This document shows, in pieces, positions 1 to 64,000 of a stretch of 64,000 bases of DNA. The notes under the pieces are model-generated. The model saw nothing but the letters and a program-made list of their open reading frames with translations. It was not told where the DNA came from and did no database searches. Position 1 is the first letter of the stretch, and the number at the start of each line of letters is the position of its first letter. Origin of the DNA: an uncultured bacterium (GTDB lineage: Bacteria > Bacillota > Clostridia > Christensenellales > QALW01); assembly GCA_905214315.1 (NCBI GenBank), contig CAJMLN010000002.1, positions 9,907 through 73,906 on the forward strand, written 5' to 3'. The position numbers and the translations under genes were made by a program.

Positions 1-159
1 AACGCAGGCCGAGGGCATCGACAGGCTTTGCCGCTAAAGCACTCCGCATCCCGGAACCGGCGTTCTCTGTTTTAACCAAAGCAGTCCTTTTACGCTCCGG
101 TCCCGGGAATCCGGCGGTCCAGAAAACAGACAGAGCTGCGCGCAGACCTTTTGTTTTAA

Positions 160-200
160 GCGAAAAAACATCCGCAGACATAAAGCCTGCGGATGTTCTG
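160..200. terminator. Rho-independent terminator hairpin (bidirectional)
   Basis: Stem-loop AACATCCGCAG-N9-CTGCGGATGTT at 167-197, with an A-run on the left and a T-run on the right. It lies about 15 nt past the stop of the minus-strand gene 214-1410. Confidence 0.7.
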
Positions 201-213
201 TTTTTTCAGTTTT

Positions 214-1410
214 TTATTCCTTGGTATAGTTATCAAAATAGCCCTGAATATAGATGATCGGCGTGCCCTTGTCGCCGCTGCCGGAGGTCAGGTCGGCCAG
301 AGAGCCGATCAGATCGGTCAGCCGCCGGGGCGTCGTTCCCTGCGAGGCCATCTTTCCCACCAGATCCGCGTCCTTGTGGCGGATATAATCGGAAATCGCC
401 TCCTTCAGCGCGTCACCGCTGAGAGAAGCAAACTCGTTGTCCGCCAGATACTTGAGCTTGACCTCGTTGGGCGTTCCCTCCAGCCCCGGCGTATATGCCG
501 GAGAAACCACCGGATCGGCCAGCTCCCATATCTTGCCCACCGGGTCCTTAAACGCGCCGTCACCGTAAACCATAACCTCCACGTTTTTTCCCGTAGCCCT
601 GCGGAGTTTTTCCTGCACCGAAAAAACAAACTCCTCACAGTGAACCGGGAACAGCTTTACCGTCTCCTCGGTGGCTTTATTCGAGCCCAGCAGGCCGTAC
701 TTCTCGTTATAGCCGCTGCCGTTGACGGGGCCTGTTAAAATATCGTCCAGGCCGAACACCTTTTCGGCGCCGCAGCTCTTTAAAATCCGCTTGGTGCGTG
801 CGCGGGTGTGGATATCGCAGCAGAGCACGCTTTTGGTGTACCGGAGAATCGTGCGGCAGTCGTTGGCCAGAATCACTTCCACCTCGGCGCCGCAGGAGGT
901 AATCAGCTCCTTATAATATTCGATGTAATCCACGCCGGTAAAGGTATGCCTGCGGGTGCCGAACAACTCGCGGAACCGGCTTTCGGTCAGAACGTCGCTC
1001 CAGGGATTGATGCCTTTTTCATCCAGCGAATCAAGATCGACCAGATGATTTCCCACCTCGTCGGAGGGATAGCTGAGCATCAGCACAATTTTCTTTACCC
1101 CCGAGGCAATGCCCTTTAAACAGATGGAAAAACGGTTGCGGCTGAGAATGGGGAAAATCACGCCCACCGTGTCGTCGCCGAATTTCTGCGCCACATCGGC
1201 GGCAATATCTTTAATATTTGCATAATTTCCCTGGGACCGTGCCAGTACGGCCTCGGTAACGGCAACAACGTCTTTATCACGGATCGTAAAGCCGTCCTCC
1301 CCCTCTGCGGCGCGAAGCACGCAGTCGGCGGTAATTTGGGCCAAATCGTCACCCTCGCGGATAATCGGCGCCCGCAGTCCGCGGGAGACGGTACCTATAA
1401 AACGTTCCAT
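214..1410 (-). CDS. CofE-like protein (F420-0:gamma-glutamyl ligase family, long form)
   Basis: 398-aa ORF. N-terminal PIIREGDDLAQ...DKDVVAVTEAVLARSQG and C-terminal SGSGDKGTPIIYIQG resemble archaeal CofE (Pfam F420_ligase). SD GAGAGGAG lies about 7 nt before the ATG. Confidence 0.6.
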   Translation of the reverse strand: MERFIGTVSRGLRAPIIREGDDLAQITADCVLRAAEGEDGFTIRDKDVVAVTEAVLARSQGNYANIKDIAADVAQKFGDDTVGVIFPILSRNRFSICLKGIASGVKKIVLMLSYPSDEVGNHLVDLDSLDEKGINPWSDVLTESRFRELFGTRRHTFTGVDYIEYYKELITSCGAEVEVILANDCRTILRYTKSVLCCDIHTRARTKRILKSCGAEKVFGLDDILTGPVNGSGYNEKYGLLGSNKATEETVKLFPVHCEEFVFSVQEKLRRATGKNVEVMVYGDGAFKDPVGKIWELADPVVSPAYTPGLEGTPNEVKLKYLADNEFASLSGDALKEAISDYIRHKDADLVGKMASQGTTPRRLTDLIGSLADLTSGSGDKGTPIIYIQGYFDNYTKE

Positions 1411-1534
1411 AGTTTTTCTCCTCTCTTATGCCCGGCAAACGGGTATTGTCTTTTTCTGCCGTATATAGTATAATGAAAAGCGAATTATTAGTAAAGTTAA
1501 TATTTTTAATAGATTTCATAAGCGAGGCTAATTT

Positions 1535-2413
1535 ATGGATATCAAATTGGACGCCTACCGCATCTTTTATGCGGCGGCAAAAGAACAAAGCTTTTCCAAA
1601 GCGGCTCAGGAGCTGTTCATTACGCAGTCGGCGGTCAGCCAGTCGATTAAAAACCTGGAGCAGCGGCTCCAAACGGCGCTGTTTGTGCGCAGCAAACGGG
1701 AGATCCGCCTGACCCCCGAGGGCGAAACGCTCTACGAATATGTAAAAAACGCACTCTCCTTGCTTGAAAAGGGGGAAGGCGAGCTGCTGCGCTTTCAAAG
1801 CCTGGAGCAGGGACAGCTGCGCATTGCCGCGGGCGACACGCTTTCACGGTACCTGTTGCTGCCGTTTTTAGAGGCTTTTAACCGGAAATATCCGATGGTC
1901 CGCGTCAGCATCGTCAACCGTACCAGCCCGCAGTCGCTGGCGCTGCTGAAGGCAGGACAGGCCGATCTGGCCTTTGTCAACCTGCCGTTAAGCGACGAGG
2001 CCGTGGAATTCCGCCCGTACCGCCGGGTACAGGAAATCTTTGTGGGCGGAAGTCGGTTCCGCGCCCTTACCCAAAAACCCGTGCCTCTGCATCAGCTGCC
2101 GCAGTATCCCCTGATCTTTTTAGAGCGCAGCTCCAATTCCCGCATGGCCGCGGAGGCGTTCTTTTTCAGCCGGGGAATTTCCCTTTCACCTGATATTGAG
2201 CTGGGCTCCCACGACCTTCTGCTGGAGTTTGCCAGAATCAATCTGGGCATCTCCTGCGTAACGCGGGAATTTTCCGAGCATTATCTGCGGACACAGGAGC
2301 TGTTTGAAATCAAAACCGACGAGCCTTTGCCGCCGCGCCATGTGGGAATATGCACCCTAAAGGGCGTCAGCGCCTCCGCCGCCGCCCGCGCGTTTTTAGA
2401 GCTGCTGCAATAG
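1535..2413 (+). CDS. LysR-family transcriptional regulator
   Basis: 292 aa. The N-terminal wHTH FSKAAQELFITQSAVSQSIKNLEQRL is the LysR signature. It is divergent from the CofE-like gene across a 124-bp shared control region. Confidence 0.9.
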   Translation: MDIKLDAYRIFYAAAKEQSFSKAAQELFITQSAVSQSIKNLEQRLQTALFVRSKREIRLTPEGETLYEYVKNALSLLEKGEGELLRFQSLEQGQLRIAAGDTLSRYLLLPFLEAFNRKYPMVRVSIVNRTSPQSLALLKAGQADLAFVNLPLSDEAVEFRPYRRVQEIFVGGSRFRALTQKPVPLHQLPQYPLIFLERSSNSRMAAEAFFFSRGISLSPDIELGSHDLLLEFARINLGISCVTREFSEHYLRTQELFEIKTDEPLPPRHVGICTLKGVSASAAARAFLELLQ

Positions 2414-2489
2414 ATGTAAAAATTGCATGGAGCCTGAATTTTGGTGTCCCGCTTTTCTGCTCCTTTTGAAAAGAAAGAGGGAAAACTGA

Positions 2490-2545
2490 GTAAAAAAAGA
2501 CGGATTCCACCTTTTTGGCAAAATCCGTTTTACTGTTTTGTTTTT
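2490..2545. terminator. Terminator hairpin between the convergent LysR and gap genes
   Basis: Stem GACGGATT-N15-AATCCGTT at 2499-2529, flanked by an A7 run (left) and T-rich TTACTGTTTTGTTTTT (right). It can serve both convergent genes. Confidence 0.6.
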
Positions 2546-2567
2546 GCGGCAGAAGCGCTGTTTTTGC

Positions 2568-3584
2568 TTACAGCTCAGCAAAATATTTAATGGTGCGTAC
2601 CATCTGGCTGGTATAGGAGTTTTCGTTATCATACCAGGAAACAACCTGTACCTGATAGGTATCATCATCGATCTTGGCAACCATCGTCTGGGTTGCATCA
2701 AACAGGGAACCGTAGGTCATGCCGATTACGTCGGAAGAAACGATCTGATCGGTATTGTAGCCAAAGGAAGCGGATGAAGCAGCCTTCATGGCGGCGTTGA
2801 TGCCCTCTGCGGTAACATCCTTGCCTTTTACTACAGCCACAAGAATCGTGGTGGAGCCGGTGCAGGTGGGTACACGCTGGGCAGAGCCGATCAGCTTGCC
2901 GTTAAGCTCGGGAATAACCAGGCCGATGGCTTTGGCCGCGCCGGTGGAGTTGGGAACAATATTCTGCGCGGCGGCACGGGCACGACGGAAATCCCCCTTG
3001 CGGTGCGGGCCATCCAGCACCATTTGATCACCGGTATATGCATGAACAGTGGTCATAATACCGCTCTGGATGGGAGCGTAATCGTTCAGGGCTTTTGCCA
3101 TGGGCGCCAGACAGTTGGTGGTGCAGGAGGCGGCGGAAATCACCTGATCCTCTTTGGTCAGAGTATTTTCATTTACGCTGAAAACAATGGTTTTCAGATC
3201 TTTGCCCGCGGGGGCGGAGATCACGCATTTTTTAGCGCCGGCGTTGATATGCGCCATTGCTTTTTCCTTGGAAGTATAAAACCCGGTGCATTCCAGAACA
3301 ACGTCAACGCCGATCTGGCCCCAGGGAAGGTTTGCCGCATCCTTTTCGGCATAAATTTTAATGGTTTTGCCGTCTACGGTAATGCTGTCCTCACCGGCTT
3401 CTACGGTATGGCCTTTGGCAACATAACTGCCCTGCGCGGTATCATATTTAAGCAGATGGGCAAGCATGTCCGGGCTGGTGAGATCGTTAATGGCAACTAC
3501 TTCATAGCCCTCGGCACCGAACATCTGCCGGAAAGCAAGACGGCCGATACGGCCGAACCCGTTAATAGCAACTTTTACTGACAT
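2568..3584 (-). CDS. gap: Type I glyceraldehyde-3-phosphate dehydrogenase
   Basis: [18 protein letters not shown]-binding N-terminus and the SCTTNCLAP active-site motif. The ATG at 3584 has GGAGG 9 nt upstream. The track start at 3590 is an in-frame TTG extension. Confidence 0.95.
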
Positions 3585-3624
3585 ATTCAAGTTCCTCCAT
3601 ATTCCTTTAATTTACGTTCCCTAT

Positions 3625-3651
3625 TTTATACCATTATTGCTTTTTATGCAA
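3625..3651 (-). promoter_or_regulatory. Candidate sigma-A promoter of gap
   Basis: On the minus strand: TTGCAT, a 15-nt spacer, then TGgTATAAA (extended -10), about 40 nt upstream of the gap start. Confidence 0.35.
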
Positions 3652-4334
3652 GTGAATATACCGTGAAATTGAGATTTTTTAAGAAAACCCCGCTTTTTAG
3701 AAATTATTTTTGCCTGATAACGGAAATTTTTTATCGGAGGATTTGATGAAAGCCATTGCAAAATAACATCGAGCTTTTTTATCTGCATTTTTTTAAATAT
3801 TTTCTATATGCAACAAATATTCTACCAAACCAAGCTAAAGAAAATATTATGGACATATAACTCTTTATTTGTTATAACTGCAAATCCCAGTAAGCAATCC
3901 CAAATAATAAAAAATGATCTTACATTTACTTTACATGTTTTTGCAATTTTATTTAAGCATCAAACAAATGCTTTTTATCAATATACTAATTCCAAATATC
4001 AAAAATGGTATCTATTCTTGTTAATAAAGCCCTTGTTGTAAATAAAATACAACTACAGATACTATCAAAGCTGTTATTATTCTCTTTGCAGAGCCTATCA
4101 TTTTTCTTCCCTTTACTATGATTTGTTTGTTGCGCTAATTCATTCAAACAAAAAATAATTGATATTAAAAAAATATTAAATTGAGTTTTGATTGGCTTTA
4201 ATATAGAATATTTTGGAAAGAGAATAAATTTCGTAGCATGGGATTCGCTCCCTTTTTGTATTTTTCACTTCCTGAAGCGGGAGCTTAGTATTCCTGCGGA
4301 CCGGTATTTCTATTGCATCACAGGCGTCTGTGTT

Positions 4335-5207
4335 TTACCGTAGGGTGCGGATATAGGCGTCGATCAAAAGAGCGTCCTCCGAGAGCTGGTGTGTCAGCTC
4401 CTCCAAAGAGGAAAATTTTTTTTCATCGCGGATCTTTTTTAAAAAGCTTATCGTGATTTTTTTTCCGTACACATCGCCTCGGAAGCCTAAAATATGTGTT
4501 TCTACCGAAAGCGTTTGTTCGCTGGTTACCGTAGGGTTGATGCCGATATTGGTCATTCCCTTATACAGCCGGCCTTCCAGCCGGCACACCGTTGCATATA
4601 CGCCCCGCCCGGGAATCAGCTTTTCCTCTGATACAGAGGTGTTTACGGTAGGAAAGCCGATGCTTTGTCCGATATGCCTGCCGTGCACGGTAGGACCGCT
4701 CACAGAATAGCCGCGCCCCAACAAAAGCGCCGCTGTTTCCGCGTCGCCGGCGCAGAGCGCGCTGCGAATACCTGTACTGCTGATGACGCGCTGCCGGGAA
4801 TCCAGTACTGGCGGAACGATTTCCGTTTGATAGCCGTATTTTTGCCCCAGCTGTTTCAGCAAAAGGCAGTTTCCCTCTGCTTTTTGGCCAAAAGTATGGT
4901 CAAACCCCGCGATAATCGTCTGCGGCCGGAATCTTCGGCACAGCCAGCCGATATATTCCTCCGCCGGTACGGCGGCTTTTTTTTCGTCAAAAGGCTGCAT
5001 AAAAACCTCGTCGGCCCCGTATTTCTTCAAAAGCATGGTCTTTTCCTCCGGGGTGGTCAGGAGCTTGACGTCTTTTTTGAAAAACGCCGCGGGGGGACGG
5101 GAAAAGGTACAGGCAATTACCGATCCTGCGAAAGCTTCTGCGCGTTTTATCAGCGCCTGATGCCCCAGGTGCACCCCGTCAAAGGTGCCCAAAACAAGCG
5201 TGCTCAC
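4335..5207 (-). CDS. ribF: Bifunctional riboflavin kinase / FMN adenylyltransferase
   Basis: LVLGTFDGVHLGHQALI nucleotidyltransferase motif plus a C-terminal riboflavin-kinase half. The GTG at 5207 has GGAGGAA 6 nt upstream and overlaps the truB stop (GTGA). The track start at 5228 is an alternative. Confidence 0.9.
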   Translation of the reverse strand: MSTLVLGTFDGVHLGHQALIKRAEAFAGSVIACTFSRPPAAFFKKDVKLLTTPEEKTMLLKKYGADEVFMQPFDEKKAAVPAEEYIGWLCRRFRPQTIIAGFDHTFGQKAEGNCLLLKQLGQKYGYQTEIVPPVLDSRQRVISSTGIRSALCAGDAETAALLLGRGYSVSGPTVHGRHIGQSIGFPTVNTSVSEEKLIPGRGVYATVCRLEGRLYKGMTNIGINPTVTSEQTLSVETHILGFRGDVYGKKITISFLKKIRDEKKFSSLEELTHQLSEDALLIDAYIRTLR

Positions 5208-6097
5208 GGGGTTCCTCCCAGACGGCACCGGATCTGGTAAAGGCCGTCCCTGAGGCAGCCGATGCCGATAAACGTATTTTCACAATACAGCCGGACCGGC
5301 TCGTTTTCTTTTGCCGCCGCCGGGTCAGCTGCCAGCGCGGCTGCAACGGGATTTCCATTCTGCAGTTTTTTTTGGGCCGCCGCGGAAAAATATACCGCCG
5401 GCAGAAAGGCGACGGCCTGATCCATCGGCACCAGAAAAGAAAAATCGTTCTCAGTCACACGCCGCTCTATTTCCGCAATGGGTAAGGCCTCTTCCACACG
5501 AAAGCCTCCGGCACTTTCGCGCAGAAGATGCCGCATATGCGCCCCGCAGCCCAGGGCATTGCCCAGATCCTCGCAGAGCGTGCGTATATAGGTGCCCTTG
5601 CCGCATATAACCCGGATTTCACATTCGTTTTTTTCTACCGGAGAAAGCACGGTAAGGCTTTCGATCTCGATTTCGCGGGGCTGCCGCGCTACCTCTTTGC
5701 CCCGGCGGGCAAGCGCATACAGCCGTTGGCCGTCCTGTCGCAGGGCCGAATACATCGGCGGCACCTGCTGAATGCGTCCGGTGAGCTTTGCGGCCGCGTC
5801 CAGCAGCTCTTGGTGGGAAAATGCCGGCGTGTGTTCGGCAAGCACCCTGCCGGAAGCGTCCTGGGTATCGGTGATAATGCCGAAGCGCACCCTTGCTTGA
5901 TAGGTCTTGTGACGGGAGGTGAGAAAATCGAACAGCCGGGTGGCCTGCCCTACGCAAACGGGCAGTACACCCTCGGCGTCCGGGTCCAGCGTGCCGGCAT
6001 GGCCGATACGCCGTTCATGCAGCACGCCTTTTAATTTATTTACCACGTCGCCTGAGGTCCAGCCGGGCTCCTTGTATACATTGATGACGCCGTTCAT
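5204..6097 (-). CDS. truB: tRNA pseudouridine(55) synthase
   Basis: GVINVYKEPGWTSGDVV...GHAGTLDPDAEGVLPVCVGQATR carries the catalytic Asp motif of TruB. It overlaps nrnA by 4 nt. Confidence 0.95.
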   Translation of the reverse strand: MNGVINVYKEPGWTSGDVVNKLKGVLHERRIGHAGTLDPDAEGVLPVCVGQATRLFDFLTSRHKTYQARVRFGIITDTQDASGRVLAEHTPAFSHQELLDAAAKLTGRIQQVPPMYSALRQDGQRLYALARRGKEVARQPREIEIESLTVLSPVEKNECEIRVICGKGTYIRTLCEDLGNALGCGAHMRHLLRESAGGFRVEEALPIAEIERRVTENDFSFLVPMDQAVAFLPAVYFSAAAQKKLQNGNPVAAALAADPAAAKENEPVRLYCENTFIGIGCLRDGLYQIRCRLGGTP

Positions 6098-7041
6098 GCC
6101 CGCAGCACCTCTTTTAACGCATTTAACAGCTGCTCCAGAACCTGCTGCCGCGTGCCCGGAAGGTTGCAGCCCGCGGCCAGCTTATGTCCGCCGCCGCCGA
6201 ACGCAGCGCAGACGGCCGAAACGTCATATTGCGGAAGGCAGCGCAGGCTGGCCTTGTAGCCATCCTCCGTCTGGCGGATAAAAAACGCGATATGCGCGCC
6301 TTCTACGCTGCGGCACAGCTCTACCACATCGTCCGAATCAGCCTGCTCCGCATGAAAGGCGCTGTAGTCGTCCGCATCAAGATACGTATAGGCCACCCGG
6401 CCCTCAAAAGCGGTGGCAAGATGTTCAATGGCCCGTCCCCTCAGCCGTATTTTCTGCAGCGCGGCCGTCTGAAACAGGATTCCGGTCAGCTCATCCTGCC
6501 GGATATCGTATTCATACAGCGCGGCTGTCTGCCGGACCTCCTCTGCGGTAACGCCGTTGTGCGAAAGCCTTCCGGTATCGGTGGAAACGGACACGAACAG
6601 CGCCCGTGCCATATGCGTATCCAGCGCGATTTCCAGCTCCTTTAAAAGCTCCATTACCAAAAATCCGGCGGCGCTGTGCGGATAGACCGCATTCACCTGT
6701 GCATAGAACGTGTTGGTTCTGTGGTGATCAAGCTGCGCGGTTCGCTTTATGGTTTTTAACAGCTGCGCGCAGCTTCCCAGCCGCGCCTCATCGCTGCAGT
6801 CCACGCAGATGACGCTGTCGAAGCGCTTCAGCTTTTCCCGTTTTGTTAAAGAGGCAATTTCCTCTATTTTCATAAAAGCTGCGGGAATATTCCCCTCGCA
6901 GAACCACTGCGCGCGCTTGCCCAGCTTTTCAAGGGCATAAATAAGGGCGGCGGCACTGCCCATAGTGTCGCCGTCCGGTGAGATGTGCGAGATGACTGCA
7001 AAATTTTCACCCTGTTTTATAAAATCTGCCAGCTGTCTCAT
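6094..7041 (-). CDS. nrnA: DHH-family phosphoesterase (NrnA-like oligoribonuclease/pAp phosphatase)
   Basis: DHH motif ISHISPDGDTMGS, DHHRTN, and the C-terminal DHHA1 motif GGGGHKLAAG. It sits in the conserved position between rbfA and truB. Confidence 0.85.
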   Translation of the reverse strand: MRQLADFIKQGENFAVISHISPDGDTMGSAAALIYALEKLGKRAQWFCEGNIPAAFMKIEEIASLTKREKLKRFDSVICVDCSDEARLGSCAQLLKTIKRTAQLDHHRTNTFYAQVNAVYPHSAAGFLVMELLKELEIALDTHMARALFVSVSTDTGRLSHNGVTAEEVRQTAALYEYDIRQDELTGILFQTAALQKIRLRGRAIEHLATAFEGRVAYTYLDADDYSAFHAEQADSDDVVELCRSVEGAHIAFFIRQTEDGYKASLRCLPQYDVSAVCAAFGGGGHKLAAGCNLPGTRQQVLEQLLNALKEVLRA

Positions 7042-7391
7042 TTTTCTTCCTCTTTAATCTGATTTAAAAGCTCGCTGATGTGTATGCTGTAGGCAATGGA
7101 ATCGTCCGGCACAAAGGTCAGCTCGGGCATTTTGCGCACCTGAATCCTTTCGGAAAGCCGGCGCTTGATAAAGCCCTTGGCCTTCTCTAGGCCGATAAAG
7201 GTCTGTTGTTTTTCCTCGTCCGTACCGTACACGGTAAAAAATACCTTACAGTACTGCAGGTCATTGCTCAACTCCACCCGGATGATGCTGCATAGCGTTC
7301 CGATCCGCGGATCGTGCAGCTCGTTCCTTAAAATATCGGCCAGCGCCCGCTGGATTTCAAGCCCCAGCCTGTCTGAACGTTTATACTGCAT
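7038..7391 (-). CDS. rbfA: Ribosome-binding factor A
   Basis: 117 aa. R..R...EI.R.LA.IL...L.DPR pattern. It lies immediately downstream of infB. Confidence 0.9.
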   Translation of the reverse strand: MQYKRSDRLGLEIQRALADILRNELHDPRIGTLCSIIRVELSNDLQYCKVFFTVYGTDEEKQQTFIGLEKAKGFIKRRLSERIQVRKMPELTFVPDDSIAYSIHISELLNQIKEEEK

Positions 7392-7400
7392 AGCTTCTCC

Positions 7401-9905
7401 TTATCTTGCGATCTCTTCCATAATAAACGCCTCGATCACATCGTTTTCCTTAATATCGTTATAGCCCTGGATGCCGATGCCGCATTCGTAGCCGGTGGCT
7501 ACTTCCTTCACATCGTCCTTAAACCGGCGCAGCGATTCTACCTCGCCCTCATGGATAACAATATTATCCCTCAAAAGGCGGAGTTTACTCGCGCGGGTAA
7601 TTTTACCGTCGGTCACATAGCTTCCGGCAACCGTGCCGTGGCCGGGAACCTTAAACGTCTGCCGTACCTCGGCATGGCCCAGAATTACTTCCTTAAACTC
7701 CGGCGCCAGCATTCCTTTCATAGCCGCTTCGATGTCCTCAATTGCGTTATAGATTACGCGATAGAGGCGGATATCAATTTTTTCATGCTCGGCCATAGCG
7801 CGTGCAGTGGAATCTGGGCGCACGTTAAAGCCGATAATAATGGCATTGGAGGCCTGTGCCAGAATCACGTCGGAATTAGTAATAGCGCCCACGCCGCCAT
7901 GCAGGGCTACGACCTTGACTTCCTCGTTGGAGAGCTTTTCAAGCGCCTGTTTTACCGCTTCCACGCTGCCCTGTACATCGGCTTTGATGATCAGGTTCAG
8001 CTGCTTCATTTCGCCCTCCTGGATCTGCGCGAACAGATCGTCCAGCGAAGCTGCGGTTTTGGCCTTTGCCTGGGCGGATTTGATCTTTGCCCGCCGCTCC
8101 TCGGCTACCTGACGGGAAAGCTTATCATCCTCGGTGGCATAGAGCTGATCGCCTGCTTCGGGAACCTCATTAAAGCCCAGAACCTCCACCGGGGTAGACG
8201 GCGGCGCTTCCTCCAGGCGCTCGCCCCGGTCGTTCATCATGGCGCGCACGCGGCCGAATACCGTACCGGCTACGATGGTATCGCCCACATGCAGCGTACC
8301 GTTCTGCACCAGCACTGTTGCCACGGGTCCTCTGCCCTTATCCAGCTTGGCTTCGATAATAATTCCCTTGGCCATAACGGTGGGGTTGGCCTTATAGTCT
8401 TCTACCTCGGCCACCAGCAGGATCATCTCCAGAAGCTTGTCGATGCCCTCCTTGGTGTAGGCGGAAACGGGAACTATGATGGTGTCGCCGCCCCAATCCT
8501 CGGGAACGAGTTCATGCTGCGTCAGCTCGGTTTTTACGCGCTCCGGATCGGCCGCGGGCTTATCCATTTTGTTAATGGCCACAATAATCGGCACCTCGGC
8601 CGCTTTGGCGTGGTTGATGGCCTCTATTGTCTGGGGCATCACGCCGTCGTCTGCGGCGACTACGATGATCGCAATATCGGTAGACTGTGCGCCGCGGGCG
8701 CGCATCGAGGTAAACGCCTCGTGCCCCGGGGTATCGATAAAGGTGATTTTTTTCTCCCCATGGCTGATCTGGTACGCACCGATATGCTGGGTAATGCCGC
8801 CGGCCTCGCTGGCGGTTACATTGGCATGACGGATTGCGTCCAGCAGCGAGGTTTTTCCGTGGTCAACGTGTCCCATAATGGTAACCACGGGCGGTCTTGT
8901 GCTGTAGCCTTCGCCGGTCTGATCGGTATCGTCGGCGATATCAATGAGGGTATCCTCAAAGGTCTTAGTCAGCTTCTGCTCCAGCTCTATGCCGTATTCC
9001 ATAGCCACCATCAAGGCGGTTTCATAGTCGATCTCCTGGTTCACAGTGGCCATAACGCCCATCAGGAACAGTTTTTTTACAATATCCGCTGCGGGCTTGC
9101 CTAGTTTTTCGGAAAGGTCTTTAATCAAAATCGTTTCGGTAGTCATAACCGCGCTTTCAATCACGATCGGCTCAATGGTCTTTTTGACCTCTTTCTTTTC
9201 CTTTTTGGGCTTTCTTACGCGGAAAAATTCTTCCTCCTCTGCGCCGGGCGCAGGCTGACGCCGGTCTCTTCTGGTATTCTTCGGCGTTTGTTCGGAATTT
9301 TCATGGTTTTTCCGGTACATTTTTTTATTCGGATCATAATTGCTTACCCGTTCTTTTTCAGCAACAGGCATGGCGGGAGCCATTCCCGGGGTCCGCGGCT
9401 GCTGCGGGCGGGGCTTGCGCTGCTCACCGGCGGCGCCATCCTTATTGGCGCGGAACGGCGGCCGTCCCTGGGATGGCTGCGTACCGTCTTCCCGGCGCGG
9501 ACGCGCCGTGTTATTTTGATAACCGCTGCTGGGGCGCTTGAAGCCGCGCTCTTCGGGCATTTTTGTTTCCTTTCGGGGCTGGTTTGCGGGGAGGGGGGAT
9601 TTCTTTTCCTCTGCTTTGGGCTGTACGGCCGGCTCTTCCTGTACAGGGGCGGCCTGTGCGGCTTCCTCCTTTGCTGCTTCGGCCAGCGCTTCGGCTTCTT
9701 CCCGGGCTCGCTGCGCCTCATATTCGGCGCGGGCCTGCTCCTGCTCCGCCCTCTGCTGCGCGCGGCGTTCTTCCTCCGCTCTTGCCAAAATAGCGCTGTT
9801 CTTATCTGAAAGCGCTTTTTTCTGGGCCTCCAGCGTCTGCTGTGCCCTGGCTATTTTCTCAAGCAATTCGTTGCTCGCCTTTTGAATGTCTGCTGCTTTG
9901 CTCAT
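7401..9905 (-). CDS. infB: Translation initiation factor IF-2
   Basis: 834 aa. G-domain motifs [22 protein letters not shown] and NKMD, with a long E/A/Q/R/P-rich N-terminus. The ATG overlaps the ylxQ stop (ATGA). Confidence 0.97.
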
Positions 9906-10234
9906 TTTTTAACCCCCAAATTCAGGTTGATCTCATTTATGATTGCATCGGCAAACTGCTTGCCGGTAATGCAAACTGCCTTGCGCTCGGGCTTGCCGAT
10001 GGCCGCTCCAAGCCGGTCGTCATCCAGCTGATACACCGGCACGCCTCTGAATAGAGCCAAATCGGCATAGTGCTTCAGCGTGTTTGGCGAAACCGCCGCC
10101 GAAAGCAATACCACCAGTGCTTCCTTGCTTTTAATGGCGTTTTCGCAGCCCTGCGCGCCGGAGACCAGCTGCCGCGTTTTAGCGGCAAAGCCCACAAAGG
10201 TCATCAGCCGCGCGCCGTTTTTTATTTTATCCAT
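9902..10234 (-). CDS. ylxQ: L7Ae/L30e-family RNA-binding protein (YlxQ-like)
   Basis: About 110 aa from MDKIKNG. The K-turn-binding family pattern ([28 protein letters not shown]) is present. It holds the conserved slot between ylxR and infB. The track start at 10303 is an upstream extension. Confidence 0.75.
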
Positions 10235-10490
10235 TAATCTCCTTTTCCAGTGCCTGAAAGACCTCGTCACCCACAGCGGCGTCAAACGCGCGGGAAAGCG
10301 CACGGGTTTTGATGCTTTGTTTTAAGCATTCGGCATTGCGGCACAGATAGGCGCCGCGGCCGGAGGCTTTGCCGGTTGTATCCAGCCTAATTTCGCCCTC
10401 AGGTGTGCGGATGACGCGCACCAGTTCGCGCTTGGGCTTCATTTCCCGGCATCCTAAGCACATGCGCATCGGTGTTTTTTTCGTTTTCAC
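10227..10490 (-). CDS. ylxR: YlxR/RnpM-family protein (DUF448)
   Basis: 87 aa. RMCLGCREMKPKRELVRV...GRGAYLC is the DUF448 signature. It lies directly downstream of nusA. Confidence 0.9.
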   Translation of the reverse strand: MKTKKTPMRMCLGCREMKPKRELVRVIRTPEGEIRLDTTGKASGRGAYLCRNAECLKQSIKTRALSRAFDAAVGDEVFQALEKEING

Positions 10491-11557
10491 TTGTCCCCCG
10501 CCTCTTCTAGGCCCTCTGCCTGACTCTGTGATTTGATATCAATATTCCAGCCTGTCAGCCGGGCGGTAAGCATGGCGTTCTGCCCCTTTTTGCCGATGGC
10601 CAGGGAAAGCTGATTATCCGGCACAATGACGGTAGCCTTCTTTTTGGCCTCGCCCTCTTCGATTTTTACCAGCAGAACCTTGGAGGGGCTTAATGCGTTG
10701 GCGATATAGGTTACCGGATCGTCGCACCATTTGATGATATCGATTTTTTCATCGTTGATTTCGCTTACAATGTTGGCCACGCGCGTGCCCTTGGGGCCTA
10801 CGCACGCGCCTAAAGGATCTACGTTCGGATCCTCGCTGTATACGGCGATTTTGGTTCGGGAGCCGGCATCGCGCGCGATTGCTTTAATAATAACAACGCC
10901 CTGGGCAATTTCGGGCACTTCCAGCTCAAACAGCCGCTTGATCAGCTGCGGATGTGTGCGCGAAACGGTAATGGTAGTGCCGTACTGCACCTTTTTTACC
11001 TCGGAAACATATACCTTTAAGCGCATACCGGGCACGTAGTGCTCGCCCTCAATTTGTTCCTTGGGGGGAATTACGCCCTCTAATTTGCCCAGCTCTACAT
11101 AGACGTAGCCGTTTTCCACCCGCTGTACCACGGCGGTAAGCAGTTCGTTTTGCTTGTCGGCATATTCGCTGTATACCTGGCCCTTTTCTGCTTCGCGCAG
11201 GCGCTGGGTGATTACCTGACGCGCCGTCTGCGCGCCGATACGGCCGTAATCCTCGGGGGTATCCTCCACTTCAACTTTATCGCCCACCACGGCGCCGGGC
11301 AGCAGCTCCTGCGCGTCCTCTACGGAAATTTCCAGAAGATTATCGTATACATCCTCCACTACCGTTTTTACAATGTAGCAGCGCACGTCGCCGGTTTCTC
11401 TGTCCATGTGGGCCACAAGCGTTGCCGCGTCGCTGAATTCCCGCACTTTTTTATAGGCCGATACCATGGCAAGCTCAATGGCCTCATAGAGCATTTCTGC
11501 GTTGATGCCCTTTTCACTCTCCAGCATTTTAATCGCGCTGATCAATTCTGAATTCAT
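10487..11557 (-). CDS. nusA: Transcription termination/antitermination factor NusA
   Basis: N-terminal domain, S1 domain and two KH domains (GACVGPKGTRV..., AIGKKGQNAMLTARLTGW). The ATG at 11557 has GGAGG 5 nt upstream. The track start at 11569 is 4 codons longer. Confidence 0.95.
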   Translation of the reverse strand: MNSELISAIKMLESEKGINAEMLYEAIELAMVSAYKKVREFSDAATLVAHMDRETGDVRCYIVKTVVEDVYDNLLEISVEDAQELLPGAVVGDKVEVEDTPEDYGRIGAQTARQVITQRLREAEKGQVYSEYADKQNELLTAVVQRVENGYVYVELGKLEGVIPPKEQIEGEHYVPGMRLKVYVSEVKKVQYGTTITVSRTHPQLIKRLFELEVPEIAQGVVIIKAIARDAGSRTKIAVYSEDPNVDPLGACVGPKGTRVANIVSEINDEKIDIIKWCDDPVTYIANALSPSKVLLVKIEEGEAKKKATVIVPDNQLSLAIGKKGQNAMLTARLTGWNIDIKSQSQAEGLEEAGDK

Positions 11558-11572
11558 TTCTTCCTCCATTTT

Positions 11573-12031
11573 TCAGAAGCCTATATAAGGTCTGATGCAA
11601 TTTAAATTATTTCTCTTTACCGTCATAACGCCGTCCGCGTGTTCTATTACAACGGCTTCGTCGTCAAACGTTTTCAGCACGCCGATGAATTTCTTTTTTT
11701 TGCCCTCTTCAGGTTTTTTCAGGCGAAGCTCTATTTCTTTACCGATATTGCGTTCAAAATCCCGGTCAGTTTTCAGGGGACGGTCTCCCCAGGTGCTTAC
11801 GCACAGGCAGTAGGGAGCACCGCCGGTGGGATCGGCTGCCTCCACGGCCTCGTCAATGGCGCGGGAAACGGCCTCGCAGTCGTCAATAGTCACGCCAGGC
11901 TCGCGGCAGATATAAAAATTAAGGCACATCTGTCCGGCCTCACGCGCGTATTCCACATCGGCCATTTCAAAGCCCATAGCCTCAATGATTTTTTGTGCGG
12001 CGTTCCCGGCAAGCTCGGCAGCTTTTGGCAT
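11573..12031 (-). CDS. rimP: Ribosome maturation factor RimP
   Basis: 152 aa and the first gene of the nusA-infB operon. SD GAAGGAGGGG precedes the ATG. Confidence 0.9.
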   Translation of the reverse strand: MPKAAELAGNAAQKIIEAMGFEMADVEYAREAGQMCLNFYICREPGVTIDDCEAVSRAIDEAVEAADPTGGAPYCLCVSTWGDRPLKTDRDFERNIGKEIELRLKKPEEGKKKKFIGVLKTFDDEAVVIEHADGVMTVKRNNLNCIRPYIGF

Positions 12032-12289
12032 AAAGCCCCTCCTTCAAAAATGAAGAGTGGGATATTCGCCCACTCTCGCAAGAACTATTGTGTGTATTAT
12101 GATACCATACACCCTAAAAAATTGCAAACATTATTTTAAATATATTTTGTATTTTTACGCCGGCTTTATACAAATAAATGTTTTTTATCTGTTTTTATAA
12201 AAAACGCGCTTTTTGTAAACAACATTTTTTCCTTTGTTTTGCCGGAATCGATGAAACGCTTTCTGCTCTAAAAGCAGCGCATTTTGCTT

Positions 12290-13975
12290 TTACGCAGCAG
12301 GCTGAAGGAGGATATTGTCGATTTTGACGTCTTCCCATCCCTTTGCGGCGGGATCGTAATACACCGTTACCGGTTTTTCCGGTGTTGCGCCGAACGTAAA
12401 ACGGTCAAGTCCCTCCGGCATATCGCCTGCAAACGTCACGCTCTTTAAACCGGAGCATCCTTCAAAAGCCATGTCTCCGAGCCTTTTCAAGCTCTTGGGA
12501 AAGGTTACGGTCTCCAGCGCGGTACAGGCATAAAACATGCTGTTCCCCAACGAGGTAACGCCTTCCTCCAGAATAAGCGAGGTCAGGGCCGTATTTCCCG
12601 CAAAATGCCCGTGGCCGGTATCGCCCCAGCTTTCGATATTGCCGGTTATGCGTACCTCCTCCAGTGCCAAACAGTAGTGAAAAGCCTGAACGTCAATCGT
12701 TTTAACCGTTTCCGGAATCGTGATCCTTTTCAATCCGGAATACGCAAAGGCGTGAACGCCTATGGATTCCACGCTCTCAGGAATTTCAATTTCCTCCAGC
12801 GCCGGGCAGTAGCTGAAGGCGCCGTAGCTGATCGTTTTGATACCATTCTGTAAATGCACTGTTTTCAATGTTTTGCAATCCCTAAACGCGTAGGAATAAT
12901 CGACGATAGCCGCCGGAATCGTTACCTCTTCTATTTGGCTTTCACTGAAGACGGATGCTTCTATTCTGACGGGGAACCCATCGATTTTATCCGGAAGAAC
13001 GAGGCTGCTGTCGGATCCGGTATACTTTGTGATAACCGCAATGTCTTTTATTATTTCATATTCAAAATCTCCCTCGATTTTTGCGGTGGGAATGGGCACC
13101 GGCTCATCGTTTCCGGTGCCGATAGGCCTGAAAACCAAATCCTCGATTTCCGTATTCTCCCATCCTTTGGCCGCGGGATCATAGTATACGACGACCGGCT
13201 TTTTTGGCTCGGCATTCAGCGTATAGCCTTGCAGAGCTTCCGGCTTATCGCCTAAAAACGTTACGCTTTGCATCGAAGAACATCCGGAAAACGCCGAAGC
13301 ACCAAGGTTCGTCAGGCTCCGGGGAAAGGTTACGCTCTCCAGCGCGGTACAGCTGATAAAGGAATACGGGCCTATTTGGGTAACGCCTTCGTCTAAAATG
13401 ACGGTGGTCAGGGCGGGATTTCCCGCGAACTGTCTGTCAAACAGCCAGTTTTGTATATCGCCTGTAAGATGTACCTCCTCCAGATTGGGGCAGCTATAAA
13501 ATGCATAGCCCTCAAGTGTTTGGAGCTTTTTGGGCAGTTTAACCTTTTTCAGGCCGGAAAAAGCGAAGGCATTTGTACCTATTTTTTCTATGCTCTCAGG
13601 AATTTCGATTTCCTCAAGCGCGGCGCATGCGTAGAATGCGTAACTATCAATCAGCTTTAACCCTTTTTGTAAATGGACTGTTTTTAAGGTGTTACATTCT
13701 AAAAAAGCACCGCTATATTCCTGAACGGAAGCCGGAACGGTCACCTCTTCTACATTGCTTTGGGTAAAAGCGTTTTCCCCGATGGTGCGGACCGGAAGCC
13801 CCTCGATTTTATCGGGAATGACAACGCTGGTATCGGAGCCGGTATATTGGGTGATGGTTACGGTGTTTTCGATGATTTCATATGTAAAATCACTGGCCGG
13901 GTTTGCACGGGGACTGCAGCTGACGCCGGAGAGAATAAAGACGGCGAGCAGGAAAGAGGCGAATAGCTTTTTCAT
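12290..13975 (-). CDS. BspA-like leucine-rich-repeat lipoprotein (LRR_5 type)
   Basis: 561 aa. Signal peptide with lipobox-like ILSGVSC. Many copies of the I-P-x-S-V-x-x-I-G-x-x-A-F-x-x-C-x-x-L unit. SD TAAGGAG precedes the ATG. Confidence 0.8.
   Translation of the reverse strand: MKKLFASFLLAVFILSGVSCSPRANPASDFTYEIIENTVTITQYTGSDTSVVIPDKIEGLPVRTIGENAFTQSNVEEVTVPASVQEYSGAFLECNTLKTVHLQKGLKLIDSYAFYACAALEEIEIPESIEKIGTNAFAFSGLKKVKLPKKLQTLEGYAFYSCPNLEEVHLTGDIQNWLFDRQFAGNPALTTVILDEGVTQIGPYSFISCTALESVTFPRSLTNLGASAFSGCSSMQSVTFLGDKPEALQGYTLNAEPKKPVVVYYDPAAKGWENTEIEDLVFRPIGTGNDEPVPIPTAKIEGDFEYEIIKDIAVITKYTGSDSSLVLPDKIDGFPVRIEASVFSESQIEEVTIPAAIVDYSYAFRDCKTLKTVHLQNGIKTISYGAFSYCPALEEIEIPESVESIGVHAFAYSGLKRITIPETVKTIDVQAFHYCLALEEVRITGNIESWGDTGHGHFAGNTALTSLILEEGVTSLGNSMFYACTALETVTFPKSLKRLGDMAFEGCSGLKSVTFAGDMPEGLDRFTFGATPEKPVTVYYDPAAKGWEDVKIDNILLQPAA
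12293..13897 (-). repeat. Tandem internal duplication (two units of about 265 aa) inside the LRR gene
   Basis: Residues ~27-290 and ~300-561 align end to end. Start of the units: FTYEIIENTVTITQYTGSDTSVVIPDKIEGLPVR versus FEYEIIKDIAVITKYTGSDSSLVLPDKIDGFPVR. End of the units: VVVYYDPAAKGWENTEI versus VTVYYDPAAKGWEDVKI. Confidence 0.75.
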
Positions 13976-14076
13976 AAAAACAGACTCCTTATACGAGTTG
14001 ACAGTATCATACGATAAAATCGTTGTACAGTCAACAAAAACATTTTAAATGTAGTAAAACTTAAAAATTTACTGCA

Positions 14077-14110
14077 TAAAAAATAAACCGGAAGGTGTCC
14101 GGTTTATTTT
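14077..14110 (-). terminator. Rho-independent terminator of polC
   Basis: AAACCGGA-N5-TCCGGTTT hairpin at 14085-14105. On the minus strand it is followed by TTTATTTTTTATG. It lies 12 nt after the polC stop. Confidence 0.7.
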
Positions 14111-14121
14111 CAGGTTATCTG

Positions 14122-17100
14122 TCAGATGGCGTCAAACAGGCTGATCTGCTGGCTTTTGGGAAGATCGCGCAGGCAGCCGCAGGACTCCAACGCCTGCAGA
14201 AGCGTGCTGGAGAGCTTGGTGCGGGAAAGCAGGTCGTCCTGGGATTTAAACGGTTCCTCTTTCCGTGCCTCCACAATGGAATAGGCGGCCGTTTCGCCCA
14301 GCCCCGGCACTGCGTTCAGCGGTGGCCGGATCCGGTTATCGTCTGTTACGGTAAAGTTCAGCGCCTGAGATTCGTAAATATCGATATCCGCAAATTCGAT
14401 GCCGCGCATCTTCATCTCCAGCGCCATTTCCAGCATGACGAGGATTCCCTTTTCCCGCGGATTCAGATTGGAACGGGAGTGATAATCTTCTATCAGCCGC
14501 TTCAGCTGCTGGGGTGAATCCTTGGCCACGCTGATTTCAAAATCGTCGGCCCGCACGGTAAAATAGGTGGCGTAGTACTGGTGGGGCTTGTACACCTTGA
14601 ACCAGGCGATACGGATGGCCATGGTTACGTATGCCGCGGCGTGAGCCTTGGGGAACATGTATTTGATTTTGTGGCAGGAATCGATAAACCATTCGGGAAT
14701 GCCGTGCTCGCGGATGGCCTGCTCGTTTTCCGGCGGAAGGCCCTTCCCCTTGCGCACCAGCTCCATGGTTTTAAAGGACATCAGCGCGTCGCAGCCCTTT
14801 TGGATCAGGGTATTCATAATATCCTCACGGGTACAGATGCATTCGCCGATGGCGGCGGTGCCGCTGTCGATCAGCTCTTCGGCGTTGCCGGTCCATACGT
14901 CGGTGCCGTGGGAAAGTCCGGAGATTTTAATCAAGTCTGAAAATGTTTTGGGCTTGGTCTTTACCAGCATTTTGCGGGTAAAGGCTGTGCCGAATTCGGG
15001 GATGCCGAAGGTGCCCACGGGGGAGCCGATGTCCTCCTCGGTCACCCCTAAGGACCTGGTGGAAAGAAACAGGTCCATGACCTTGGGGTCATCCAGCGGA
15101 ACGTCCTTTTTGGCGTCGATTCCCGTAAGGTCCTCCAGCATACGGATAACCGTGGGATCGTCGTGGCCGAGAATATCGGCCTTTAAAATCGTATCGTGCA
15201 GCGATTCAAAGGTAAAATGCGTGGTAATAATGCCTTTTTCCGGATCGTTGGCCGGATACTGCAGGGGTGTGAACTCGTTGATATCATAGGCCTTGGGAAG
15301 GATAACCACGCCGCCGGCATGCTGGCCCGTGGTGCGCTTGACCTCGATGCAGCCGTTTGCCAGGCGCAGAACCTCCGCCATGCGCGGCTTGCCCAGGCCG
15401 TATTCCTCGCAGTATTTTTTTGTGTAGCCGATGGCGGTTTTATCGGCCACGCCGCCGATGGTGCCGGCGCGGAACACGTACTTTTCCCCAAAAAGCTCTT
15501 CAATATATTTATGCACTACCGGCTGATACACGCCGGAAAAGTTCAGGTCGATATCAGGCACCTTGTCGCCGTCAAAGCCCATGAACACTTCAAAGGGAAT
15601 GTTAAAGCCCAGCCGCAGCAGCTCGGCGCCGCATTTGGGACACTTGGCTTTGGGCAGGTCGATGCCGCAGTCGTATTTCGTCAGGTCGATATTAAAATCG
15701 GAATACTGGCACGCGGGGCAAACATAATGAGGGGTAAGGGGGTTTACCTCGGTAATATTGGCCATGGTGGCCGCAAAGGAGGAGCCCACGCTGCCCCGGG
15801 ACCCTACCAGATAGCCGTCGGAAAGCGATTTCTTTACCACCTTGTGGGCGATTAGGTACAGCACCGCGTAGCCGTGCTTGATGATGGCCGTCAGCTCTTT
15901 CTCCAGCCGCTTAGCCACGATTTCCGGCAGGGGATCGCCGTAGAGCGCCTTGGCGTTGGATTCGCACATTTCGCGCAGCTCTTCCTCGGCGTTGTCCATC
16001 TCGGGCGTATAGAGGTGATCGCGGGGGAAGGACTCCATTTTTTCGCACTGATTGGCGATCATCCGCGGATTTTTTACCACGATTTCATAGCGCTTGTCCT
16101 CGGGAAGGTAGTAGAATTCATCCAGCATTTCCTGCGTGGTGCGGTAATACAGCGGCGGCTGGATATTGGCCTCAGGATATCCCTCGGCGCATTGGATGAT
16201 GCTGCGGAACACAGCGTCACGCGGCAGAAGGTAATGCACGTCGCCCGTGGCAATGACGGGCTTATTGAGTCTTTCGCCCAGCTCAATGATCTTTTTGTTC
16301 AGCTCGATCAGATGCTCAGTATCCCTTACCGCGCCTTCGCGCACCAGAAACTCGTTGTTGCCTAAGGGCTGCACTTCTAAATAGTCATAAAACCGGGCAA
16401 TCTGCTCCAATTTCTGGTCCGACGCACCGCGGATCATGGCCCGGTACAGCTCGCCGGCCTCACAGGCCGAGGCAATCAGCAGCCCCTCCCGATGCTCCTG
16501 CAAAAGCGACCGCGGAATCTGCGGCCGTTTGCGGCGCAGATGGTGAAGGTGCGATTCGGTGATCAGGGAATAGAGATTAAACAATCCCTTTTTATTTTTG
16601 GCGTAAATGATAATATGATAGCTGTCGCCGTTATCGGTGGACATCAGCCTGTTCAGCTCTCCGACGGTGTGAGCCTGCTTTTCCTCCAGCAGCTCCAGCA
16701 GCCTGCGGAGTACCGCCGCGGTGATCTCGGCCTCCTTTAGGGCATTGGTGATCAGCCCGGTTTTGATCTCCAGCGCGTCGCAGACCTTATTGAATTTTCC
16801 GCTTTTGATGTTGGGAATCAGCTCGCGGGAGAGCCGAAGCGTATCGATGCTGGGATAATCAATTTCCATCCCCGCGGCAGCGCCCTGTGTGCGCAGAAAC
16901 GCCATAGAAGCGCCTGCGCCGTGGCTTACCAGCACGCAGCCGGCGGCATATTCGGCAAATGCCGTCATTACAGCCCCGATATCCGGAGCGGAATCCAGGC
17001 TTGCCATTGAAATATTTGCCTCTTCCAGGATTTTTTCGTTCACCTGGCAGTGCGGGTTGGCATAGGAATGGAACGTCCGTTCCCGCAGCGCACCGTTTTC

Positions 17101-18327
17101 ATAGATGCAGGCGCCCAGCTCAATGATGCGTCCTGTCAGCGCGCTGGTGCCGGTCGTGCGCAGCGAGTATACGCAATATTTTATATCCCTTAAGCGCGTA
17201 TTCTCATCAAGGCCCGTTATAAGCGGGTCATCATCCAGAAGATAGCCCTCCACGCCAAGGATCAGCTTGATATCGGCCTTCAGCTTGCCGATGGCCGCCT
17301 CCATGTCCGGGAAGGCCTGTACCACGCCGTGGTCGGTAATCGCTACGGTATCGTGCCCGTACTGCATCATCAGCTTGACCAGCTGCTTGGGGTCTACGAC
17401 GCCGTCCATCTGGCTCATTTTGGTGTGCAGATGCATTTCGATGCGTTTTTCTTTGGCGGTATCGGTCTTTTTTTCCTGCCTGACCGGAATGATACTATAC
17501 GGAGAGAGCACCAGTTCGCCGGCCCCGTAGGTATCTACCATGCAGTTGCCATAAACGGCTATGTGGCCCTCCACGGTTTCATTCAGTTCCTGCGCAACCT
17601 CGTTGGTGGTGTAAATTTTGCAGTTGATGGAGGAGGTATAGTCGGTAACGGCAAAGAAAAAAATTGTGTGCTTGCCGTCGCGCAGCTCTTTTTGTTCCCG
17701 GTTAATCACGTCCCCGCAGATCGTTACCCTGCCGCTGACATCGGTAAGGGCTTTGATGGGGGTGATCTCTTTTAAGGCAAAGCTTTTTCCATAAAGCGCT
17801 GCGCCGTCCTTAGATGCCGCTTTAGCGCCCTTGGCGGGCCTGGTTTTCGCCTTTTCGCCGGGCGTTCCGGCCGCCCGCGCGGTAGCGGCCGCTTCCCGGC
17901 TCAGCCGCGCCATACGTTCCCGGTACCGGGAAAGAGCAGAATCCTCCGTGTCGGCGGCAAGCGCGTCTGCGCCGGGAACGTATTCCTCCGGTGCGGGCGC
18001 TTCCTCCGGGGGCGGAACAAAGGCATAGATATCCTCTTCCAAGGCATCGCCGGCAGGGCGCGGCGGCGTGGGAAGGGGAGCGCGTTCCGGCTCCACAAGA
18101 ATTGTAACGGCTACATCTTTGGGCACGATTTTTTCTACCGCAGCGCGCAGGCAGGTGTGCTCTTCCTCCAAAAGCGGCGCGTGCGAAGAAAAAAACAGCT
18201 GCCAATCGGCCGCGTCATCTGAAATTACGGCCTTTTCAAATTCTATTTTATCAGCTATGACGCTGTTTAAGATAGCGCACAGGGCGTTCATAAATTTGGA
18301 ATTTTGCTTTGACAGGGTAACCGACAT
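14122..18327 (-). CDS. polC: DNA polymerase III alpha subunit, PolC type
   Basis: About 1,401 aa from the ATG at 18327 (SD GGGAGA 6 nt upstream). PHP domain (HLHTKMSQMDG), inserted DnaQ-like exonuclease and C-terminal pol III core, which is the PolC layout. The track start at 18393 is an extension. Confidence 0.95.
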   Translation of the reverse strand: MSVTLSKQNSKFMNALCAILNSVIADKIEFEKAVISDDAADWQLFFSSHAPLLEEEHTCLRAAVEKIVPKDVAVTILVEPERAPLPTPPRPAGDALEEDIYAFVPPPEEAPAPEEYVPGADALAADTEDSALSRYRERMARLSREAAATARAAGTPGEKAKTRPAKGAKAASKDGAALYGKSFALKEITPIKALTDVSGRVTICGDVINREQKELRDGKHTIFFFAVTDYTSSINCKIYTTNEVAQELNETVEGHIAVYGNCMVDTYGAGELVLSPYSIIPVRQEKKTDTAKEKRIEMHLHTKMSQMDGVVDPKQLVKLMMQYGHDTVAITDHGVVQAFPDMEAAIGKLKADIKLILGVEGYLLDDDPLITGLDENTRLRDIKYCVYSLRTTGTSALTGRIIELGACIYENGALRERTFHSYANPHCQVNEKILEEANISMASLDSAPDIGAVMTAFAEYAAGCVLVSHGAGASMAFLRTQGAAAGMEIDYPSIDTLRLSRELIPNIKSGKFNKVCDALEIKTGLITNALKEAEITAAVLRRLLELLEEKQAHTVGELNRLMSTDNGDSYHIIIYAKNKKGLFNLYSLITESHLHHLRRKRPQIPRSLLQEHREGLLIASACEAGELYRAMIRGASDQKLEQIARFYDYLEVQPLGNNEFLVREGAVRDTEHLIELNKKIIELGERLNKPVIATGDVHYLLPRDAVFRSIIQCAEGYPEANIQPPLYYRTTQEMLDEFYYLPEDKRYEIVVKNPRMIANQCEKMESFPRDHLYTPEMDNAEEELREMCESNAKALYGDPLPEIVAKRLEKELTAIIKHGYAVLYLIAHKVVKKSLSDGYLVGSRGSVGSSFAATMANITEVNPLTPHYVCPACQYSDFNIDLTKYDCGIDLPKAKCPKCGAELLRLGFNIPFEVFMGFDGDKVPDIDLNFSGVYQPVVHKYIEELFGEKYVFRAGTIGGVADKTAIGYTKKYCEEYGLGKPRMAEVLRLANGCIEVKRTTGQHAGGVVILPKAYDINEFTPLQYPANDPEKGIITTHFTFESLHDTILKADILGHDDPTVIRMLEDLTGIDAKKDVPLDDPKVMDLFLSTRSLGVTEEDIGSPVGTFGIPEFGTAFTRKMLVKTKPKTFSDLIKISGLSHGTDVWTGNAEELIDSGTAAIGECICTREDIMNTLIQKGCDALMSFKTMELVRKGKGLPPENEQAIREHGIPEWFIDSCHKIKYMFPKAHAAAYVTMAIRIAWFKVYKPHQYYATYFTVRADDFEISVAKDSPQQLKRLIEDYHSRSNLNPREKGILVMLEMALEMKMRGIEFADIDIYESQALNFTVTDDNRIRPPLNAVPGLGETAAYSIVEARKEEPFKSQDDLLSRTKLSSTLLQALESCGCLRDLPKSQQISLFDAI

Positions 18328-18357
18328 ATTGCATCTCCCGCTAAAATATTTATAATT

Positions 18358-18386
18358 ATTGTACCATATTTCGCGGTTTATGCCAA
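18358..18386 (-). promoter_or_regulatory. Candidate sigma-A promoter of polC
   Basis: Minus strand: TTGGCA, 17 nt, TGgTACAAT (extended -10), about 30 nt upstream of the polC ATG. Confidence 0.5.
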
Positions 18387-18699
18387 GCAGCAAAGAGGGG
18401 AAACGGCAGTCCGGAATTTTGCCGGAAAAGGGCCGCCCGGAGAGTTCAGGTCTGCCGTAGTTCGGGGATAGAAAATTTTAACTAAAAAATTTTTTGTTTG
18501 TGCATAAAGATCCGTTGGCCTGCAAAGCAAAAGCCGGGAGCGAGAAAAACGGCGCCTCGGCCTGCGGTTTCTCTGATAAGGCGTGCGGTAAGGATTGGAT
18601 TTTTGGGCGGACTGTACGGCGGCTAACCGGAAAGAGCTCTGCAGCTTTGCGTACTACCGTGCCTGAGGCTGAAACAGCCCTCCGTTGAAACGTCCTCGG

Positions 18700-18742
18700 T
18701 AAGAAAATTAAAAATCCGCATACCATCAAATGGTATGCGGGT
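18700..18742 (-). terminator. Rho-independent terminator of the 18799-20292 surface-protein gene
   Basis: Perfect 10-bp stem CCGCATACCA-tcaaa-TGGTATGCGG at 18716-18740. On the minus strand it is followed by ATTTTTAATTTTCTT. Confidence 0.8.
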
Positions 18743-18798
18743 TATGTTTCCTATTTTTAACGAGCATCGGATTTTGATACCAAAATCCATACATTGTG

Positions 18799-20292
18799 TT
18801 ATTGGTTCATTTTTCTTTTGTTTGTACGGGTTATTATCAAGCAAGCGCCTGATGCAATGAGCAAAGCAGCCCACAGAAACATAGAAGCATTATCCCCTGT
18901 TTCAGAGGCGGCAGCCTTAACAGGAATATCCTCACCCTTTGCGATTTCATATCCGCAAACCGCACAAACCGTATCACCGGTATAGCCCTTTTCGGTAGCG
19001 GTGGCTTCTTTTGTATTTATAACTTTGGGCGTATGGGCGAGCTTTTCTCCGTAAGCCACATTGCAAACCTCGCAAATTGCTTTTTCCCTGCAAGTGGCCT
19101 GACCGCCGGAATGTTTTTCTTGCGGTATGTTGCCGGTATCAACGGTCATCACATTATTGGCTTTGCAGGGGATCATAATCGTACCATTATTAACAATTGC
19201 GGTATTGTCCTCTCTTGTAATCGTTACGCCTTCAGCAAGCGTAAGTGTAACCCCCTCCGGAACAGTAAGTGTTCTTCCCTCGGTAACTGTCCAGTCAGTG
19301 GTCAGTGTGTAATCTGTAACAAAGGATACCTCTGTATTTTTGGCATTAATAAACCCCTGTATATCTGCATTGGCGTCCAAATCCACGGTAATGTTCCCGT
19401 TTGCAGTTCTGACTAACTGACGGTTGCTCTCAGCAAGAATCTTTACATTTCCCTTTAACGCAGCATCACCGGTAACATAGATGCCTGCCGGAGACTGCAC
19501 ATTGATGGTAGAATCTTTTATGTACAAAGTAGCGGCACTTGCAGGATTGTTGCCAACGTAAGTACCCCATCCTTCGCCCTTCAAAGTAACGCTGCTGTTG
19601 ACAATTTTCATATGATTGCTGGTTTTATTATAACCAACAGAGCTTAAACCGTAGGTAGCTCCCCCATCAATTGTGACGGTACTGTCATATATTTCAATAT
19701 TGCCATTCACATATACGGGATCCCAAAGGCCGGAATTGCCTCCGGGGATTTTTAAATCCACAACCGCGCCGTTTTTTACAATGAAATCATCATCGCAAAC
19801 AATACCGTTTGCATTGTCGCCTATCAAGGTAATTCCATCCACATAAATACTCTTATGAATACTGCCATCGGACATGATATTGCAATCTTTAACAGAAAGA
19901 CTGCCTCCGCCGGACAAGGTAAGCGAAACCTCATAGGCATTTTCCCAGCCGGAAGTAAAACCTTGCTGATAATTGGAAATCGTGTTTGTTCCCAATACAA
20001 CGATGCTGCTGTCCTTGTCAGTGGGAAGTACAATACCTTTGCCTGTTCCATCTCCGGAAATGGACATATTGTTAAGTGTCAAAGTATTGGTAGCGGGGTT
20101 ATAGGTGACTGTTGCGGAATCGCCGTCAGCGGTTCCCAGCACATCATTCTTATTTTCTTCGGTAACCTGAATACCATCTACCCAAACAGAATACAATGTG
20201 TTTGTTTCGGCTAAAGCCACGGTGGAAAGGACGCCAATCGCCATAGCCACACATACTATAACAACGAGTAATTTTGATACGGATGTCTTCAT
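18799..20292 (-). CDS. Beta-helix cell-surface protein with CxxCG stalk motifs and a TGD-TM-basic C-terminus
   Basis: 497 aa. Signal peptide (VLSTVALA-ET). Gly/Asn/Thr/Val-rich repetitive body typical of right-handed beta-helix adhesins. C-terminus has TEKGYTGDTVCAVCG, then TGDNASMFLWAALLIASGACLIITRTNKRKMNQ. Confidence 0.75.
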   Translation of the reverse strand: MKTSVSKLLVVIVCVAMAIGVLSTVALAETNTLYSVWVDGIQVTEENKNDVLGTADGDSATVTYNPATNTLTLNNMSISGDGTGKGIVLPTDKDSSIVVLGTNTISNYQQGFTSGWENAYEVSLTLSGGGSLSVKDCNIMSDGSIHKSIYVDGITLIGDNANGIVCDDDFIVKNGAVVDLKIPGGNSGLWDPVYVNGNIEIYDSTVTIDGGATYGLSSVGYNKTSNHMKIVNSSVTLKGEGWGTYVGNNPASAATLYIKDSTINVQSPAGIYVTGDAALKGNVKILAESNRQLVRTANGNITVDLDANADIQGFINAKNTEVSFVTDYTLTTDWTVTEGRTLTVPEGVTLTLAEGVTITREDNTAIVNNGTIMIPCKANNVMTVDTGNIPQEKHSGGQATCREKAICEVCNVAYGEKLAHTPKVINTKEATATEKGYTGDTVCAVCGYEIAKGEDIPVKAAASETGDNASMFLWAALLIASGACLIITRTNKRKMNQ

Positions 20293-20376
20293 ACAACAAG
20301 GTCTCCTTCATTATGCTGCTAACTGGAAGAATGTCAAAGCTGTGCTTGCGGGTTTCTCCGAAAATTAGCTTTAGAA

Positions 20377-20405
20377 AGTATACCATATTGAATTGCAAAA
20401 AGCAA
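20377..20405 (-). promoter_or_regulatory. Candidate promoter of the 18799-20292 gene
   Basis: Minus strand: TTGCTT, 17 nt, TGgTATACT. The -35 lies inside an 11-bp inverted repeat (20391-20420). Confidence 0.4.
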
Positions 20406-20518
20406 TATTTTTTTGCAATTTTATGTTTCCGCACTGATGGCCAAAGGGAGAAGCCGGTTTCTTATGCGGGAGTGTATTATTGCAGGAACGGTGTTTTTTC
20501 TGCGGGGAGGGCGTCTGC

Positions 20519-21691
20519 TTATCTGCGCACGCAGCCGGTTTTTTTGGCGGCTTCGGCCACGGCGCTTGCTACGGAAGCCGCCACGGATTTATCCAGAGCG
20601 CTGGGGATGATATAGTCACGGCTCAGCTCGTCTTCGGGAATATGCGCGGCAATGGCAAAGGCGGCGGCCATTTTCATTTCCTCATTGATATCCGTAGCCT
20701 GGGCGTCCAGCGCGCCCCGGAAAATACCGGGGAAGGCCAGTACGTTATTGATTTGGTTGGGAAAATCGCTCCGGCCGGTGCCCACGATAAAGGCCCCGGC
20801 TTCTATTGCCTTATCAGGCATGATTTCCGGTATGGGGTTAGCCATGGGAAAGAGGATCGGCTTTGGGGCCATTTGGGCGATCATTGCGCCGGTTATCAGG
20901 TTCGGTGCGGAAACGCCGATGAATACGTCGGCCCCGGCCATAGCGTCTGCCAGCAGGCCGCGGCGGTTCTGTGCGTTTGTTTTTTGCGCCATCTCTTTTT
21001 GGGCGGGATTCATATCCTCCTTGCCGCGGAAGAGAATACCGGTTTTATCGCATAGGATTAAATCCCTGACGCCCAGGGCCAGAATCATGTTTGCAATGGC
21101 GATCCCGGCGCTGCCGGCGCCGTTGATGACCACCGTCAAGTCCTTCAGCGCTTTTTCCGCTACTTTAGCGGCGTTGATCAGCGCGGCGGAAACGACGACG
21201 GCAGTACCGTGCTGGTCGTCATGAAACACGGGAATATCGCATTTTTCCTTCAGGCGGCGTTCGATTTCAAAGCAGCGCGGTGCGGAGATGTCCTCTAAAT
21301 TGATTCCCCCGAAGCTGCCGGAGATCAGCTCTATTGTGCGTATCAGCTCGTCGGTATCTTTGCTCTTGATGCACAGCGGAATCGCGTCCACGTCGGCAAA
21401 GGCTTTAAACAGCGCGCATTTTCCCTCCATCACCGGCATTCCTGCCTCCGGGCCGATATCACCCAGGCCCAGCACTGCGGTGCCGTCAGTGATAACTGCC
21501 ACTAAATTGGAGCGGCGTGTCAGCGCAAAGCTCTTTTCCGGGTTTTTTTGAATTTCCAGGCAGGGCGCCGCCACGCCCGGCGTATAAGCCAGGGAAAGAT
21601 CTTCGCGGCTGCTGACCGGCACGCGGCAGACAACCTCGATTTTTCCTTTCCATTCATAATGCTTTTTCAGCGATTCTTCGGCGTAATTCAT
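20519..21691 (-). CDS. NAD(P)-dependent malic enzyme (oxaloacetate-decarboxylating malate dehydrogenase)
   Basis: About 390 aa from MNYAEESLKKHYEWKGKIEV...LSLAYTPGVA. Rossmann motif VVINGAGSAGIAIA. SD AGAGGGG precedes the ATG at 21691. The track ORF is extended by 60 upstream codons. Confidence 0.9.
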   Translation of the reverse strand: MNYAEESLKKHYEWKGKIEVVCRVPVSSREDLSLAYTPGVAAPCLEIQKNPEKSFALTRRSNLVAVITDGTAVLGLGDIGPEAGMPVMEGKCALFKAFADVDAIPLCIKSKDTDELIRTIELISGSFGGINLEDISAPRCFEIERRLKEKCDIPVFHDDQHGTAVVVSAALINAAKVAEKALKDLTVVINGAGSAGIAIANMILALGVRDLILCDKTGILFRGKEDMNPAQKEMAQKTNAQNRRGLLADAMAGADVFIGVSAPNLITGAMIAQMAPKPILFPMANPIPEIMPDKAIEAGAFIVGTGRSDFPNQINNVLAFPGIFRGALDAQATDINEEMKMAAAFAIAAHIPEDELSRDYIIPSALDKSVAASVASAVAEAAKKTGCVRR

Positions 21692-22018
21692 AGGATCCCC
21701 TCTTTTCGTTTTTAATATTATATAGCGATTGGTTTTTGTGGTCAATCGGATTCCGGCGGCGGACTCGTGTGCGGGAGAAAGGAGAAGAAAAAAGAGCACT
21801 GTCAATTTCCAGAAGAAACATTGACAGCGCATAGGCGTCAAAATATAGTCAAAAATTAATAAATTTTCCAAAAGTTCATATAAATTTTTCCATTTTTTAT
21901 AGAAAAGGGGTTGAAAAAAGAAAAAAGAGCATGTATAATAATGTAAAAGCAGTAAAGAAACGCCTGATGTTGTTGATTTGGTTTTTGCTTAAACATTCTT
22001 TGAAAGGAGGGAAAGCAT

Positions 22019-22231
22019 ATGTTGTTATCATCTCCAGCGATGTTGATGCTGGCAATTATGGCGAATGAAAACAGAAATACAAAGAACGACAGAGCAGAAG
22101 TTATTTTTCCAAAAAAATATGAACAGCTGCGCGAAAGCGTGGGCGAAGAACTGGAATCCTGGGGATATATCAAGGATTTCAGCCTGCACGGCGAAAACGG
22201 ATTTTCCTGTACGCTTTTAAAAAAGATATAA
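22019..22231 (+). CDS. Hypothetical small protein (70 aa)
   Basis: Strong SD AAAGGAGGG 8 nt before the ATG, and a very strong terminator 30 nt after the stop. I recognised no family. Confidence 0.55.
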   Translation: MLLSSPAMLMLAIMANENRNTKNDRAEVIFPKKYEQLRESVGEELESWGYIKDFSLHGENGFSCTLLKKI

Positions 22232-22260
22232 TTCTTTGTTTTTTGAGACAATTTTGAATA

Positions 22261-22304
22261 AGAACGCGGGGCACAGCGGTCGGGCTGTGCCCCGCGTTCT
22301 TTTG
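22261..22304 (+). terminator. Rho-independent terminator
   Basis: 17-bp perfect stem AGAACGCGGGGCACAGC / GCTGTGCCCCGCGTTCT with a 6-nt loop, followed by TTTT. Confidence 0.85.
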
Positions 22305-22433
22305 GCCGGCCGAAAGACTGCTGCCTGAAAATTTCCTGTGCGGCGCGCCGGAAAATCATAAAAAATACGGCCTGTCATTCAGAACCAAACTCCTTTGGCA
22401 GGCATAGTATAAATACAAAGGAGTGATAAAAGA

Positions 22434-23045
22434 ATGCTTACACGTCAATTTGATTACATAGTGCGGCCCGGCGATACGCTTTTCGGCATCGCGCTGAAAT
22501 TTAATGTTCCCCTGGAGACCCTGAAGAATGTGAACCGCCTGCCGGATCCGGACAGGATAGAGCCGGGGCAGGTTATTCAAGTGCCGGTCAGTGAGGAATT
22601 TTACCAAATCGCCCGCCTGGTGGAGGAGCAGTGCGGCCTCGCGCAGCCTTCAGACGCAGCGGCGGATGTGACAGCGGCTTCCGCCGCAGTAGAAACTGCC
22701 GCCCAGTGCGACTGCGACGAGCAGCCGCCGGCTGTTTTTTACCGGCGCCATCGGGTCCGCCGGGGCGATACGGTGTATCTTCTGGCTAAGGAATACGGCA
22801 CCACCACCGGAAATATTTTAAGCCTGAACCCGCAGATCACAGACGTCAGGAATTTGCAGATCGGCTCGGTTATCACCATACCCGTGCCGCCGGAGAATTC
22901 CTATATTTACGTGGTGCGGCCGGGGGATACGCTTTACAGCATTGCCCGGAGTCAGGGCGTTACCGTGGAGGATATTATGCGCTACAATTATATTGAAAGC
23001 GATTATACCGTATTCCCCGGGCAGCAGCTGCTGATTGTAAAATAA
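22434..23045 (+). CDS. Triple-LysM-domain protein without signal peptide (SafA-like spore-coat candidate)
   Basis: Three LysM units: YIVRPGDTLFGIALKF..., HRVRRGDTVYLLAKEY..., YVVRPGDTLYSIARSQ.... There is no N-terminal hydrophobic segment. Confidence 0.8.
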   Translation: MLTRQFDYIVRPGDTLFGIALKFNVPLETLKNVNRLPDPDRIEPGQVIQVPVSEEFYQIARLVEEQCGLAQPSDAAADVTAASAAVETAAQCDCDEQPPAVFYRRHRVRRGDTVYLLAKEYGTTTGNILSLNPQITDVRNLQIGSVITIPVPPENSYIYVVRPGDTLYSIARSQGVTVEDIMRYNYIESDYTVFPGQQLLIVK

Positions 23046-23051
23046 AATCTG

Positions 23052-23098
23052 CATAAAAAAAGGCCGCGGCATATTCGCCGCGGTCTGTTTTTTTGTGC
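23052..23098. terminator. Bidirectional terminator between the LysM gene and rpmE
   Basis: GGCCGCGGC-atattc-GCCGCGGTC hairpin at 23062-23085, flanked by A7 (left) and TGTTTTTTT (right). Confidence 0.75.
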
Positions 23099-23100
23099 GA

Positions 23101-23298
23101 TTAAAGCCCGTATCTCTTTTTGAACTTGTCAACACGGCCGGCTGAGTCAACCAGCTTCTGCTTTCCTGTATAGAAAGGATGGCATTTTGAGCAAATTTCA
23201 ACGGAAAGAGAATCCTTAACGGAACCTGTTTCAAAGGTCTCGCCGCAGGCGCACTTTACTGTTACCTTTTTGTAATCCGGATGGATACCCTGTTTCAC
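23101..23298 (-). CDS. rpmE: 50S ribosomal protein L31 (Zn-ribbon form)
   Basis: [26 protein letters not shown]...[16 protein letters not shown] start with GAGGTG 7 nt upstream. Confidence 0.95.
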
Positions 23299-23353
23299 TT
23301 GCGTTCACCTCGTTTTTTACGGAACCGGAATCCCTGTATTAAAAGCAGAAAGT

Positions 23354-23382
23354 ATTATACCTTTAAAAAAGCGGGCTGTCAA
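23354..23382 (-). promoter_or_regulatory. Consensus sigma-A promoter of rpmE
   Basis: Minus strand: TTGACA, 17 nt, TATAAT (perfect hexamers), about 55 nt upstream of the rpmE start. Confidence 0.6.
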
Positions 23383-23390
23383 TGATTTTT

Positions 23391-24875
23391 TTAAAGGAAG
23401 AAGCACTCTGTATCGATTTTACCGTAATAGGTGCGGTTTTTGCCCGCCCAGCAGGTATAGCGCACCGATTCGGAACAAAAATACAGGCTGTTGCCCACGG
23501 GCTTGATGCCCATGTATGCCTCAATGGCCGCGTACAGGTTGCTGGTGGAATAGGTTTCCACATCCAGGGTACTGTTGGCAGTGGAGAATTGGTTGGGGGA
23601 GAAGATGATCTCCCGAACCGAGGCCCCCGTACGCTGCACGCGGTTCATAATAACGCTGCCTACGGCCAGCTGACATTTATACGAACGGCCGCCGACCTCG
23701 CGTTTAATGATTTTCGCCATTAGCTTTACTTCGTTCATCTGCGCTTCGGAGAGCGTTTCCATGGCTTGGTTGATCAGGCTCATATTGGCCGAATTATAGC
23801 CGCTTGCCACCGAGGATGAGCCTGTATTCTTTGCCGAGAGCGCCGCGGTGATTTTGGACTGCGTTTTGCTGCCCACAATGCCGTCGGCGGAAAGGGAATT
23901 GGCCTTCTGGAAAGCGATGACCGCGTTTTTTGTGGCAGTATCAAAGCTGCCCGACGCGCTGCCGGAATAATAGCCTAATTTTTTCAGGTTGTTCTGCAGG
24001 GTTTTAACGGCCGAGCCGGAATCGCCGTAGCGCAGCGTGCCGGGCTTGGCGATGGATTCAGCCGTGCCGGATGCGGAGGAATCCGCCGTACCGGAGGCGC
24101 TGGTCTTGGCCGAAGCGGAATTCAGCGCTGCGATGGTCAGCTCGGCTACGGTGCCGGTTTGGCTGATGCGGTTGTTCTTTTGAAAGCTTTTTACCGCCGC
24201 CACCGTGATAGACCCGTAATAGCCGGTTACATGCTTGCTTTGCAGATATCCCAGCTCATACAGCCGCTGCTGCAGAGCCTTTACGCCGGCGTCCTCGTCG
24301 CCGCTGCGGTATACGCGCGAAGCGTCTATTTTGGTAATATTGAGCAGGGAATTGATTTTTTCAATCGTCAGCTTGGCGGCCACGCCGGTCTGGCTGATGC
24401 CGTTATCCTTCTGGAAGCTCTTTACCGCTTCTTCAGTAAGGGGACCGAAATACCCGGTTACGTGTTCTTCTTTTAAATAGCCCATTTCAAACAGCGCCTG
24501 CTGCAGGGCCTTTACGCCGCTGTTTTCGTCGCCGCTGCGGTAAACTTTTTCCGCGTCCAGCTTCTCCGGCTGCAGGAACATGGCCTCAACCGTCAGCTCC
24601 GCTACCATACCCGTTTGTGAAATGCCGTTGGCCTTCTGATACGCCTTTACGGCGTCCTCGGTGTTGGGTCCGAAAAACCCGGTGACGTACTTTTCTTCCA
24701 AAAATCCGCCGTCAGCCAGAGCCGCCTGCACCTCAATCACTTCCGCGCCCTTGCTGCCCAGCTTTAATACCGATGTGGGTACCGCAAGAACGGAAAGCAC
24801 GGTGACCGGCAGGATTGCCGCAAGCACCAGTATCGTATGTAAAATAAGCTTTTGTGCTCGTTTTAAATCGATCAT
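23391..24875 (-). CDS. Cell-wall hydrolase (SleB/CwlJ Hydrolase_2 family) with four PG_binding_1 repeats
   Basis: N-terminal TM/signal segment. Four copies of the unit G..V..LQ..L...GY......TG.FG..T..AVK.FQK.NGISQTG. The C-terminus (IIKREVGG...AVGSVIMNRV...FSPNQFS) resembles SleB. Confidence 0.8.
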   Translation of the reverse strand: MIDLKRAQKLILHTILVLAAILPVTVLSVLAVPTSVLKLGSKGAEVIEVQAALADGGFLEEKYVTGFFGPNTEDAVKAYQKANGISQTGMVAELTVEAMFLQPEKLDAEKVYRSGDENSGVKALQQALFEMGYLKEEHVTGYFGPLTEEAVKSFQKDNGISQTGVAAKLTIEKINSLLNITKIDASRVYRSGDEDAGVKALQQRLYELGYLQSKHVTGYYGSITVAAVKSFQKNNRISQTGTVAELTIAALNSASAKTSASGTADSSASGTAESIAKPGTLRYGDSGSAVKTLQNNLKKLGYYSGSASGSFDTATKNAVIAFQKANSLSADGIVGSKTQSKITAALSAKNTGSSSVASGYNSANMSLINQAMETLSEAQMNEVKLMAKIIKREVGGRSYKCQLAVGSVIMNRVQRTGASVREIIFSPNQFSTANSTLDVETYSTSNLYAAIEAYMGIKPVGNSLYFCSESVRYTCWAGKNRTYYGKIDTECFFL

Positions 24876-25147
24876 ATTTTACCTCCTTCTGCCAGGTTAC
24901 AAAGCAATTATATCATGTTTGAATTAGAAATGCAACACTTTTGTAACAATTGGACCGGGCGCGGCAAAACCAACACCTCTTATATAGGTATATGCCGCAG
25001 GAAATGTTTTATGATACCCCCAATATCTGGTAGAAAAAATTTTTTGATTTTTTATCTGCACGGCGTGCCGTTTTTCTGCAAAACAGAAATCGTTCCCGGA
25101 AAAGAACAATACACCGCGGACATTTTCTTCCGCAAAAAAATAACTGT

Positions 25148-25175
25148 TTGCAAAAAGGCTATTTTATAATATAAT
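25148..25175 (+). promoter_or_regulatory. Candidate promoter of the 25209-26792 gene
   Basis: TTGCAA, 16 nt, TATAAT, about 35 nt before the SD AGGAGG and ATG. Confidence 0.45.
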
Positions 25176-25208
25176 ACAGTTTAAGCTTTTAAACAGGAGG
25201 ATCATAGT

Positions 25209-26792
25209 ATGAAGACAAAGACAAAATGGCTTTGCCTGCTTTTAACCGTATGCATGGCGGTATCAGGGCTGCTGCTTTCGGTACAGGCGGTGCCGGAAGC
25301 TGAGGTGCGCTACAGCAGGGACGGCGGCGCTACCTGGACAAACAGCACGCTGACCGATGCAATTTGGAATAACCTGATGCAGGATAACGTAATCATTGAG
25401 CTGCTTAAGAATGTAACGCTTGACGATGGCTATGGAATGACCTGCGGCGGCCCGAACAAAACGCTGACGATTGACGGCAAGGGCTTTACCGTTAAGCGCG
25501 GGGAAAATACCTCCGTTTTTTATACGATCGATCAGGCGGGCGCTACCGTTATTTTAAAAGACATTACCTTTGACGGCGGCGCGGTTTGGAACGGAGAGGA
25601 TCCCGCTTCGCGTACCGATGCCACCGGTGCCCTGGGGGGCAACTGTTACTTTTTCACTGTTTCCGGCGGCGCCTCTCTGATTCTGGAGGACGGAGCGGTC
25701 CTTCAAAACAATAACCTGGGCAATGCTTTTTATGGTGCGGCCGTCAATCTGGATGCCGGCGGCAAGCTGACGATGAAGCCCGGCGCGGCGATTTGCAACA
25801 ACGCGGCGCAGACGGGGGGAGCCGTATGCCTTGACGCGGGCGCGTCCTTTTTGATGGAGGGCGGCAGTATTTCCGGAAATTACGCCTATAACGGCGGCGG
25901 CGCAGTTTTTGCCGGGGGAAGCTTTACAATGAAGAACGGCGAGATCTGCGGCAACGCTTCGGGCAATAACGGCGGCGGCGTATGCGTATCCGGCGGCAGC
26001 TTTACCCTTGAAAACGGAAAAATCCATGAGAACAAAAGCAATGTGGGCGGCGGCGGTGTAACGCTTCTGTCCCAGGGCTCGTCCGCGCTGCTGCAGGGCG
26101 GCGAAATTTCCGGCAATACGATCGACGGCACGATGGGCGGCGGTATTTTGGTGAATAACGGCACCCTTTCGGTGAAAGGTACGGCGGTGGTAAGCGGAAA
26201 TAAGGCAAAAGAGAATGCCGTCAGCAATATTTATTTAGGGGAGGGCAAAACCATTACGGTTGCCGGTGTCCTCGAAGACGGCGCGCAGATGGGGATTACC
26301 ATGAAAACGCCGGGTGTCTTTACCGCCGGCTGGAGTGCCTACCAGGCGGAGACAGTGAAGCTTTCGGATTTTTTCAGCAGTGATAACAGCACGTACGGAG
26401 TTTGGAAGACCGCCGAGGGTGAAGCGGCTTTGCATGAGCATCAAACAGAGCTGCGCAATGATCGAAAGGAAACCTGCGGGGCGGACGGCTATACCGGGGA
26501 TGCGGTATGCACCCTGTGCGGAGAGGTTATAACGTCCGGCAGCAAAATCCCCGCCGCGGGGGCGCACAGCTTTGGCCAGTGGCAAACGGTAAAAGAAGCT
26601 ACGGCAGCAGAAGCAGGCCTTCAGGAGCGCGTTTGTTCGGTATGCGGTGCCAAAGAGACGGCGGAAATTCCGCAGAAGGCAGACAGCACGCAGTCCGGCG
26701 ATGTCGGCTCTGTGTGGATGCTGGCAGTACTTGGCGGCAGCGTTCTTCTGGCGGGCGCGCTTGCAGGGCGCAAAAGAAAAAGGGCGCTGTAA
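25209..26792 (+). CDS. Beta-helix (Pmp-like GGx repeat) surface protein with CxxCG motifs and an SGD-TM-basic C-terminus
   Basis: 527 aa with a signal peptide (LLLSVQA-VP). Repeats NGGGAVFAGGSFTMKNGEICGN / NGGGVCVSGGSFTLENGKIHEN / GGGGVTLL. C-terminus has GYTGDAVCTLCG and RVCSVCG, then SGDVGSVWMLAVLGGSVLLAGALAGRKRKRAL. Confidence 0.8.
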   Translation: MKTKTKWLCLLLTVCMAVSGLLLSVQAVPEAEVRYSRDGGATWTNSTLTDAIWNNLMQDNVIIELLKNVTLDDGYGMTCGGPNKTLTIDGKGFTVKRGENTSVFYTIDQAGATVILKDITFDGGAVWNGEDPASRTDATGALGGNCYFFTVSGGASLILEDGAVLQNNNLGNAFYGAAVNLDAGGKLTMKPGAAICNNAAQTGGAVCLDAGASFLMEGGSISGNYAYNGGGAVFAGGSFTMKNGEICGNASGNNGGGVCVSGGSFTLENGKIHENKSNVGGGGVTLLSQGSSALLQGGEISGNTIDGTMGGGILVNNGTLSVKGTAVVSGNKAKENAVSNIYLGEGKTITVAGVLEDGAQMGITMKTPGVFTAGWSAYQAETVKLSDFFSSDNSTYGVWKTAEGEAALHEHQTELRNDRKETCGADGYTGDAVCTLCGEVITSGSKIPAAGAHSFGQWQTVKEATAAEAGLQERVCSVCGAKETAEIPQKADSTQSGDVGSVWMLAVLGGSVLLAGALAGRKRKRAL

Positions 26793-26818
26793 ACAAATTT
26801 AACTTTTTTAAATATCAG

Positions 26819-26853
26819 TAAGGGGAAGGGCGAATTTGTCCTTCCCCTTTTGA
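26819..26853 (+). terminator. Rho-independent terminator
   Basis: AGGGGAAGG-N10-CCTTCCCCT hairpin at 26821-26848, followed by TTTT. Confidence 0.75.
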
Positions 26854-27053
26854 ACCGTATTTTTGTTTGGCGGGGTGATAGAAAACCCTTTTATTTTTAC
26901 GTTATTTTTGATATAATACTGATAAGTTTTATATTTTTACAAGAGGGCCTGACCGGAAAAATATGCAGCGGTCCTCCGGCGGAAGCCATATCGGGCACCG
27001 CGGGGACGTGTACCGGTACGCCTCAAAACCATAACAGAAAAGGAACGACGAAA

Positions 27054-27911
27054 ATGCAGAGCAAGCAAACGGAACAGGGACCCCGCAGCATTCAGTGGTA
27101 TCCCGGGCATATGGCCGCCGCCAAGCGCATGATGGAGGAAAACCTGAAGCTGGTGGATCTGATTCTGGAGCTGCGCGACGCCCGAATTCCCCATGCCAGC
27201 GCCAACCCGGATATCGGGAATTTTTCCAAGCCCAGGCTGATTTTATTAAATAAAAGCGATATGGCCGACGCCCGCAGGACCGCGCGCTGGCTGGCCTGGT
27301 TTCAGGCGCAGGGACAGCCCGCCCTGGCGATTACCGCCCGGCAGAAGCAGACGGAGGTGTTTGCTTTCATCGATCGCCTCTGCGCCGAAAAAATGGCTTA
27401 TTTTCAGGCCAGGGGCGTAAAAAAGAATCCGCGCGTGCTGGTGGCGGGTATTCCCAACACGGGCAAATCCACGCTGATTAACTCCCTTTGCGGCGCGGCA
27501 AGGGCAAAAACGGGGGACAGGCCCGGCGTAACGCGCGGCAAGCAGTGGATCAAGGCCCGCAATATCGAGCTGCTGGACACCCCCGGCCTGCTCTGGCCCC
27601 GCTTTGACGATCAGCAGTGCGCCCGGCGTATGGCGTTTACCGGCGCGGTGAACGACGAGGTCATGGATCTGGGCGAGCTGGCGCTGAGCCTGATCGATAC
27701 CCTGCGTCAGGCTTACCCGGACGCTCTGCCCGCGCGGTACGGCATCACCCCCGGTGAGCAGGCGATCGATGATTTTGACGCCATCTGCCGCCGGCGCGGT
27801 TTTCTGCTGAAAAACAGCGAAGCAGACTATGACCGCGGGGCGCGCGTATTATTAGATGAATTCCGCGGCGGAAAGTTAGGCCGCATAACACTGGAGGAGC
27901 CCAATGACTGA
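27054..27911 (+). CDS. rbgA: Ribosome biogenesis GTPase A (YlqF/RbgA)
   Basis: IQWYPGHMAAAKR start. Circularly permuted GTPase motifs (LLNKSDM ... GIPNTGKSTLIN ... DTPG). The ATG at 27054 follows AAAGGAA. The track ORF is extended by 68 codons. Confidence 0.9.
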   Translation: MQSKQTEQGPRSIQWYPGHMAAAKRMMEENLKLVDLILELRDARIPHASANPDIGNFSKPRLILLNKSDMADARRTARWLAWFQAQGQPALAITARQKQTEVFAFIDRLCAEKMAYFQARGVKKNPRVLVAGIPNTGKSTLINSLCGAARAKTGDRPGVTRGKQWIKARNIELLDTPGLLWPRFDDQQCARRMAFTGAVNDEVMDLGELALSLIDTLRQAYPDALPARYGITPGEQAIDDFDAICRRRGFLLKNSEADYDRGARVLLDEFRGGKLGRITLEEPND

Positions 27912-28506
27912 ACTTTGGTCCATAGAGGCGGCCCTGAAGGCCGAGGGCTTTAGCCGTATTGCCGGCATCGACGAGGCCGGCCGCGGTCCTCTGGCCGGGC
28001 CGGTGGCCGCCGCATGCGTGATTCTGGAGGAAAAGCACATTCCCGCGGGAATCAACGATTCCAAAAAGCTTTCCCCCAAAAAGCGGGAGGCGCTCTTTGA
28101 TGAAATTATGGAATCAGCCGTTGTCTCCTGCGCGCTGGTGGAGGAAAAGACGATCGATACCATCAATATCCTGCAGGCCACCAAGCTGGCCATGCGCCGC
28201 GCGGCGGAGGGGATGCGGCAAAAGCCGGATTTTATCCTGATCGACGGAAACTTTACCGTAGGCGCCTGCGGGCAGGAGCGGGCCGTAATCGGGGGCGACG
28301 CCAAAAGCGCGTCGATCGCCGCGGCCTCGATTATCGCCAAGGTGACGCGGGACCGGCTGATGCTGCGCCTGGACGAGGAATATCCGATGTACGGCTTTGC
28401 AAAGCACAAGGGCTACGGCACGCGGGAGCATATCGAAAACCTTTTAAAATACGGCCCGTGCCCGTATCATCGCCGCAGCTTTTTAAAAAAGATCTATGAA
28501 CCATAG
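27904..28506 (+). CDS. rnhB: Ribonuclease HII
   Basis: IAGIDEAGRGPLAGPV catalytic motif. 200 aa. Overlaps rbgA by 8 nt. Confidence 0.95.
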   Translation: MTELWSIEAALKAEGFSRIAGIDEAGRGPLAGPVAAACVILEEKHIPAGINDSKKLSPKKREALFDEIMESAVVSCALVEEKTIDTINILQATKLAMRRAAEGMRQKPDFILIDGNFTVGACGQERAVIGGDAKSASIAAASIIAKVTRDRLMLRLDEEYPMYGFAKHKGYGTREHIENLLKYGPCPYHRRSFLKKIYEP

Positions 28507-28849
28507 GGAAAAGGGCGCGCTGGGTGAGCAGGCGGCCTGCGCGTATCTGAAAAAACAGGGCTACGCCATCCTGGAGACCAACTATCACGCCTCCCGTCTG
28601 GCGGAGGTGGATATCATTGCCAGGGAAAAGAACACGCTGGTGTTTGTGGAGGTAAAGCTGCGTACCGGCACACAATTCGGCCGGGGCCGCGAGGCCGTTA
28701 CGCCTAAAAAGCAGCATTCCCTGCGCACGGCGGCGCTGCACTATCTGGCCTGCAGGGGTCTTCGGGAGGTTCCCTGCCGGTTTGACGTAATCGAGCTGTC
28801 TCTCTCCGGGGAGACGGCCGATATGGAACATATTAAAAACGCATTTTAA
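28496..28849 (+). CDS. yraN: YraN-family (UPF0102) endonuclease-like protein
   Basis: 117 aa. G...E..A..YL...GY.IL..N......EVDIIA......LVFVEVK.R pattern. Confidence 0.85.
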   Translation: MNHREKGALGEQAACAYLKKQGYAILETNYHASRLAEVDIIAREKNTLVFVEVKLRTGTQFGRGREAVTPKKQHSLRTAALHYLACRGLREVPCRFDVIELSLSGETADMEHIKNAF

Positions 28850-28861
28850 AGGACGGATTGC

Positions 28862-31800
28862 ATGAAAAGACGTATTGCGCTTATTTTGGTGCTGCTGCTG
28901 TTCTGCGGCTGCGCGAATGATCAGCCCCGGCAGGAGCTGAACGAGAATCTATTGCAGAATCCGGGCTTCGAGAGTGAAACCGGTATCGATATCACCGGCT
29001 GGCAGCTGGACCGGTACGATTCCTCGGAGCCGGTGGAGAATTACCGCGTAATCGCCGCGCAGGACGCGCCGCAGGGGGAAAATGCGCTGGCCATTACCAG
29101 CACCTCCTACAACGATGTGCGCCTGACGCAAACGGTTGCGGTTATGCCGTCTTCGTATTACTGCCTTTCGGCTATGGTGAAAACCGGTGAGATTACCCCC
29201 CGGGATGCAGATTCCGGTGCAAATATTTCTCTGCTTCAATCGTATTTTACCAGCGCGTACCTGCAGGGCGATACGGACTGGACAAAGGTTACCGTATACG
29301 GCTGTACCGGCGAGGATCTGCGCGAGGTAACCGTTTGCCTGCGGCTGGGCTTTTACAGCGCCGACTGCAAGGGCGAGGCATTTTTTGACGACGTTTCCTT
29401 TATCCGCATTGAAAAAGATCAGATTCCCGAAGGCGCCGCGGTGCTCTCCATGGAAAGCTTTTCCTTTGATTCTGTAAAAGAGGAGGACGCAAGGACGCCC
29501 GATGGAATCGGCGGCGCTGCTGCGCTGCGGGGAATTTTATATTTTGTGGTTTTAACCGCGTTTGCCGTGCTGCTGCTGAAAAAACAATGGGCCGAAAAGC
29601 TGCCTGCCTGGGCGTTTGCGGCGCTGCTGGGGGTGGCGCTGGTCATCAGGCTGATCTGCTCCCTTACCTATTACGGCTTTACGGTGGACGTAAACTGCTT
29701 TGCGGCATGGGGCTCCAAAATGGCCTCGGCCGGCCCTGCGGGCTTTTATTCCAAGGACTATTTCTGCGATTATCCGCCGCTGTACATGTTTGTGCTGGGG
29801 ATTCTCTCGGCCATAGGCTCGGCGTTTGACCTTTCACTGAACCAGGGCGCAGGCGTGCTTCTGCTGAAGCTGCCGGCTATGCTGTGCGATATTCTCTCGG
29901 CGCTGGTGCTTTATAAAATCGTAAAAAGACACGCCGGCCGCGGAGCCGCCGTTGCGGTGGCTCTGCTGTATGCGTTCAACCCGGCGGCCATCCTGAACAG
30001 CGCCCTGTGGGGGCAGGTAGACTCTGTTTTAGTTCTTTTGATGCTGCTGGCATTCTATCTGGTGGAAAGCGACCGCTTTGGCTGGGGCGTGCTGGTATTT
30101 TTTGCCGGACTTTTGGCCAAGCCCCAGGCGGTACTCTTCGGGCCGGTCATGCTCTTTGCGGCCGTGCGGGAAATGACGGTGCTCATCCGGGCGTTCCGGG
30201 CCGGGAACCGCCGCGAAGGTATCCGCCGGCTGCTTTGGGGCTGGGGCTCGGTGCTGGTCTGCGTTCTGGTGTTCCTGCTGTTTTCGGTTTGGATGAAGAA
30301 TGGCCAAAGCCCGGATTGGCTTTGGAATAAATATATGGAAACGCTCGGCTCCTACAACTACGCCACGCTCAATTCCTTTGGCTTTATGGGCCTGATCGGC
30401 GGACAGTGGGCGCCGGCGGAGAATATCAGCGCGCTGGGTATTTCCTATTCCCTTCTGGGCACGCTGCTGTTGGCGGCGGTGCTGCTCTATGCGCTGGGGC
30501 TGTTCCTGTGGCGGCTGGCAAAGGACAAAGGCTCTCTTTCCCCCAGCTGGTTCTGGCTGTTTGCCGCGCTGATTGCAGCGGGCGCGGTCACCTTCAGCAC
30601 CCGCACGCACGAGCGGTATATGTTCCCCGTGGCGGCGTTTTTGCTGGCGTCCTTCGCCTGCTTTCATGATTTCCGCCTGCTGGCACTGGGCGGCGGCTTT
30701 GCCCTTTGCAATTTCGTCAATACGGCCAGTGTGCTGTATATTTATGAGAAATTGGGCGTCTATATGGACGCCGACAGTCCGCTGATGCTGATCGGTTCGC
30801 TGATAACGGTCGTGCTGTTTTTGATATTGGCCGTGGTGGCGGCGGATTTGACCAGAAACGGCGTAAAACAGAGAAAGGAAATGTCTATGAATCAGCCTGT
30901 TAAGCCTGAAAAGGATTTTCGCCTGCGGAACCTGCTGCGGCGCAGGGAGTCCCGTCTGCCGAAGGTAAAACCGCGGGATGCGCTGCTTTGCGGTGCGATT
31001 ACCGTGCTGTACGCGCTCCTGGCATTTACAAATTTGGGAAATACGGATTCCCCCCAAACCTATTGGTATCCTTCTAACCACACCTACTATACCGTGGCGG
31101 ATTTGGGGCAGGAGCAGTCGGTGGATGAGATCTGGTATAACGCGGCTGCCGCATCCGGTTCCTTTTCCCTTTCGTATTCCTCCGACGGGCAGCAGTATAC
31201 CCCTTTGACTACCGTACGCCTGCGCCCGAACGATGTGGATACCTGGAGCGCCGCCCTGCGGCAGGAATTTTCCGCCCGATATATCAAAGTAGAGACGACA
31301 GTTGCCGGTACCAGTTTGAATGAGCTGGCCATCGTAAACGACGGCGTACTGCTTCCGGCAGAAGAGGCTGTGTCCTGGACCGCCCCCGTGGATGCGCAGA
31401 CGGCTGCCTTCAGCAATCTGTTCGACTGCCCCGAAAGCTTTTCCCAGGATCTGCTGCATACCGTGCCGGAGACCGTCTGGACAAGCGGAAGCACCTATGT
31501 CCTTACCCTGAAGGAGCCGGCTGATATCAGCAGTATTTACGGTTTTGTGGACCAGGGCAATCCGTATGCGTCGGTAACTCTTCAGGCATACAGCGAGGAA
31601 ACGCTGGAATGGGTGGATTTTGCCGTAATTCCCGGGGGGAATGCATATGCCTGGGTGGAAGCGAATAAAGTTTTACTGGACGAGGCGTTTTTGATTGACC
31701 GCCTGCGCCTTGTAAGTATGGAAGGGCAGATAACCCTTGGCGAGCTGGTATTGCTGGATCAAGGCGGCCGGGTGCTTGAAATAGAAAGCATTTGTGACGA

Positions 31801-33694
31801 GGCCGGCGCCGTGTGCGCTCCGGAGGCGGCGATATATAACTGCTTTGACGAACCGGAAAAAAGCGCGGCTCACCAGAAGCTGCTGCAGCTTTTTTGGAAT
31901 ACGGAGCCCTGGGAAATTACCACCTGCGGGGACTTTGTAGTGGCCGATTTCGGCCGTACGTATTCGATTGACCGGGGCTATTTCTTTACCAGTGTATGCT
32001 CGGGCAGCTTTTCGGTGTACTATTCCTATGACGGCGAGCTGTGGTCTGAGCCGGAGCAGCATAAAGTAGAGGCCGGGCAGCTGTATTACTGGCACGGCCT
32101 GCCCTCGGACGGAAACACGTATCGATCCCTGCAGGCACGGTTTGTAGCCGTAGTAGCCGATACCCCGTACCTGCGCTTTTTGGAGATGGGCTTTTTTGAA
32201 AACAGCGAGGATGAAACCGTGATTCCCATTGCGGAAATCCGCTGCGGCAGAGAGGGGGAGGACTGCGGCTGCAATCTGTTTGATGAGCAGAGTCTTGTTC
32301 CCACGCGCCCTTCGTACATGAATAGTATGTACTTTGATGAGATTTATCACGCCCGCACCGCCTATGAGAGTGCCAACGGCTTGTCCATTTACGAGTGGAC
32401 CCATCCGCCGCTGGGCAAGGATATGATGGCCTGGTGCGTATCGCTGATGGGCATGACGCCCTTTGCCTGGCGCTTTGCCGGAACGCTGGCGGGCGTGCTG
32501 ATGCTGCCGGCTATGTACTTTTTAGGCCTGCTGCTGTTTAAAAAACGCACCTGGGCCACGATGCTCTGCGCGCTGATGGCGCTGGACGGCATGCACTTTG
32601 TGCAGACGCGCATCGCGACGATCGATTCCTTCGGCGTGCTGTTTATCATTCTGATGTTTTTGTTCATGTACTGGTACTACAGCATCAGCTTTTACGATAA
32701 GCCCCTGTGGAAAACGTTCATTCCCCTGGGGCTGTGCGGCCTCAGCTTCGGGCTGGGGGCGGCCAGCAAGTGGATCGGCCTCTATGCCGGCGCAGGGCTT
32801 GCCGTACTGTTCTTTATCACCCTGGGCCGGCGCTACAGCGAATACCGGACGGCCAAAGAGGCGCTGAAAACGCCGGATCCGCCCCAGAAGGAATATCTGC
32901 AGCATATCGTGGACCGTTTTACCCTTAACACCTGCTATACGCTGCTGTTCTGTATTCTGGTGTTTATCATCCTTCCGGTCATCATCTACTGCGCCTCCTA
33001 TTATCCGTACTGGAACGCGGCAGGAGAATCCCGCCCGTGGTATCAGATCATTCTGGATAACCAAAGCGCAATGTTCAACTATCATTCCAAGCTGACGGCC
33101 ACCCATGCGTTCCAGTCCGACTGGTACACCTGGCCGGTGATCTACCGCCCGATGTTCTTCTATATGGGGCGCGAGCTCCCCGCGGGGCAGATGGAGTGTA
33201 TTTCCTCCTTCGGCAATCCGGCCATCTGGTATATGGGTCTTGTATGCACCTTAATCAGTCTTGGCCTGTTTATAAAAAAGGCGATAACCGGCTCACCCCT
33301 GGTCTCCTCCGCGGAAGGGGATTCCCGCTTTTTAAAGCTGTTTGCCGCCGGGGATGAAGCGGATCCGGATCGGAGCGAGCGCGACCGGCGCCTGCTGCTG
33401 TTCTGCCTGCTGGGGCTGGCGTGCAACCTGCTGCCCTGGGTAGGCATCAGCCGGTGCATCTTCATTTACCATTACTTTGCTTCGGTGCCGTTTATTATGA
33501 TCTTTACGGTATATATCTTCCGCAACATCTGCCGGTACAATAAAAAGACGGGGGCGGCGCTGACGATCGCCTTCCTGGTTCTGGCGGCGGTGCTGTTTGT
33601 GATGTTCCTGCCCGTATGGTCGGGTGCGGAGGTTTCCAAGGATTACGTCAACACCTACCTGAAATGGTTCCCCTCCTGGGTATTCGGAAGCTGA
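28862..33694 (+). CDS. Giant lipoprotein fusing an N-terminal GT-C glycosyltransferase module and a C-terminal GT39/PMT-type mannosyltransferase, with CBM-like and discoidin-like domains
   Basis: Single 1,610-aa ORF. Lipobox LLFCGC. CBM-like segment at ~25-190. Polytopic module with DYPPLYMF (D303) and NSALWGQVDS. PMT hallmarks NLGNTDSP (N724), FDEIYHARTA (D1159-E1160), HPPLGK and a C-terminal 4-TM region. Confidence 0.8.
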   Translation: MKRRIALILVLLLFCGCANDQPRQELNENLLQNPGFESETGIDITGWQLDRYDSSEPVENYRVIAAQDAPQGENALAITSTSYNDVRLTQTVAVMPSSYYCLSAMVKTGEITPRDADSGANISLLQSYFTSAYLQGDTDWTKVTVYGCTGEDLREVTVCLRLGFYSADCKGEAFFDDVSFIRIEKDQIPEGAAVLSMESFSFDSVKEEDARTPDGIGGAAALRGILYFVVLTAFAVLLLKKQWAEKLPAWAFAALLGVALVIRLICSLTYYGFTVDVNCFAAWGSKMASAGPAGFYSKDYFCDYPPLYMFVLGILSAIGSAFDLSLNQGAGVLLLKLPAMLCDILSALVLYKIVKRHAGRGAAVAVALLYAFNPAAILNSALWGQVDSVLVLLMLLAFYLVESDRFGWGVLVFFAGLLAKPQAVLFGPVMLFAAVREMTVLIRAFRAGNRREGIRRLLWGWGSVLVCVLVFLLFSVWMKNGQSPDWLWNKYMETLGSYNYATLNSFGFMGLIGGQWAPAENISALGISYSLLGTLLLAAVLLYALGLFLWRLAKDKGSLSPSWFWLFAALIAAGAVTFSTRTHERYMFPVAAFLLASFACFHDFRLLALGGGFALCNFVNTASVLYIYEKLGVYMDADSPLMLIGSLITVVLFLILAVVAADLTRNGVKQRKEMSMNQPVKPEKDFRLRNLLRRRESRLPKVKPRDALLCGAITVLYALLAFTNLGNTDSPQTYWYPSNHTYYTVADLGQEQSVDEIWYNAAAASGSFSLSYSSDGQQYTPLTTVRLRPNDVDTWSAALRQEFSARYIKVETTVAGTSLNELAIVNDGVLLPAEEAVSWTAPVDAQTAAFSNLFDCPESFSQDLLHTVPETVWTSGSTYVLTLKEPADISSIYGFVDQGNPYASVTLQAYSEETLEWVDFAVIPGGNAYAWVEANKVLLDEAFLIDRLRLVSMEGQITLGELVLLDQGGRVLEIESICDEAGAVCAPEAAIYNCFDEPEKSAAHQKLLQLFWNTEPWEITTCGDFVVADFGRTYSIDRGYFFTSVCSGSFSVYYSYDGELWSEPEQHKVEAGQLYYWHGLPSDGNTYRSLQARFVAVVADTPYLRFLEMGFFENSEDETVIPIAEIRCGREGEDCGCNLFDEQSLVPTRPSYMNSMYFDEIYHARTAYESANGLSIYEWTHPPLGKDMMAWCVSLMGMTPFAWRFAGTLAGVLMLPAMYFLGLLLFKKRTWATMLCALMALDGMHFVQTRIATIDSFGVLFIILMFLFMYWYYSISFYDKPLWKTFIPLGLCGLSFGLGAASKWIGLYAGAGLAVLFFITLGRRYSEYRTAKEALKTPDPPQKEYLQHIVDRFTLNTCYTLLFCILVFIILPVIIYCASYYPYWNAAGESRPWYQIILDNQSAMFNYHSKLTATHAFQSDWYTWPVIYRPMFFYMGRELPAGQMECISSFGNPAIWYMGLVCTLISLGLFIKKAITGSPLVSSAEGDSRFLKLFAAGDEADPDRSERDRRLLLFCLLGLACNLLPWVGISRCIFIYHYFASVPFIMIFTVYIFRNICRYNKKTGAALTIAFLVLAAVLFVMFLPVWSGAEVSKDYVNTYLKWFPSWVFGS

Positions 33695-33708
33695 TAAGGA
33701 GGAAAGCT

Positions 33709-34782
33709 ATGCGTTATAAAAGCTATAAACGGTTAAAGCGCGCCGCCAAGGCGCTTACGGCCTGCTCGGTTGTTCTGCTGCTGCTGTTTTCGCTCTATGC
33801 TTCCGTGGTATGGTTCAACGCGCCGTATCTTTCCACCCTGCGGGATATCTGGATTGAAACCGCAATGACCACCAATGACCATCAGTGGCTGGCCACCGGG
33901 CTCTTCCCCCAGTGGCTGATTGAGGACGTGATGCGCCGTCAGGTGCGCACCGACGATGTGCTGGGCGGCCTGACGCTGCCGGAAAAGGATCCCGATTCCT
34001 CCGAGGTCTTTGCACCGCAGGAGGATATTCTGGGGCAGAAGCAGCTTACCGTGGGCGGCAAGGACGCCCTGGGCAATAAGGTGCTGGTTAACGACATTGA
34101 ACAGGGCATTGTCATTTCCCAGGTAAAGGGCAGCACGTTTGTCGGGCAGCTGGTGATGATCGACGATCCCTCCCGCGTATTCGTGGCCACCACCAACCGC
34201 AAGGGTGTGTGGGGTCAGTGCGTGGGCGAGCTGATGGAGGAGCACAACGCCGTAATCGGCATCAACGGCAGCGGCTTTGAGGATATCGATGGCCACGGCA
34301 AGGGCGGCGTGATCAACGGGCTCTGCTATTCCATGGGGGAGCCGTGGGGCACCAACAACGGCTGGCCTGCTATTGTGTTTGATGAAAACGACCGCCTGAT
34401 TGTGGGAAAGCTTGCCGATTGGGAGGCCTACCACGTGCGCGACGGCGTCCAGTTTGGCCCGGTGCTCATCTGCGACGGCGAACAGCTGATTACAAAATCC
34501 GCCGGCTACGGCATGCAGCCGCGCACCATTGTGGCGCAGCGTGCCGACGGCGTGGTGTTCTTTATGATTGTGGACGGCCGGCAGGTGGGGTATTCCATCG
34601 GCGCCACCTTAGGCGAATGCGCCGATATTTTAATGGCCTACGGCGCGGTAAACGCCGCCTCCTGTGACGGCGGCTCCTCCAGCGTGCTGGGATATAACGG
34701 AAAGGTCATCAATATTCCCTCTACACCAATGAAGGATACCGGCCGGTATCTGCCCAACGCGTTTTTAGTCAGGAAAAAATAA
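33709..34782 (+). CDS. Membrane-anchored phosphodiester glycosidase family protein (NAGPA/DUF2233-like)
   Basis: 357 aa from MRYKSYKRLKR, followed by a TM helix. The C-terminal ...MAYGAVNAASCDGGSSSVLGYNGKVIN... is typical of the family. SD AAGGAGG lies 6 nt before the ATG at 33709, 15 nt after the GT stop. Confidence 0.75.
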   Translation: MRYKSYKRLKRAAKALTACSVVLLLLFSLYASVVWFNAPYLSTLRDIWIETAMTTNDHQWLATGLFPQWLIEDVMRRQVRTDDVLGGLTLPEKDPDSSEVFAPQEDILGQKQLTVGGKDALGNKVLVNDIEQGIVISQVKGSTFVGQLVMIDDPSRVFVATTNRKGVWGQCVGELMEEHNAVIGINGSGFEDIDGHGKGGVINGLCYSMGEPWGTNNGWPAIVFDENDRLIVGKLADWEAYHVRDGVQFGPVLICDGEQLITKSAGYGMQPRTIVAQRADGVVFFMIVDGRQVGYSIGATLGECADILMAYGAVNAASCDGGSSSVLGYNGKVINIPSTPMKDTGRYLPNAFLVRKK

Positions 34783-34804
34783 ATTTTGTGGAAAGGCAAG
34801 CAAA

Positions 34805-36334
34805 ATGTTAGCAAAAGTACAGAGCCTGGGCCTTCACGGAATCGACGGACTTCCGGTCACGGCCGAATGCGACGTTTCCGGGGGACTGCCCTCTTTTGAG
34901 CTTGTGGGCCTGCCTGACGCGGCGGTAAAGGAAGCCAGGGAGCGCGTGCGCTCGGCCGTAAAAAACAGCGGCTTTGAATTTCCTTTAGCCCGCATTACGG
35001 TTAACCTTGCGCCGGCGGACATCAAAAAAGAGGGACCGGTATATGATCTGCCGATCGCCGCGGGGCTTCTGGCGGCAACTGGCCAGATAAAGCGCGAGAT
35101 GCTCGAGGACGCCGTGCTGATCGGCGAGCTTTCCTTAAGCGGGGATATCAAGGGCGTGCGCGGCGTTACGCCGATGCTGATTTCCGCCCGCGCCGCGGGG
35201 AAGAAGGTATTTTTTCTCTCCCCCGAAAACAGGCCCGAGGCCGGCTTTATTGAAGGCATTACCGTATATACCCCCCAAAATCTGCAGCAGCTGGCGCGCT
35301 TTTTTAAGGGCGAGCTGACGCTGGAGCCGGTGGAGCACGTCTCTTGGGAAACGCTGCGCCGGCAGAAAAAGCCCCAGGCGGATTTTCAGTTTATCAAAGG
35401 CCAGAAGGCCGCCAAGCGCGCGGCGGAGATCGCGGCCGCCGGGGGGCACAATATGCTTTTGATCGGTCCGCCCGGCTCCGGAAAGACCATGCTTGCCCGC
35501 GCCATGCCCTCGATTTTGCCCCAGATGACCTTTGAGGAAGCGCTGGAGACGACAAAAATCCATTCGGTAAGCGGCACCCTGGAGGACGGCATTTTATGCA
35601 CGCGCCCGTTCCGCTGTCCGCATCATACCGCCAGCATCGCCGCGCTTACCGGCGGCGGTGCCAAGGCTAAGCCGGGCGAGGTTTCCCTGGCCCACAACGG
35701 TGTCTTGTTTTTGGATGAGCTGCCCGAATATAACCGCAATGCGCTGGAGGCCCTGCGCCAGCCCCTGGAGGACGGCGTGATCACCGTTTCCCGGGTGTTC
35801 GGCTCCATGGCGTATCCGGCCGGCTTTATGCTGATAGCCAGCATGAACCCCTGCCCCTGCGGCAATTACGGCTCCAAAACAAAAAAATGTACCTGTACGC
35901 CCGCGGCCATCCAGAAATATTTAGCCAGAATCTCCGGCCCACTGCTGGACCGGATCGATCTGCAGATCGAGGTGGACGCTGTCACCTACACGGATATGAC
36001 CGATACCGCCGCCGCAGAGAGCAGCGAGGAAATAAAGGCACGCGTACAGCGGGCGCGGGAGATCCAGACGCGCCGCTTTGCCGGCACCGGATTTTTCTGT
36101 AACGCGCAGATGGACGCGGCGGCGGTCAAGGCTTACTGCGGGCTGGACGCGGCCTCCGAGGCGCTGCTGAAGCGGGCCTTTGCCTCGCTGAACATGAGCG
36201 CGCGGGGATACCACCGCATTTTAAAGGTGGCGCGCACTGTCGCCGACCTGGAAGAGAGCGCAGCCATTACGCCGGCCCATATCGCCCAGGCGATCGGATA
36301 TCGGAATCTGGACAGAAAATACTGGCCGCATTGA
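34805..36334 (+). CDS. comM: YifB/ComM-family Mg-chelatase-like AAA+ ATPase
   Basis: N-terminal Lon-protease-like domain. Walker A LIGPPGSGKTMLA. GVLFLDELPE. C-terminal HRILKVARTVADLE. Confidence 0.92.
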   Translation: MLAKVQSLGLHGIDGLPVTAECDVSGGLPSFELVGLPDAAVKEARERVRSAVKNSGFEFPLARITVNLAPADIKKEGPVYDLPIAAGLLAATGQIKREMLEDAVLIGELSLSGDIKGVRGVTPMLISARAAGKKVFFLSPENRPEAGFIEGITVYTPQNLQQLARFFKGELTLEPVEHVSWETLRRQKKPQADFQFIKGQKAAKRAAEIAAAGGHNMLLIGPPGSGKTMLARAMPSILPQMTFEEALETTKIHSVSGTLEDGILCTRPFRCPHHTASIAALTGGGAKAKPGEVSLAHNGVLFLDELPEYNRNALEALRQPLEDGVITVSRVFGSMAYPAGFMLIASMNPCPCGNYGSKTKKCTCTPAAIQKYLARISGPLLDRIDLQIEVDAVTYTDMTDTAAAESSEEIKARVQRAREIQTRRFAGTGFFCNAQMDAAAVKAYCGLDAASEALLKRAFASLNMSARGYHRILKVARTVADLEESAAITPAHIAQAIGYRNLDRKYWPH

Positions 36335-36347
36335 GAAAGGAACATTT

Positions 36348-36917
36348 ATGAGTATATTGGAGCTGTTTATTCTTGCCCTTGGGCTTTCGATGGACGCCTT
36401 TGCCGTCTCCCTGTGCAAGGGGCTTTCGGTAAAAAGAGTGCGGCTGCGCCACGGGGTGATTACCGGGCTGTATTTCGGAGGCTTTCAGGCCCTGATGCCG
36501 CTTTTGGGATATTTGCTGGGCACTGGATTTCAGAGTATTATTGAGGATTTTGACCACTGGATCGCCTTTGTGCTGCTGGCTATTATCGGCGGAAATATGA
36601 TTCGTGAGGCGTTTCAAAAGGAAGAGGAGGCGATGAGCGATTCCTTCGGCTTTAAAACAATGCTGCTGATGGCCGTTGCTACCAGCATCGACGCGCTGGC
36701 CTCGGGCATTGCCATTTCCTTTTTAGAGCTCTCCAAAATGCTTACGGCCGCGGCGTTTATCGGGATAACGACGTTTCTTCTCTCCTTTGCGGGCGTGTTC
36801 ATCGGCCAGAGATTCGGCAAAAAATTTAAAGCGAAAGCCGAATTTGCCGGGGGGCTGATCCTGATTCTGCTGGGCGCCAAAATTCTGCTGGAGCACCTGG
36901 GGCTGCTTGCCTTTTAA
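36348..36917 (+). CDS. mntP: Manganese efflux pump MntP
   Basis: 189 aa, six hydrophobic segments, paired LSMDAFAVS / TSIDALASGIA motifs of the MntP/YebN family. Confidence 0.85.
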   Translation: MSILELFILALGLSMDAFAVSLCKGLSVKRVRLRHGVITGLYFGGFQALMPLLGYLLGTGFQSIIEDFDHWIAFVLLAIIGGNMIREAFQKEEEAMSDSFGFKTMLLMAVATSIDALASGIAISFLELSKMLTAAAFIGITTFLLSFAGVFIGQRFGKKFKAKAEFAGGLILILLGAKILLEHLGLLAF

Positions 36918-36961
36918 AGAAAACCCAAAGCAGCGGATAAAGACGGAAAGAGGAAAAAATC

Positions 36962-37654
36962 ATGGAGCAAAATTTTTCTGCCTCCGGCACGGCGCCGAAG
37001 GATACGTGCAGGCGGGATGAAGCGGCAAAAGCCCCGTCCCGGAAGAAAACCGTTTTCCAAAAAGCTCTTTTTATCGGCAACAGTCTTTTGCTGGGGATGG
37101 GAAGCTATGGCATGTGCGCTTCGGCGCCGGAGAAGGACTGGTTTGCCCGCACGGCCGCGGCCATTTTGCAAAAAAATCCCTCGGCCGTCTTTGACAGGCT
37201 TCATATCGGCAAGGCCGAGCAGCCGGAGTCTCCAGCCGACATGCAGCAGTGGTTTGAAGAAAATCTGGCGCATTTTCTGCCGGATCTGGACCTGATCGTC
37301 CTGCAGATCGGCGATAACGTGACTACGCCCCGGCGGAAGGAACTCTGGGACGCCGGCTGCTCCGGCCTGTTGGGGCGGATCCGCACGCAGTGTCCGCGCG
37401 CCCGCATTCTCCTGATGTTCGGCTGGTACAATTATCCCCTGTGCGGGCCGGCCCTGGAACGCTGCGCCGCCGAATACGGCCTGGAAACCGTGGATATCCG
37501 CGATCTGCACACCAAGGAAAACGAGGGATTTTCGGGACAGAAATATCTTTTGCCCGACGGCACCGCGGCGGAGGTAAAGGAAGCCTGGATCTCTCACCCG
37601 GGAGATCGGGGCATGGAGCAAATTGCCCTGCGGCTGCTGCAGAAGCTGAACTGA
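36962..37654 (+). CDS. SGNH/GDSL-type hydrolase family protein
   Basis: Block I ALFIGNSLLLG (Ser nucleophile), LQIGDNV, and a block V-like SHPGDRGM. 230 aa, no signal peptide. Confidence 0.65.
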   Translation: MEQNFSASGTAPKDTCRRDEAAKAPSRKKTVFQKALFIGNSLLLGMGSYGMCASAPEKDWFARTAAAILQKNPSAVFDRLHIGKAEQPESPADMQQWFEENLAHFLPDLDLIVLQIGDNVTTPRRKELWDAGCSGLLGRIRTQCPRARILLMFGWYNYPLCGPALERCAAEYGLETVDIRDLHTKENEGFSGQKYLLPDGTAAEVKEAWISHPGDRGMEQIALRLLQKLN

Positions 37655-37719
37655 AAAGCAGCATTTCCGGCTTTTTGATAAAAACCGTTTTTGCCCGATG
37701 CGGCAGAAAAAACTGCCTT

Positions 37720-37742
37720 CCCGCCCGGAGCGGGTTTTTTTC
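37720..37742 (+). terminator. Candidate terminator after the SGNH gene
   Basis: CCCGC-ccgga-GCGGG followed by T7. The stem is short (5 bp) but all GC. Confidence 0.5.
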
Positions 37743-37782
37743 TGCCCAAAACCCGGACCGCGGCCGGAGGGAGGGAAATACT

Positions 37783-37810
37783 TTGCAAAAAAACGGGCCT
37801 GTGTTATAAT
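37783..37810 (+). promoter_or_regulatory. Strong sigma-A-like promoter (extended -10) about 420 nt upstream of uvrB
   Basis: TTGCAA, 16 nt, TGtTATAAT. Confidence 0.5.
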
Positions 37811-38232
37811 AAAGAAAATCCGCGCGGAACGGGAAAAATTTTCTTTTTCTGCAAGAAATAGCAAGCGCTTCCGGAAGGGCTGCTCCGCTGCAGGGCGGCG
37901 TGCAGAAAAACCGGGTTCTATATAAATGATAAAAACCGGAAAAACCGGCGCATACTTTTCTTACCCCGGTGTTGCGGCGTAAATTCTTTTTTTGAAGAAC
38001 CGGCGCGGAAGCAGATATCATCTTCTCCGGCCGGGCGGCCTCTCTTTTTGCGCACAGAGCCCGGGCGGCCAAACGTGCGGCTTGGGAAAACAGCCGCGCA
38101 GGGGGGAGGCTTTTCTGTTCCGCCGGCGGAAAACGTCGTCATTTTCCCCAAAAAACAAAGTTTTTTTAAAACCGAACTTGTTTTTTCTCCTTTCCCGGGA
38201 GATTGCCACACGATAAAAAAAGGAGCGCGTAC

Positions 38233-40179
38233 GTGGAGCAGTTTGAACTTATTTCTTCCTTTCAGCCTACCGGCGATCAGCCCCAGGCGATTGAAAAGCT
38301 GGTGCAGGGCATTGAGGACGGCCTGGACGCCCAGGTTCTTTTGGGCGTTACCGGCTCGGGTAAGACGTTTACAATGGCCAATATTATTCAGCGGGTCAAC
38401 CGACCCACGCTGGTGCTGGCGCACAACAAAACGCTGGCCGCGCAGCTCTACAGCGAATTCAAAGAGTTTTTTCCCAAAAACGCGGTGGAATACTTTGTAA
38501 GCTTTTACGACTATTACCAGCCTGAGGCCTATATTCCCCAAACGGATACGTATATTGAAAAGGATTCCTCTATCAATGAGGAAATCGAAAAGCTGCGGCA
38601 CAGCGCCACTTGCTCCCTGCAGGAGCGGCGGGACGTCATTGTGGTGGCGTCGGTCTCCTGCATCTACGGTCTGGGCGATCCGGCGGCCTACCGGGAAATG
38701 TCGGTTTCCCTGCGGCCGGGCATGGCCTGTGAGCGCAACCAGCTGCTGGTAAAGCTGGTGGGTATGCAGTATGAGCGCAACGACGTGGACTTTGTGCGCG
38801 GCACCTTCCGCGTGCGGGGCGACTGCGTGGAGCTTCTGCCCGCCCAGCAGAGCGAAAAAGCCATCCGCATTGAGTTTTTCGGCGATGAAATTGACCGCCT
38901 CTGCGAGGTGGACGTCGTAACCGGCCGCGTGCTGGCCACCCTGCAGCACTGCGCCATCTTTCCCAATACCCACTATGCCGCCGACGCCGGCCAGCTGGAG
39001 CGGGCCATGGAAAATATCAGAGCCGATCTGGAGCTGCGGCTGGAGGAGCTGAACAGGGCCGGCAAGCTTTTGGAGGCCGAGCGACTGGAACAGCGCACGC
39101 GGTATGATTTGGAGATGATTGCCGAGCTGGGCTACTGCTCGGGCATTGAAAATTATTCCCGGTATCTGGACGGCCGCCGGGAGGGCGAGCCGCCCTATAC
39201 GCTGCTGGATTACTTTCCGCGGGATTTTTTGGTGATTATTGACGAATCCCATGTAACGGTGCCGCAAATGCGCGCAATGTATGCGGGCGACCGTTCGCGC
39301 AAGCAGATGCTGGTGGATTACGGCTTTCGCCTGCCCGCCGCCTTTGACAACCGCCCCCTGCGCTTTGAAGAGGCCGCGGCCCGCTTGCGGCAGACGCTGT
39401 TTGTTTCCGCCACCCCCGCCGAATACGAGCTGGAGCGCGCCGGCCAGGTGGCCGAACAGATCATTCGCCCCACGGGGCTGTTGGACCCGGAGATTTCCGT
39501 GCGGCCGATCAAGGGACAGATCGACGATTTGATAGAGGAAATTCAGGCCACAACCCAAAAGGGTTATCGCACGTTGGTTACCACGCTTACCAAACGCATG
39601 GCCGAAATGCTGACGGACTATTTAAAGGAAACGGGCCTGCGCGTGGAATATATGCACTCGGAAATTCACACGCTGGAGCGCGTGGAGATTCTGCGCAACT
39701 TGCGGCTGGGAAAGTTCGACGTTTTGGTGGGCATCAATCTGCTGCGCGAGGGGTTGGATTTGCCCGAAGTAGCGCTGATTGCGATTTTGGACGCCGATAA
39801 GGAAGGCTTTTTGCGCTCCCAGCGCTCGCTGATACAGACGATTGGCCGCGGCGCGCGGAACGCCGAGGGGCGCGTCATCATGTACGCCGATACCGTTACC
39901 GATTCGATGAAGGGCGCCATTGAGGAAACGCGCCGCCGCAGGGAAATCCAAATGCGGTATAATGAAGAGCACGGCATTACGCCCAAAACGATTATCAAGC
40001 CCATTGCCGATTTAATTGAAATTACCGGCGCGGCCGAAGAGGGAGCGCCGCCGGAGAACCCGCGTGACCGCATCCGCACCCTGGAAGAGGAGATGCTGCG
40101 GTACGCCAAGAATCTGGAGTTTGAAAAAGCCGCAAAAATCCGCGATACTTTAAAAATGCTTTATGAGGAAGAGATATGA
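38233..40179 (+). CDS. uvrB: Excinuclease ABC subunit B
   Basis: [17 protein letters not shown]...[12 protein letters not shown] and a C-terminal UVR domain ([11 protein letters not shown]). The GTG at 38233 has AAGGAG 7 nt upstream. The track start at 38203 has no SD. Confidence 0.95.
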
Positions 40180-42998
40180 GAGACAGCATCATTATTAAGG
40201 GCGCTAAAACCCATAATTTAAAAAACGTAACCGTGGAAATTCCGCGCAATAAAATGGTGGTTTTTACCGGGCTTTCCGGCTCAGGCAAGAGCTCGCTGGC
40301 GTTTGACACCCTTTACGCCGAGGGACAGCGGCGGTATGTGGAGAGTCTTTCCTCCTACGCCCGCCAGTTTTTAGGGCAGATGGAAAAGCCGGACGTGGAA
40401 TCCATCGAAGGGCTTTCGCCGGCCATCAGCATCGACCAAAAAACCACCAACAACAACCCCCGCTCCACCGTGGGTACCGTTACCGAAATTCACGATTACC
40501 TGCGTTTGCTCTATGCCCGCATCGGCGTGGCCCACTGCCCCAAGTGCGGCAAGGAGATACAAAAGCAGACGGTGGACCAGATGGTGCAGGCCGTGCTGGA
40601 GCAGCCTGAAGGCACGCGGATCCAGGTGCTGGCGCCGGTGGTGCGCGGCCGCAAGGGCGAACATGTAAAACTGTTGGAGAGCCTGCAAAAAAGCGGCTAT
40701 ATCCGTGTAAAAATTGACGGCGAGCTGTACGAGCTGGGCGAGGAAATCAAGCTGGAGAAAAACAACAAGCACCATATTTCCGTGGTAATCGACCGGCTGG
40801 TGGTGCGCGCGGATATCCGCTCGCGCCTGACGGATTCCTTAGAGGCCGCGCTGAAGCTGGCCGAGGGCTTGGCCGTGGTGGATATTTTGGGGCAAAAGGA
40901 GCTGCTGTTTTCCCAAAATTATGCCTGCCCGGACTGCAATATCAGTATTGAAGAGCTGGAGCCGCGGCTGTTTTCGTTTAACTCCCCCTTCGGCGCCTGC
41001 CCGGAATGTACCGGCATCGGCAGTATTATGCGGGTGGACCCCGGCCTGGTGGTACACGATGAAACGCTCTCGTTAAACGAGGGCGCCATCCGCGTTTCCG
41101 GCTGGTTTGTGATGGGAACCGATACCATGAACCGCATGTACTATCAGGGATTGGCCGCGCATTATGGGTTTTCCCTGGACACGCCGTTTTGTGAGCTTGA
41201 GGAAAGGATACAGAAGGTTATTCTATACGGCTCCGGCAGCGAGGAAATTGATTTTCAGATTACCACTAATCGCCATTCCCGTTCGTTCCATCAGCCGTTT
41301 GAGGGCATCATTCCGCAGCTGGAGCGCCGGTTCCGCGAAACGCAGAGCGAGGGCGTCAAGCGGGATCTGGAGCAGCTGATGACCAGCAGCCCCTGCCATG
41401 CCTGCGGCGGACGGCGGTATAAGCCGGAGGCCCTGGCCGTTACGGTAAACGGCAAAAATATTTTTGAAATCAGCGACATGCCCATTTGGCAGACCCATGC
41501 CTTTTTGAAGACGCTGACGCTGGGCGCCAAGGACACGATGATTGCCGAGCGCATTTTAAAGGAGCTGGACGCGCGTCTTTCGTTCCTGGAAAACGTGGGG
41601 CTGGACTATCTCTCCCTGACGCGTTCGGCCTGCACGCTTTCAGGCGGGGAATCCCAGCGTATCCGGCTGGCCACGCAGATCGGCGCGGGCTTAATGGGCG
41701 TATTATATATTCTGGACGAGCCCAGCATCGGCCTGCACCAGCGGGATAACGAAAAGCTGCTGGCCTCTTTAAAGGGGCTGCGGGATCTGGGCAACACGCT
41801 GGTGGTGGTGGAGCACGACGAGGATACGATCCGTCAGGCCGATTACGTGGTGGATATCGGCCCCGGCGCGGGCGCGGGCGGCGGCCATGTGGTGTGCGCG
41901 GGCACGCCCGAGGAGATTATGGCCTGTCCGGAATCGCTTACGGGCGCCTATCTCTCGGGCCGGCTGACGATTCCCGTTCCCGGCAAGAGAAGAGAACCCC
42001 GCGGCTATATTACCGTAAAGGAGGCGGCCGCCAACAATTTAAAAAATGTCACCGTAAAAATCCCGCTGGGGGTCATTACCGCGGTTACCGGCGTTTCCGG
42101 CTCGGGCAAAAGCTCTCTGGTAAACGAGGTTTTATATAAAACGCTGGCGCGCAAGCTGAACCGGGCGCATCTTCCGCCCGCGCCCTGCCGCGACGTTGAA
42201 GGCACCGAGCAGCTGGATAAGGTGATCGTAATTGACCAAAGCCCCATCGGCCGAACGCCGCGCTCGAACCCGGCCACCTATACCGGGGTGTTTGACCATA
42301 TCCGCGCGCTGTTTGCCCAGACCCAGGACGCCAAAATGCGTGGCTACAGCAACGGCCGTTTCAGCTTTAACGTAAAGGGCGGCCGGTGCGAGGCCTGCAG
42401 CGGTGACGGCATCATTAAAATTGAAATGCACTTTATGCCCGATATCTACGTGCCCTGCGAGGTCTGCGGCGGCAAGCGATATTCCAAGGAGACGCTGGAG
42501 GTGCGCTACAAGGGTAAAAATATCTTTGAGGTGCTGGATATGACCGTGGAGGAGGCTGTGGGCTTTTTTGAGAATATCCCGCAGATCCACCGCAAAATTC
42601 AGCTGCTCTACGATGTGGGGCTGGGCTACATCAAGCTGGGGCAGCCCTCCACGATGCTCTCCGGCGGCGAGGCCCAGCGCGTAAAGCTGGCCACCGAGCT
42701 CTCCCGCCGGCCTACGGGCAAAACCATTTATATTTTGGATGAACCGACTACCGGCCTGCATACCGACGACGTAAAAAAGCTGGTGGCAATTCTGGACCGG
42801 CTGGTGGCCGGCGGCAACACGGTGGTGGTTATTGAGCACAATCTGGACATCATCAAAATTGCCGATCACTGCATCGACATGGGACCCGAGGGCGGCGTAA
42901 ACGGCGGCACCGTGATCGCCCAGGGCACGCCGGAGGAGCTGACCCGGGTGCCCCGGAGCCATACCGGGCGCTTTTTAAAGAAAATACTGGAGGGATAA
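40176..42998 (+). CDS. uvrA: Excinuclease ABC subunit A
   Basis: 940 aa. Two ABC ATPase modules ([24 protein letters not shown]) and Zn-finger CxxC pairs. The ATG overlaps the uvrB stop (ATGA). Confidence 0.97.
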
Positions 42999-43000
42999 TT

Positions 43001-43681
43001 TTGAAAGGACGGGCAAAGAACATTTTTTGGGGCCTCTGCTTTCTTCTGGCCGGCGTCGGCCTGTTGGGGGACTGGTTCGCCTGGTGGGGCGGTTTTTCCT
43101 TCGGCGAGCTGCTTCTGCAATGCTGGTGGGCGCTGCTTCTGCTGCTTTTGGGCATCTCTTCGCTGCTGGAGAGCGTCAACGCGGGAAGCCTGATCCTGAC
43201 CCTGGTGGGCGCGGCGAGCATGGCGTACTGCCTTTTAAAAGACGCCGAGGCGTTCCGACTGATCTTTCCGGGCGCGGCGATTATCATCGGCCTGTGCCTT
43301 ATCTTCGGCAAAAGAAAGAAGCCCGAAGCCCCGGTGCAGGAAACGGGAACTGCCGCGGCGCCGGAGGGCGAGTATACCGCCTGCTTTTCGGGGCGGAACG
43401 TGAACCTCCGGAATGCGGAGCTTAACGGCGGCTTCAAGGCCGCGGCGGTATTCGGCGGCCTGGATATCGATTTGCGCGGCGCGGTTATTCGGGAGGATAT
43501 TACGCTGAGGCTCACCGCAGTGTTCGGCGGCATCGACGTGTTCGCGCCGGAAAGCGTCAATATAAAGACGACGGGCTCCTCCTTTTTAGGCGGCTGTGAA
43601 AACAAGACGGCACAGCAGCAGGGACGGCCCACGGTCACGGTGGAATACAGCTGCGTCTTCGGCGGTATTGAGATTAAGTAA
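43001..43681 (+). CDS. LiaF-like (DUF2154) membrane protein
   Basis: N-terminal TM helices. C-terminal repeats ...AVFGGLDIDLRGA..., ...AVFGGIDVFAP... and ...CVFGGIEIK, as in the LiaF C-terminal domain. TTG start with GGAGGG 6 nt upstream. Confidence 0.65.
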   Translation: MKGRAKNIFWGLCFLLAGVGLLGDWFAWWGGFSFGELLLQCWWALLLLLLGISSLLESVNAGSLILTLVGAASMAYCLLKDAEAFRLIFPGAAIIIGLCLIFGKRKKPEAPVQETGTAAAPEGEYTACFSGRNVNLRNAELNGGFKAAAVFGGLDIDLRGAVIREDITLRLTAVFGGIDVFAPESVNIKTTGSSFLGGCENKTAQQQGRPTVTVEYSCVFGGIEIK

Positions 43682-44054
43682 AATTCCGAAAACTCCTATA
43701 AATATAGCATAAAAATTGCTTGTCAACGAAAAAATCACAAAGAAATTTATAAAAATCAAAATGTACCTGGGTACATAAGCAATGCCCCCGACTGAGTCGG
43801 GGGCAATCAGTTGCGGCATAAAAAAAAAGGAGTGCTGCGCACTCACTTTATATACCGTCTGCGGGCGGGTTAGACGAAGACAGCGGCGAAAAGCAGCTCT
43901 TCTGCCAACGCCTGTGAGCAGGCTTTTATTGCTCTCTGTGATATAAAAAACAGGCTGAAGATACCGCTCGTTTGCAGGTTGAATGGAACGGTTCAGCCGC
44001 CTGAAAATGAGCAAGGAAAAATGCGGGAAATTCATTCGGAATTTTCTGCATTGG

Positions 44055-44104
44055 GGGGAAAGAAAACAGAACGGCCCTTTTTAGGAGGAACAGACCGTTC
44101 TGTT
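44055..44104 (-). terminator. Candidate terminator of the FAD-protein gene
   Basis: AACAGAACGG-N20-CCGTTCTGTT at 44065-44104. On the minus strand it is followed by TTCTTTCC. Confidence 0.5.
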
Positions 44105-44116
44105 ATAAGAAGCCGG

Positions 44117-45508
44117 CTAAAACAGCTTTCTGCCCATATACACGCCCATGGCTGAGGCCATCATCAGCCCGCGGGTCCAGCCGCTGGAATCGCCCAGACA
44201 GTACAGACCGGAAATGCTGGTGGTAAGATCTCTGTCCATTTTTACGCGGTTGCTGTAGAACTTCAGCTCGGGAGAATACAGCAGCGTTTCGGTAGAGGCG
44301 AAGCCCGGCACCACGTGATCCAGCGCTTTGATGAAATTGATAATATTCATCATGGCCCTGTATGGCATGGCGGCCGTGATATCACCGGCTACCGCGTCGG
44401 GCAGCGTGGGCTTTAAATTGGACTGTGCCAGTTCCTTCTGCCAGGTGCGCTTGCCGTCCAAAATATCGCCGAAGCGCTGTACCAGAATATGGCCTGCGCC
44501 CAGCATGTTGGCCAGCTCCCCTACTTTTTGGGCGTATTCAATCGGCTGGTTGAACGGCACCGAAAAGTTGTGCGAAACCAGAATGGCCAGATTGGTGTTG
44601 TTGGATTTTAATTCCTTGTAGGAATGGCCGTTGACCACGGCCAGGTCATTATCGTAATTCTCCTGGCTGACAAAGCCGCCGGGATTTTGGCAGAACGTGC
44701 GCACCTTGTTTTTAAAGGGCTGCGGATAGCCGATGAGCTTGGATTCATACAGCACTTCGTTTACTTTTTCCATGATTTCGTTGCGGACCTCCACGCGCAC
44801 GCCGATATCCACCGTGCCCGGCTCGTGGGCGATGCCGTGCTCGGCGCAGATGTGCTCCAGCCATTCGGCGCCCCGGCGGCCAGTGGCCACCACGACGCTC
44901 TGCGCGTGGATTTCAAACTCCTCTTTGCCGTTGGTCACATAGGCGCCGCTGCAGGTGCTGCCGGAGAGAATCAGGTTGGTGCATTCATAACCAAAGAGCA
45001 TTTCTACGCCGTTTTGCAGCAGGTACTGCTCGATGGCGTAATAGATGTTCTGTGCCTTTTCCGTACCCAGATGGCGGATCGGACAGTCCACCAGCTTTAA
45101 GCCCGCCTGAATGGCGCGCTTGCGGATCTGCTTCACTTCTTCATCGTTGCCCACGCCCTCCACCTTGGTATCGGCGCCGAATTCCAGATAGATGGAATCG
45201 GCATAGCGGATCAGCGCCTGCGCTTCCTCTTCGCCCACCAGGTTGGGGAAATCGCCGCCTACGTCGGTAGAGAGCGACAGCTTACCGTCGGAGAAGGCAC
45301 CCGCGCCGGAAAAGCCCGTAGTAATATGACAGTAGGGCTTACAGTTCATGCATTGATTGGTTTTGGCCTTGGGGCAGCGTCGTTTTTCCACGGGCTGGCC
45401 CTTTTCTACGATTAAAATACTTTTTTTGCTTCCGTTCTTCAGCATCTCCAGCGCGGTAAAAATCCCGGCCGGGCCGGCGCCGATAATCAGCACGTCCTTG
45501 TTTATCAT
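44117..45508 (-). CDS. FAD-dependent protein (COG2509-type uncharacterised dehydrogenase)
   Basis: DVLIIGAGPAGIFTA dinucleotide-binding fold, then the Cys cluster CPKAKTNQCMNCKPYC typical of this family. 463 aa. Confidence 0.75.
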   Translation of the reverse strand: MINKDVLIIGAGPAGIFTALEMLKNGSKKSILIVEKGQPVEKRRCPKAKTNQCMNCKPYCHITTGFSGAGAFSDGKLSLSTDVGGDFPNLVGEEEAQALIRYADSIYLEFGADTKVEGVGNDEEVKQIRKRAIQAGLKLVDCPIRHLGTEKAQNIYYAIEQYLLQNGVEMLFGYECTNLILSGSTCSGAYVTNGKEEFEIHAQSVVVATGRRGAEWLEHICAEHGIAHEPGTVDIGVRVEVRNEIMEKVNEVLYESKLIGYPQPFKNKVRTFCQNPGGFVSQENYDNDLAVVNGHSYKELKSNNTNLAILVSHNFSVPFNQPIEYAQKVGELANMLGAGHILVQRFGDILDGKRTWQKELAQSNLKPTLPDAVAGDITAAMPYRAMMNIINFIKALDHVVPGFASTETLLYSPELKFYSNRVKMDRDLTTSISGLYCLGDSSGWTRGLMMASAMGVYMGRKLF

Positions 45509-45611
45509 AAAACCGCTCCTTTGCGTATTTTTCGGATCTTTGGCTACTATGCAGCCTAAGCTGTAATTATATAGGAAAAAGCGGGTTTTGTCAATACGGC
45601 CTGCTGAAAAT

Positions 45612-45641
45612 AAAAAAAGCCGCGTGAAAGCGGCTTTTTAT
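45612..45641. terminator. Bidirectional terminator hairpin
   Basis: AAAAAGCCGC-gtgaaa-GCGGCTTTTT at 45614-45639. It lies downstream of the VWA gene on the minus strand. Confidence 0.75.
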
Positions 45642-45672
45642 TCAGCTTTAAAAAGGTGCGGAATGTCCGTTT

Positions 45673-47049
45673 TTAAACGAGCAGATCACAGCATTGGAAA
45701 TCCGAATCGATATTGTGCGCGATGATCCTTGCCCGCAGATTCCGGGCATTACACGTGGCCTCAGGTGTTTCGCCTGAAACGTCCAGATCCTCCGGCAGTA
45801 CGAATTTTACGCATTTTACCAGAATATCGCGGCATTCTGGATAGGTGTGCGCGGGGATCGTCATCGTTTTCATTCCGCGCTGATGCTCGTTGCCCTCCTG
45901 GTCGACTTCGGTTAAAATTACACCCAGCGCCACACGCCGGTTAGGACAAACGTGCTTCAGGTTGATGTCCAGCTGCAGAATACGTCCTGTGGATTCCAGA
46001 TAGACGTTGCCTGCGTCGAAGACAACCGAATCCTCACAGCCGTCAACGGTTACGTCCACGGGAAGCGGGCATGGCTCGGGCCGCACAACGGAGCCGCAGT
46101 CTACCGTGACCTCCGGTTTAGGGAAGGTCGCTTGGTTGTTTTCGCTGTCCGTATAGGTGATGGACTCATTGACAAGCTTGGTGCCGGAGGTATCGGCCGT
46201 ATGGCGGATCAGGAACTCCAGCGTTGCACCCTCGTTTCCGGTTGTTCCCAGTTCATCGATAGTCCATTTCAGCGTAGTGGGGTTAATCATGCTGGCAACG
46301 CCCTTGGTCGGCATCAGAATACTGGTGATGATAAAATCGGAATTTACGACCTCGTCAATTACAATATTCGTTGCGCCGGGCTTGGAGATGTTGGCGGCCA
46401 GATCCTCAAACAGATCTTCCAAATCCGCGTCGGTAGGGGTGATCGCCACATGGGAAGCGTCGGGGTCGGTAGCCCAGTCGTTGAGGACGTCGGGGTTGAT
46501 GCCGTCGGCGCCGATTAAGCCGATGCAGTAGATAACAATGCCTGCCGCACGGGCTGCCGCGGCAATCGGACTGGGATTCGGCCCGGCGGTTGTTTCGCCG
46601 TCGGTAAACATGACCATGACCTTGGCGTTTGAGGAAGCGGGATCAAACAGCGCGGCGGCCTTGGTAAAGGCGTCGGCATGGTTGGTAGAACCGCCGGCTG
46701 TAAGGCCGTTTACGGCTGCTTTTAAATCCGCAACAGAGGTGATCAGCTTGGTGTTCTGCACGGCTGTATCGGCAAAGCTTACAATGCCGATGCGGCTGCC
46801 TGAGCCGATGACGCCGTTGGCCGTGCCGTCGGTGGCCTCTTCAATGATATCGATGAATTTGTCGGCGCCTAATTTCAGGTTTGCCAGCGGACTGCCCGCC
46901 ATGCTGCCTGAACGATCCAGGATCAAAACGATATCGGTGGGATTGGTACTGATATCCGGCGCCGCCGCCAAAGCAAGCGTTACCTTTAAGGATCCTGTGC
47001 AGTCGATTTGATCAGTGCTGATGAATTTATTAGAATTGGTTAAACCCAT
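45673..47049 (-). CDS. Leaderless von Willebrand factor A domain protein with a Cys-rich C-terminal region
   Basis: MIDAS motif ILDRSGSM...GGSTN...FTDGE. A middle beta-sandwich-like segment. The last ~150 aa carry at least 10 Cys and end in CCDLLV. No signal peptide. SD GAAGGAG. Confidence 0.75.
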   Translation of the reverse strand: MGLTNSNKFISTDQIDCTGSLKVTLALAAAPDISTNPTDIVLILDRSGSMAGSPLANLKLGADKFIDIIEEATDGTANGVIGSGSRIGIVSFADTAVQNTKLITSVADLKAAVNGLTAGGSTNHADAFTKAAALFDPASSNAKVMVMFTDGETTAGPNPSPIAAAARAAGIVIYCIGLIGADGINPDVLNDWATDPDASHVAITPTDADLEDLFEDLAANISKPGATNIVIDEVVNSDFIITSILMPTKGVASMINPTTLKWTIDELGTTGNEGATLEFLIRHTADTSGTKLVNESITYTDSENNQATFPKPEVTVDCGSVVRPEPCPLPVDVTVDGCEDSVVFDAGNVYLESTGRILQLDINLKHVCPNRRVALGVILTEVDQEGNEHQRGMKTMTIPAHTYPECRDILVKCVKFVLPEDLDVSGETPEATCNARNLRARIIAHNIDSDFQCCDLLV

Positions 47050-47243
47050 AAAAATTTCTCCTTCAGATATTTAAGGTGAAAAATTCACCCTTTTTATTGT
47101 ATGCATCACTGGAGAAAAAGGTGTCAGGCCGGTCCGTGTGCTGAATTTTTATCATGTTCCCTATGGACATTGCCTGATTTTTTTGTTATACTACTCTTAA
47201 TAATTCCGCCGCGGTTTATCACGGAGGTTAAAAGGAGTTTTTT

Positions 47244-49694
47244 ATGAAACGGATGTATTTGCTCTGCAACGCACATATCGATCCTATGTGGCAGTGGGAA
47301 TGGAAGGAGGGCGTCGGCGCGGCGATCTCCACGTTCCGCGTGGCCGCCGAGCTTTGCGAGCAGTATGACGCCTTTATTTTTAACCACAACGAGGCGCTGC
47401 TGTATGAATGGATTGAAGAGTTTGAGCCTGCGCTGTTTGCCCGGATTCAGGCCCTGGTAAAAAAGGGAAACTGGCATATCATGGGCGGCTGGTATCTTCA
47501 GCCCGACTGCAATATGCCCACCGGCGAATCCTTTGCGCGCCAGATCAGCGCCGGAAGACGCTATTTTAAAGAAAAATTCGGCGCCGAGCCTTCCACCGCC
47601 GTTAATTTTGACCCCTTCGGTCACACAAAGGGCATTGTGCAAATTATGGAAAAAAGCGGCTTTGACAGCTATATTATCTGCCGCCCCTACGATCATGTTC
47701 CCGATACGGATCGCTTCCTGTGGAAGGGCTTTGCCGGCAGCCAGGTGCGCGTGCTGCGTCTGCCGTGCTACAATTCGCGGCTGGGCCACGCGGTGGAGCG
47801 CATAGGCGAGGAGCTGGAAAAGCAAAAAAATGAAGAATACGGCGTAATCCTATGGGGGGTGGGCAATCATGGCGGCGGTCCCTCTAAAATTGATTTGGAA
47901 GAAATCGCAAAGCTGATAGCGTCTTCAGAGAATATTGAGATCCTGCACGTGGCCCCGGAAGAATTTTTTGCCGCCTGCGGGGAAGAGAAATGGCCGGAGC
48001 ACAGCAATTCGCTGCAGCATACGATGGTGGGCTGCTACAGCTCGCAAATACGCATGAAGCAGCTGCACCGCAAGCTGGAGCATGAGCTGCTTTCAACGGA
48101 AAAAATGGTTTCGGCCGCGGCGGCGCAGGGCTTGATGGACTATCCCCGCGCGGCGCTGGAGACGGCGTGGAAGGATCTGATGTTTGCCCAGTTCCACGAC
48201 ATTCTGCCCGGCTCGTCGATTCAGCCGGTGGAGGAGGCGGGCCTTCAGCTGCTGAGCCACGGTCTGGTTGAGGCCGACCGGCTGAAAACAAAGGCGTTTT
48301 TCAAGCTTTCCGCCGGACAGAAGCGCGCGAAGGACGGAGAGATTCCGGTTCTGGTTTACAATCCGCATCCGTTTGCCGCAGAGGAGGATATCGTCTGCGA
48401 GCTGATGCTGGCCGATCAGAACTGGAATGATGAATTTATTGATATTTCGGTATTCGATGAGAACGGCCTTTCGGTGCCCGCCCAGACGGAAAAAGAGTAC
48501 AGCAATATTCCGATTCAGTGGCGCAAGCGCGTGGCCTTTCGCGCAAAGCTCACGCCCTTCGGCATGACGCGCTTTGACCTGCGTACAAGCGCGCTTCCCT
48601 GCCGAAAGGTGCCTGAGGCAAAGCGGGAGGGCGACTGCTTTGTGTTTGAGGGCTGCCGGTACCGTGCAAAATTAAATACCGCCACCGGCCTTCTGGAAAG
48701 CTATGAGGCCGACGGAAAGGAATATTTAAAGCAGCCCACAGGCCGGCTGCTTGTCATTGCCGACGACGAGGATCCCTGGGGTATGCGCGTGCAGGGGTAT
48801 CAGGACGTGCAATATGCTTTTGCACTGGCTTCCCCGAAGGAGACGGCGGCGATCTGCAGTCTTTCGGTTCCCGCCCTGGCGCCGGTGCATATCGTGGAGG
48901 ATGGTCCCGTGCGTACAATTGCCGAGTGTGTGTTTGTCTCCTCCGCGGGGCAAGCCGTGGTGCGGTACACCTTCCCCAGGCAGGACGGCTATATCGATAT
49001 CCATATCCGCCTGATTACGGCGGCAAAAAACACAATGTTCAAATACGTTCTGGATACCGTGCTTGACGACGGTGCTCTTTTGGGTAAAACTGCGTATGGC
49101 TTGGATGACCTGCGGCAGAACGGCCTGGAATGTGTGGCGCAGGAATATGTACTGCTGCATACCCCGGAGCATGCTCTGAGCGTAGCCAATACCGGCACCT
49201 ATGCTTTAAGCTCTGAAAACGGCGCGCTGCTGCTGACCCTGCAGCGTACGCCCGCCTATTGCGCGCATCCGCTGGAGGGACGGCAGATTCTGCCGCAGGA
49301 CCGTTTCCATGAGCACAGCGATCAGGGCGAGCGGCAGTTCTTTTTCCGGGTGCAGGCCTCCTCCGCGAGGGAGCGTCGGCAAAAGATCAATGCGGAGGCG
49401 CTGTTGCTGAATCAGGCGCCGACGGCGGTCTGCTTCTTCCCGCCCGAAAGCGGCGAAAAGCCCCTGCCGGGCTGCCTGACGGATAACCCTGTCATCGAGC
49501 TTTCCTCCCTGAAGGAGGCCTTTGACGGCGACGGTTACACCCTGCGCCTGTTTAACCCCGACAGCGAAGAGCAGACCGTATGCGTAACGCTGCCGGCGCT
49601 TGAAGCCTCCTTTACCGCGGCCCTGATGCCCCTGGAGGTGCTCTCCTACCGCATCCGCGGCGGCAAGGCGGAGCCGTGCGCGCTTACGGACTGA
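47244..49694 (+). CDS. Glycoside hydrolase family 38 alpha-mannosidase (cytoplasmic)
   Basis: N-terminal LCNAHIDPMWQWEW...GGWYLQPDCNMP matches the GH38 catalytic-domain pattern. 816 aa, no signal peptide. Confidence 0.85.
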   Translation: MKRMYLLCNAHIDPMWQWEWKEGVGAAISTFRVAAELCEQYDAFIFNHNEALLYEWIEEFEPALFARIQALVKKGNWHIMGGWYLQPDCNMPTGESFARQISAGRRYFKEKFGAEPSTAVNFDPFGHTKGIVQIMEKSGFDSYIICRPYDHVPDTDRFLWKGFAGSQVRVLRLPCYNSRLGHAVERIGEELEKQKNEEYGVILWGVGNHGGGPSKIDLEEIAKLIASSENIEILHVAPEEFFAACGEEKWPEHSNSLQHTMVGCYSSQIRMKQLHRKLEHELLSTEKMVSAAAAQGLMDYPRAALETAWKDLMFAQFHDILPGSSIQPVEEAGLQLLSHGLVEADRLKTKAFFKLSAGQKRAKDGEIPVLVYNPHPFAAEEDIVCELMLADQNWNDEFIDISVFDENGLSVPAQTEKEYSNIPIQWRKRVAFRAKLTPFGMTRFDLRTSALPCRKVPEAKREGDCFVFEGCRYRAKLNTATGLLESYEADGKEYLKQPTGRLLVIADDEDPWGMRVQGYQDVQYAFALASPKETAAICSLSVPALAPVHIVEDGPVRTIAECVFVSSAGQAVVRYTFPRQDGYIDIHIRLITAAKNTMFKYVLDTVLDDGALLGKTAYGLDDLRQNGLECVAQEYVLLHTPEHALSVANTGTYALSSENGALLLTLQRTPAYCAHPLEGRQILPQDRFHEHSDQGERQFFFRVQASSARERRQKINAEALLLNQAPTAVCFFPPESGEKPLPGCLTDNPVIELSSLKEAFDGDGYTLRLFNPDSEEQTVCVTLPALEASFTAALMPLEVLSYRIRGGKAEPCALTD

Positions 49695-49712
49695 TTGCGG
49701 AAAGCAAAATAA

Positions 49713-49742
49713 AAATCCCCTGTTTGACGACAGGGGATTTTC
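49713..49742 (+). terminator. Rho-independent terminator of the GH38 gene
   Basis: AAATCCCCTG-N8-CAGGGGATTT, followed by T. Confidence 0.75.
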
Positions 49743-49854
49743 ATTGTTGGAATACCGCCGCCGCGCGGCCGTGCGCTTTCGGGCCGGCTTAAAGCGGTGC
49801 TGTCCGTAAAGGGGGCTGCGGGTTGTTTCCCGATCCATTCCGGCTGCGGAATAC

Positions 49855-49890
49855 AGGAAAACGGCGCCGAACTTTTCCGGCGCCGTTTAA
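49855..49890 (-). terminator. Rho-independent terminator of serA
   Basis: AAACGGCGCCG-N8-CGGCGCCGTTT at 49859-49888, 13 nt beyond the serA stop. Confidence 0.75.
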
Positions 49891-49901
49891 AAATACAGCG
49901 A

Positions 49902-51065
49902 TCAGATTACGCGTACGCGGATGACGTTTTCAACCGCGGCGATGATATCCGCAATTTCGGGCTTAAACGAATTGTCGATATCGATAATGGTATAGGCGTA
50001 ATCACCCTTGGAGGCGTTGATCATGCCGCTGATATTCTCACCGTGCGCCGCAATGGCCGCGGTGATCTGTCCCACCATATTGCTGGTGTTCTTGTGCATT
50101 ACGGTAAGGCGGGCCTTGCCGGTGCGCGCAAGAGCCACGTTGGGATAGTTTACGCTGTTCTTGATGGTGCCCATTTCAATATAATCGCGCAGCTCGCGGG
50201 AGGCCATGGCAGCGCAGTTATCCTCGGATTCGGGGGTGGAGGCGCCCAGGTGCGGCAGTACCACCACGCCCTTGCAGCCTAAAAGCGCGTCATCGGCAAA
50301 ATCGGTGGCGTATTTATAGACCTTGCCGGAGGCGCAGGCCTCGATGATATCCGCATTCTTTACCAGGCCGCCGCGGGCAAAGTTCAGGATCATAACGCCG
50401 TCCTTCATGGAAGCGATGGACTCTTTATTGATCATGCCCTTGGTAGAATCGATCTGCGGCACGTGCAGGGAAATTACGTCGCTTTGGGCCATCAGCTGCT
50501 CCAGGCTTTCGGCCTTTTTAACCGCGCGGGAGAGCCGCCAGGCGGCGTCGACCGAAACGAAGGGATCATAGCCCAGCACGTGCATTCCCAGCTCCGCCGC
50601 GGCGTTGGCCACCAGGCCGCCGATGGCGCCCAGGCCGATTACGCCTAAGGTCTTGCCCTTGATTTCCGGACCCACGAACTGGCTTTTGCCCTTTTCGGCC
50701 ATCTTGGCTACGGCGTCGCCGTTTCCCTTGAGGGTCTTGGCCCAGTCCACGGCCTCAAACATGTTGCGGCTGGCGGCGATCATGGCGCCGATTACCAGCT
50801 CCTTTACCGCGTTGGCGTTGGCGCCGGGAGTATTGAATACCACGATGCCCTTTTCCGCGCAGGCCTCTACCGGAATGTTGTTCACGCCCGCGCCGGCACG
50901 CGCTACGGCCAGCGTGGCCGGTGAAAAGTCATAGCTGAGCATATCCGCCGAACGCACCAGGATGCCTACCGGGTCCTTTGCGTCCTCCGCAATATGATAC
51001 CGGTCTTCCGGTAAATTTTCCTTTACAACCTCCGCAATGGAGTTCAGCTTTAAGATCTCCGTCAT
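49902..51065 (-). CDS. serA: D-3-phosphoglycerate dehydrogenase with C-terminal ACT domain
   Basis: 2-hydroxyacid dehydrogenase fold (GKTLGVIGLGAIGGLVA) and an ACT-like tail. Adjacent to serC. Confidence 0.88.
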   Translation of the reverse strand: MTEILKLNSIAEVVKENLPEDRYHIAEDAKDPVGILVRSADMLSYDFSPATLAVARAGAGVNNIPVEACAEKGIVVFNTPGANANAVKELVIGAMIAASRNMFEAVDWAKTLKGNGDAVAKMAEKGKSQFVGPEIKGKTLGVIGLGAIGGLVANAAAELGMHVLGYDPFVSVDAAWRLSRAVKKAESLEQLMAQSDVISLHVPQIDSTKGMINKESIASMKDGVMILNFARGGLVKNADIIEACASGKVYKYATDFADDALLGCKGVVVLPHLGASTPESEDNCAAMASRELRDYIEMGTIKNSVNYPNVALARTGKARLTVMHKNTSNMVGQITAAIAAHGENISGMINASKGDYAYTIIDIDNSFKPEIADIIAAVENVIRVRVI

Positions 51066-51074
51066 CTTTCTACC

Positions 51075-52151
51075 TCACTTATTTTCCGCTTCAAATTTCT
51101 TCATAAAGGCAACCAGCTTTTCCACGCCCTCAAGCGGCATAGCGTTGTAGATGGATGCGCGCATACCGCCTACCAGACGGTGACCCTTTAAGGAAACCAG
51201 ACCCTCGGCCGCGGCCTCCTTTACAAATTTGGCGTCCAGCTCGGCGCTGGGGGTAACAAAGGGAACGTTCATAAGGGAGCGGTCCTCTTTTTTTACGGTG
51301 TTTTTATAAAAATCACTGCTGTCGATGGCATCATAGAGCAGCGCGGCCTTTTGAAGATTTTTCTTCTGCACGGCCTCTACGCCGCCCATTTCCTTGATCC
51401 AGCGGAACACGAGCATCGAAATGTAAATGCTGTAGCAGGGGGGCGTGTTGTAAAGGCTGTCGGCGTCGGCCTGGGTCTTCCACATCAGCATTTTGGGGCA
51501 GTCCGCCTTGGCCTGGTCCAAAAGATCCTCGCGCACGATGACCACCGTAACGCCAGCGGGGCCGATGTTCTTCTGCGCGCCGGCATAGATCACGCCGAAT
51601 TTGGTTACGTCCACCGGCTCGGAAAGAATCATGGAGGACATATCCGCCACCAGCGGCACATCGCCGGTTTCGGGCACATAGTTGTATTTGGTGCCGAAAA
51701 TGGTGTTGTTGAAGGTGATATGTACAAAATCGGCCTCGGGGTCGATCCTATCCTTTGTTATCTGGGGAATGTAGGTATAAACCGCATCCTCGCTGGAGGC
51801 AACCACTCTGGCGTTTGTCAGGCGCGCGCCCTCCTTGGCCGCAAGGGAAGCAAAATTGCCGGTTACGATATAGTCGCCCCTGCCGTTTTTATGCAGGTTT
51901 AACGGAATGGCCCCGAACTGTGTGGAAGCGCCGCCCTGCAGGAACAGCACCTTATAATTTTCGGGAATGTTCATCAGCTCGCGGAGAAGTGCTTCGGCTT
52001 CCTTGATGATGGCGTCGTAACACTTTGCGCGGTGGCTCATTTCAAGAACGCTCATGCCTGAACCTTCATAGTCAAGCATATCTGCTGCAGCTTTTTTTAA
52101 TACCGGTTCCGGCAGCATGGACGGACCGGCACTGAAATTATAAACTCTCAT
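51075..52151 (-). CDS. serC: Phosphoserine aminotransferase
   Basis: [18 protein letters not shown]...[10 protein letters not shown], the class V aminotransferase SerC pattern. Confidence 0.93.
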
Positions 52152-52213
52152 GTCTTCAGCCTCCTATAAGCCCTAAAAATTTTTCTCGCGCAAATGAAAA
52201 ACGCGTTGCAAAC

Positions 52214-52242
52214 ATTATACTACTGCTTTGCTTTTCGCGCAA
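52214..52242 (-). promoter_or_regulatory. Candidate promoter of serC-serA
   Basis: Minus strand: TTGCGC, 17 nt, TATAAT, about 60 nt upstream of serC. Confidence 0.45.
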
Positions 52243-52471
52243 GCGGATTCCGCCTGTCCGCGCCTGTTTTTTGCCGGAGGGGCGTGAATTTCTGTCCGCG
52301 AGATGTGCATTGCAAAAGACGGAAGACCCGGAAGCAGGCACGCAGCCGTTTTTGATAAATACTAAGGATTTTTTGTTGTATTTTGCGGCGGGGCATGTTA
52401 TACTGTTCTTATACATATATCAGTATATGTGTTTTGGTATGCCGATGAAATCAATAAGAAGGAGATTTTTT

Positions 52472-54565
52472 ATGTTTTGTGAAAAATGCGGCGCCGCACT
52501 TGAGGACGGCGTAAAATTCTGCCCTTCCTGCGGCGAAAGTACCGCGCAGACCGCGCCTGAAGCGCAGCCGGCCGCGGAGGGACCTTCTCCCGTACCGGGA
52601 AAAAAACGCGGAAAATGGTGGATCGGTCTGCTGGCCGCCGGCGTGCTGATTTGCGCGGCGTTGCTGTGCGTATTCGTATTCCCGCGGGATGTGCAGCATC
52701 TGGTGCTGGGCGACGAGGGCTATGCCCGGCACCTGGCAAAGCAGGCGGCGGAAAGACTGGCGGAGAACACCGCCTGGGCGGAAGAGGAGCGGCAGGGAAG
52801 CGCGGAGATTACGCCGGTTGTAAAATTCGGCCCAGTCTTTGAGGAGAGCGGTGCATCGGAAGAAGAGCTGAAGGCGCTGGAGGAGTATCTTAACGCGCTG
52901 CGGCTGCGCATGGATCTTTTATGGGAAAAAGAGCAGCTGAAGGCAGAGTACCGCCTGGAGGACGCCGACGGCCGGCTGCTCTCCGCTCAGGCGCTGATAG
53001 AAAAGGACGCGGCTTCTGTCCGGCTGCCGGAGGTTGCGGAAGAGTATTTTAAGGCGGCGGCGGACTATTCGTCCCTGTTTCAGCAGGACGGCGCTGACGC
53101 CCGGAGGCTGCGGCAGAGCCTGAAAGCGCTGGCCGAGACGTATACCGAAGCGCTGGAGGAGGCGGACTGCCGCTACCGGGAGGACGTGCGCCTGAAGGTG
53201 CATGATGTTGCTGTGGAGGCCGACCGCGCGGAGATCACCTTTAGCGGCAGGGACGCCGCGGAGCTGCTGATTTCGCTTTTGGAGACCGCACGGGAGGATG
53301 AATACCTGGAGGAGCTGTTTCAAAGCAGCAGCGAAGGGTTCGGCGATTATCACGAAATGATCGATGAGCTGATTGCTTCCCTGAAAGAGAGTAAAAAGGA
53401 TATGGGCAGCGACGACGCGGCCTTTACAACGGCCTTTTATCTGAACACGCAGAACCGGTGCGTGGGGCTGGAGCTTTCCCTGACGATTGACGGCTCCACA
53501 GCGACGCTGAAGCTGATTCCCGGCCGCGGCGCTGCCTCGGAGAAGGCGCTTTGCCTGGATTTTGACGGCAAGGAGCTGTTCTACGCCACCTGGAAGGGCG
53601 AAAAAGCGTCTGCCGAAGGAGAGGCGGCCGTGAATGTTTCGGTTATGGAGGGAGAGAACCAGAATACCTTTTTCGGCATACGCTATGAGGCGGAAAATCT
53701 GAAAGCGGTAAAATACAACGGACGGAACGTACTTACCGGCAGCTGTTCCTTCCGGCTGTATGATCCGCAGAACCTGCTGGAGGAGCAGGCCGGCGCCGAG
53801 ACGGCAAAAAGCCTGAAGGAGGCCAGGATAACCGCGGCGGTTACTGCCGCAGGCGACAGCCGTGAGGTGACGCTGAAGCTGGAGTCGGAGGAGGCCGGCG
53901 TCTTCGGTGCGGTCATCCGCGAAACCCCCAAAGCGGAATTTTCCGAGATGCCCGCCCAGACGGAAGAAAATACCTATATTATAGGCGAGGCCGAAGGCGC
54001 AGAAGCCCTGCGCAGCGGCTTTATTTCCTGGAGCGAGAGCCTGGCGGAGCGCCGGAGTTTAGGAGAAGCCGCGCCGTATATCAGCCGGGAGCTCAAGGCG
54101 CTGTTTTCGGATCCGGTAAAAGCTCTGGCGGGAGAATGGCGGGCTTCGGTGGATATCAGCGATTATATGAACGCGCCCTTCTCGCTGGAGGTTACCCTTC
54201 TTTTAACCGAGGACGGAACCATGAGCATGGCGCTGGATACCCAACAGCTGCAGCAGGATTTGAAGGCTTATATGCTGGATTCCATTGCACAGGTGTTTAC
54301 GCCGCAGGAGCTGCAGGCAGCGGGCCTTGCCTCTGTGGAAGAGGTGCTGGAGCAGGTGGCCTATGAGGAGGGGTATTGGAGCACGGAATCGTATATCTGC
54401 GCGGTTGCGCAGGGGATTGCCGGGGACTTTGAAGGGAAGCTGCTGAACGGAACATTTACCTGTGAAGACGACGTTTTGGTGGTGAACGGTAAAGCCATTC
54501 CCTATATGCTGCAGGAGGATCTGCTGGAGCTTGACGGTATTTATTTCAGACGGAGGGCAGCGTAA
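52472..54565 (+). CDS. Zinc-ribbon / single-TM protein with a large acidic extracytoplasmic domain (hypothetical)
   Basis: 697 aa from MFCEKCGAALEDGVKFCPSCG (two CxxC pairs), then a Pro/Ala linker and the TM helix WWIGLLAAGVLICAALLCVFVF. SD AAGAAGGAG precedes the ATG at 52472. The track ORF is extended upstream. Confidence 0.7.
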   Translation: MFCEKCGAALEDGVKFCPSCGESTAQTAPEAQPAAEGPSPVPGKKRGKWWIGLLAAGVLICAALLCVFVFPRDVQHLVLGDEGYARHLAKQAAERLAENTAWAEEERQGSAEITPVVKFGPVFEESGASEEELKALEEYLNALRLRMDLLWEKEQLKAEYRLEDADGRLLSAQALIEKDAASVRLPEVAEEYFKAAADYSSLFQQDGADARRLRQSLKALAETYTEALEEADCRYREDVRLKVHDVAVEADRAEITFSGRDAAELLISLLETAREDEYLEELFQSSSEGFGDYHEMIDELIASLKESKKDMGSDDAAFTTAFYLNTQNRCVGLELSLTIDGSTATLKLIPGRGAASEKALCLDFDGKELFYATWKGEKASAEGEAAVNVSVMEGENQNTFFGIRYEAENLKAVKYNGRNVLTGSCSFRLYDPQNLLEEQAGAETAKSLKEARITAAVTAAGDSREVTLKLESEEAGVFGAVIRETPKAEFSEMPAQTEENTYIIGEAEGAEALRSGFISWSESLAERRSLGEAAPYISRELKALFSDPVKALAGEWRASVDISDYMNAPFSLEVTLLLTEDGTMSMALDTQQLQQDLKAYMLDSIAQVFTPQELQAAGLASVEEVLEQVAYEEGYWSTESYICAVAQGIAGDFEGKLLNGTFTCEDDVLVVNGKAIPYMLQEDLLELDGIYFRRRAA

Positions 54566-54638
54566 GACCGGATTTTCTGAATGCGGACCCGCTGCAGCAG
54601 AGGGGAAGTCCCCATGCTAAAGAAGATATCGTATAGAT

Positions 54639-54677
54639 AGGGCCGAGCCCAAGAGGCGGCCCTGTCTGTTTTTTTAG
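54639..54677 (+). terminator. Rho-independent terminator
   Basis: AGGGCCG-N11-CGGCCCT, followed by GTCTGTTTTTTT. Confidence 0.7.
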
Positions 54678-54852
54678 GCGGGGGCGCGGCCATGCGTCAA
54701 TGCAGCAAGCGGTTTGAAGGGCACTTTTTCAGCATGATATGTTTTTTCATATATTTTTTTAAAATTATTAAGATTTTCCTCCCGCAGAAAAAAACGTGAA
54801 GAGCTCGCTTTTTGGGCTGAAAACCTCGCTTATTTTTGTAAAAGGACCTATA

Positions 54853-54881
54853 TTGACAAGATTTTATTTGTGCGCTAAAAT
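54853..54881 (+). promoter_or_regulatory. Promoter of the marR-ABC operon
   Basis: TTGACA, 17 nt, TAAAAT, about 60 nt upstream of the MarR start. Confidence 0.55.
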
Positions 54882-54944
54882 ACGTTTGTTTCCGAACAAT
54901 TTTTAACAGGGAAAAGCCTTTTCGGAAAAGGAGGAATGCCTTGC

Positions 54945-55370
54945 ATGAAAAAGGACTGCGGGATGTGGATTAATATCCTATCCCATAAGCTGAAAAAGCG
55001 TATGGATGCCGATATGCGGAACTTGGGTATTACGGGGGTGCAGAGCCGCGTAATGCATTATATTTTTATAAAGTATGCCGCTGGACCGGTGTTTCAGCGG
55101 GATGTGGAGAATGCCTTCGGCTTCAACCGTTCTACGGCTACCGGAATTTTGCAGCTGATGGAAAAGAACGGGCTGATTCTGCGGGAGAGCGCGGCTGGCG
55201 ATGCAAGACTGAAAAGCCTGATTCCCACCGAAAAAGCGGTGCTTTTGGAAGAGCAGATTGATCAATGCCTTCGCCGGACGGAGAAATGCCTTACGCGGGA
55301 TCTTTCCCAGGCGCAGCTTGCTTCGTTTTTGGAGACGGCCGAATGTATGTCCGTCAATTTAGACGGATAG
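54945..55370 (+). CDS. MarR-family transcriptional regulator
   Basis: wHTH region GITGVQSRVMHYI...RDVENAFGFNRSTATGILQLMEKNGLI.R. The ATG at 54945 is better spaced from AAGGAGG than the ATG at 54936. Confidence 0.85.
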   Translation: MKKDCGMWINILSHKLKKRMDADMRNLGITGVQSRVMHYIFIKYAAGPVFQRDVENAFGFNRSTATGILQLMEKNGLILRESAAGDARLKSLIPTEKAVLLEEQIDQCLRRTEKCLTRDLSQAQLASFLETAECMSVNLDG

Positions 55371-55435
55371 CCTGTTTTTAGAACGCACCGCGTGCATACC
55401 GGCTTGCGTTAAGTTTTGGAGGAGGAATGTTGCAT

Positions 55436-57184
55436 ATGATAAAAAAACTTGCTCGCAGTATCCGCGAGTATAAAAAGCCAGCGATTCTGACGCCTTTTCT
55501 GGTTACGGGCGAAGTGATTCTGGAATGTATTATTCCGTTCATTATCGCGAATCTGGTAAACCAGATGCAGGCCGGCTGCGATATCAATGTGATTGTTACC
55601 TATGGGATCCAGCTGGTGGTGATGGCGGTTTTATCGCTGATTTTGGGCGTCGCGGCCGGCAACACCTGCGCCGCCGCTTCCACGGGATTCGCGCGCAACC
55701 TGCGCCGGGACATGTTTTACCGGATTCAGGATTATTCCTTTGAAAACATTGATAAATTTTCCGTTTCCAGTTTGGTTACGCGGATGACTACTGATGTTAT
55801 CAATGTACAAATGTCCTTTATGATGATTATCCGCGTGGCTATCCGCGGGCCGCTGATGCTGATTTTTTCTTTTATCATGGGCTTTGCCATGGGCGGCCGG
55901 CTGGCGATGATCTTTTTGATTACGATTCCCCTGCTGAGCGTCGGCCTGATTCTGGTTATCCGCGCGGCAACGCCGATTTTCAGGCGGGTATTCCGCAAAT
56001 ACGACGCGCTTAACGATTCGGTGGAGGAAAATGTAAAGGCCATGCGCGTAGTAAAGAGCTATGTGCGGGAAAAATATGAAAAAAAGAAATTTACCGCTGC
56101 GGCTGAGGACGTCTGCAAAGACTTTACCCGCGCCGAGCGCATTATGGCTCTGAACAATCCCCTGATGCAGTTCTGCGTGTACGCGGGTATGGTGTTCGTT
56201 CTCTCCTTCGGCTCCTATGCGGTTATCACCGGTCGGGGTACGGAGATTGCAGTGGGCCAGATGTCGGCCATTCTGACCTACAGCTTCCAGATTCTGATGA
56301 GCCTGATGATGGTATCCATGGTGTTTGTAATGATCACAATGTCCATGGAGTCCGCCGAGCGCATTGTAGAGGTTTTAAACGAGAAAAGCAATCTGGTCAG
56401 CCCGGAAAATGCGCTTACTCAGGTAAAGGACGGCTCCATTGATTTTGAAAACGTCAGCTTTAAATATTCCCAAAAAGCCGAGCGTATGGCACTGGCGGAG
56501 GTAAATCTGCACATCCGCTCGGGCGAGGTCATCGGCATATTAGGCGGCACGGGCTCTTCCAAAACAACGCTGGTGCAGCTGATTCCCCGCCTCTATGACG
56601 TTACCGAGGGCTGCGTCCGGGTGGGCGGGCAGGACGTACGAAACTATGACCTGGACGTCCTGCGCAGCAGCGTAGCCGTCGTTCTGCAGAAAAACGTGCT
56701 CTTCAGCGGCACAATCAAGGATAATCTGCGCTGGGGCAATCCTGACGCGACGGATGAGGAACTCTTTGAGGCCTGTAAGCTGGCGCAGGCGGACGAATTT
56801 ATCCAGCAGTTCCCCCAAAAATACGATACGTGGATCGAGCAGGGCGGCGCCAATGTTTCCGGCGGCCAGAAACAGCGCCTGTGCATTGCCCGCGCGCTTT
56901 TGAAAAAGCCCAAGGTGCTGATCCTGGACGATTCCACCAGCGCGGTGGATACACGTACGGATATATTAATCCGGCAGGGCTTCCGCAAATTTATTCCCCA
57001 AACTACAAAGATCATTATTGCGCAGCGCGTAGCCTCCGTAGAGGACGCGGACCGCATCATCGTGATGGACGGCGGACGAATCAGCGCCATCGGCACACAT
57101 GAGGAGCTGATGAGAACCAACGCGATCTATCAGGAGATCTACACTACCCAGAATAAGGCAGGCGATCAAGATGGCGAACAATAA
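55436..57184 (+). CDS. ABC transporter permease/ATP-binding protein (exporter half, subunit 1)
   Basis: Six-TM domain plus NBD: Walker A GGTGSSKTT, signature VSGGQKQRLCIARALL, Walker B LILDDSTSAVD. Confidence 0.9.
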   Translation: MIKKLARSIREYKKPAILTPFLVTGEVILECIIPFIIANLVNQMQAGCDINVIVTYGIQLVVMAVLSLILGVAAGNTCAAASTGFARNLRRDMFYRIQDYSFENIDKFSVSSLVTRMTTDVINVQMSFMMIIRVAIRGPLMLIFSFIMGFAMGGRLAMIFLITIPLLSVGLILVIRAATPIFRRVFRKYDALNDSVEENVKAMRVVKSYVREKYEKKKFTAAAEDVCKDFTRAERIMALNNPLMQFCVYAGMVFVLSFGSYAVITGRGTEIAVGQMSAILTYSFQILMSLMMVSMVFVMITMSMESAERIVEVLNEKSNLVSPENALTQVKDGSIDFENVSFKYSQKAERMALAEVNLHIRSGEVIGILGGTGSSKTTLVQLIPRLYDVTEGCVRVGGQDVRNYDLDVLRSSVAVVLQKNVLFSGTIKDNLRWGNPDATDEELFEACKLAQADEFIQQFPQKYDTWIEQGGANVSGGQKQRLCIARALLKKPKVLILDDSTSAVDTRTDILIRQGFRKFIPQTTKIIIAQRVASVEDADRIIVMDGGRISAIGTHEELMRTNAIYQEIYTTQNKAGDQDGEQ

Positions 57185-59102
57185 AAACGGTACCACTCCT
57201 TCCACAACACCCCGGGGGCAGCGTGCGCCCAAGGGAGTTCTGCGCCGGCTGCTGCGCCTGTTGTTTGAATTTTATCCGGTGTTGCTGCCGGTAACGCTGG
57301 TCTGCATTCTCATCAACGCAATCGTCAGCGCCATGCCCGCGGTATTTATGCAAAATATTATCGCCGTTGTGGATGAAAGCTATCAATCCGGCGACTGGAC
57401 CGCGGTATCCGGAAAAATTCTGACGCTGGTGGGCATTCTGGTGGGCCTGTATATTGTCAGCCTGATCGCGGGCTGCGTTTATACCCAGCTGATGGCGGTT
57501 ATTACGCAGGGTTCTTTGAAAAAGCTGCGGGAAAAAATGTTCAGCCATATGCAGAGCTTACCGATTAAATATTTTGATACCCACGGCCACGGCGATATCA
57601 TGAGCTATTATACCAACGACGTGGACACCCTGCGCCAGATGATCAGCCAGAGCCTCCCGCAGATGCTGATTTCCGCCATAACGCTGCTTTCGGTGTTCGC
57701 TATTATGATGTATTACAGCGTTATTCTGGGGCTGATTGTCATAGCCGGCGTCATTTGTATGCTGTTTGCCGCCCGTTACATTACCGGTCATTCCTCTAAA
57801 TATTTCCTGCGTCAGCAGGTTACCCTGGCAAAGGCCGAGGCGTTTATGGAGGAAATGATGACCGGCCAGAAGGTCATCAAGGTGTTCTGCCACGAGGAGG
57901 ACGTCAAGGCGGAGTTCGACAAGGTAAACGGCGAAATTTTCTTCAATGCCCGCAACGGAAACCGCTTCGCCAATATTCTGATGCCTCTTTTAAGCAATAT
58001 CGGCAACGTCATGTACGTGGTGGTGGCCCTGGTGGGAGGCATCCTGCTGCTGACGGACCTGAACAACATCAGCCTTTCAGGCATGGCGTTCAGTATCAGC
58101 ATCGTTGTACCGTTTTTGAATATGACCAAGCAGTTCGCCGGCGCGGTGGGGCAGGTATCTAATCAGGTAAACATGGTCATTATGGGGCTTGCAGGCGCGC
58201 ACCGCATCTTTGCCCTGCTGGATGAACAGCCCGAAAGCGATGAGGGCTATGTTACCCTGGTTAACGCAAGGGAAAACGCCGACGGCAGCTTGGGCGAGTG
58301 CGAAGAGCGCACCAACGTCTGGGCCTGGAAGCACCGGCACCATGACGGAACCGTTACCTATACCCGCCTGGAGGGCGACGTGCGCTTTTATGACGTCAAC
58401 TTTGGCTATACGCCGGAAAAGACCGTACTGCATGATATTTCCCTGTATGCCAAACCCGGCCAGAAGGTTGCGTTTGTCGGCTCCACCGGCGCGGGAAAAA
58501 CCACCATTACAAACCTGATCAACCGTTTTTACGACATCGACGACGGAAAGATCCGCTATGATGGCATTAATATCAAAAAGATCAAAAAAGCGGATCTGCG
58601 CCATAGCTTGGGTATCATCCTGCAGGATACGAATCTTTTTACCGGCACGGTGATGGAAAATATCCGCTACGGGAATTTGGGAGCAACCGACGAGGAGTGC
58701 GTGGCCGCGGCAAAGCTTGCCGGCGCGGACGATTTCATTCGCCGCCTGCCGGAGGGCTACGCCACCATGCTGCACGGCAACGGCTCCAACCTCAGCCAGG
58801 GTCAGCGGCAGCTGCTTGTGATTGCGCGCGCGGCCGTGGCCGATCCTCCTGTAATGATTATGGACGAGGCAACCAGCTCCATCGATACCCGCACCGAGGC
58901 CATTGTACAGCGGGGAATGGATGCGCTGATGGCCGGCCGCACCGTGTTTGTAATTGCGCACCGCCTTTCCACCGTGCGCAATGCGGACGCGATTATGGTG
59001 CTGGATCACGGCCGTATCATCGAACGCGGCACCCATGAGGAGCTTCTGCAGCTTAAGGGAACCTATTATCAGCTGTATACCGGCGTATTGGAGCTGGATT
59101 GA
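57171..59102 (+). CDS. ABC transporter permease/ATP-binding protein (exporter half, subunit 2)
   Basis: TMD plus NBD: GSTGAGKTT, LSQGQRQLLVIARAAV, MIMDEATSSID. It overlaps subunit 1 by 14 nt, which fits a heterodimeric exporter. Confidence 0.9.
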   Translation: MANNKNGTTPSTTPRGQRAPKGVLRRLLRLLFEFYPVLLPVTLVCILINAIVSAMPAVFMQNIIAVVDESYQSGDWTAVSGKILTLVGILVGLYIVSLIAGCVYTQLMAVITQGSLKKLREKMFSHMQSLPIKYFDTHGHGDIMSYYTNDVDTLRQMISQSLPQMLISAITLLSVFAIMMYYSVILGLIVIAGVICMLFAARYITGHSSKYFLRQQVTLAKAEAFMEEMMTGQKVIKVFCHEEDVKAEFDKVNGEIFFNARNGNRFANILMPLLSNIGNVMYVVVALVGGILLLTDLNNISLSGMAFSISIVVPFLNMTKQFAGAVGQVSNQVNMVIMGLAGAHRIFALLDEQPESDEGYVTLVNARENADGSLGECEERTNVWAWKHRHHDGTVTYTRLEGDVRFYDVNFGYTPEKTVLHDISLYAKPGQKVAFVGSTGAGKTTITNLINRFYDIDDGKIRYDGINIKKIKKADLRHSLGIILQDTNLFTGTVMENIRYGNLGATDEECVAAAKLAGADDFIRRLPEGYATMLHGNGSNLSQGQRQLLVIARAAVADPPVMIMDEATSSIDTRTEAIVQRGMDALMAGRTVFVIAHRLSTVRNADAIMVLDHGRIIERGTHEELLQLKGTYYQLYTGVLELD

Positions 59103-59116
59103 GCTGTTTTGAATCC

Positions 59117-59172
59117 AAACTCCCGGGAGTTCCGGCCGTTTTTAACAGGCCGTCCCGGGAGTTTTTTATTTT
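59117..59172 (+). terminator. Rho-independent terminator of the ABC operon
   Basis: Two-tier hairpin: AAACTCCCGGGA ... TCCCGGGAGTTT enclosing CGGCC-N10-GGCCG, followed by TTTTTTATTTT. Confidence 0.8.
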
Positions 59173-59825
59173 ACAGGCGCACGGAACCCCGCACTCTTTT
59201 CTTTTTCCCTCCGGCGGCGGAAAAAGCGGAATTGTCCTGCCGTCTGCGCCGGCACAAAAGAGCCGCAAAATATTTTTATACAGCGCCTGAAAGCCCCCTG
59301 CCTGCCGCACAGATGAAGCCCCCGCTCCCTTTTGTGCAGGAAAAAATAACATCCGGGCATAAAAAAACGCCGCGGGCTGCAATGCACCAGCGGCAGCGAA
59401 AAAAGCTTCATTGTGTAGGAAAAACTCCTGTAGTTTGTTTTACCGTAAAAGCACGGTCAGCTATTTTTGGGAAAAAAGCTTGCACGGAATCGATAAAACT
59501 ACATCTTTATAAGGGGTAAATCCGAATTTCTTATAATAGTCGGCTGTAGGCAGCTCCGTCTGCACCAGCCATTCGGAATTGTACTTTTTAAAGGACTGTA
59601 AAAAAGATATTTTTCGCAATTCGGTCGGTGAAGCGGAATTTTTGCGTCTGTACAGGCCGGGAAAGAAAGAGCGGAAATGTTACAATAAACAAGTGACGGC
59701 TGACTGAACTGAGACAGAGAGGGGGGAATTACAAGGATTTTCCTGTTTTCACCTTTTTGAAAATTTGCGTCCGATTCAAAATCAAAAATCAGAATCCCGC
59801 GAACCCGCATAAAATAAGGCTTTAT

Positions 59826-59870
59826 AATAAAACGCCATTGAAGGCTTGAACCTTCAATGGCGTTTTTGCT
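59826..59870 (-). terminator. Terminator of the 59883-61964 surface-protein gene
   Basis: 16-bp perfect stem AAAACGCCATTGAAGG-cttgaa-CCTTCAATGGCGTTTT at 59829-59866, with U-rich tails on both strands. Confidence 0.8.
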
Positions 59871-59882
59871 TATGTGCCTGCG

Positions 59883-61964
59883 TTATTCTGATTCTTTTTT
59901 TCTGGCATAAATGGTCGATCCTGTCAGACCGCCCGCTGCAAGCAGTATTAACGCGAGATAGATCCACAGATTTGACGAATCTCCCGTGTCGGCGTCTGCA
60001 CCGGAATTCGACCCGGTGGCGGTAATCTCCTCGGTCTTCAGCACCTTGCCGCAGACAGTACAACTGTAGGTCTTTACGCCTTTTTCCGTCTCCGTTGCCG
60101 GCTTGGTTACTTTGCCCTCATCGCTCGTATGTGCCGCTGCATCGGCTTTTTCGCCGCAGGTACACACATGCCAGTGATTCTCGTTATCCGATTGCCAGTC
60201 GGTTCCGAACTGATGGTCTGCCGTCAGCACGACAGGGGCGCTCTCGGTTGCATTTGAGACAGCCTTCCCTTTGACCGCGGTCACCTTCACCGTATAGCTG
60301 CCGCTTTCGGTCGCGGTCAGCTCGGCTGCGGTCTCGCCGTCGATCAAGGTTCCGTCCTTATACCATTCATAGGTATAGGTCACATCCTTCAATACATGGG
60401 ATGGGGTTGCCGTCAGTTTGATACTGCCGCTGATATGAACGTTTGTTTGGTCTGCCTGCAGAGAAACGGCAGGCGCATTCAGCCTCCAAATCTCGTACAG
60501 GGAAAGCCCGTTGTTTTTCGTCGTGATAGGCGTCTCCATATTCCATTGCTTCCATGTTCCCTGGTCAAAATACTGCCAGCCGATTCGGGAGTAGCCCGCG
60601 ATATCCGCTGCCGCAGGAATTTTATTCGATGCAATCGGCTGATCCGGCAGTACATAGACATTCTTATACTGATAGCCGGTGGCATCGATCGAGGAGAGCT
60701 GATAGAACCGCACGCGGACCAAATTGATCCACTGCAGCGTTTGCCCGTCAAGCGTCAGCGCCGTGCTGGTGAAAGAAGTTGTAAAGTCTTCCAGCTTCGG
60801 CGTTAAACCCTGTGCATAGGTTACGACCGTCCGGCCTTCTCTGCCGTATGAATCAATAACTGAAACAGGCTTCCCCGGGGTAAATGCGCCGGTCACTTCA
60901 ATCTGCGGTCCATAATCCACCCAGTCGAGCAAAACTACGTCGCCCGAGATGGTGGGAGAGCCGCTCAGTTTCAGCTGTGCAAAAGGTGTGGCGGCATCAA
61001 AATCGTACTCTTCGGGGTAATTGTCGTTGAGTGTAATGGCCTGTTCTTCCTCGAATCCGTCCTCATCCCCGGCATATATTTTGTTGCCGCTGATGGTACC
61101 GCCGCTGATGATGACAATTGTATCACCACGCATATAATTGTAGAATGCGGCAATTCCGGCGCCCTGTCCATCTTCGGTACCGTTATCGATAATCGAACCG
61201 CTCTTCATTTCAAAGGAAGCAGGAGAGTTTGCGAGGCCTTCCAGATAAACACCGCCGCCCATCCGGACGGAGACGTTTTCCTTAATGATTGTGCCGTCGA
61301 GGAGGACTGTACCGCCAAGATTGCAGATACCGCCACCGCATCCTTCGGCAGTATTTTGGGAAATTTCACCGCCGCGAAGATTCACTGTACCCTGATCCAG
61401 ATAGATACCGCCGCCGTCATAGACAGTGCTGTTGTTCTGAATAAGACCGCCGTTCATATTCAGGACGGAGCCTGAATAAACGCCTACAGCCGAATCTGAA
61501 TTATTAATCAGTTTCGTATTGGCTTCAATTGTGAGCGTCGCCTTACTCTGGAGCTGGATCAATTCTGCGCTATTGGATATATCCGGGGCTCCGCCGTCCA
61601 TCGTTACATTTGACAGGGTAAGCTCTACGCCGGATACGTAGAACAGATAGGAGCCGCAGCCATCCGCACGCTTGAAGGTCACGTCGGAGAGCGCCATGCT
61701 CTCATTTGTTATAGAGACAGGGTAGCAAACATAGACCGTTCCCTGTTTGGCCACCAGCTCAAAAGCCTTGTCCAGGTTTTTGACCGCTTTAGCTGCGCTT
61801 TCACCGCTATTGTTGTCATCTCCTTTGCTACCGTCCAGATAAACGGTAGCCATGGTTCCCGTCGGCTTCTTTTGAACAGGATCCGGAGCCGCTGTCACAC
61901 TGCCCAACAGCAGGGTTAAGACCATACACAAGCCGATGAAACATGCCATCATCCGTTTTTTCAT
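59883..61964 (-). CDS. Beta-helix surface protein with Ig-like stalk, HWHxCxCG/CxxCG motifs and a TGD-TM-basic C-terminus
   Basis: 693 aa with a signal peptide (LLGSVTA-AP). Repeats GGGIYLDQGTVNLRGGEISQN / GGGICNLGGTVLLDG / GGGVYLEG. C-terminus has HWHVCTCG and SCTVCG, then TGDSSNLWIYLALILLAAGGLTGSTIYARKKESE. Confidence 0.8.
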   Translation of the reverse strand: MKKRMMACFIGLCMVLTLLLGSVTAAPDPVQKKPTGTMATVYLDGSKGDDNNSGESAAKAVKNLDKAFELVAKQGTVYVCYPVSITNESMALSDVTFKRADGCGSYLFYVSGVELTLSNVTMDGGAPDISNSAELIQLQSKATLTIEANTKLINNSDSAVGVYSGSVLNMNGGLIQNNSTVYDGGGIYLDQGTVNLRGGEISQNTAEGCGGGICNLGGTVLLDGTIIKENVSVRMGGGVYLEGLANSPASFEMKSGSIIDNGTEDGQGAGIAAFYNYMRGDTIVIISGGTISGNKIYAGDEDGFEEEQAITLNDNYPEEYDFDAATPFAQLKLSGSPTISGDVVLLDWVDYGPQIEVTGAFTPGKPVSVIDSYGREGRTVVTYAQGLTPKLEDFTTSFTSTALTLDGQTLQWINLVRVRFYQLSSIDATGYQYKNVYVLPDQPIASNKIPAAADIAGYSRIGWQYFDQGTWKQWNMETPITTKNNGLSLYEIWRLNAPAVSLQADQTNVHISGSIKLTATPSHVLKDVTYTYEWYKDGTLIDGETAAELTATESGSYTVKVTAVKGKAVSNATESAPVVLTADHQFGTDWQSDNENHWHVCTCGEKADAAAHTSDEGKVTKPATETEKGVKTYSCTVCGKVLKTEEITATGSNSGADADTGDSSNLWIYLALILLAAGGLTGSTIYARKKESE

Positions 61965-62023
61965 TGTTAAATACTCCTTTCATCCTATAAGTTCACTATT
62001 TTAAATAGTATATTTTTAAAATA

Positions 62024-62053
62024 ATTTTATCATGCTGTTTTTTCCTTTGTCAA
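62024..62053 (-). promoter_or_regulatory. Candidate promoter of the 59883-61964 gene
   Basis: Minus strand: TTGACA, 18 nt, TAAAAT, about 55 nt upstream of the ATG. Confidence 0.45.
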
Positions 62054-62267
62054 GTATAAAGTAACAATAAATCTGGGCCTGTTTCCAATTAAAAAAAGAG
62101 TCGAATTATCTTGATTTGTCTGTCGGGGAAAAAAGAGATACCCTGCGCCGAAAGCGCACCCGCAAAAGGTTGGGGCAGCGACAGGGAACCGTCGCGAGGG
62201 CATTTACAACCGAGAAGGCGAGCCGAGCGTGACCTTTTGCGAAAGAGGAGGAATGATGGAGCGGTAT

Positions 62268-62300
62268 AAGAAATCCCCAGCCGAATGGCTGGGGATTTTG
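62268..62300 (-). terminator. Terminator of the tRNA-Ser pair
   Basis: 12-bp stem AAATCCCCAGCC-gaat-GGCTGGGGATTT at 62271-62298, about 25 nt past the 3' end of the second tRNA. Confidence 0.8.
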
Positions 62301-62324
62301 AATGGAGCGTAGTCCATTCCGGCG

Positions 62325-62419
62325 TGGCGGAGACAGAGAGATTTGAACTCTCGCGCCGGTAACTCCCGACCTACACCCTTAGCAGGGGCGCCCCTTCGGC
62401 CAAACTTGGGTATGTCTCC
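62325..62419 (-). tRNA. tRNA-Ser (anticodon GCU)
   Basis: Acceptor GGAGACA/TGTCTCC. Anticodon stem CGCCC/GGGTG with loop CTGCTAA. Long variable arm. T-arm GAGAG-TTCAAAT-CTCTC. CCA is encoded. Confidence 0.9.
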
Positions 62420-62439
62420 GAATAAACAATATGCGCTTG

Positions 62440-62528
<89 letters not shown>

Positions 62529-62548
62529 GTTTTCCAACGGATACGTGC

Positions 62549-62577
62549 ATTATAGCAAAAAAAAACGGCAGTGTCAA
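62549..62577 (-). promoter_or_regulatory. Consensus sigma-A promoter of the tRNA-Ser operon
   Basis: Minus strand: TTGACA, 17 nt, TATAAT (both hexamers perfect), about 20 nt upstream of the first tRNA. Confidence 0.65.
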
Positions 62578-62710
62578 CAGAAAAAAAGGGAAGGGATAAG
62601 GTTTTTATGTCACATGGAAAGCGCGGAAAAAGAAAAAAGTGATATACTGGAGGTATGAAGACGGCATGGCTGCTTTGCGGCCGGCCGTATTTTTTTAAGG
62701 AGGCGTCGGT

Positions 62711-63163
62711 ATGAATGAAGGATATCACACAAAAGTAAGCCCGTATATCAAGCATATCGGCATACTGGTCATGGGCGGAGCGAAGGAGGCGGAAATTGCG
62801 GCGATGTTGGGAATTTCGCGCCGTACGCTGCAGCGGTATAAAAGCGCGCATCCGGAGCTGAAAAGCGCGCTGGAGAAAAAAAGGGACGCCGATACGCAGG
62901 TGCGGGAAGCGTTTTTTAAGCGGGCCTGCGGCTATACCGCCCAGGAGGAGACTACCGAGTGCAAGGGGAAGAAAAACGAGGACGGCCTGGTGGTGGATGA
63001 ACAGGTGGTAAAAAAAACGGTGAAAAAGGAGGTTCCGCCGGATTTGAGCGCCATTAAATGGTGGATGGAAAACAGCGGCCGGCCGATAGAGGAGGAGCCG
63101 GACGTGGAGGAAGCGAGGGAGCTTTTGCTTGAAAGACGCAGACTGCAGAGCCAGGGAGATTGA
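62711..63163 (+). CDS. terS: Phage terminase small subunit (HTH type)
   Basis: 150 aa. HTH EAEIAAMLGISRRTLQRYK, then the PPDLSAIKWWMEN motif seen in small terminases, and an acidic C-terminus. SD AAGGAGG lies 7 nt before the ATG. Confidence 0.7.
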   Translation: MNEGYHTKVSPYIKHIGILVMGGAKEAEIAAMLGISRRTLQRYKSAHPELKSALEKKRDADTQVREAFFKRACGYTAQEETTECKGKKNEDGLVVDEQVVKKTVKKEVPPDLSAIKWWMENSGRPIEEEPDVEEARELLLERRRLQSQGD

Positions 63164-64000
63164 ACAGCAGATACGGCGGCATCCGCAGCTGTTTAAGCTG
63201 GCGGGCTATAATTTAGGGCCGAAGGTGCATCAGAAGCAGATGGCGTTCCATGCCTGCCCCAGGCGCAACCGCTGGGTGTTCGGCGGCAACCGCACGGGCA
63301 AGACCGAATGCGGCGCGGTGGAGGCGATCTGGTACGCCAGGGGAATTCATCCGTTTAAAAAGATTCCGGGGCCTACCAGGGGCTGGGTGGTGAGCCTGAC
63401 CCAGGAGGTGCAGCGGGATGTGGCCCAGGAAAAGCTGCTTTCCTATCTGCCCAGGGAATGGATTGAAAAAATTGTGATGCGCCGGGGGCGCGGCGACAGC
63501 CCCGACGCGGGCGTGATCGATTTTATTCTGGTAAGGAGCGTGTGCGGCGGAACGTCGGTGATCGGCTTTAAAAGCTGCGACCAGGGCCGCCAGCGCTTTC
63601 AGGGCACCAGTCAGGACTGGATCTGGTTTGACGAGGAGCCGCCCAAAGAGATTTATGACGAATGCCGGATGCGGGTGCTGGATACCTGCGGCGAGCTTTG
63701 GGGCACCATGACCCCGCTGCTGGGGCTGACCTGGGTGCATGACGAGATCTACCTAAACCAAAATAAGGACCCGGAGGCCTGGTATATTACAATGAGCTGG
63801 CAGGACAACCCGTTTTTAAACCCGCAGGAGGTGAAAATGCTGGAGGCGCTGCTGCCCGAGAGCGAGCGCGAGAGCCGGCAGTACGGCCGCTTTATGAGCC
63901 ACAGCGGTTTGGTATACGGGGAATTTGACGAAAGCGTGCATGTGATCGATCCCTTTGAGGTACCGAAGGATTGGTTTGCAATGCTCTCCATTGATCCTGG
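63129..64000 (+). CDS. terL: Phage terminase large subunit, 5' partial (runs off the window)
   Basis: The frame is open from 63090 to the window end, so it is not in the supplied track. HQKQMAFHACPRRNRWVFGGNRTGKTE (Walker A), IWFDEEPP (Walker B), TMTPLLG. The likely TTG start at 63129 has GAGGGAG 8 nt upstream; the ATG at 63240 is an alternative. Confidence 0.75.
   Translation, partial: MKDADCRAREIEQQIRRHPQLFKLAGYNLGPKVHQKQMAFHACPRRNRWVFGGNRTGKTECGAVEAIWYARGIHPFKKIPGPTRGWVVSLTQEVQRDVAQEKLLSYLPREWIEKIVMRRGRGDSPDAGVIDFILVRSVCGGTSVIGFKSCDQGRQRFQGTSQDWIWFDEEPPKEIYDECRMRVLDTCGELWGTMTPLLGLTWVHDEIYLNQNKDPEAWYITMSWQDNPFLNPQEVKMLEALLPESERESRQYGRFMSHSGLVYGEFDESVHVIDPFEVPKDWFAMLSIDP

Follow-up and report, generated by a model that had tools for sequence, protein, structure and literature searches.

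Related GT39 and GT-C glycosyltransferases

Every GT39 glycosyltransferase that has been characterised acts, to our knowledge, on Ser/Thr residues of proteins. The MIR domain that is found in eukaryotic PMTs is not known from bacterial PMTs. The mycobacterial enzymes AftD and EmbC build wall polysaccharides and combine a polytopic GT-C core with extracytoplasmic carbohydrate-binding beta-sandwiches; they are members of other GT families, with a single catalytic module and with the CBMs at the C-terminus. In C. bescii, the 556-aa GT39 enzyme Cbes_1864 consists of a signal/TM segment, a domain of carbohydrate-binding type within loop 1 (aa 32-124) and the GT-C core, and its deletion abolished the glycosylation of all secreted proteins (PMC6151902). 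The Pgf system of S. mutans, which O-glycosylates adhesins, comprises PgfS and two membrane proteins that have been termed GT-C type, one of them from the PMT_2 family (PMC12041528, PMC5856776). A CBM16 attached to GT39 is furthermore listed for A. clariflavus in the CAZyme table of a review. In anaerobic Firmicutes of the gut, the glycosylation of proteins and of the envelope is poorly known.

The chain of 1,610 residues that is described here comes from an uncultured gut Clostridium and comprises two different GT-C glycosyltransferases together with four domains of sugar-binding type. Its gene (28862..33694; this and all other features with nucleotide coordinates are on the + strand) lies in a 64-kb stretch of DNA, the whole of which was analysed and is called the window below. 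Literature searches for GT-C enzymes in fused, tandem or dual form, and for GT39 combined with discoidin domains, found no description of this fusion; the initial annotation likewise knew of no characterised enzyme with this layout.

Gene integrity and domain order

The gene starts with ATG and encodes 1610 aa without an internal stop, so that the single uninterrupted reading frame read from the DNA is intact, and every motif picked out beforehand was found at the residue given for it. Errors of assembly or a frameshift could in principle have merged two or three genes into the long frame, as two-gene split forms are indeed known in other organisms. However, the identical 1610-aa protein is present in the same gene context in at least six independent sequencing runs or assemblies, homologues at 86%, 72% and ~50% identity retain the uninterrupted module order, and the linker and TM1 at the junction are conserved and topologically required. 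The independent identical assemblies and the family-wide module order lead us to reject the artefact, the chance of which is negligible, and to regard the fusion as genuine.

The chain opens with a lipobox signal peptide and a CBM16/CBM4-like beta-sandwich. An extra TM helix then leads to a GT-C module that resembles ALG6/PIG-M/GT87, and a linker, basic and cytoplasmic, joins this module to the second half, where the TM1 of a PMT is followed by three discoidin domains that are homologous to one another, by the DE motif and by the full GT39 PMT core. The product is probably a lipid-anchored single-chain membrane protein with roughly 25-27 membrane helices. As judged from the structural models, its predicted topology is self-consistent: the signal peptide would place the CBM outside, the extra TM helix would lead into the GT-C module and the basic linker into TM1, and the discoidin domains and the DE motif would again be located outside. 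AF2 models were obtained for the two halves taken separately, and family profiles were needed for the comparison with the PDB, where single-sequence searches gave weak matches. In 56 aligned homologues, acidic and basic residues are invariant in both catalytic modules, which suggests that both are catalytically intact and under constraint. The earlier reading of a lipobox with CBM-like, ALG6/Gpi18/DUF2029-type GT-C, discoidin-like and PMT-type GT-C parts held up in all of its structural claims.

The N-terminal region and the first GT-C module

The signal peptide (aa 1-17, 28862..28912), as read from the sequence, ends in the lipobox-like LLFCGC (residues 12-17) with Cys17 as candidate lipidated residue, and LFCGC is compatible with a relaxed Gram-positive lipobox. 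Most of the 31 closest homologues possess a Cys that follows G, A or S beyond the hydrophobic stretch, at position 17-29, and a lipobox-type pattern is found in 36 of 115 family members, the more distant ones having ordinary signal peptides or anchors. The lipobox that had been proposed is plausible, and it is retained in the close clade only.

The following extracytoplasmic beta-sandwich (aa ~28-196, 28943..29449), with NPGFE at residue 33 and FFDDVSF at 174, is an all-beta domain that is modelled by AF2 with a pLDDT >90. Foldseek matched it to 4d0q, 2zey, 3oea, 2xom and 1k42, the target-normalised TM-scores being 0.64-0.74, and the family profile aligned to the CBM70 of hyaluronate lyase (6.9e-5); the Pfam model CBM_4_9_1 stayed sub-threshold, with 17.6 bits at a cut-off of 27. 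The CBM-like module that had been expected at about residues 25-190 is hence supported by fold matches to CBM16, CBM4, CBM61 and CBM70. The extra TM helix (aa 213-240, 29498..29581) is indicated by a model helix, a hydrophobicity peak and the KKQWAEK loop that follows it and that would be cytoplasmic according to the positive-inside rule. With the chain brought back to the cytoplasm by this helix, the GT-C module would begin in the usual orientation.

GT-C module 1 (aa 243-666, 29588..30859), which contains DYPPLYMF with D303 and NSALWGQVDS at 379, was assigned by Pfam, the family profile and Foldseek. When the module was scanned alone, PMT_2 was marginally above the cut-off (7e-6, 26.8 bits versus 26.1), and it was the only Pfam match of this protein's module 1, GT87 or PIG-U matches occurring in some homologues only. 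The family profile matched GPI mannosyltransferase 1 (1.3e-9), and Foldseek returned ALG6 (6snh, E 1.7e-5, target-normalised TM-score 0.64), GPI-MT-I (9wno, target-normalised TM-score 0.70) and PIG-U. AftD and EmbC were absent among the top Foldseek matches of either half. The predicted similarity of residues 220-690 to GT-C enzymes is thereby confirmed as significant.

Invariant residues of module 1 in the 56 aligned homologues are D276, D303 (within FCDYPP), D343, W383-Q385-D387, K420-Q422 and H583-E584-R585-Y586, and the invariance persists across sequences that are only 27-30% identical. D276 and D303, candidates for a catalytic Asp, are located in the loop after TM1 of the module, and the GPI-MT-I profile alignment covers the later helices only. 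These residues bear on the question whether only the PMT half is catalytic, with the N-terminal GT-C module as a scaffold or pseudo-dimer partner, comparable to PIG-U in the GPI transamidase or to the second subunit of Pmt1-Pmt2. Such a role would fit the non-catalytic GT-C fold PIG-U among the matches, the borderline Pfam backing of the module and the dimeric functional state of PMTs (PMC7759382). The invariant acidic, basic and aromatic residues, however, are concentrated in the first outside loop and in loops further along the chain (D276, FCDYPP303-306, WGQxD, KPQ, HERY), and a split operon described below has two Und-P-sugar synthases for its several GT-C proteins. We therefore think that a merely structural N-terminal module is improbable.

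The PMT module and its discoidin insert

The two enzymes are connected by an Arg/Lys-rich linker (aa 667-703, 30860..30970) of basic composition and low pLDDT, which by the positive-inside rule would be cytoplasmic. It is followed by TM1 of the PMT module (aa 704-722, 30971..31027), seen as helix 9-27 of the C-half model and as a hydrophobicity peak, and by NLGNTDSP with N724. The DE motif is not found a few residues past this helix: TM1 ends near 722 and D1159-E1160 start the helix at aa 1158-1172, with about 435 residues between the two. The large insert before the DE motif that the initial annotation had described is thus present, but its length is nearer to ~435 than to the ~420 residues given there.

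The AF2 model shows three beta-sandwiches in this insert. Domain d1 (aa 728-850, 31043..31411) is a discoidin (F5/8 type C) domain according to PF00754 (2.2e-10, 41.2 bits, cut-off 28.2) and to the model, and it gave weak PDB sequence matches to CBM32. The divergent d2 (aa 862-990, 31445..31831) had no match in Pfam and was recognised by hhalign and in the model, and d3 (aa 1003-1135, 31868..32266) was recognised by hhalign and alignment columns, its PF00754 match being sub-threshold (E 0.022). With hhalign probabilities of 99.5% for d1-d3, 97.6% for d2-d1 and 96.9% for d2-d3, the three repeated discoidin-like segments that had been suspected from SARYIKVE (at 804), IDRLRLVS (at 945) and QARFVAVV (at 1091) are well founded. 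The d3 columns are covered by 54 of the 56 aligned homologues, which makes d3 common to nearly the whole family, whereas d2 is missing from two-domain and one-domain relatives and present only in the three-domain clade. The ancestral state thus has a single discoidin domain before the DE motif, and the three domains are an expansion specific to this clade. The extended loop is therefore peculiar as far as the three domains are concerned, but the beta-sandwich itself is ancestral, and a CBM-like one has also been reported for the C. bescii GT39.

The GT39 PMT core (aa 1146-1610, 32297..33691) was identified by Pfam, Foldseek and the family profile and includes PMT_4TMC at aa 1398-1606. PMT_4TMC (PF16192) scored 2e-27 and 96.4 bits against a cut-off of 32.4, PMT (PF02366) 2.5e-10 and 40.8 bits against 22.7, and PMT_2 on the full protein was above its gathering score (6.5e-9). 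The AF2 model of aa 696-1610 has a pLDDT of 91.7, and the top seven Foldseek matches of this half are Pmt4, Pmt1 and Pmt2 with E values from 1e-15 to 2e-11. The profile matched Pmt4 in the PDB (1.5e-22) and aligned myFDEiYhARTaYE...HPPLGK with vvFDEvhFgk...HPPLGK of C. thermophilum Pmt4. Pfam, Foldseek and this alignment accordingly bear out the PMT-type half that had been inferred from FDEIYHARTA and HPPLGK (at 1181). The catalytic DE motif D1159-E1160 (32336..32341) stands at the beginning of the first extracytoplasmic-loop helix. Like H1181-K1186, it shows no variation among 56 sequences, and the invariant residues of this half include D1159, E1160, R1165, H1181, D1242, H1245, R1250 and D1255. 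A MIR domain was not detected in the Pfam scan at E <= 1. The NCBIfam equivalog model for protein O-mannosyltransferase Pmt (NF058602) gave 50 bits, with a cut-off of 800, and a weak match to a 'cell surface glycopolymer formation protein' family was also obtained from NCBIfam.

Fused and split forms of the family

The fusion layout is not rare, but the dominant architecture of a large Clostridia family that occurs in hundreds of related bacteria. The profile of module 1 retrieved 2,342 representatives at E <= 1e-30, the fusion is present in 105 of 157 top relatives, and all 115 listed homologues of >=1200 aa have the identical module order, so that the domain order sought in other genomes was found widely.

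In the locus L019, a CBM+GT-C half (670 aa) adjoins a CBM+discoidin+PMT half (980 aa) as separate genes, and further split loci are L020 and L022/L023. The gene in the window is the fused form of such a two-gene module. The L019 operon also holds GtrA and a pair of GT2 enzymes, which match PgfS (3e-70, 5.5e-89) and ArnC best, and in L026 the gene immediately downstream of the fusion is a GtrA gene. The occurrence of GtrA and PgfS/ArnC-like Und-P-sugar synthases in split operons is independent support for two transferases that act extracytoplasmically.

Chromosomal context

Upstream of the gene, the window contains ylqF (GTPase), rnhB (RNase HII) and yraN (UPF0102) as synteny anchor (26850..28849, Pfam). 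These genes precede the fusion in 16 of 18 MAG loci, and the same three are also found in relatives at 36-38% identity; the family occupies one chromosomal slot, ylqF-rnhB-yraN-X-comM. Downstream, NAGPA-comM follows in the close clade, and polA-coaE-SLT, comM-dprA-topA and similar genes are found in other loci.

The NAGPA-type gene (33709..34782) encodes a membrane-anchored phosphodiester glycosidase (PF09992 at 8e-32) and begins 14 nt past the stop codon of the fusion; its start was placed at M32 of a longer ORF, which agrees with gene calls of 357 aa. It is downstream of the fusion in L001, L005 and L012 and missing from loci at ~50% identity, and is likely to be an operon partner in this clade only. 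A search for conserved glycosylation partners among the neighbours of the fused gene yielded housekeeping genes, which are uninformative, and the window encodes no Und-P-sugar synthase, flippase or GtrA-like protein and no obvious Ser/Thr-rich acceptor. As the gene lies amid housekeeping genes, its context says little on the acceptor. An Rfam scan of the window found only two tRNAs, far from the gene.

Proposed function

We propose that the protein carries out a two-step extracytoplasmic glycosylation via polyprenyl-phosphate sugars on a protein acceptor, and we assign a probability of roughly 55% to this proposal as a whole. PgfS/GtrB/ArnC-like GT2 enzymes, encoded elsewhere in the genome, would make one or more undecaprenyl-phosphate hexoses at the cytoplasmic face, which would then be flipped outward. 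At the outer face, the C-terminal GT39 module with its D1159-E1160 site would transfer the initial sugar to an acceptor that has been exported, most likely to Ser/Thr of secreted or surface proteins, and the N-terminal ALG6/PIG-M/GT87-like module would attach a further sugar to the same product. The CBM16/4-like domain and the three discoidin domains may retain a wall glycan or the glycosylated acceptor close to the active sites, and would in this respect be comparable in function with the MIR domain in eukaryotic PMTs. Precedents for the proposal are the C. bescii GT39 with its CBM-like domain in loop 1 and the Pgf system of S. mutans. We have good confidence in the narrower statement that a single extracytoplasmic pathway is served by two active GT-C modules, both of which use polyprenyl-phosphate sugars. 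The initial annotation had postulated an extracytoplasmic O-glycosylation machine; its two-transferase part is supported by the split operons, whereas O-glycosylation of proteins is its probable part.

Several observations count against the proposal. A synthase, a flippase and an obvious Ser/Thr-rich acceptor are absent from the window, the score of the Pmt equivalog NF058602 is low, and lipid-linked glycans, not proteins, are the substrates of the known relatives of module 1 (PIG-M, ALG6, PimE). The CBM-bearing GT-C enzymes AftD and EmbC, moreover, make wall polysaccharides. With the same enzymatic logic, the acceptor could be an envelope glycopolymer or lipoglycan, such as a secondary wall polysaccharide or a teichoic-acid-like polymer, which the GT-C modules would decorate or extend and to which the CBM and discoidin domains would bind. 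The four carbohydrate-binding-type domains and the kinship of the N-terminal module to PIG-M and ALG6 would agree with this, as would the core-genome position that is retained to ~36% identity, as for an envelope housekeeping function, the phosphodiester glycosidase 14 nt downstream in this clade and the weak glycopolymer formation match in NCBIfam. On the other hand, the characterised GT39 enzymes known to us act on protein Ser/Thr, the DE/HPPLGK site is PMT-like and not ArnT- or Emb-like, and the NAGPA neighbour is not retained beyond the close clade. Also, the one studied GT39 of the class Clostridia with a CBM in loop 1 affects protein glycosylation (PMC6151902). We thus consider a glycopolymer acceptor possible, but rather unlikely.

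On an extension of the protein-directed reading, a general O-glycosylation of proteins, inherited vertically across a large group of Clostridia from gut and rumen, would have the fusion as its core enzyme. Within one chain, the PMT would initiate and the ALG6/PIG-M-like GT-C extend the glycan, the two membrane modules would pack as a built-in pseudo-heterodimer, and the discoidin array before the DE motif would be an independently evolved counterpart of the eukaryotic MIR domain. Taken jointly, these assumptions are tentative.

The layout points to a widespread and unexplored cell-surface glycosylation system: an abundant family, fixed in a core slot, pairs two classes of enzyme, PMT and ALG/PIG-type GT-C, for which the eukaryotic ER is the best-known setting. 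If the activity of the family is as proposed, one gene with two separable active sites would serve as a handle for the removal of an entire surface-glycosylation pathway from numerous commensals. At the same time, the protein would be a natural example of GT-C enzymes that are coupled in one chain, and of carbohydrate-binding domains that are inserted right beside a PMT active site.

Comparison with known systems

The GT39 PMTs, such as yeast Pmt1/Pmt2/Pmt4 and the actinobacterial Pmt, share with the C-terminal half the GT-C fold, the PMT and PMT_4TMC domains and the DE...HPPLGK site. In these enzymes only few residues separate TM1 from the DE motif, whereas three discoidin domains occupy the interval here. 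Compared with eukaryotic-type PMTs, the protein has no MIR domain and its PMT is placed behind another GT-C enzyme; compared with the Pmt equivalog, it is far under the NCBIfam cut-off. Module 1 has the fold of the ALG6/PIG-M/GT87 group and profile similarity to GPI mannosyltransferase 1, but unlike this group it is bacterial, stands behind a CBM and an extra TM helix, and is fused to a PMT.

Among the relatives that have been studied, the GT39 of C. bescii and the Pgf system of S. mutans come nearest. Pgf (PgfS, PgfM1, PgfE, PgfM2) pairs a GT2 Und-P-sugar synthase with two polytopic proteins termed GT-C type, which jointly O-glycosylate surface proteins on the outside of the cell, and the GT2 enzymes of L019 match the PgfS model best. 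However, the Pgf components are separate and have no CBM or discoidin domains, whereas the two GT-C enzymes here are joined in a single polypeptide, with no synthase gene next to theirs in the window. Cbes_1864, as far as it can be likened from the description in the paper alone, has its beta-sandwich at the same position as the discoidin domains, but it is a stand-alone enzyme with one small domain, without a second GT-C module and without an N-terminal CBM.

Architecture of the fused enzyme

The fusion is encoded on the forward strand (window 28862-33694) by 1610 uninterrupted codons, beginning with an ATG immediately 5' of which sequence inspection reveals the purine-rich stretch aaaggacgg. 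The initial annotation had considered that separate genes might have been merged by mistake. As at least six independent sequencing runs yield a protein identical to it, next to the same genes, and as its length and order are unchanged in homologues at 88, 86, 80, 72 and ~50% identity, an assembly or frameshift artefact is ruled out at the assembly level. Each motif quoted in that annotation was found at the residue it had been assigned, and the domain identities proposed there all proved correct in Pfam, profile searches, Foldseek and hhalign.

A signal peptide (aa 1-17, ending in LLFCGC) is followed by a CBM-like beta-sandwich (aa 28-196), for which the PDB fold search gave CBM70, CBM16, CBM61 and CBM4 modules as best matches (target-normalised TM-scores 0.64-0.74). 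An extra TM helix (aa 213-240) and a short basic loop lead to a polytopic module (GT-C module 1, aa 243-666), after which come a disordered Arg/Lys-rich linker (aa 667-703), the helix that represents PMT TM1 (aa 704-722), three beta-sandwich domains termed d1, d2 and d3 (aa 728-850, 862-990 and 1003-1135), a helix that opens with the DE motif D1159-E1160 (aa 1158-1172), and the complete PMT membrane core up to aa 1610. AlphaFold models of the two halves, each built on a 56-sequence alignment, are confident, with mean pLDDT values of 89.3 and 91.7. The positive-inside rule and known GT-C topology suggest a self-consistent arrangement, in which the signal peptide would place the CBM outside and the extra helix would return the chain inside, so that GT-C module 1 would run in-to-out from its start, as is usual. 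This would leave the basic linker in the cytoplasm, and the helix at aa 704-722 would lead both the discoidin domains and the DE motif to the outer side.

The C-terminal module is a GT39 PMT. It exceeds the Pfam gathering thresholds of PMT, PMT_2 and PMT_4TMC, and the best seven Foldseek matches of the C-half are fungal Pmt4, Pmt1 and Pmt2. The family profile reaches 1.5e-22 against Pmt4, its consensus myFDEiYhARTaYE...HPPLGK aligning with vvFDEvhFgk...HPPLGK of C. thermophilum Pmt4. Pfam identifies the inserted domain d1 as a true F5/8 type C domain, and the three inserted domains are mutually homologous (hhalign probabilities 99.5, 97.6 and 96.9%). The N-terminal polytopic module is a second, different GT-C. 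Scanned alone, it exceeds the PMT_2 threshold only marginally, its family profile matches GPI mannosyltransferase 1 at 1.3e-9, its fold matches are ALG6, GPI-MT-I and PIG-U, and some homologues have GT87 or PIG-U Pfam matches.

Among 56 aligned sequences, with identities as low as 27-30% for the N-half and 36-40% for the C-half, the N-module invariantly retains D276, F301-C-D303-Y-P-P306, D343, W383, Q385, D387, K420, Q422 and H583-E-R-Y586, and the invariant residues of the PMT module include D1159, E1160, R1165, H1181-PPLGK, D1242, H1245, R1250 and D1255. This pattern is as expected of two working active sites and argues against a purely structural role of either half. The profile match of the N-module to GPI-MT-I spans the later helices only, and D276 and D303 could not be aligned with a known catalytic aspartate.

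Distribution, split forms and genomic context

The same architecture occurs in other genomes and is not unique to the source genome. Among the matches listed, all 115 homologues of at least 1200 aa possess the order CBM, GT-C, TM, beta-sandwich(es), PMT, and the N-terminal CBM is absent from a few family members. Searched exhaustively with the N-module profile, the database yields 10,766 representatives at E <= 1e-3, of which 2,342 reach E <= 1e-30; both GT-C modules are present in 105 of the best 157 proteins. Given this shared order, the fusion itself and a sandwich domain before the DE motif are ancestral to a large family. The bulk of the family (~1300 aa) has a single sandwich domain that aligns with d3, four proteins have two (d1 and d3), and the closest clade (at least 42% identity) has three, the triplication being the sole clade-specific feature. 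A subgroup of ~1425-1436 aa (P0077, P0085-P0103) carries ~130 extra residues without a Pfam match between the PMT and PMT_4TMC regions (e.g. P0085 aa ~1081-1210), roughly at the MIR position of eukaryotic PMTs.

Relatives come from uncultured Clostridia of human and animal guts, and the window itself, with PolC, ylqF, rnhB, comM and uvrBA, resembles a Clostridia chromosome. The genes ylqF-rnhB-yraN precede the fusion in 16 of 18 loci, and the slot rplS-ylqF-rnhB-yraN-X-comM-dprA-topA is retained even in relatives at only 36-38% identity (L024, L025, L026), a pattern that favours vertical inheritance of a core gene and reveals little about function. This common slot, shared by the latter three loci and L001-L016, is a synteny unusually stable for an envelope enzyme.

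Split forms also exist. Within a glycosylation operon on a Logan contig (SRR16297624; L019:236-12539), a GtrA-family gene, oriented like the other genes, occurs with genes for a GT2 (best models PgfS, 3e-70, and ArnC), a 636-aa PMT_2-type GT-C, a 317-aa CBM-like protein, a 670-aa CBM+GT-C homologue of the N-half, a 980-aa CBM+discoidin+PMT homologue of the C-half, and a second, PgfS-like GT2 (5.5e-89). A methyltransferase and another GT2 are also encoded there. At L020 and L022/L023, the N-half gene is directly followed by a gene with a C-half-like start, and at L026 a GtrA-family gene lies directly 3' of the fused gene. The halves are thus adjacent genes in some genomes and fused in others, a classic indication that both enzymes act in one pathway, and the PgfS/ArnC-type synthases accompanying the split halves indicate undecaprenyl-phosphate monosaccharides as probable donors. 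No GT2 sugar-lipid synthase or flippase was found within the 64-kb window.

Immediately upstream of the cluster lie cell-wall genes (23391-24875, reverse; 22434-23045, forward); the product of one is a SleB-type hydrolase of the cell wall that carries four PG_binding_1 repeats, and that of the other has three LysM domains. At 12290-13975 (reverse) a leucine-rich-repeat protein of the BspA type is encoded, the N-terminus of which (LSGVSC) resembles a lipobox, and the fused gene of L024 is flanked by LRR_5 proteins. The window further encodes three proteins of 497-693 aa that have signal peptides and are predicted to be secreted (25209-26792, forward; 18799-20292 and 59883-61964, reverse); all lack a significant Pfam family and a Ser/Thr/Pro-rich linker. 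A GH38 alpha-mannosidase gene (47244-49694, forward) may matter if the glycans are mannose-based. The 764-aa product of 52271-54565 (forward) has an N-terminal zinc-ribbon as its only Pfam match, and in L007 similar zinc-ribbon proteins are encoded 3' of the fusion. Two adjacent tRNA genes (62328-62528, reverse) are the sole Rfam matches in the window.

Proposed function and acceptor

We think that the fusion carries out a two-step extracytoplasmic glycosylation. Und-P-sugars would be synthesized inside the cell and flipped, the DE site of the PMT half would place the first sugar on an exported acceptor, and the ALG6/PIG-M-like half would add a further sugar. The discoidin array, predicted to leave the membrane right beside the catalytic loop, and the CBM may hold the glycosylated acceptor or wall glycan, probably much as has been proposed for the MIR domain in eukaryotic PMTs (PMC7759382).

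Two published precedents support a protein acceptor. The GT39 enzyme Cbes_1864 is required for all exoprotein glycosylation in C. bescii (PMC6151902), and the Pgf system of S. mutans, comprising PgfS and two GT-C type membrane glycosyltransferases, one of the PMT_2 family, O-glycosylates adhesins (PMC12041528, PMC5856776). A serious rival is a wall glycopolymer as acceptor, for which speak the four CBM-type domains, the action of N-module relatives on lipid glycans, the core-gene behaviour and the neighbouring gene (33709-34782, forward), which starts 14 nt past the fusion stop codon and encodes a phosphodiester glycosidase of the NAGPA type, anchored in the membrane by its N-terminus. This neighbour occurs in the close clade only and was not found beside the fusion in ~50%-identity relatives, where polA-coaE-SLT follows instead. 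A longer NAGPA ORF from 33616 overlaps the fusion, and 33616 is probably not the true start.

Comparison with known enzymes

Family members bear generic database names, such as "discoidin domain-containing protein", "phospholipid carrier-dependent glycosyltransferase", "glycosyltransferase family 39 protein" or "Gpi18-like mannosyltransferase". A literature search of limited scope found no publication that describes the fusion family or any GT-C enzyme in fused or tandem form. Encoded in the core genome and uniting two GT-C modules and four binding domains in one chain, the protein is a worthwhile experimental target. Whereas typical PMTs have a short distance between TM1 and the DE motif and a MIR domain, the fusion has neither (MIR by Pfam), and it scores far below the cut-off of the NCBIfam Pmt equivalog. 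A loop-1 sugar-binding domain in a GT39 of Clostridia has already been reported: the loop-1 domain described for Cbes_1864, of carbohydrate-binding type, lies between a signal/TM segment and the GT-C core (PMC6151902). According to the CAZyme table of a review, Acetivibrio clariflavus has a GT39 with an attached CBM16, and the R. cellulolyticum proteome was found to include a GT39 protein. The fusion is thus real, widespread and uncharacterised, and it combines familiar modules of known superfamilies (GT39, ALG6/PIG-M-like GT-C, discoidin/CBM32-like and CBM16/4-like) with partial precedents.
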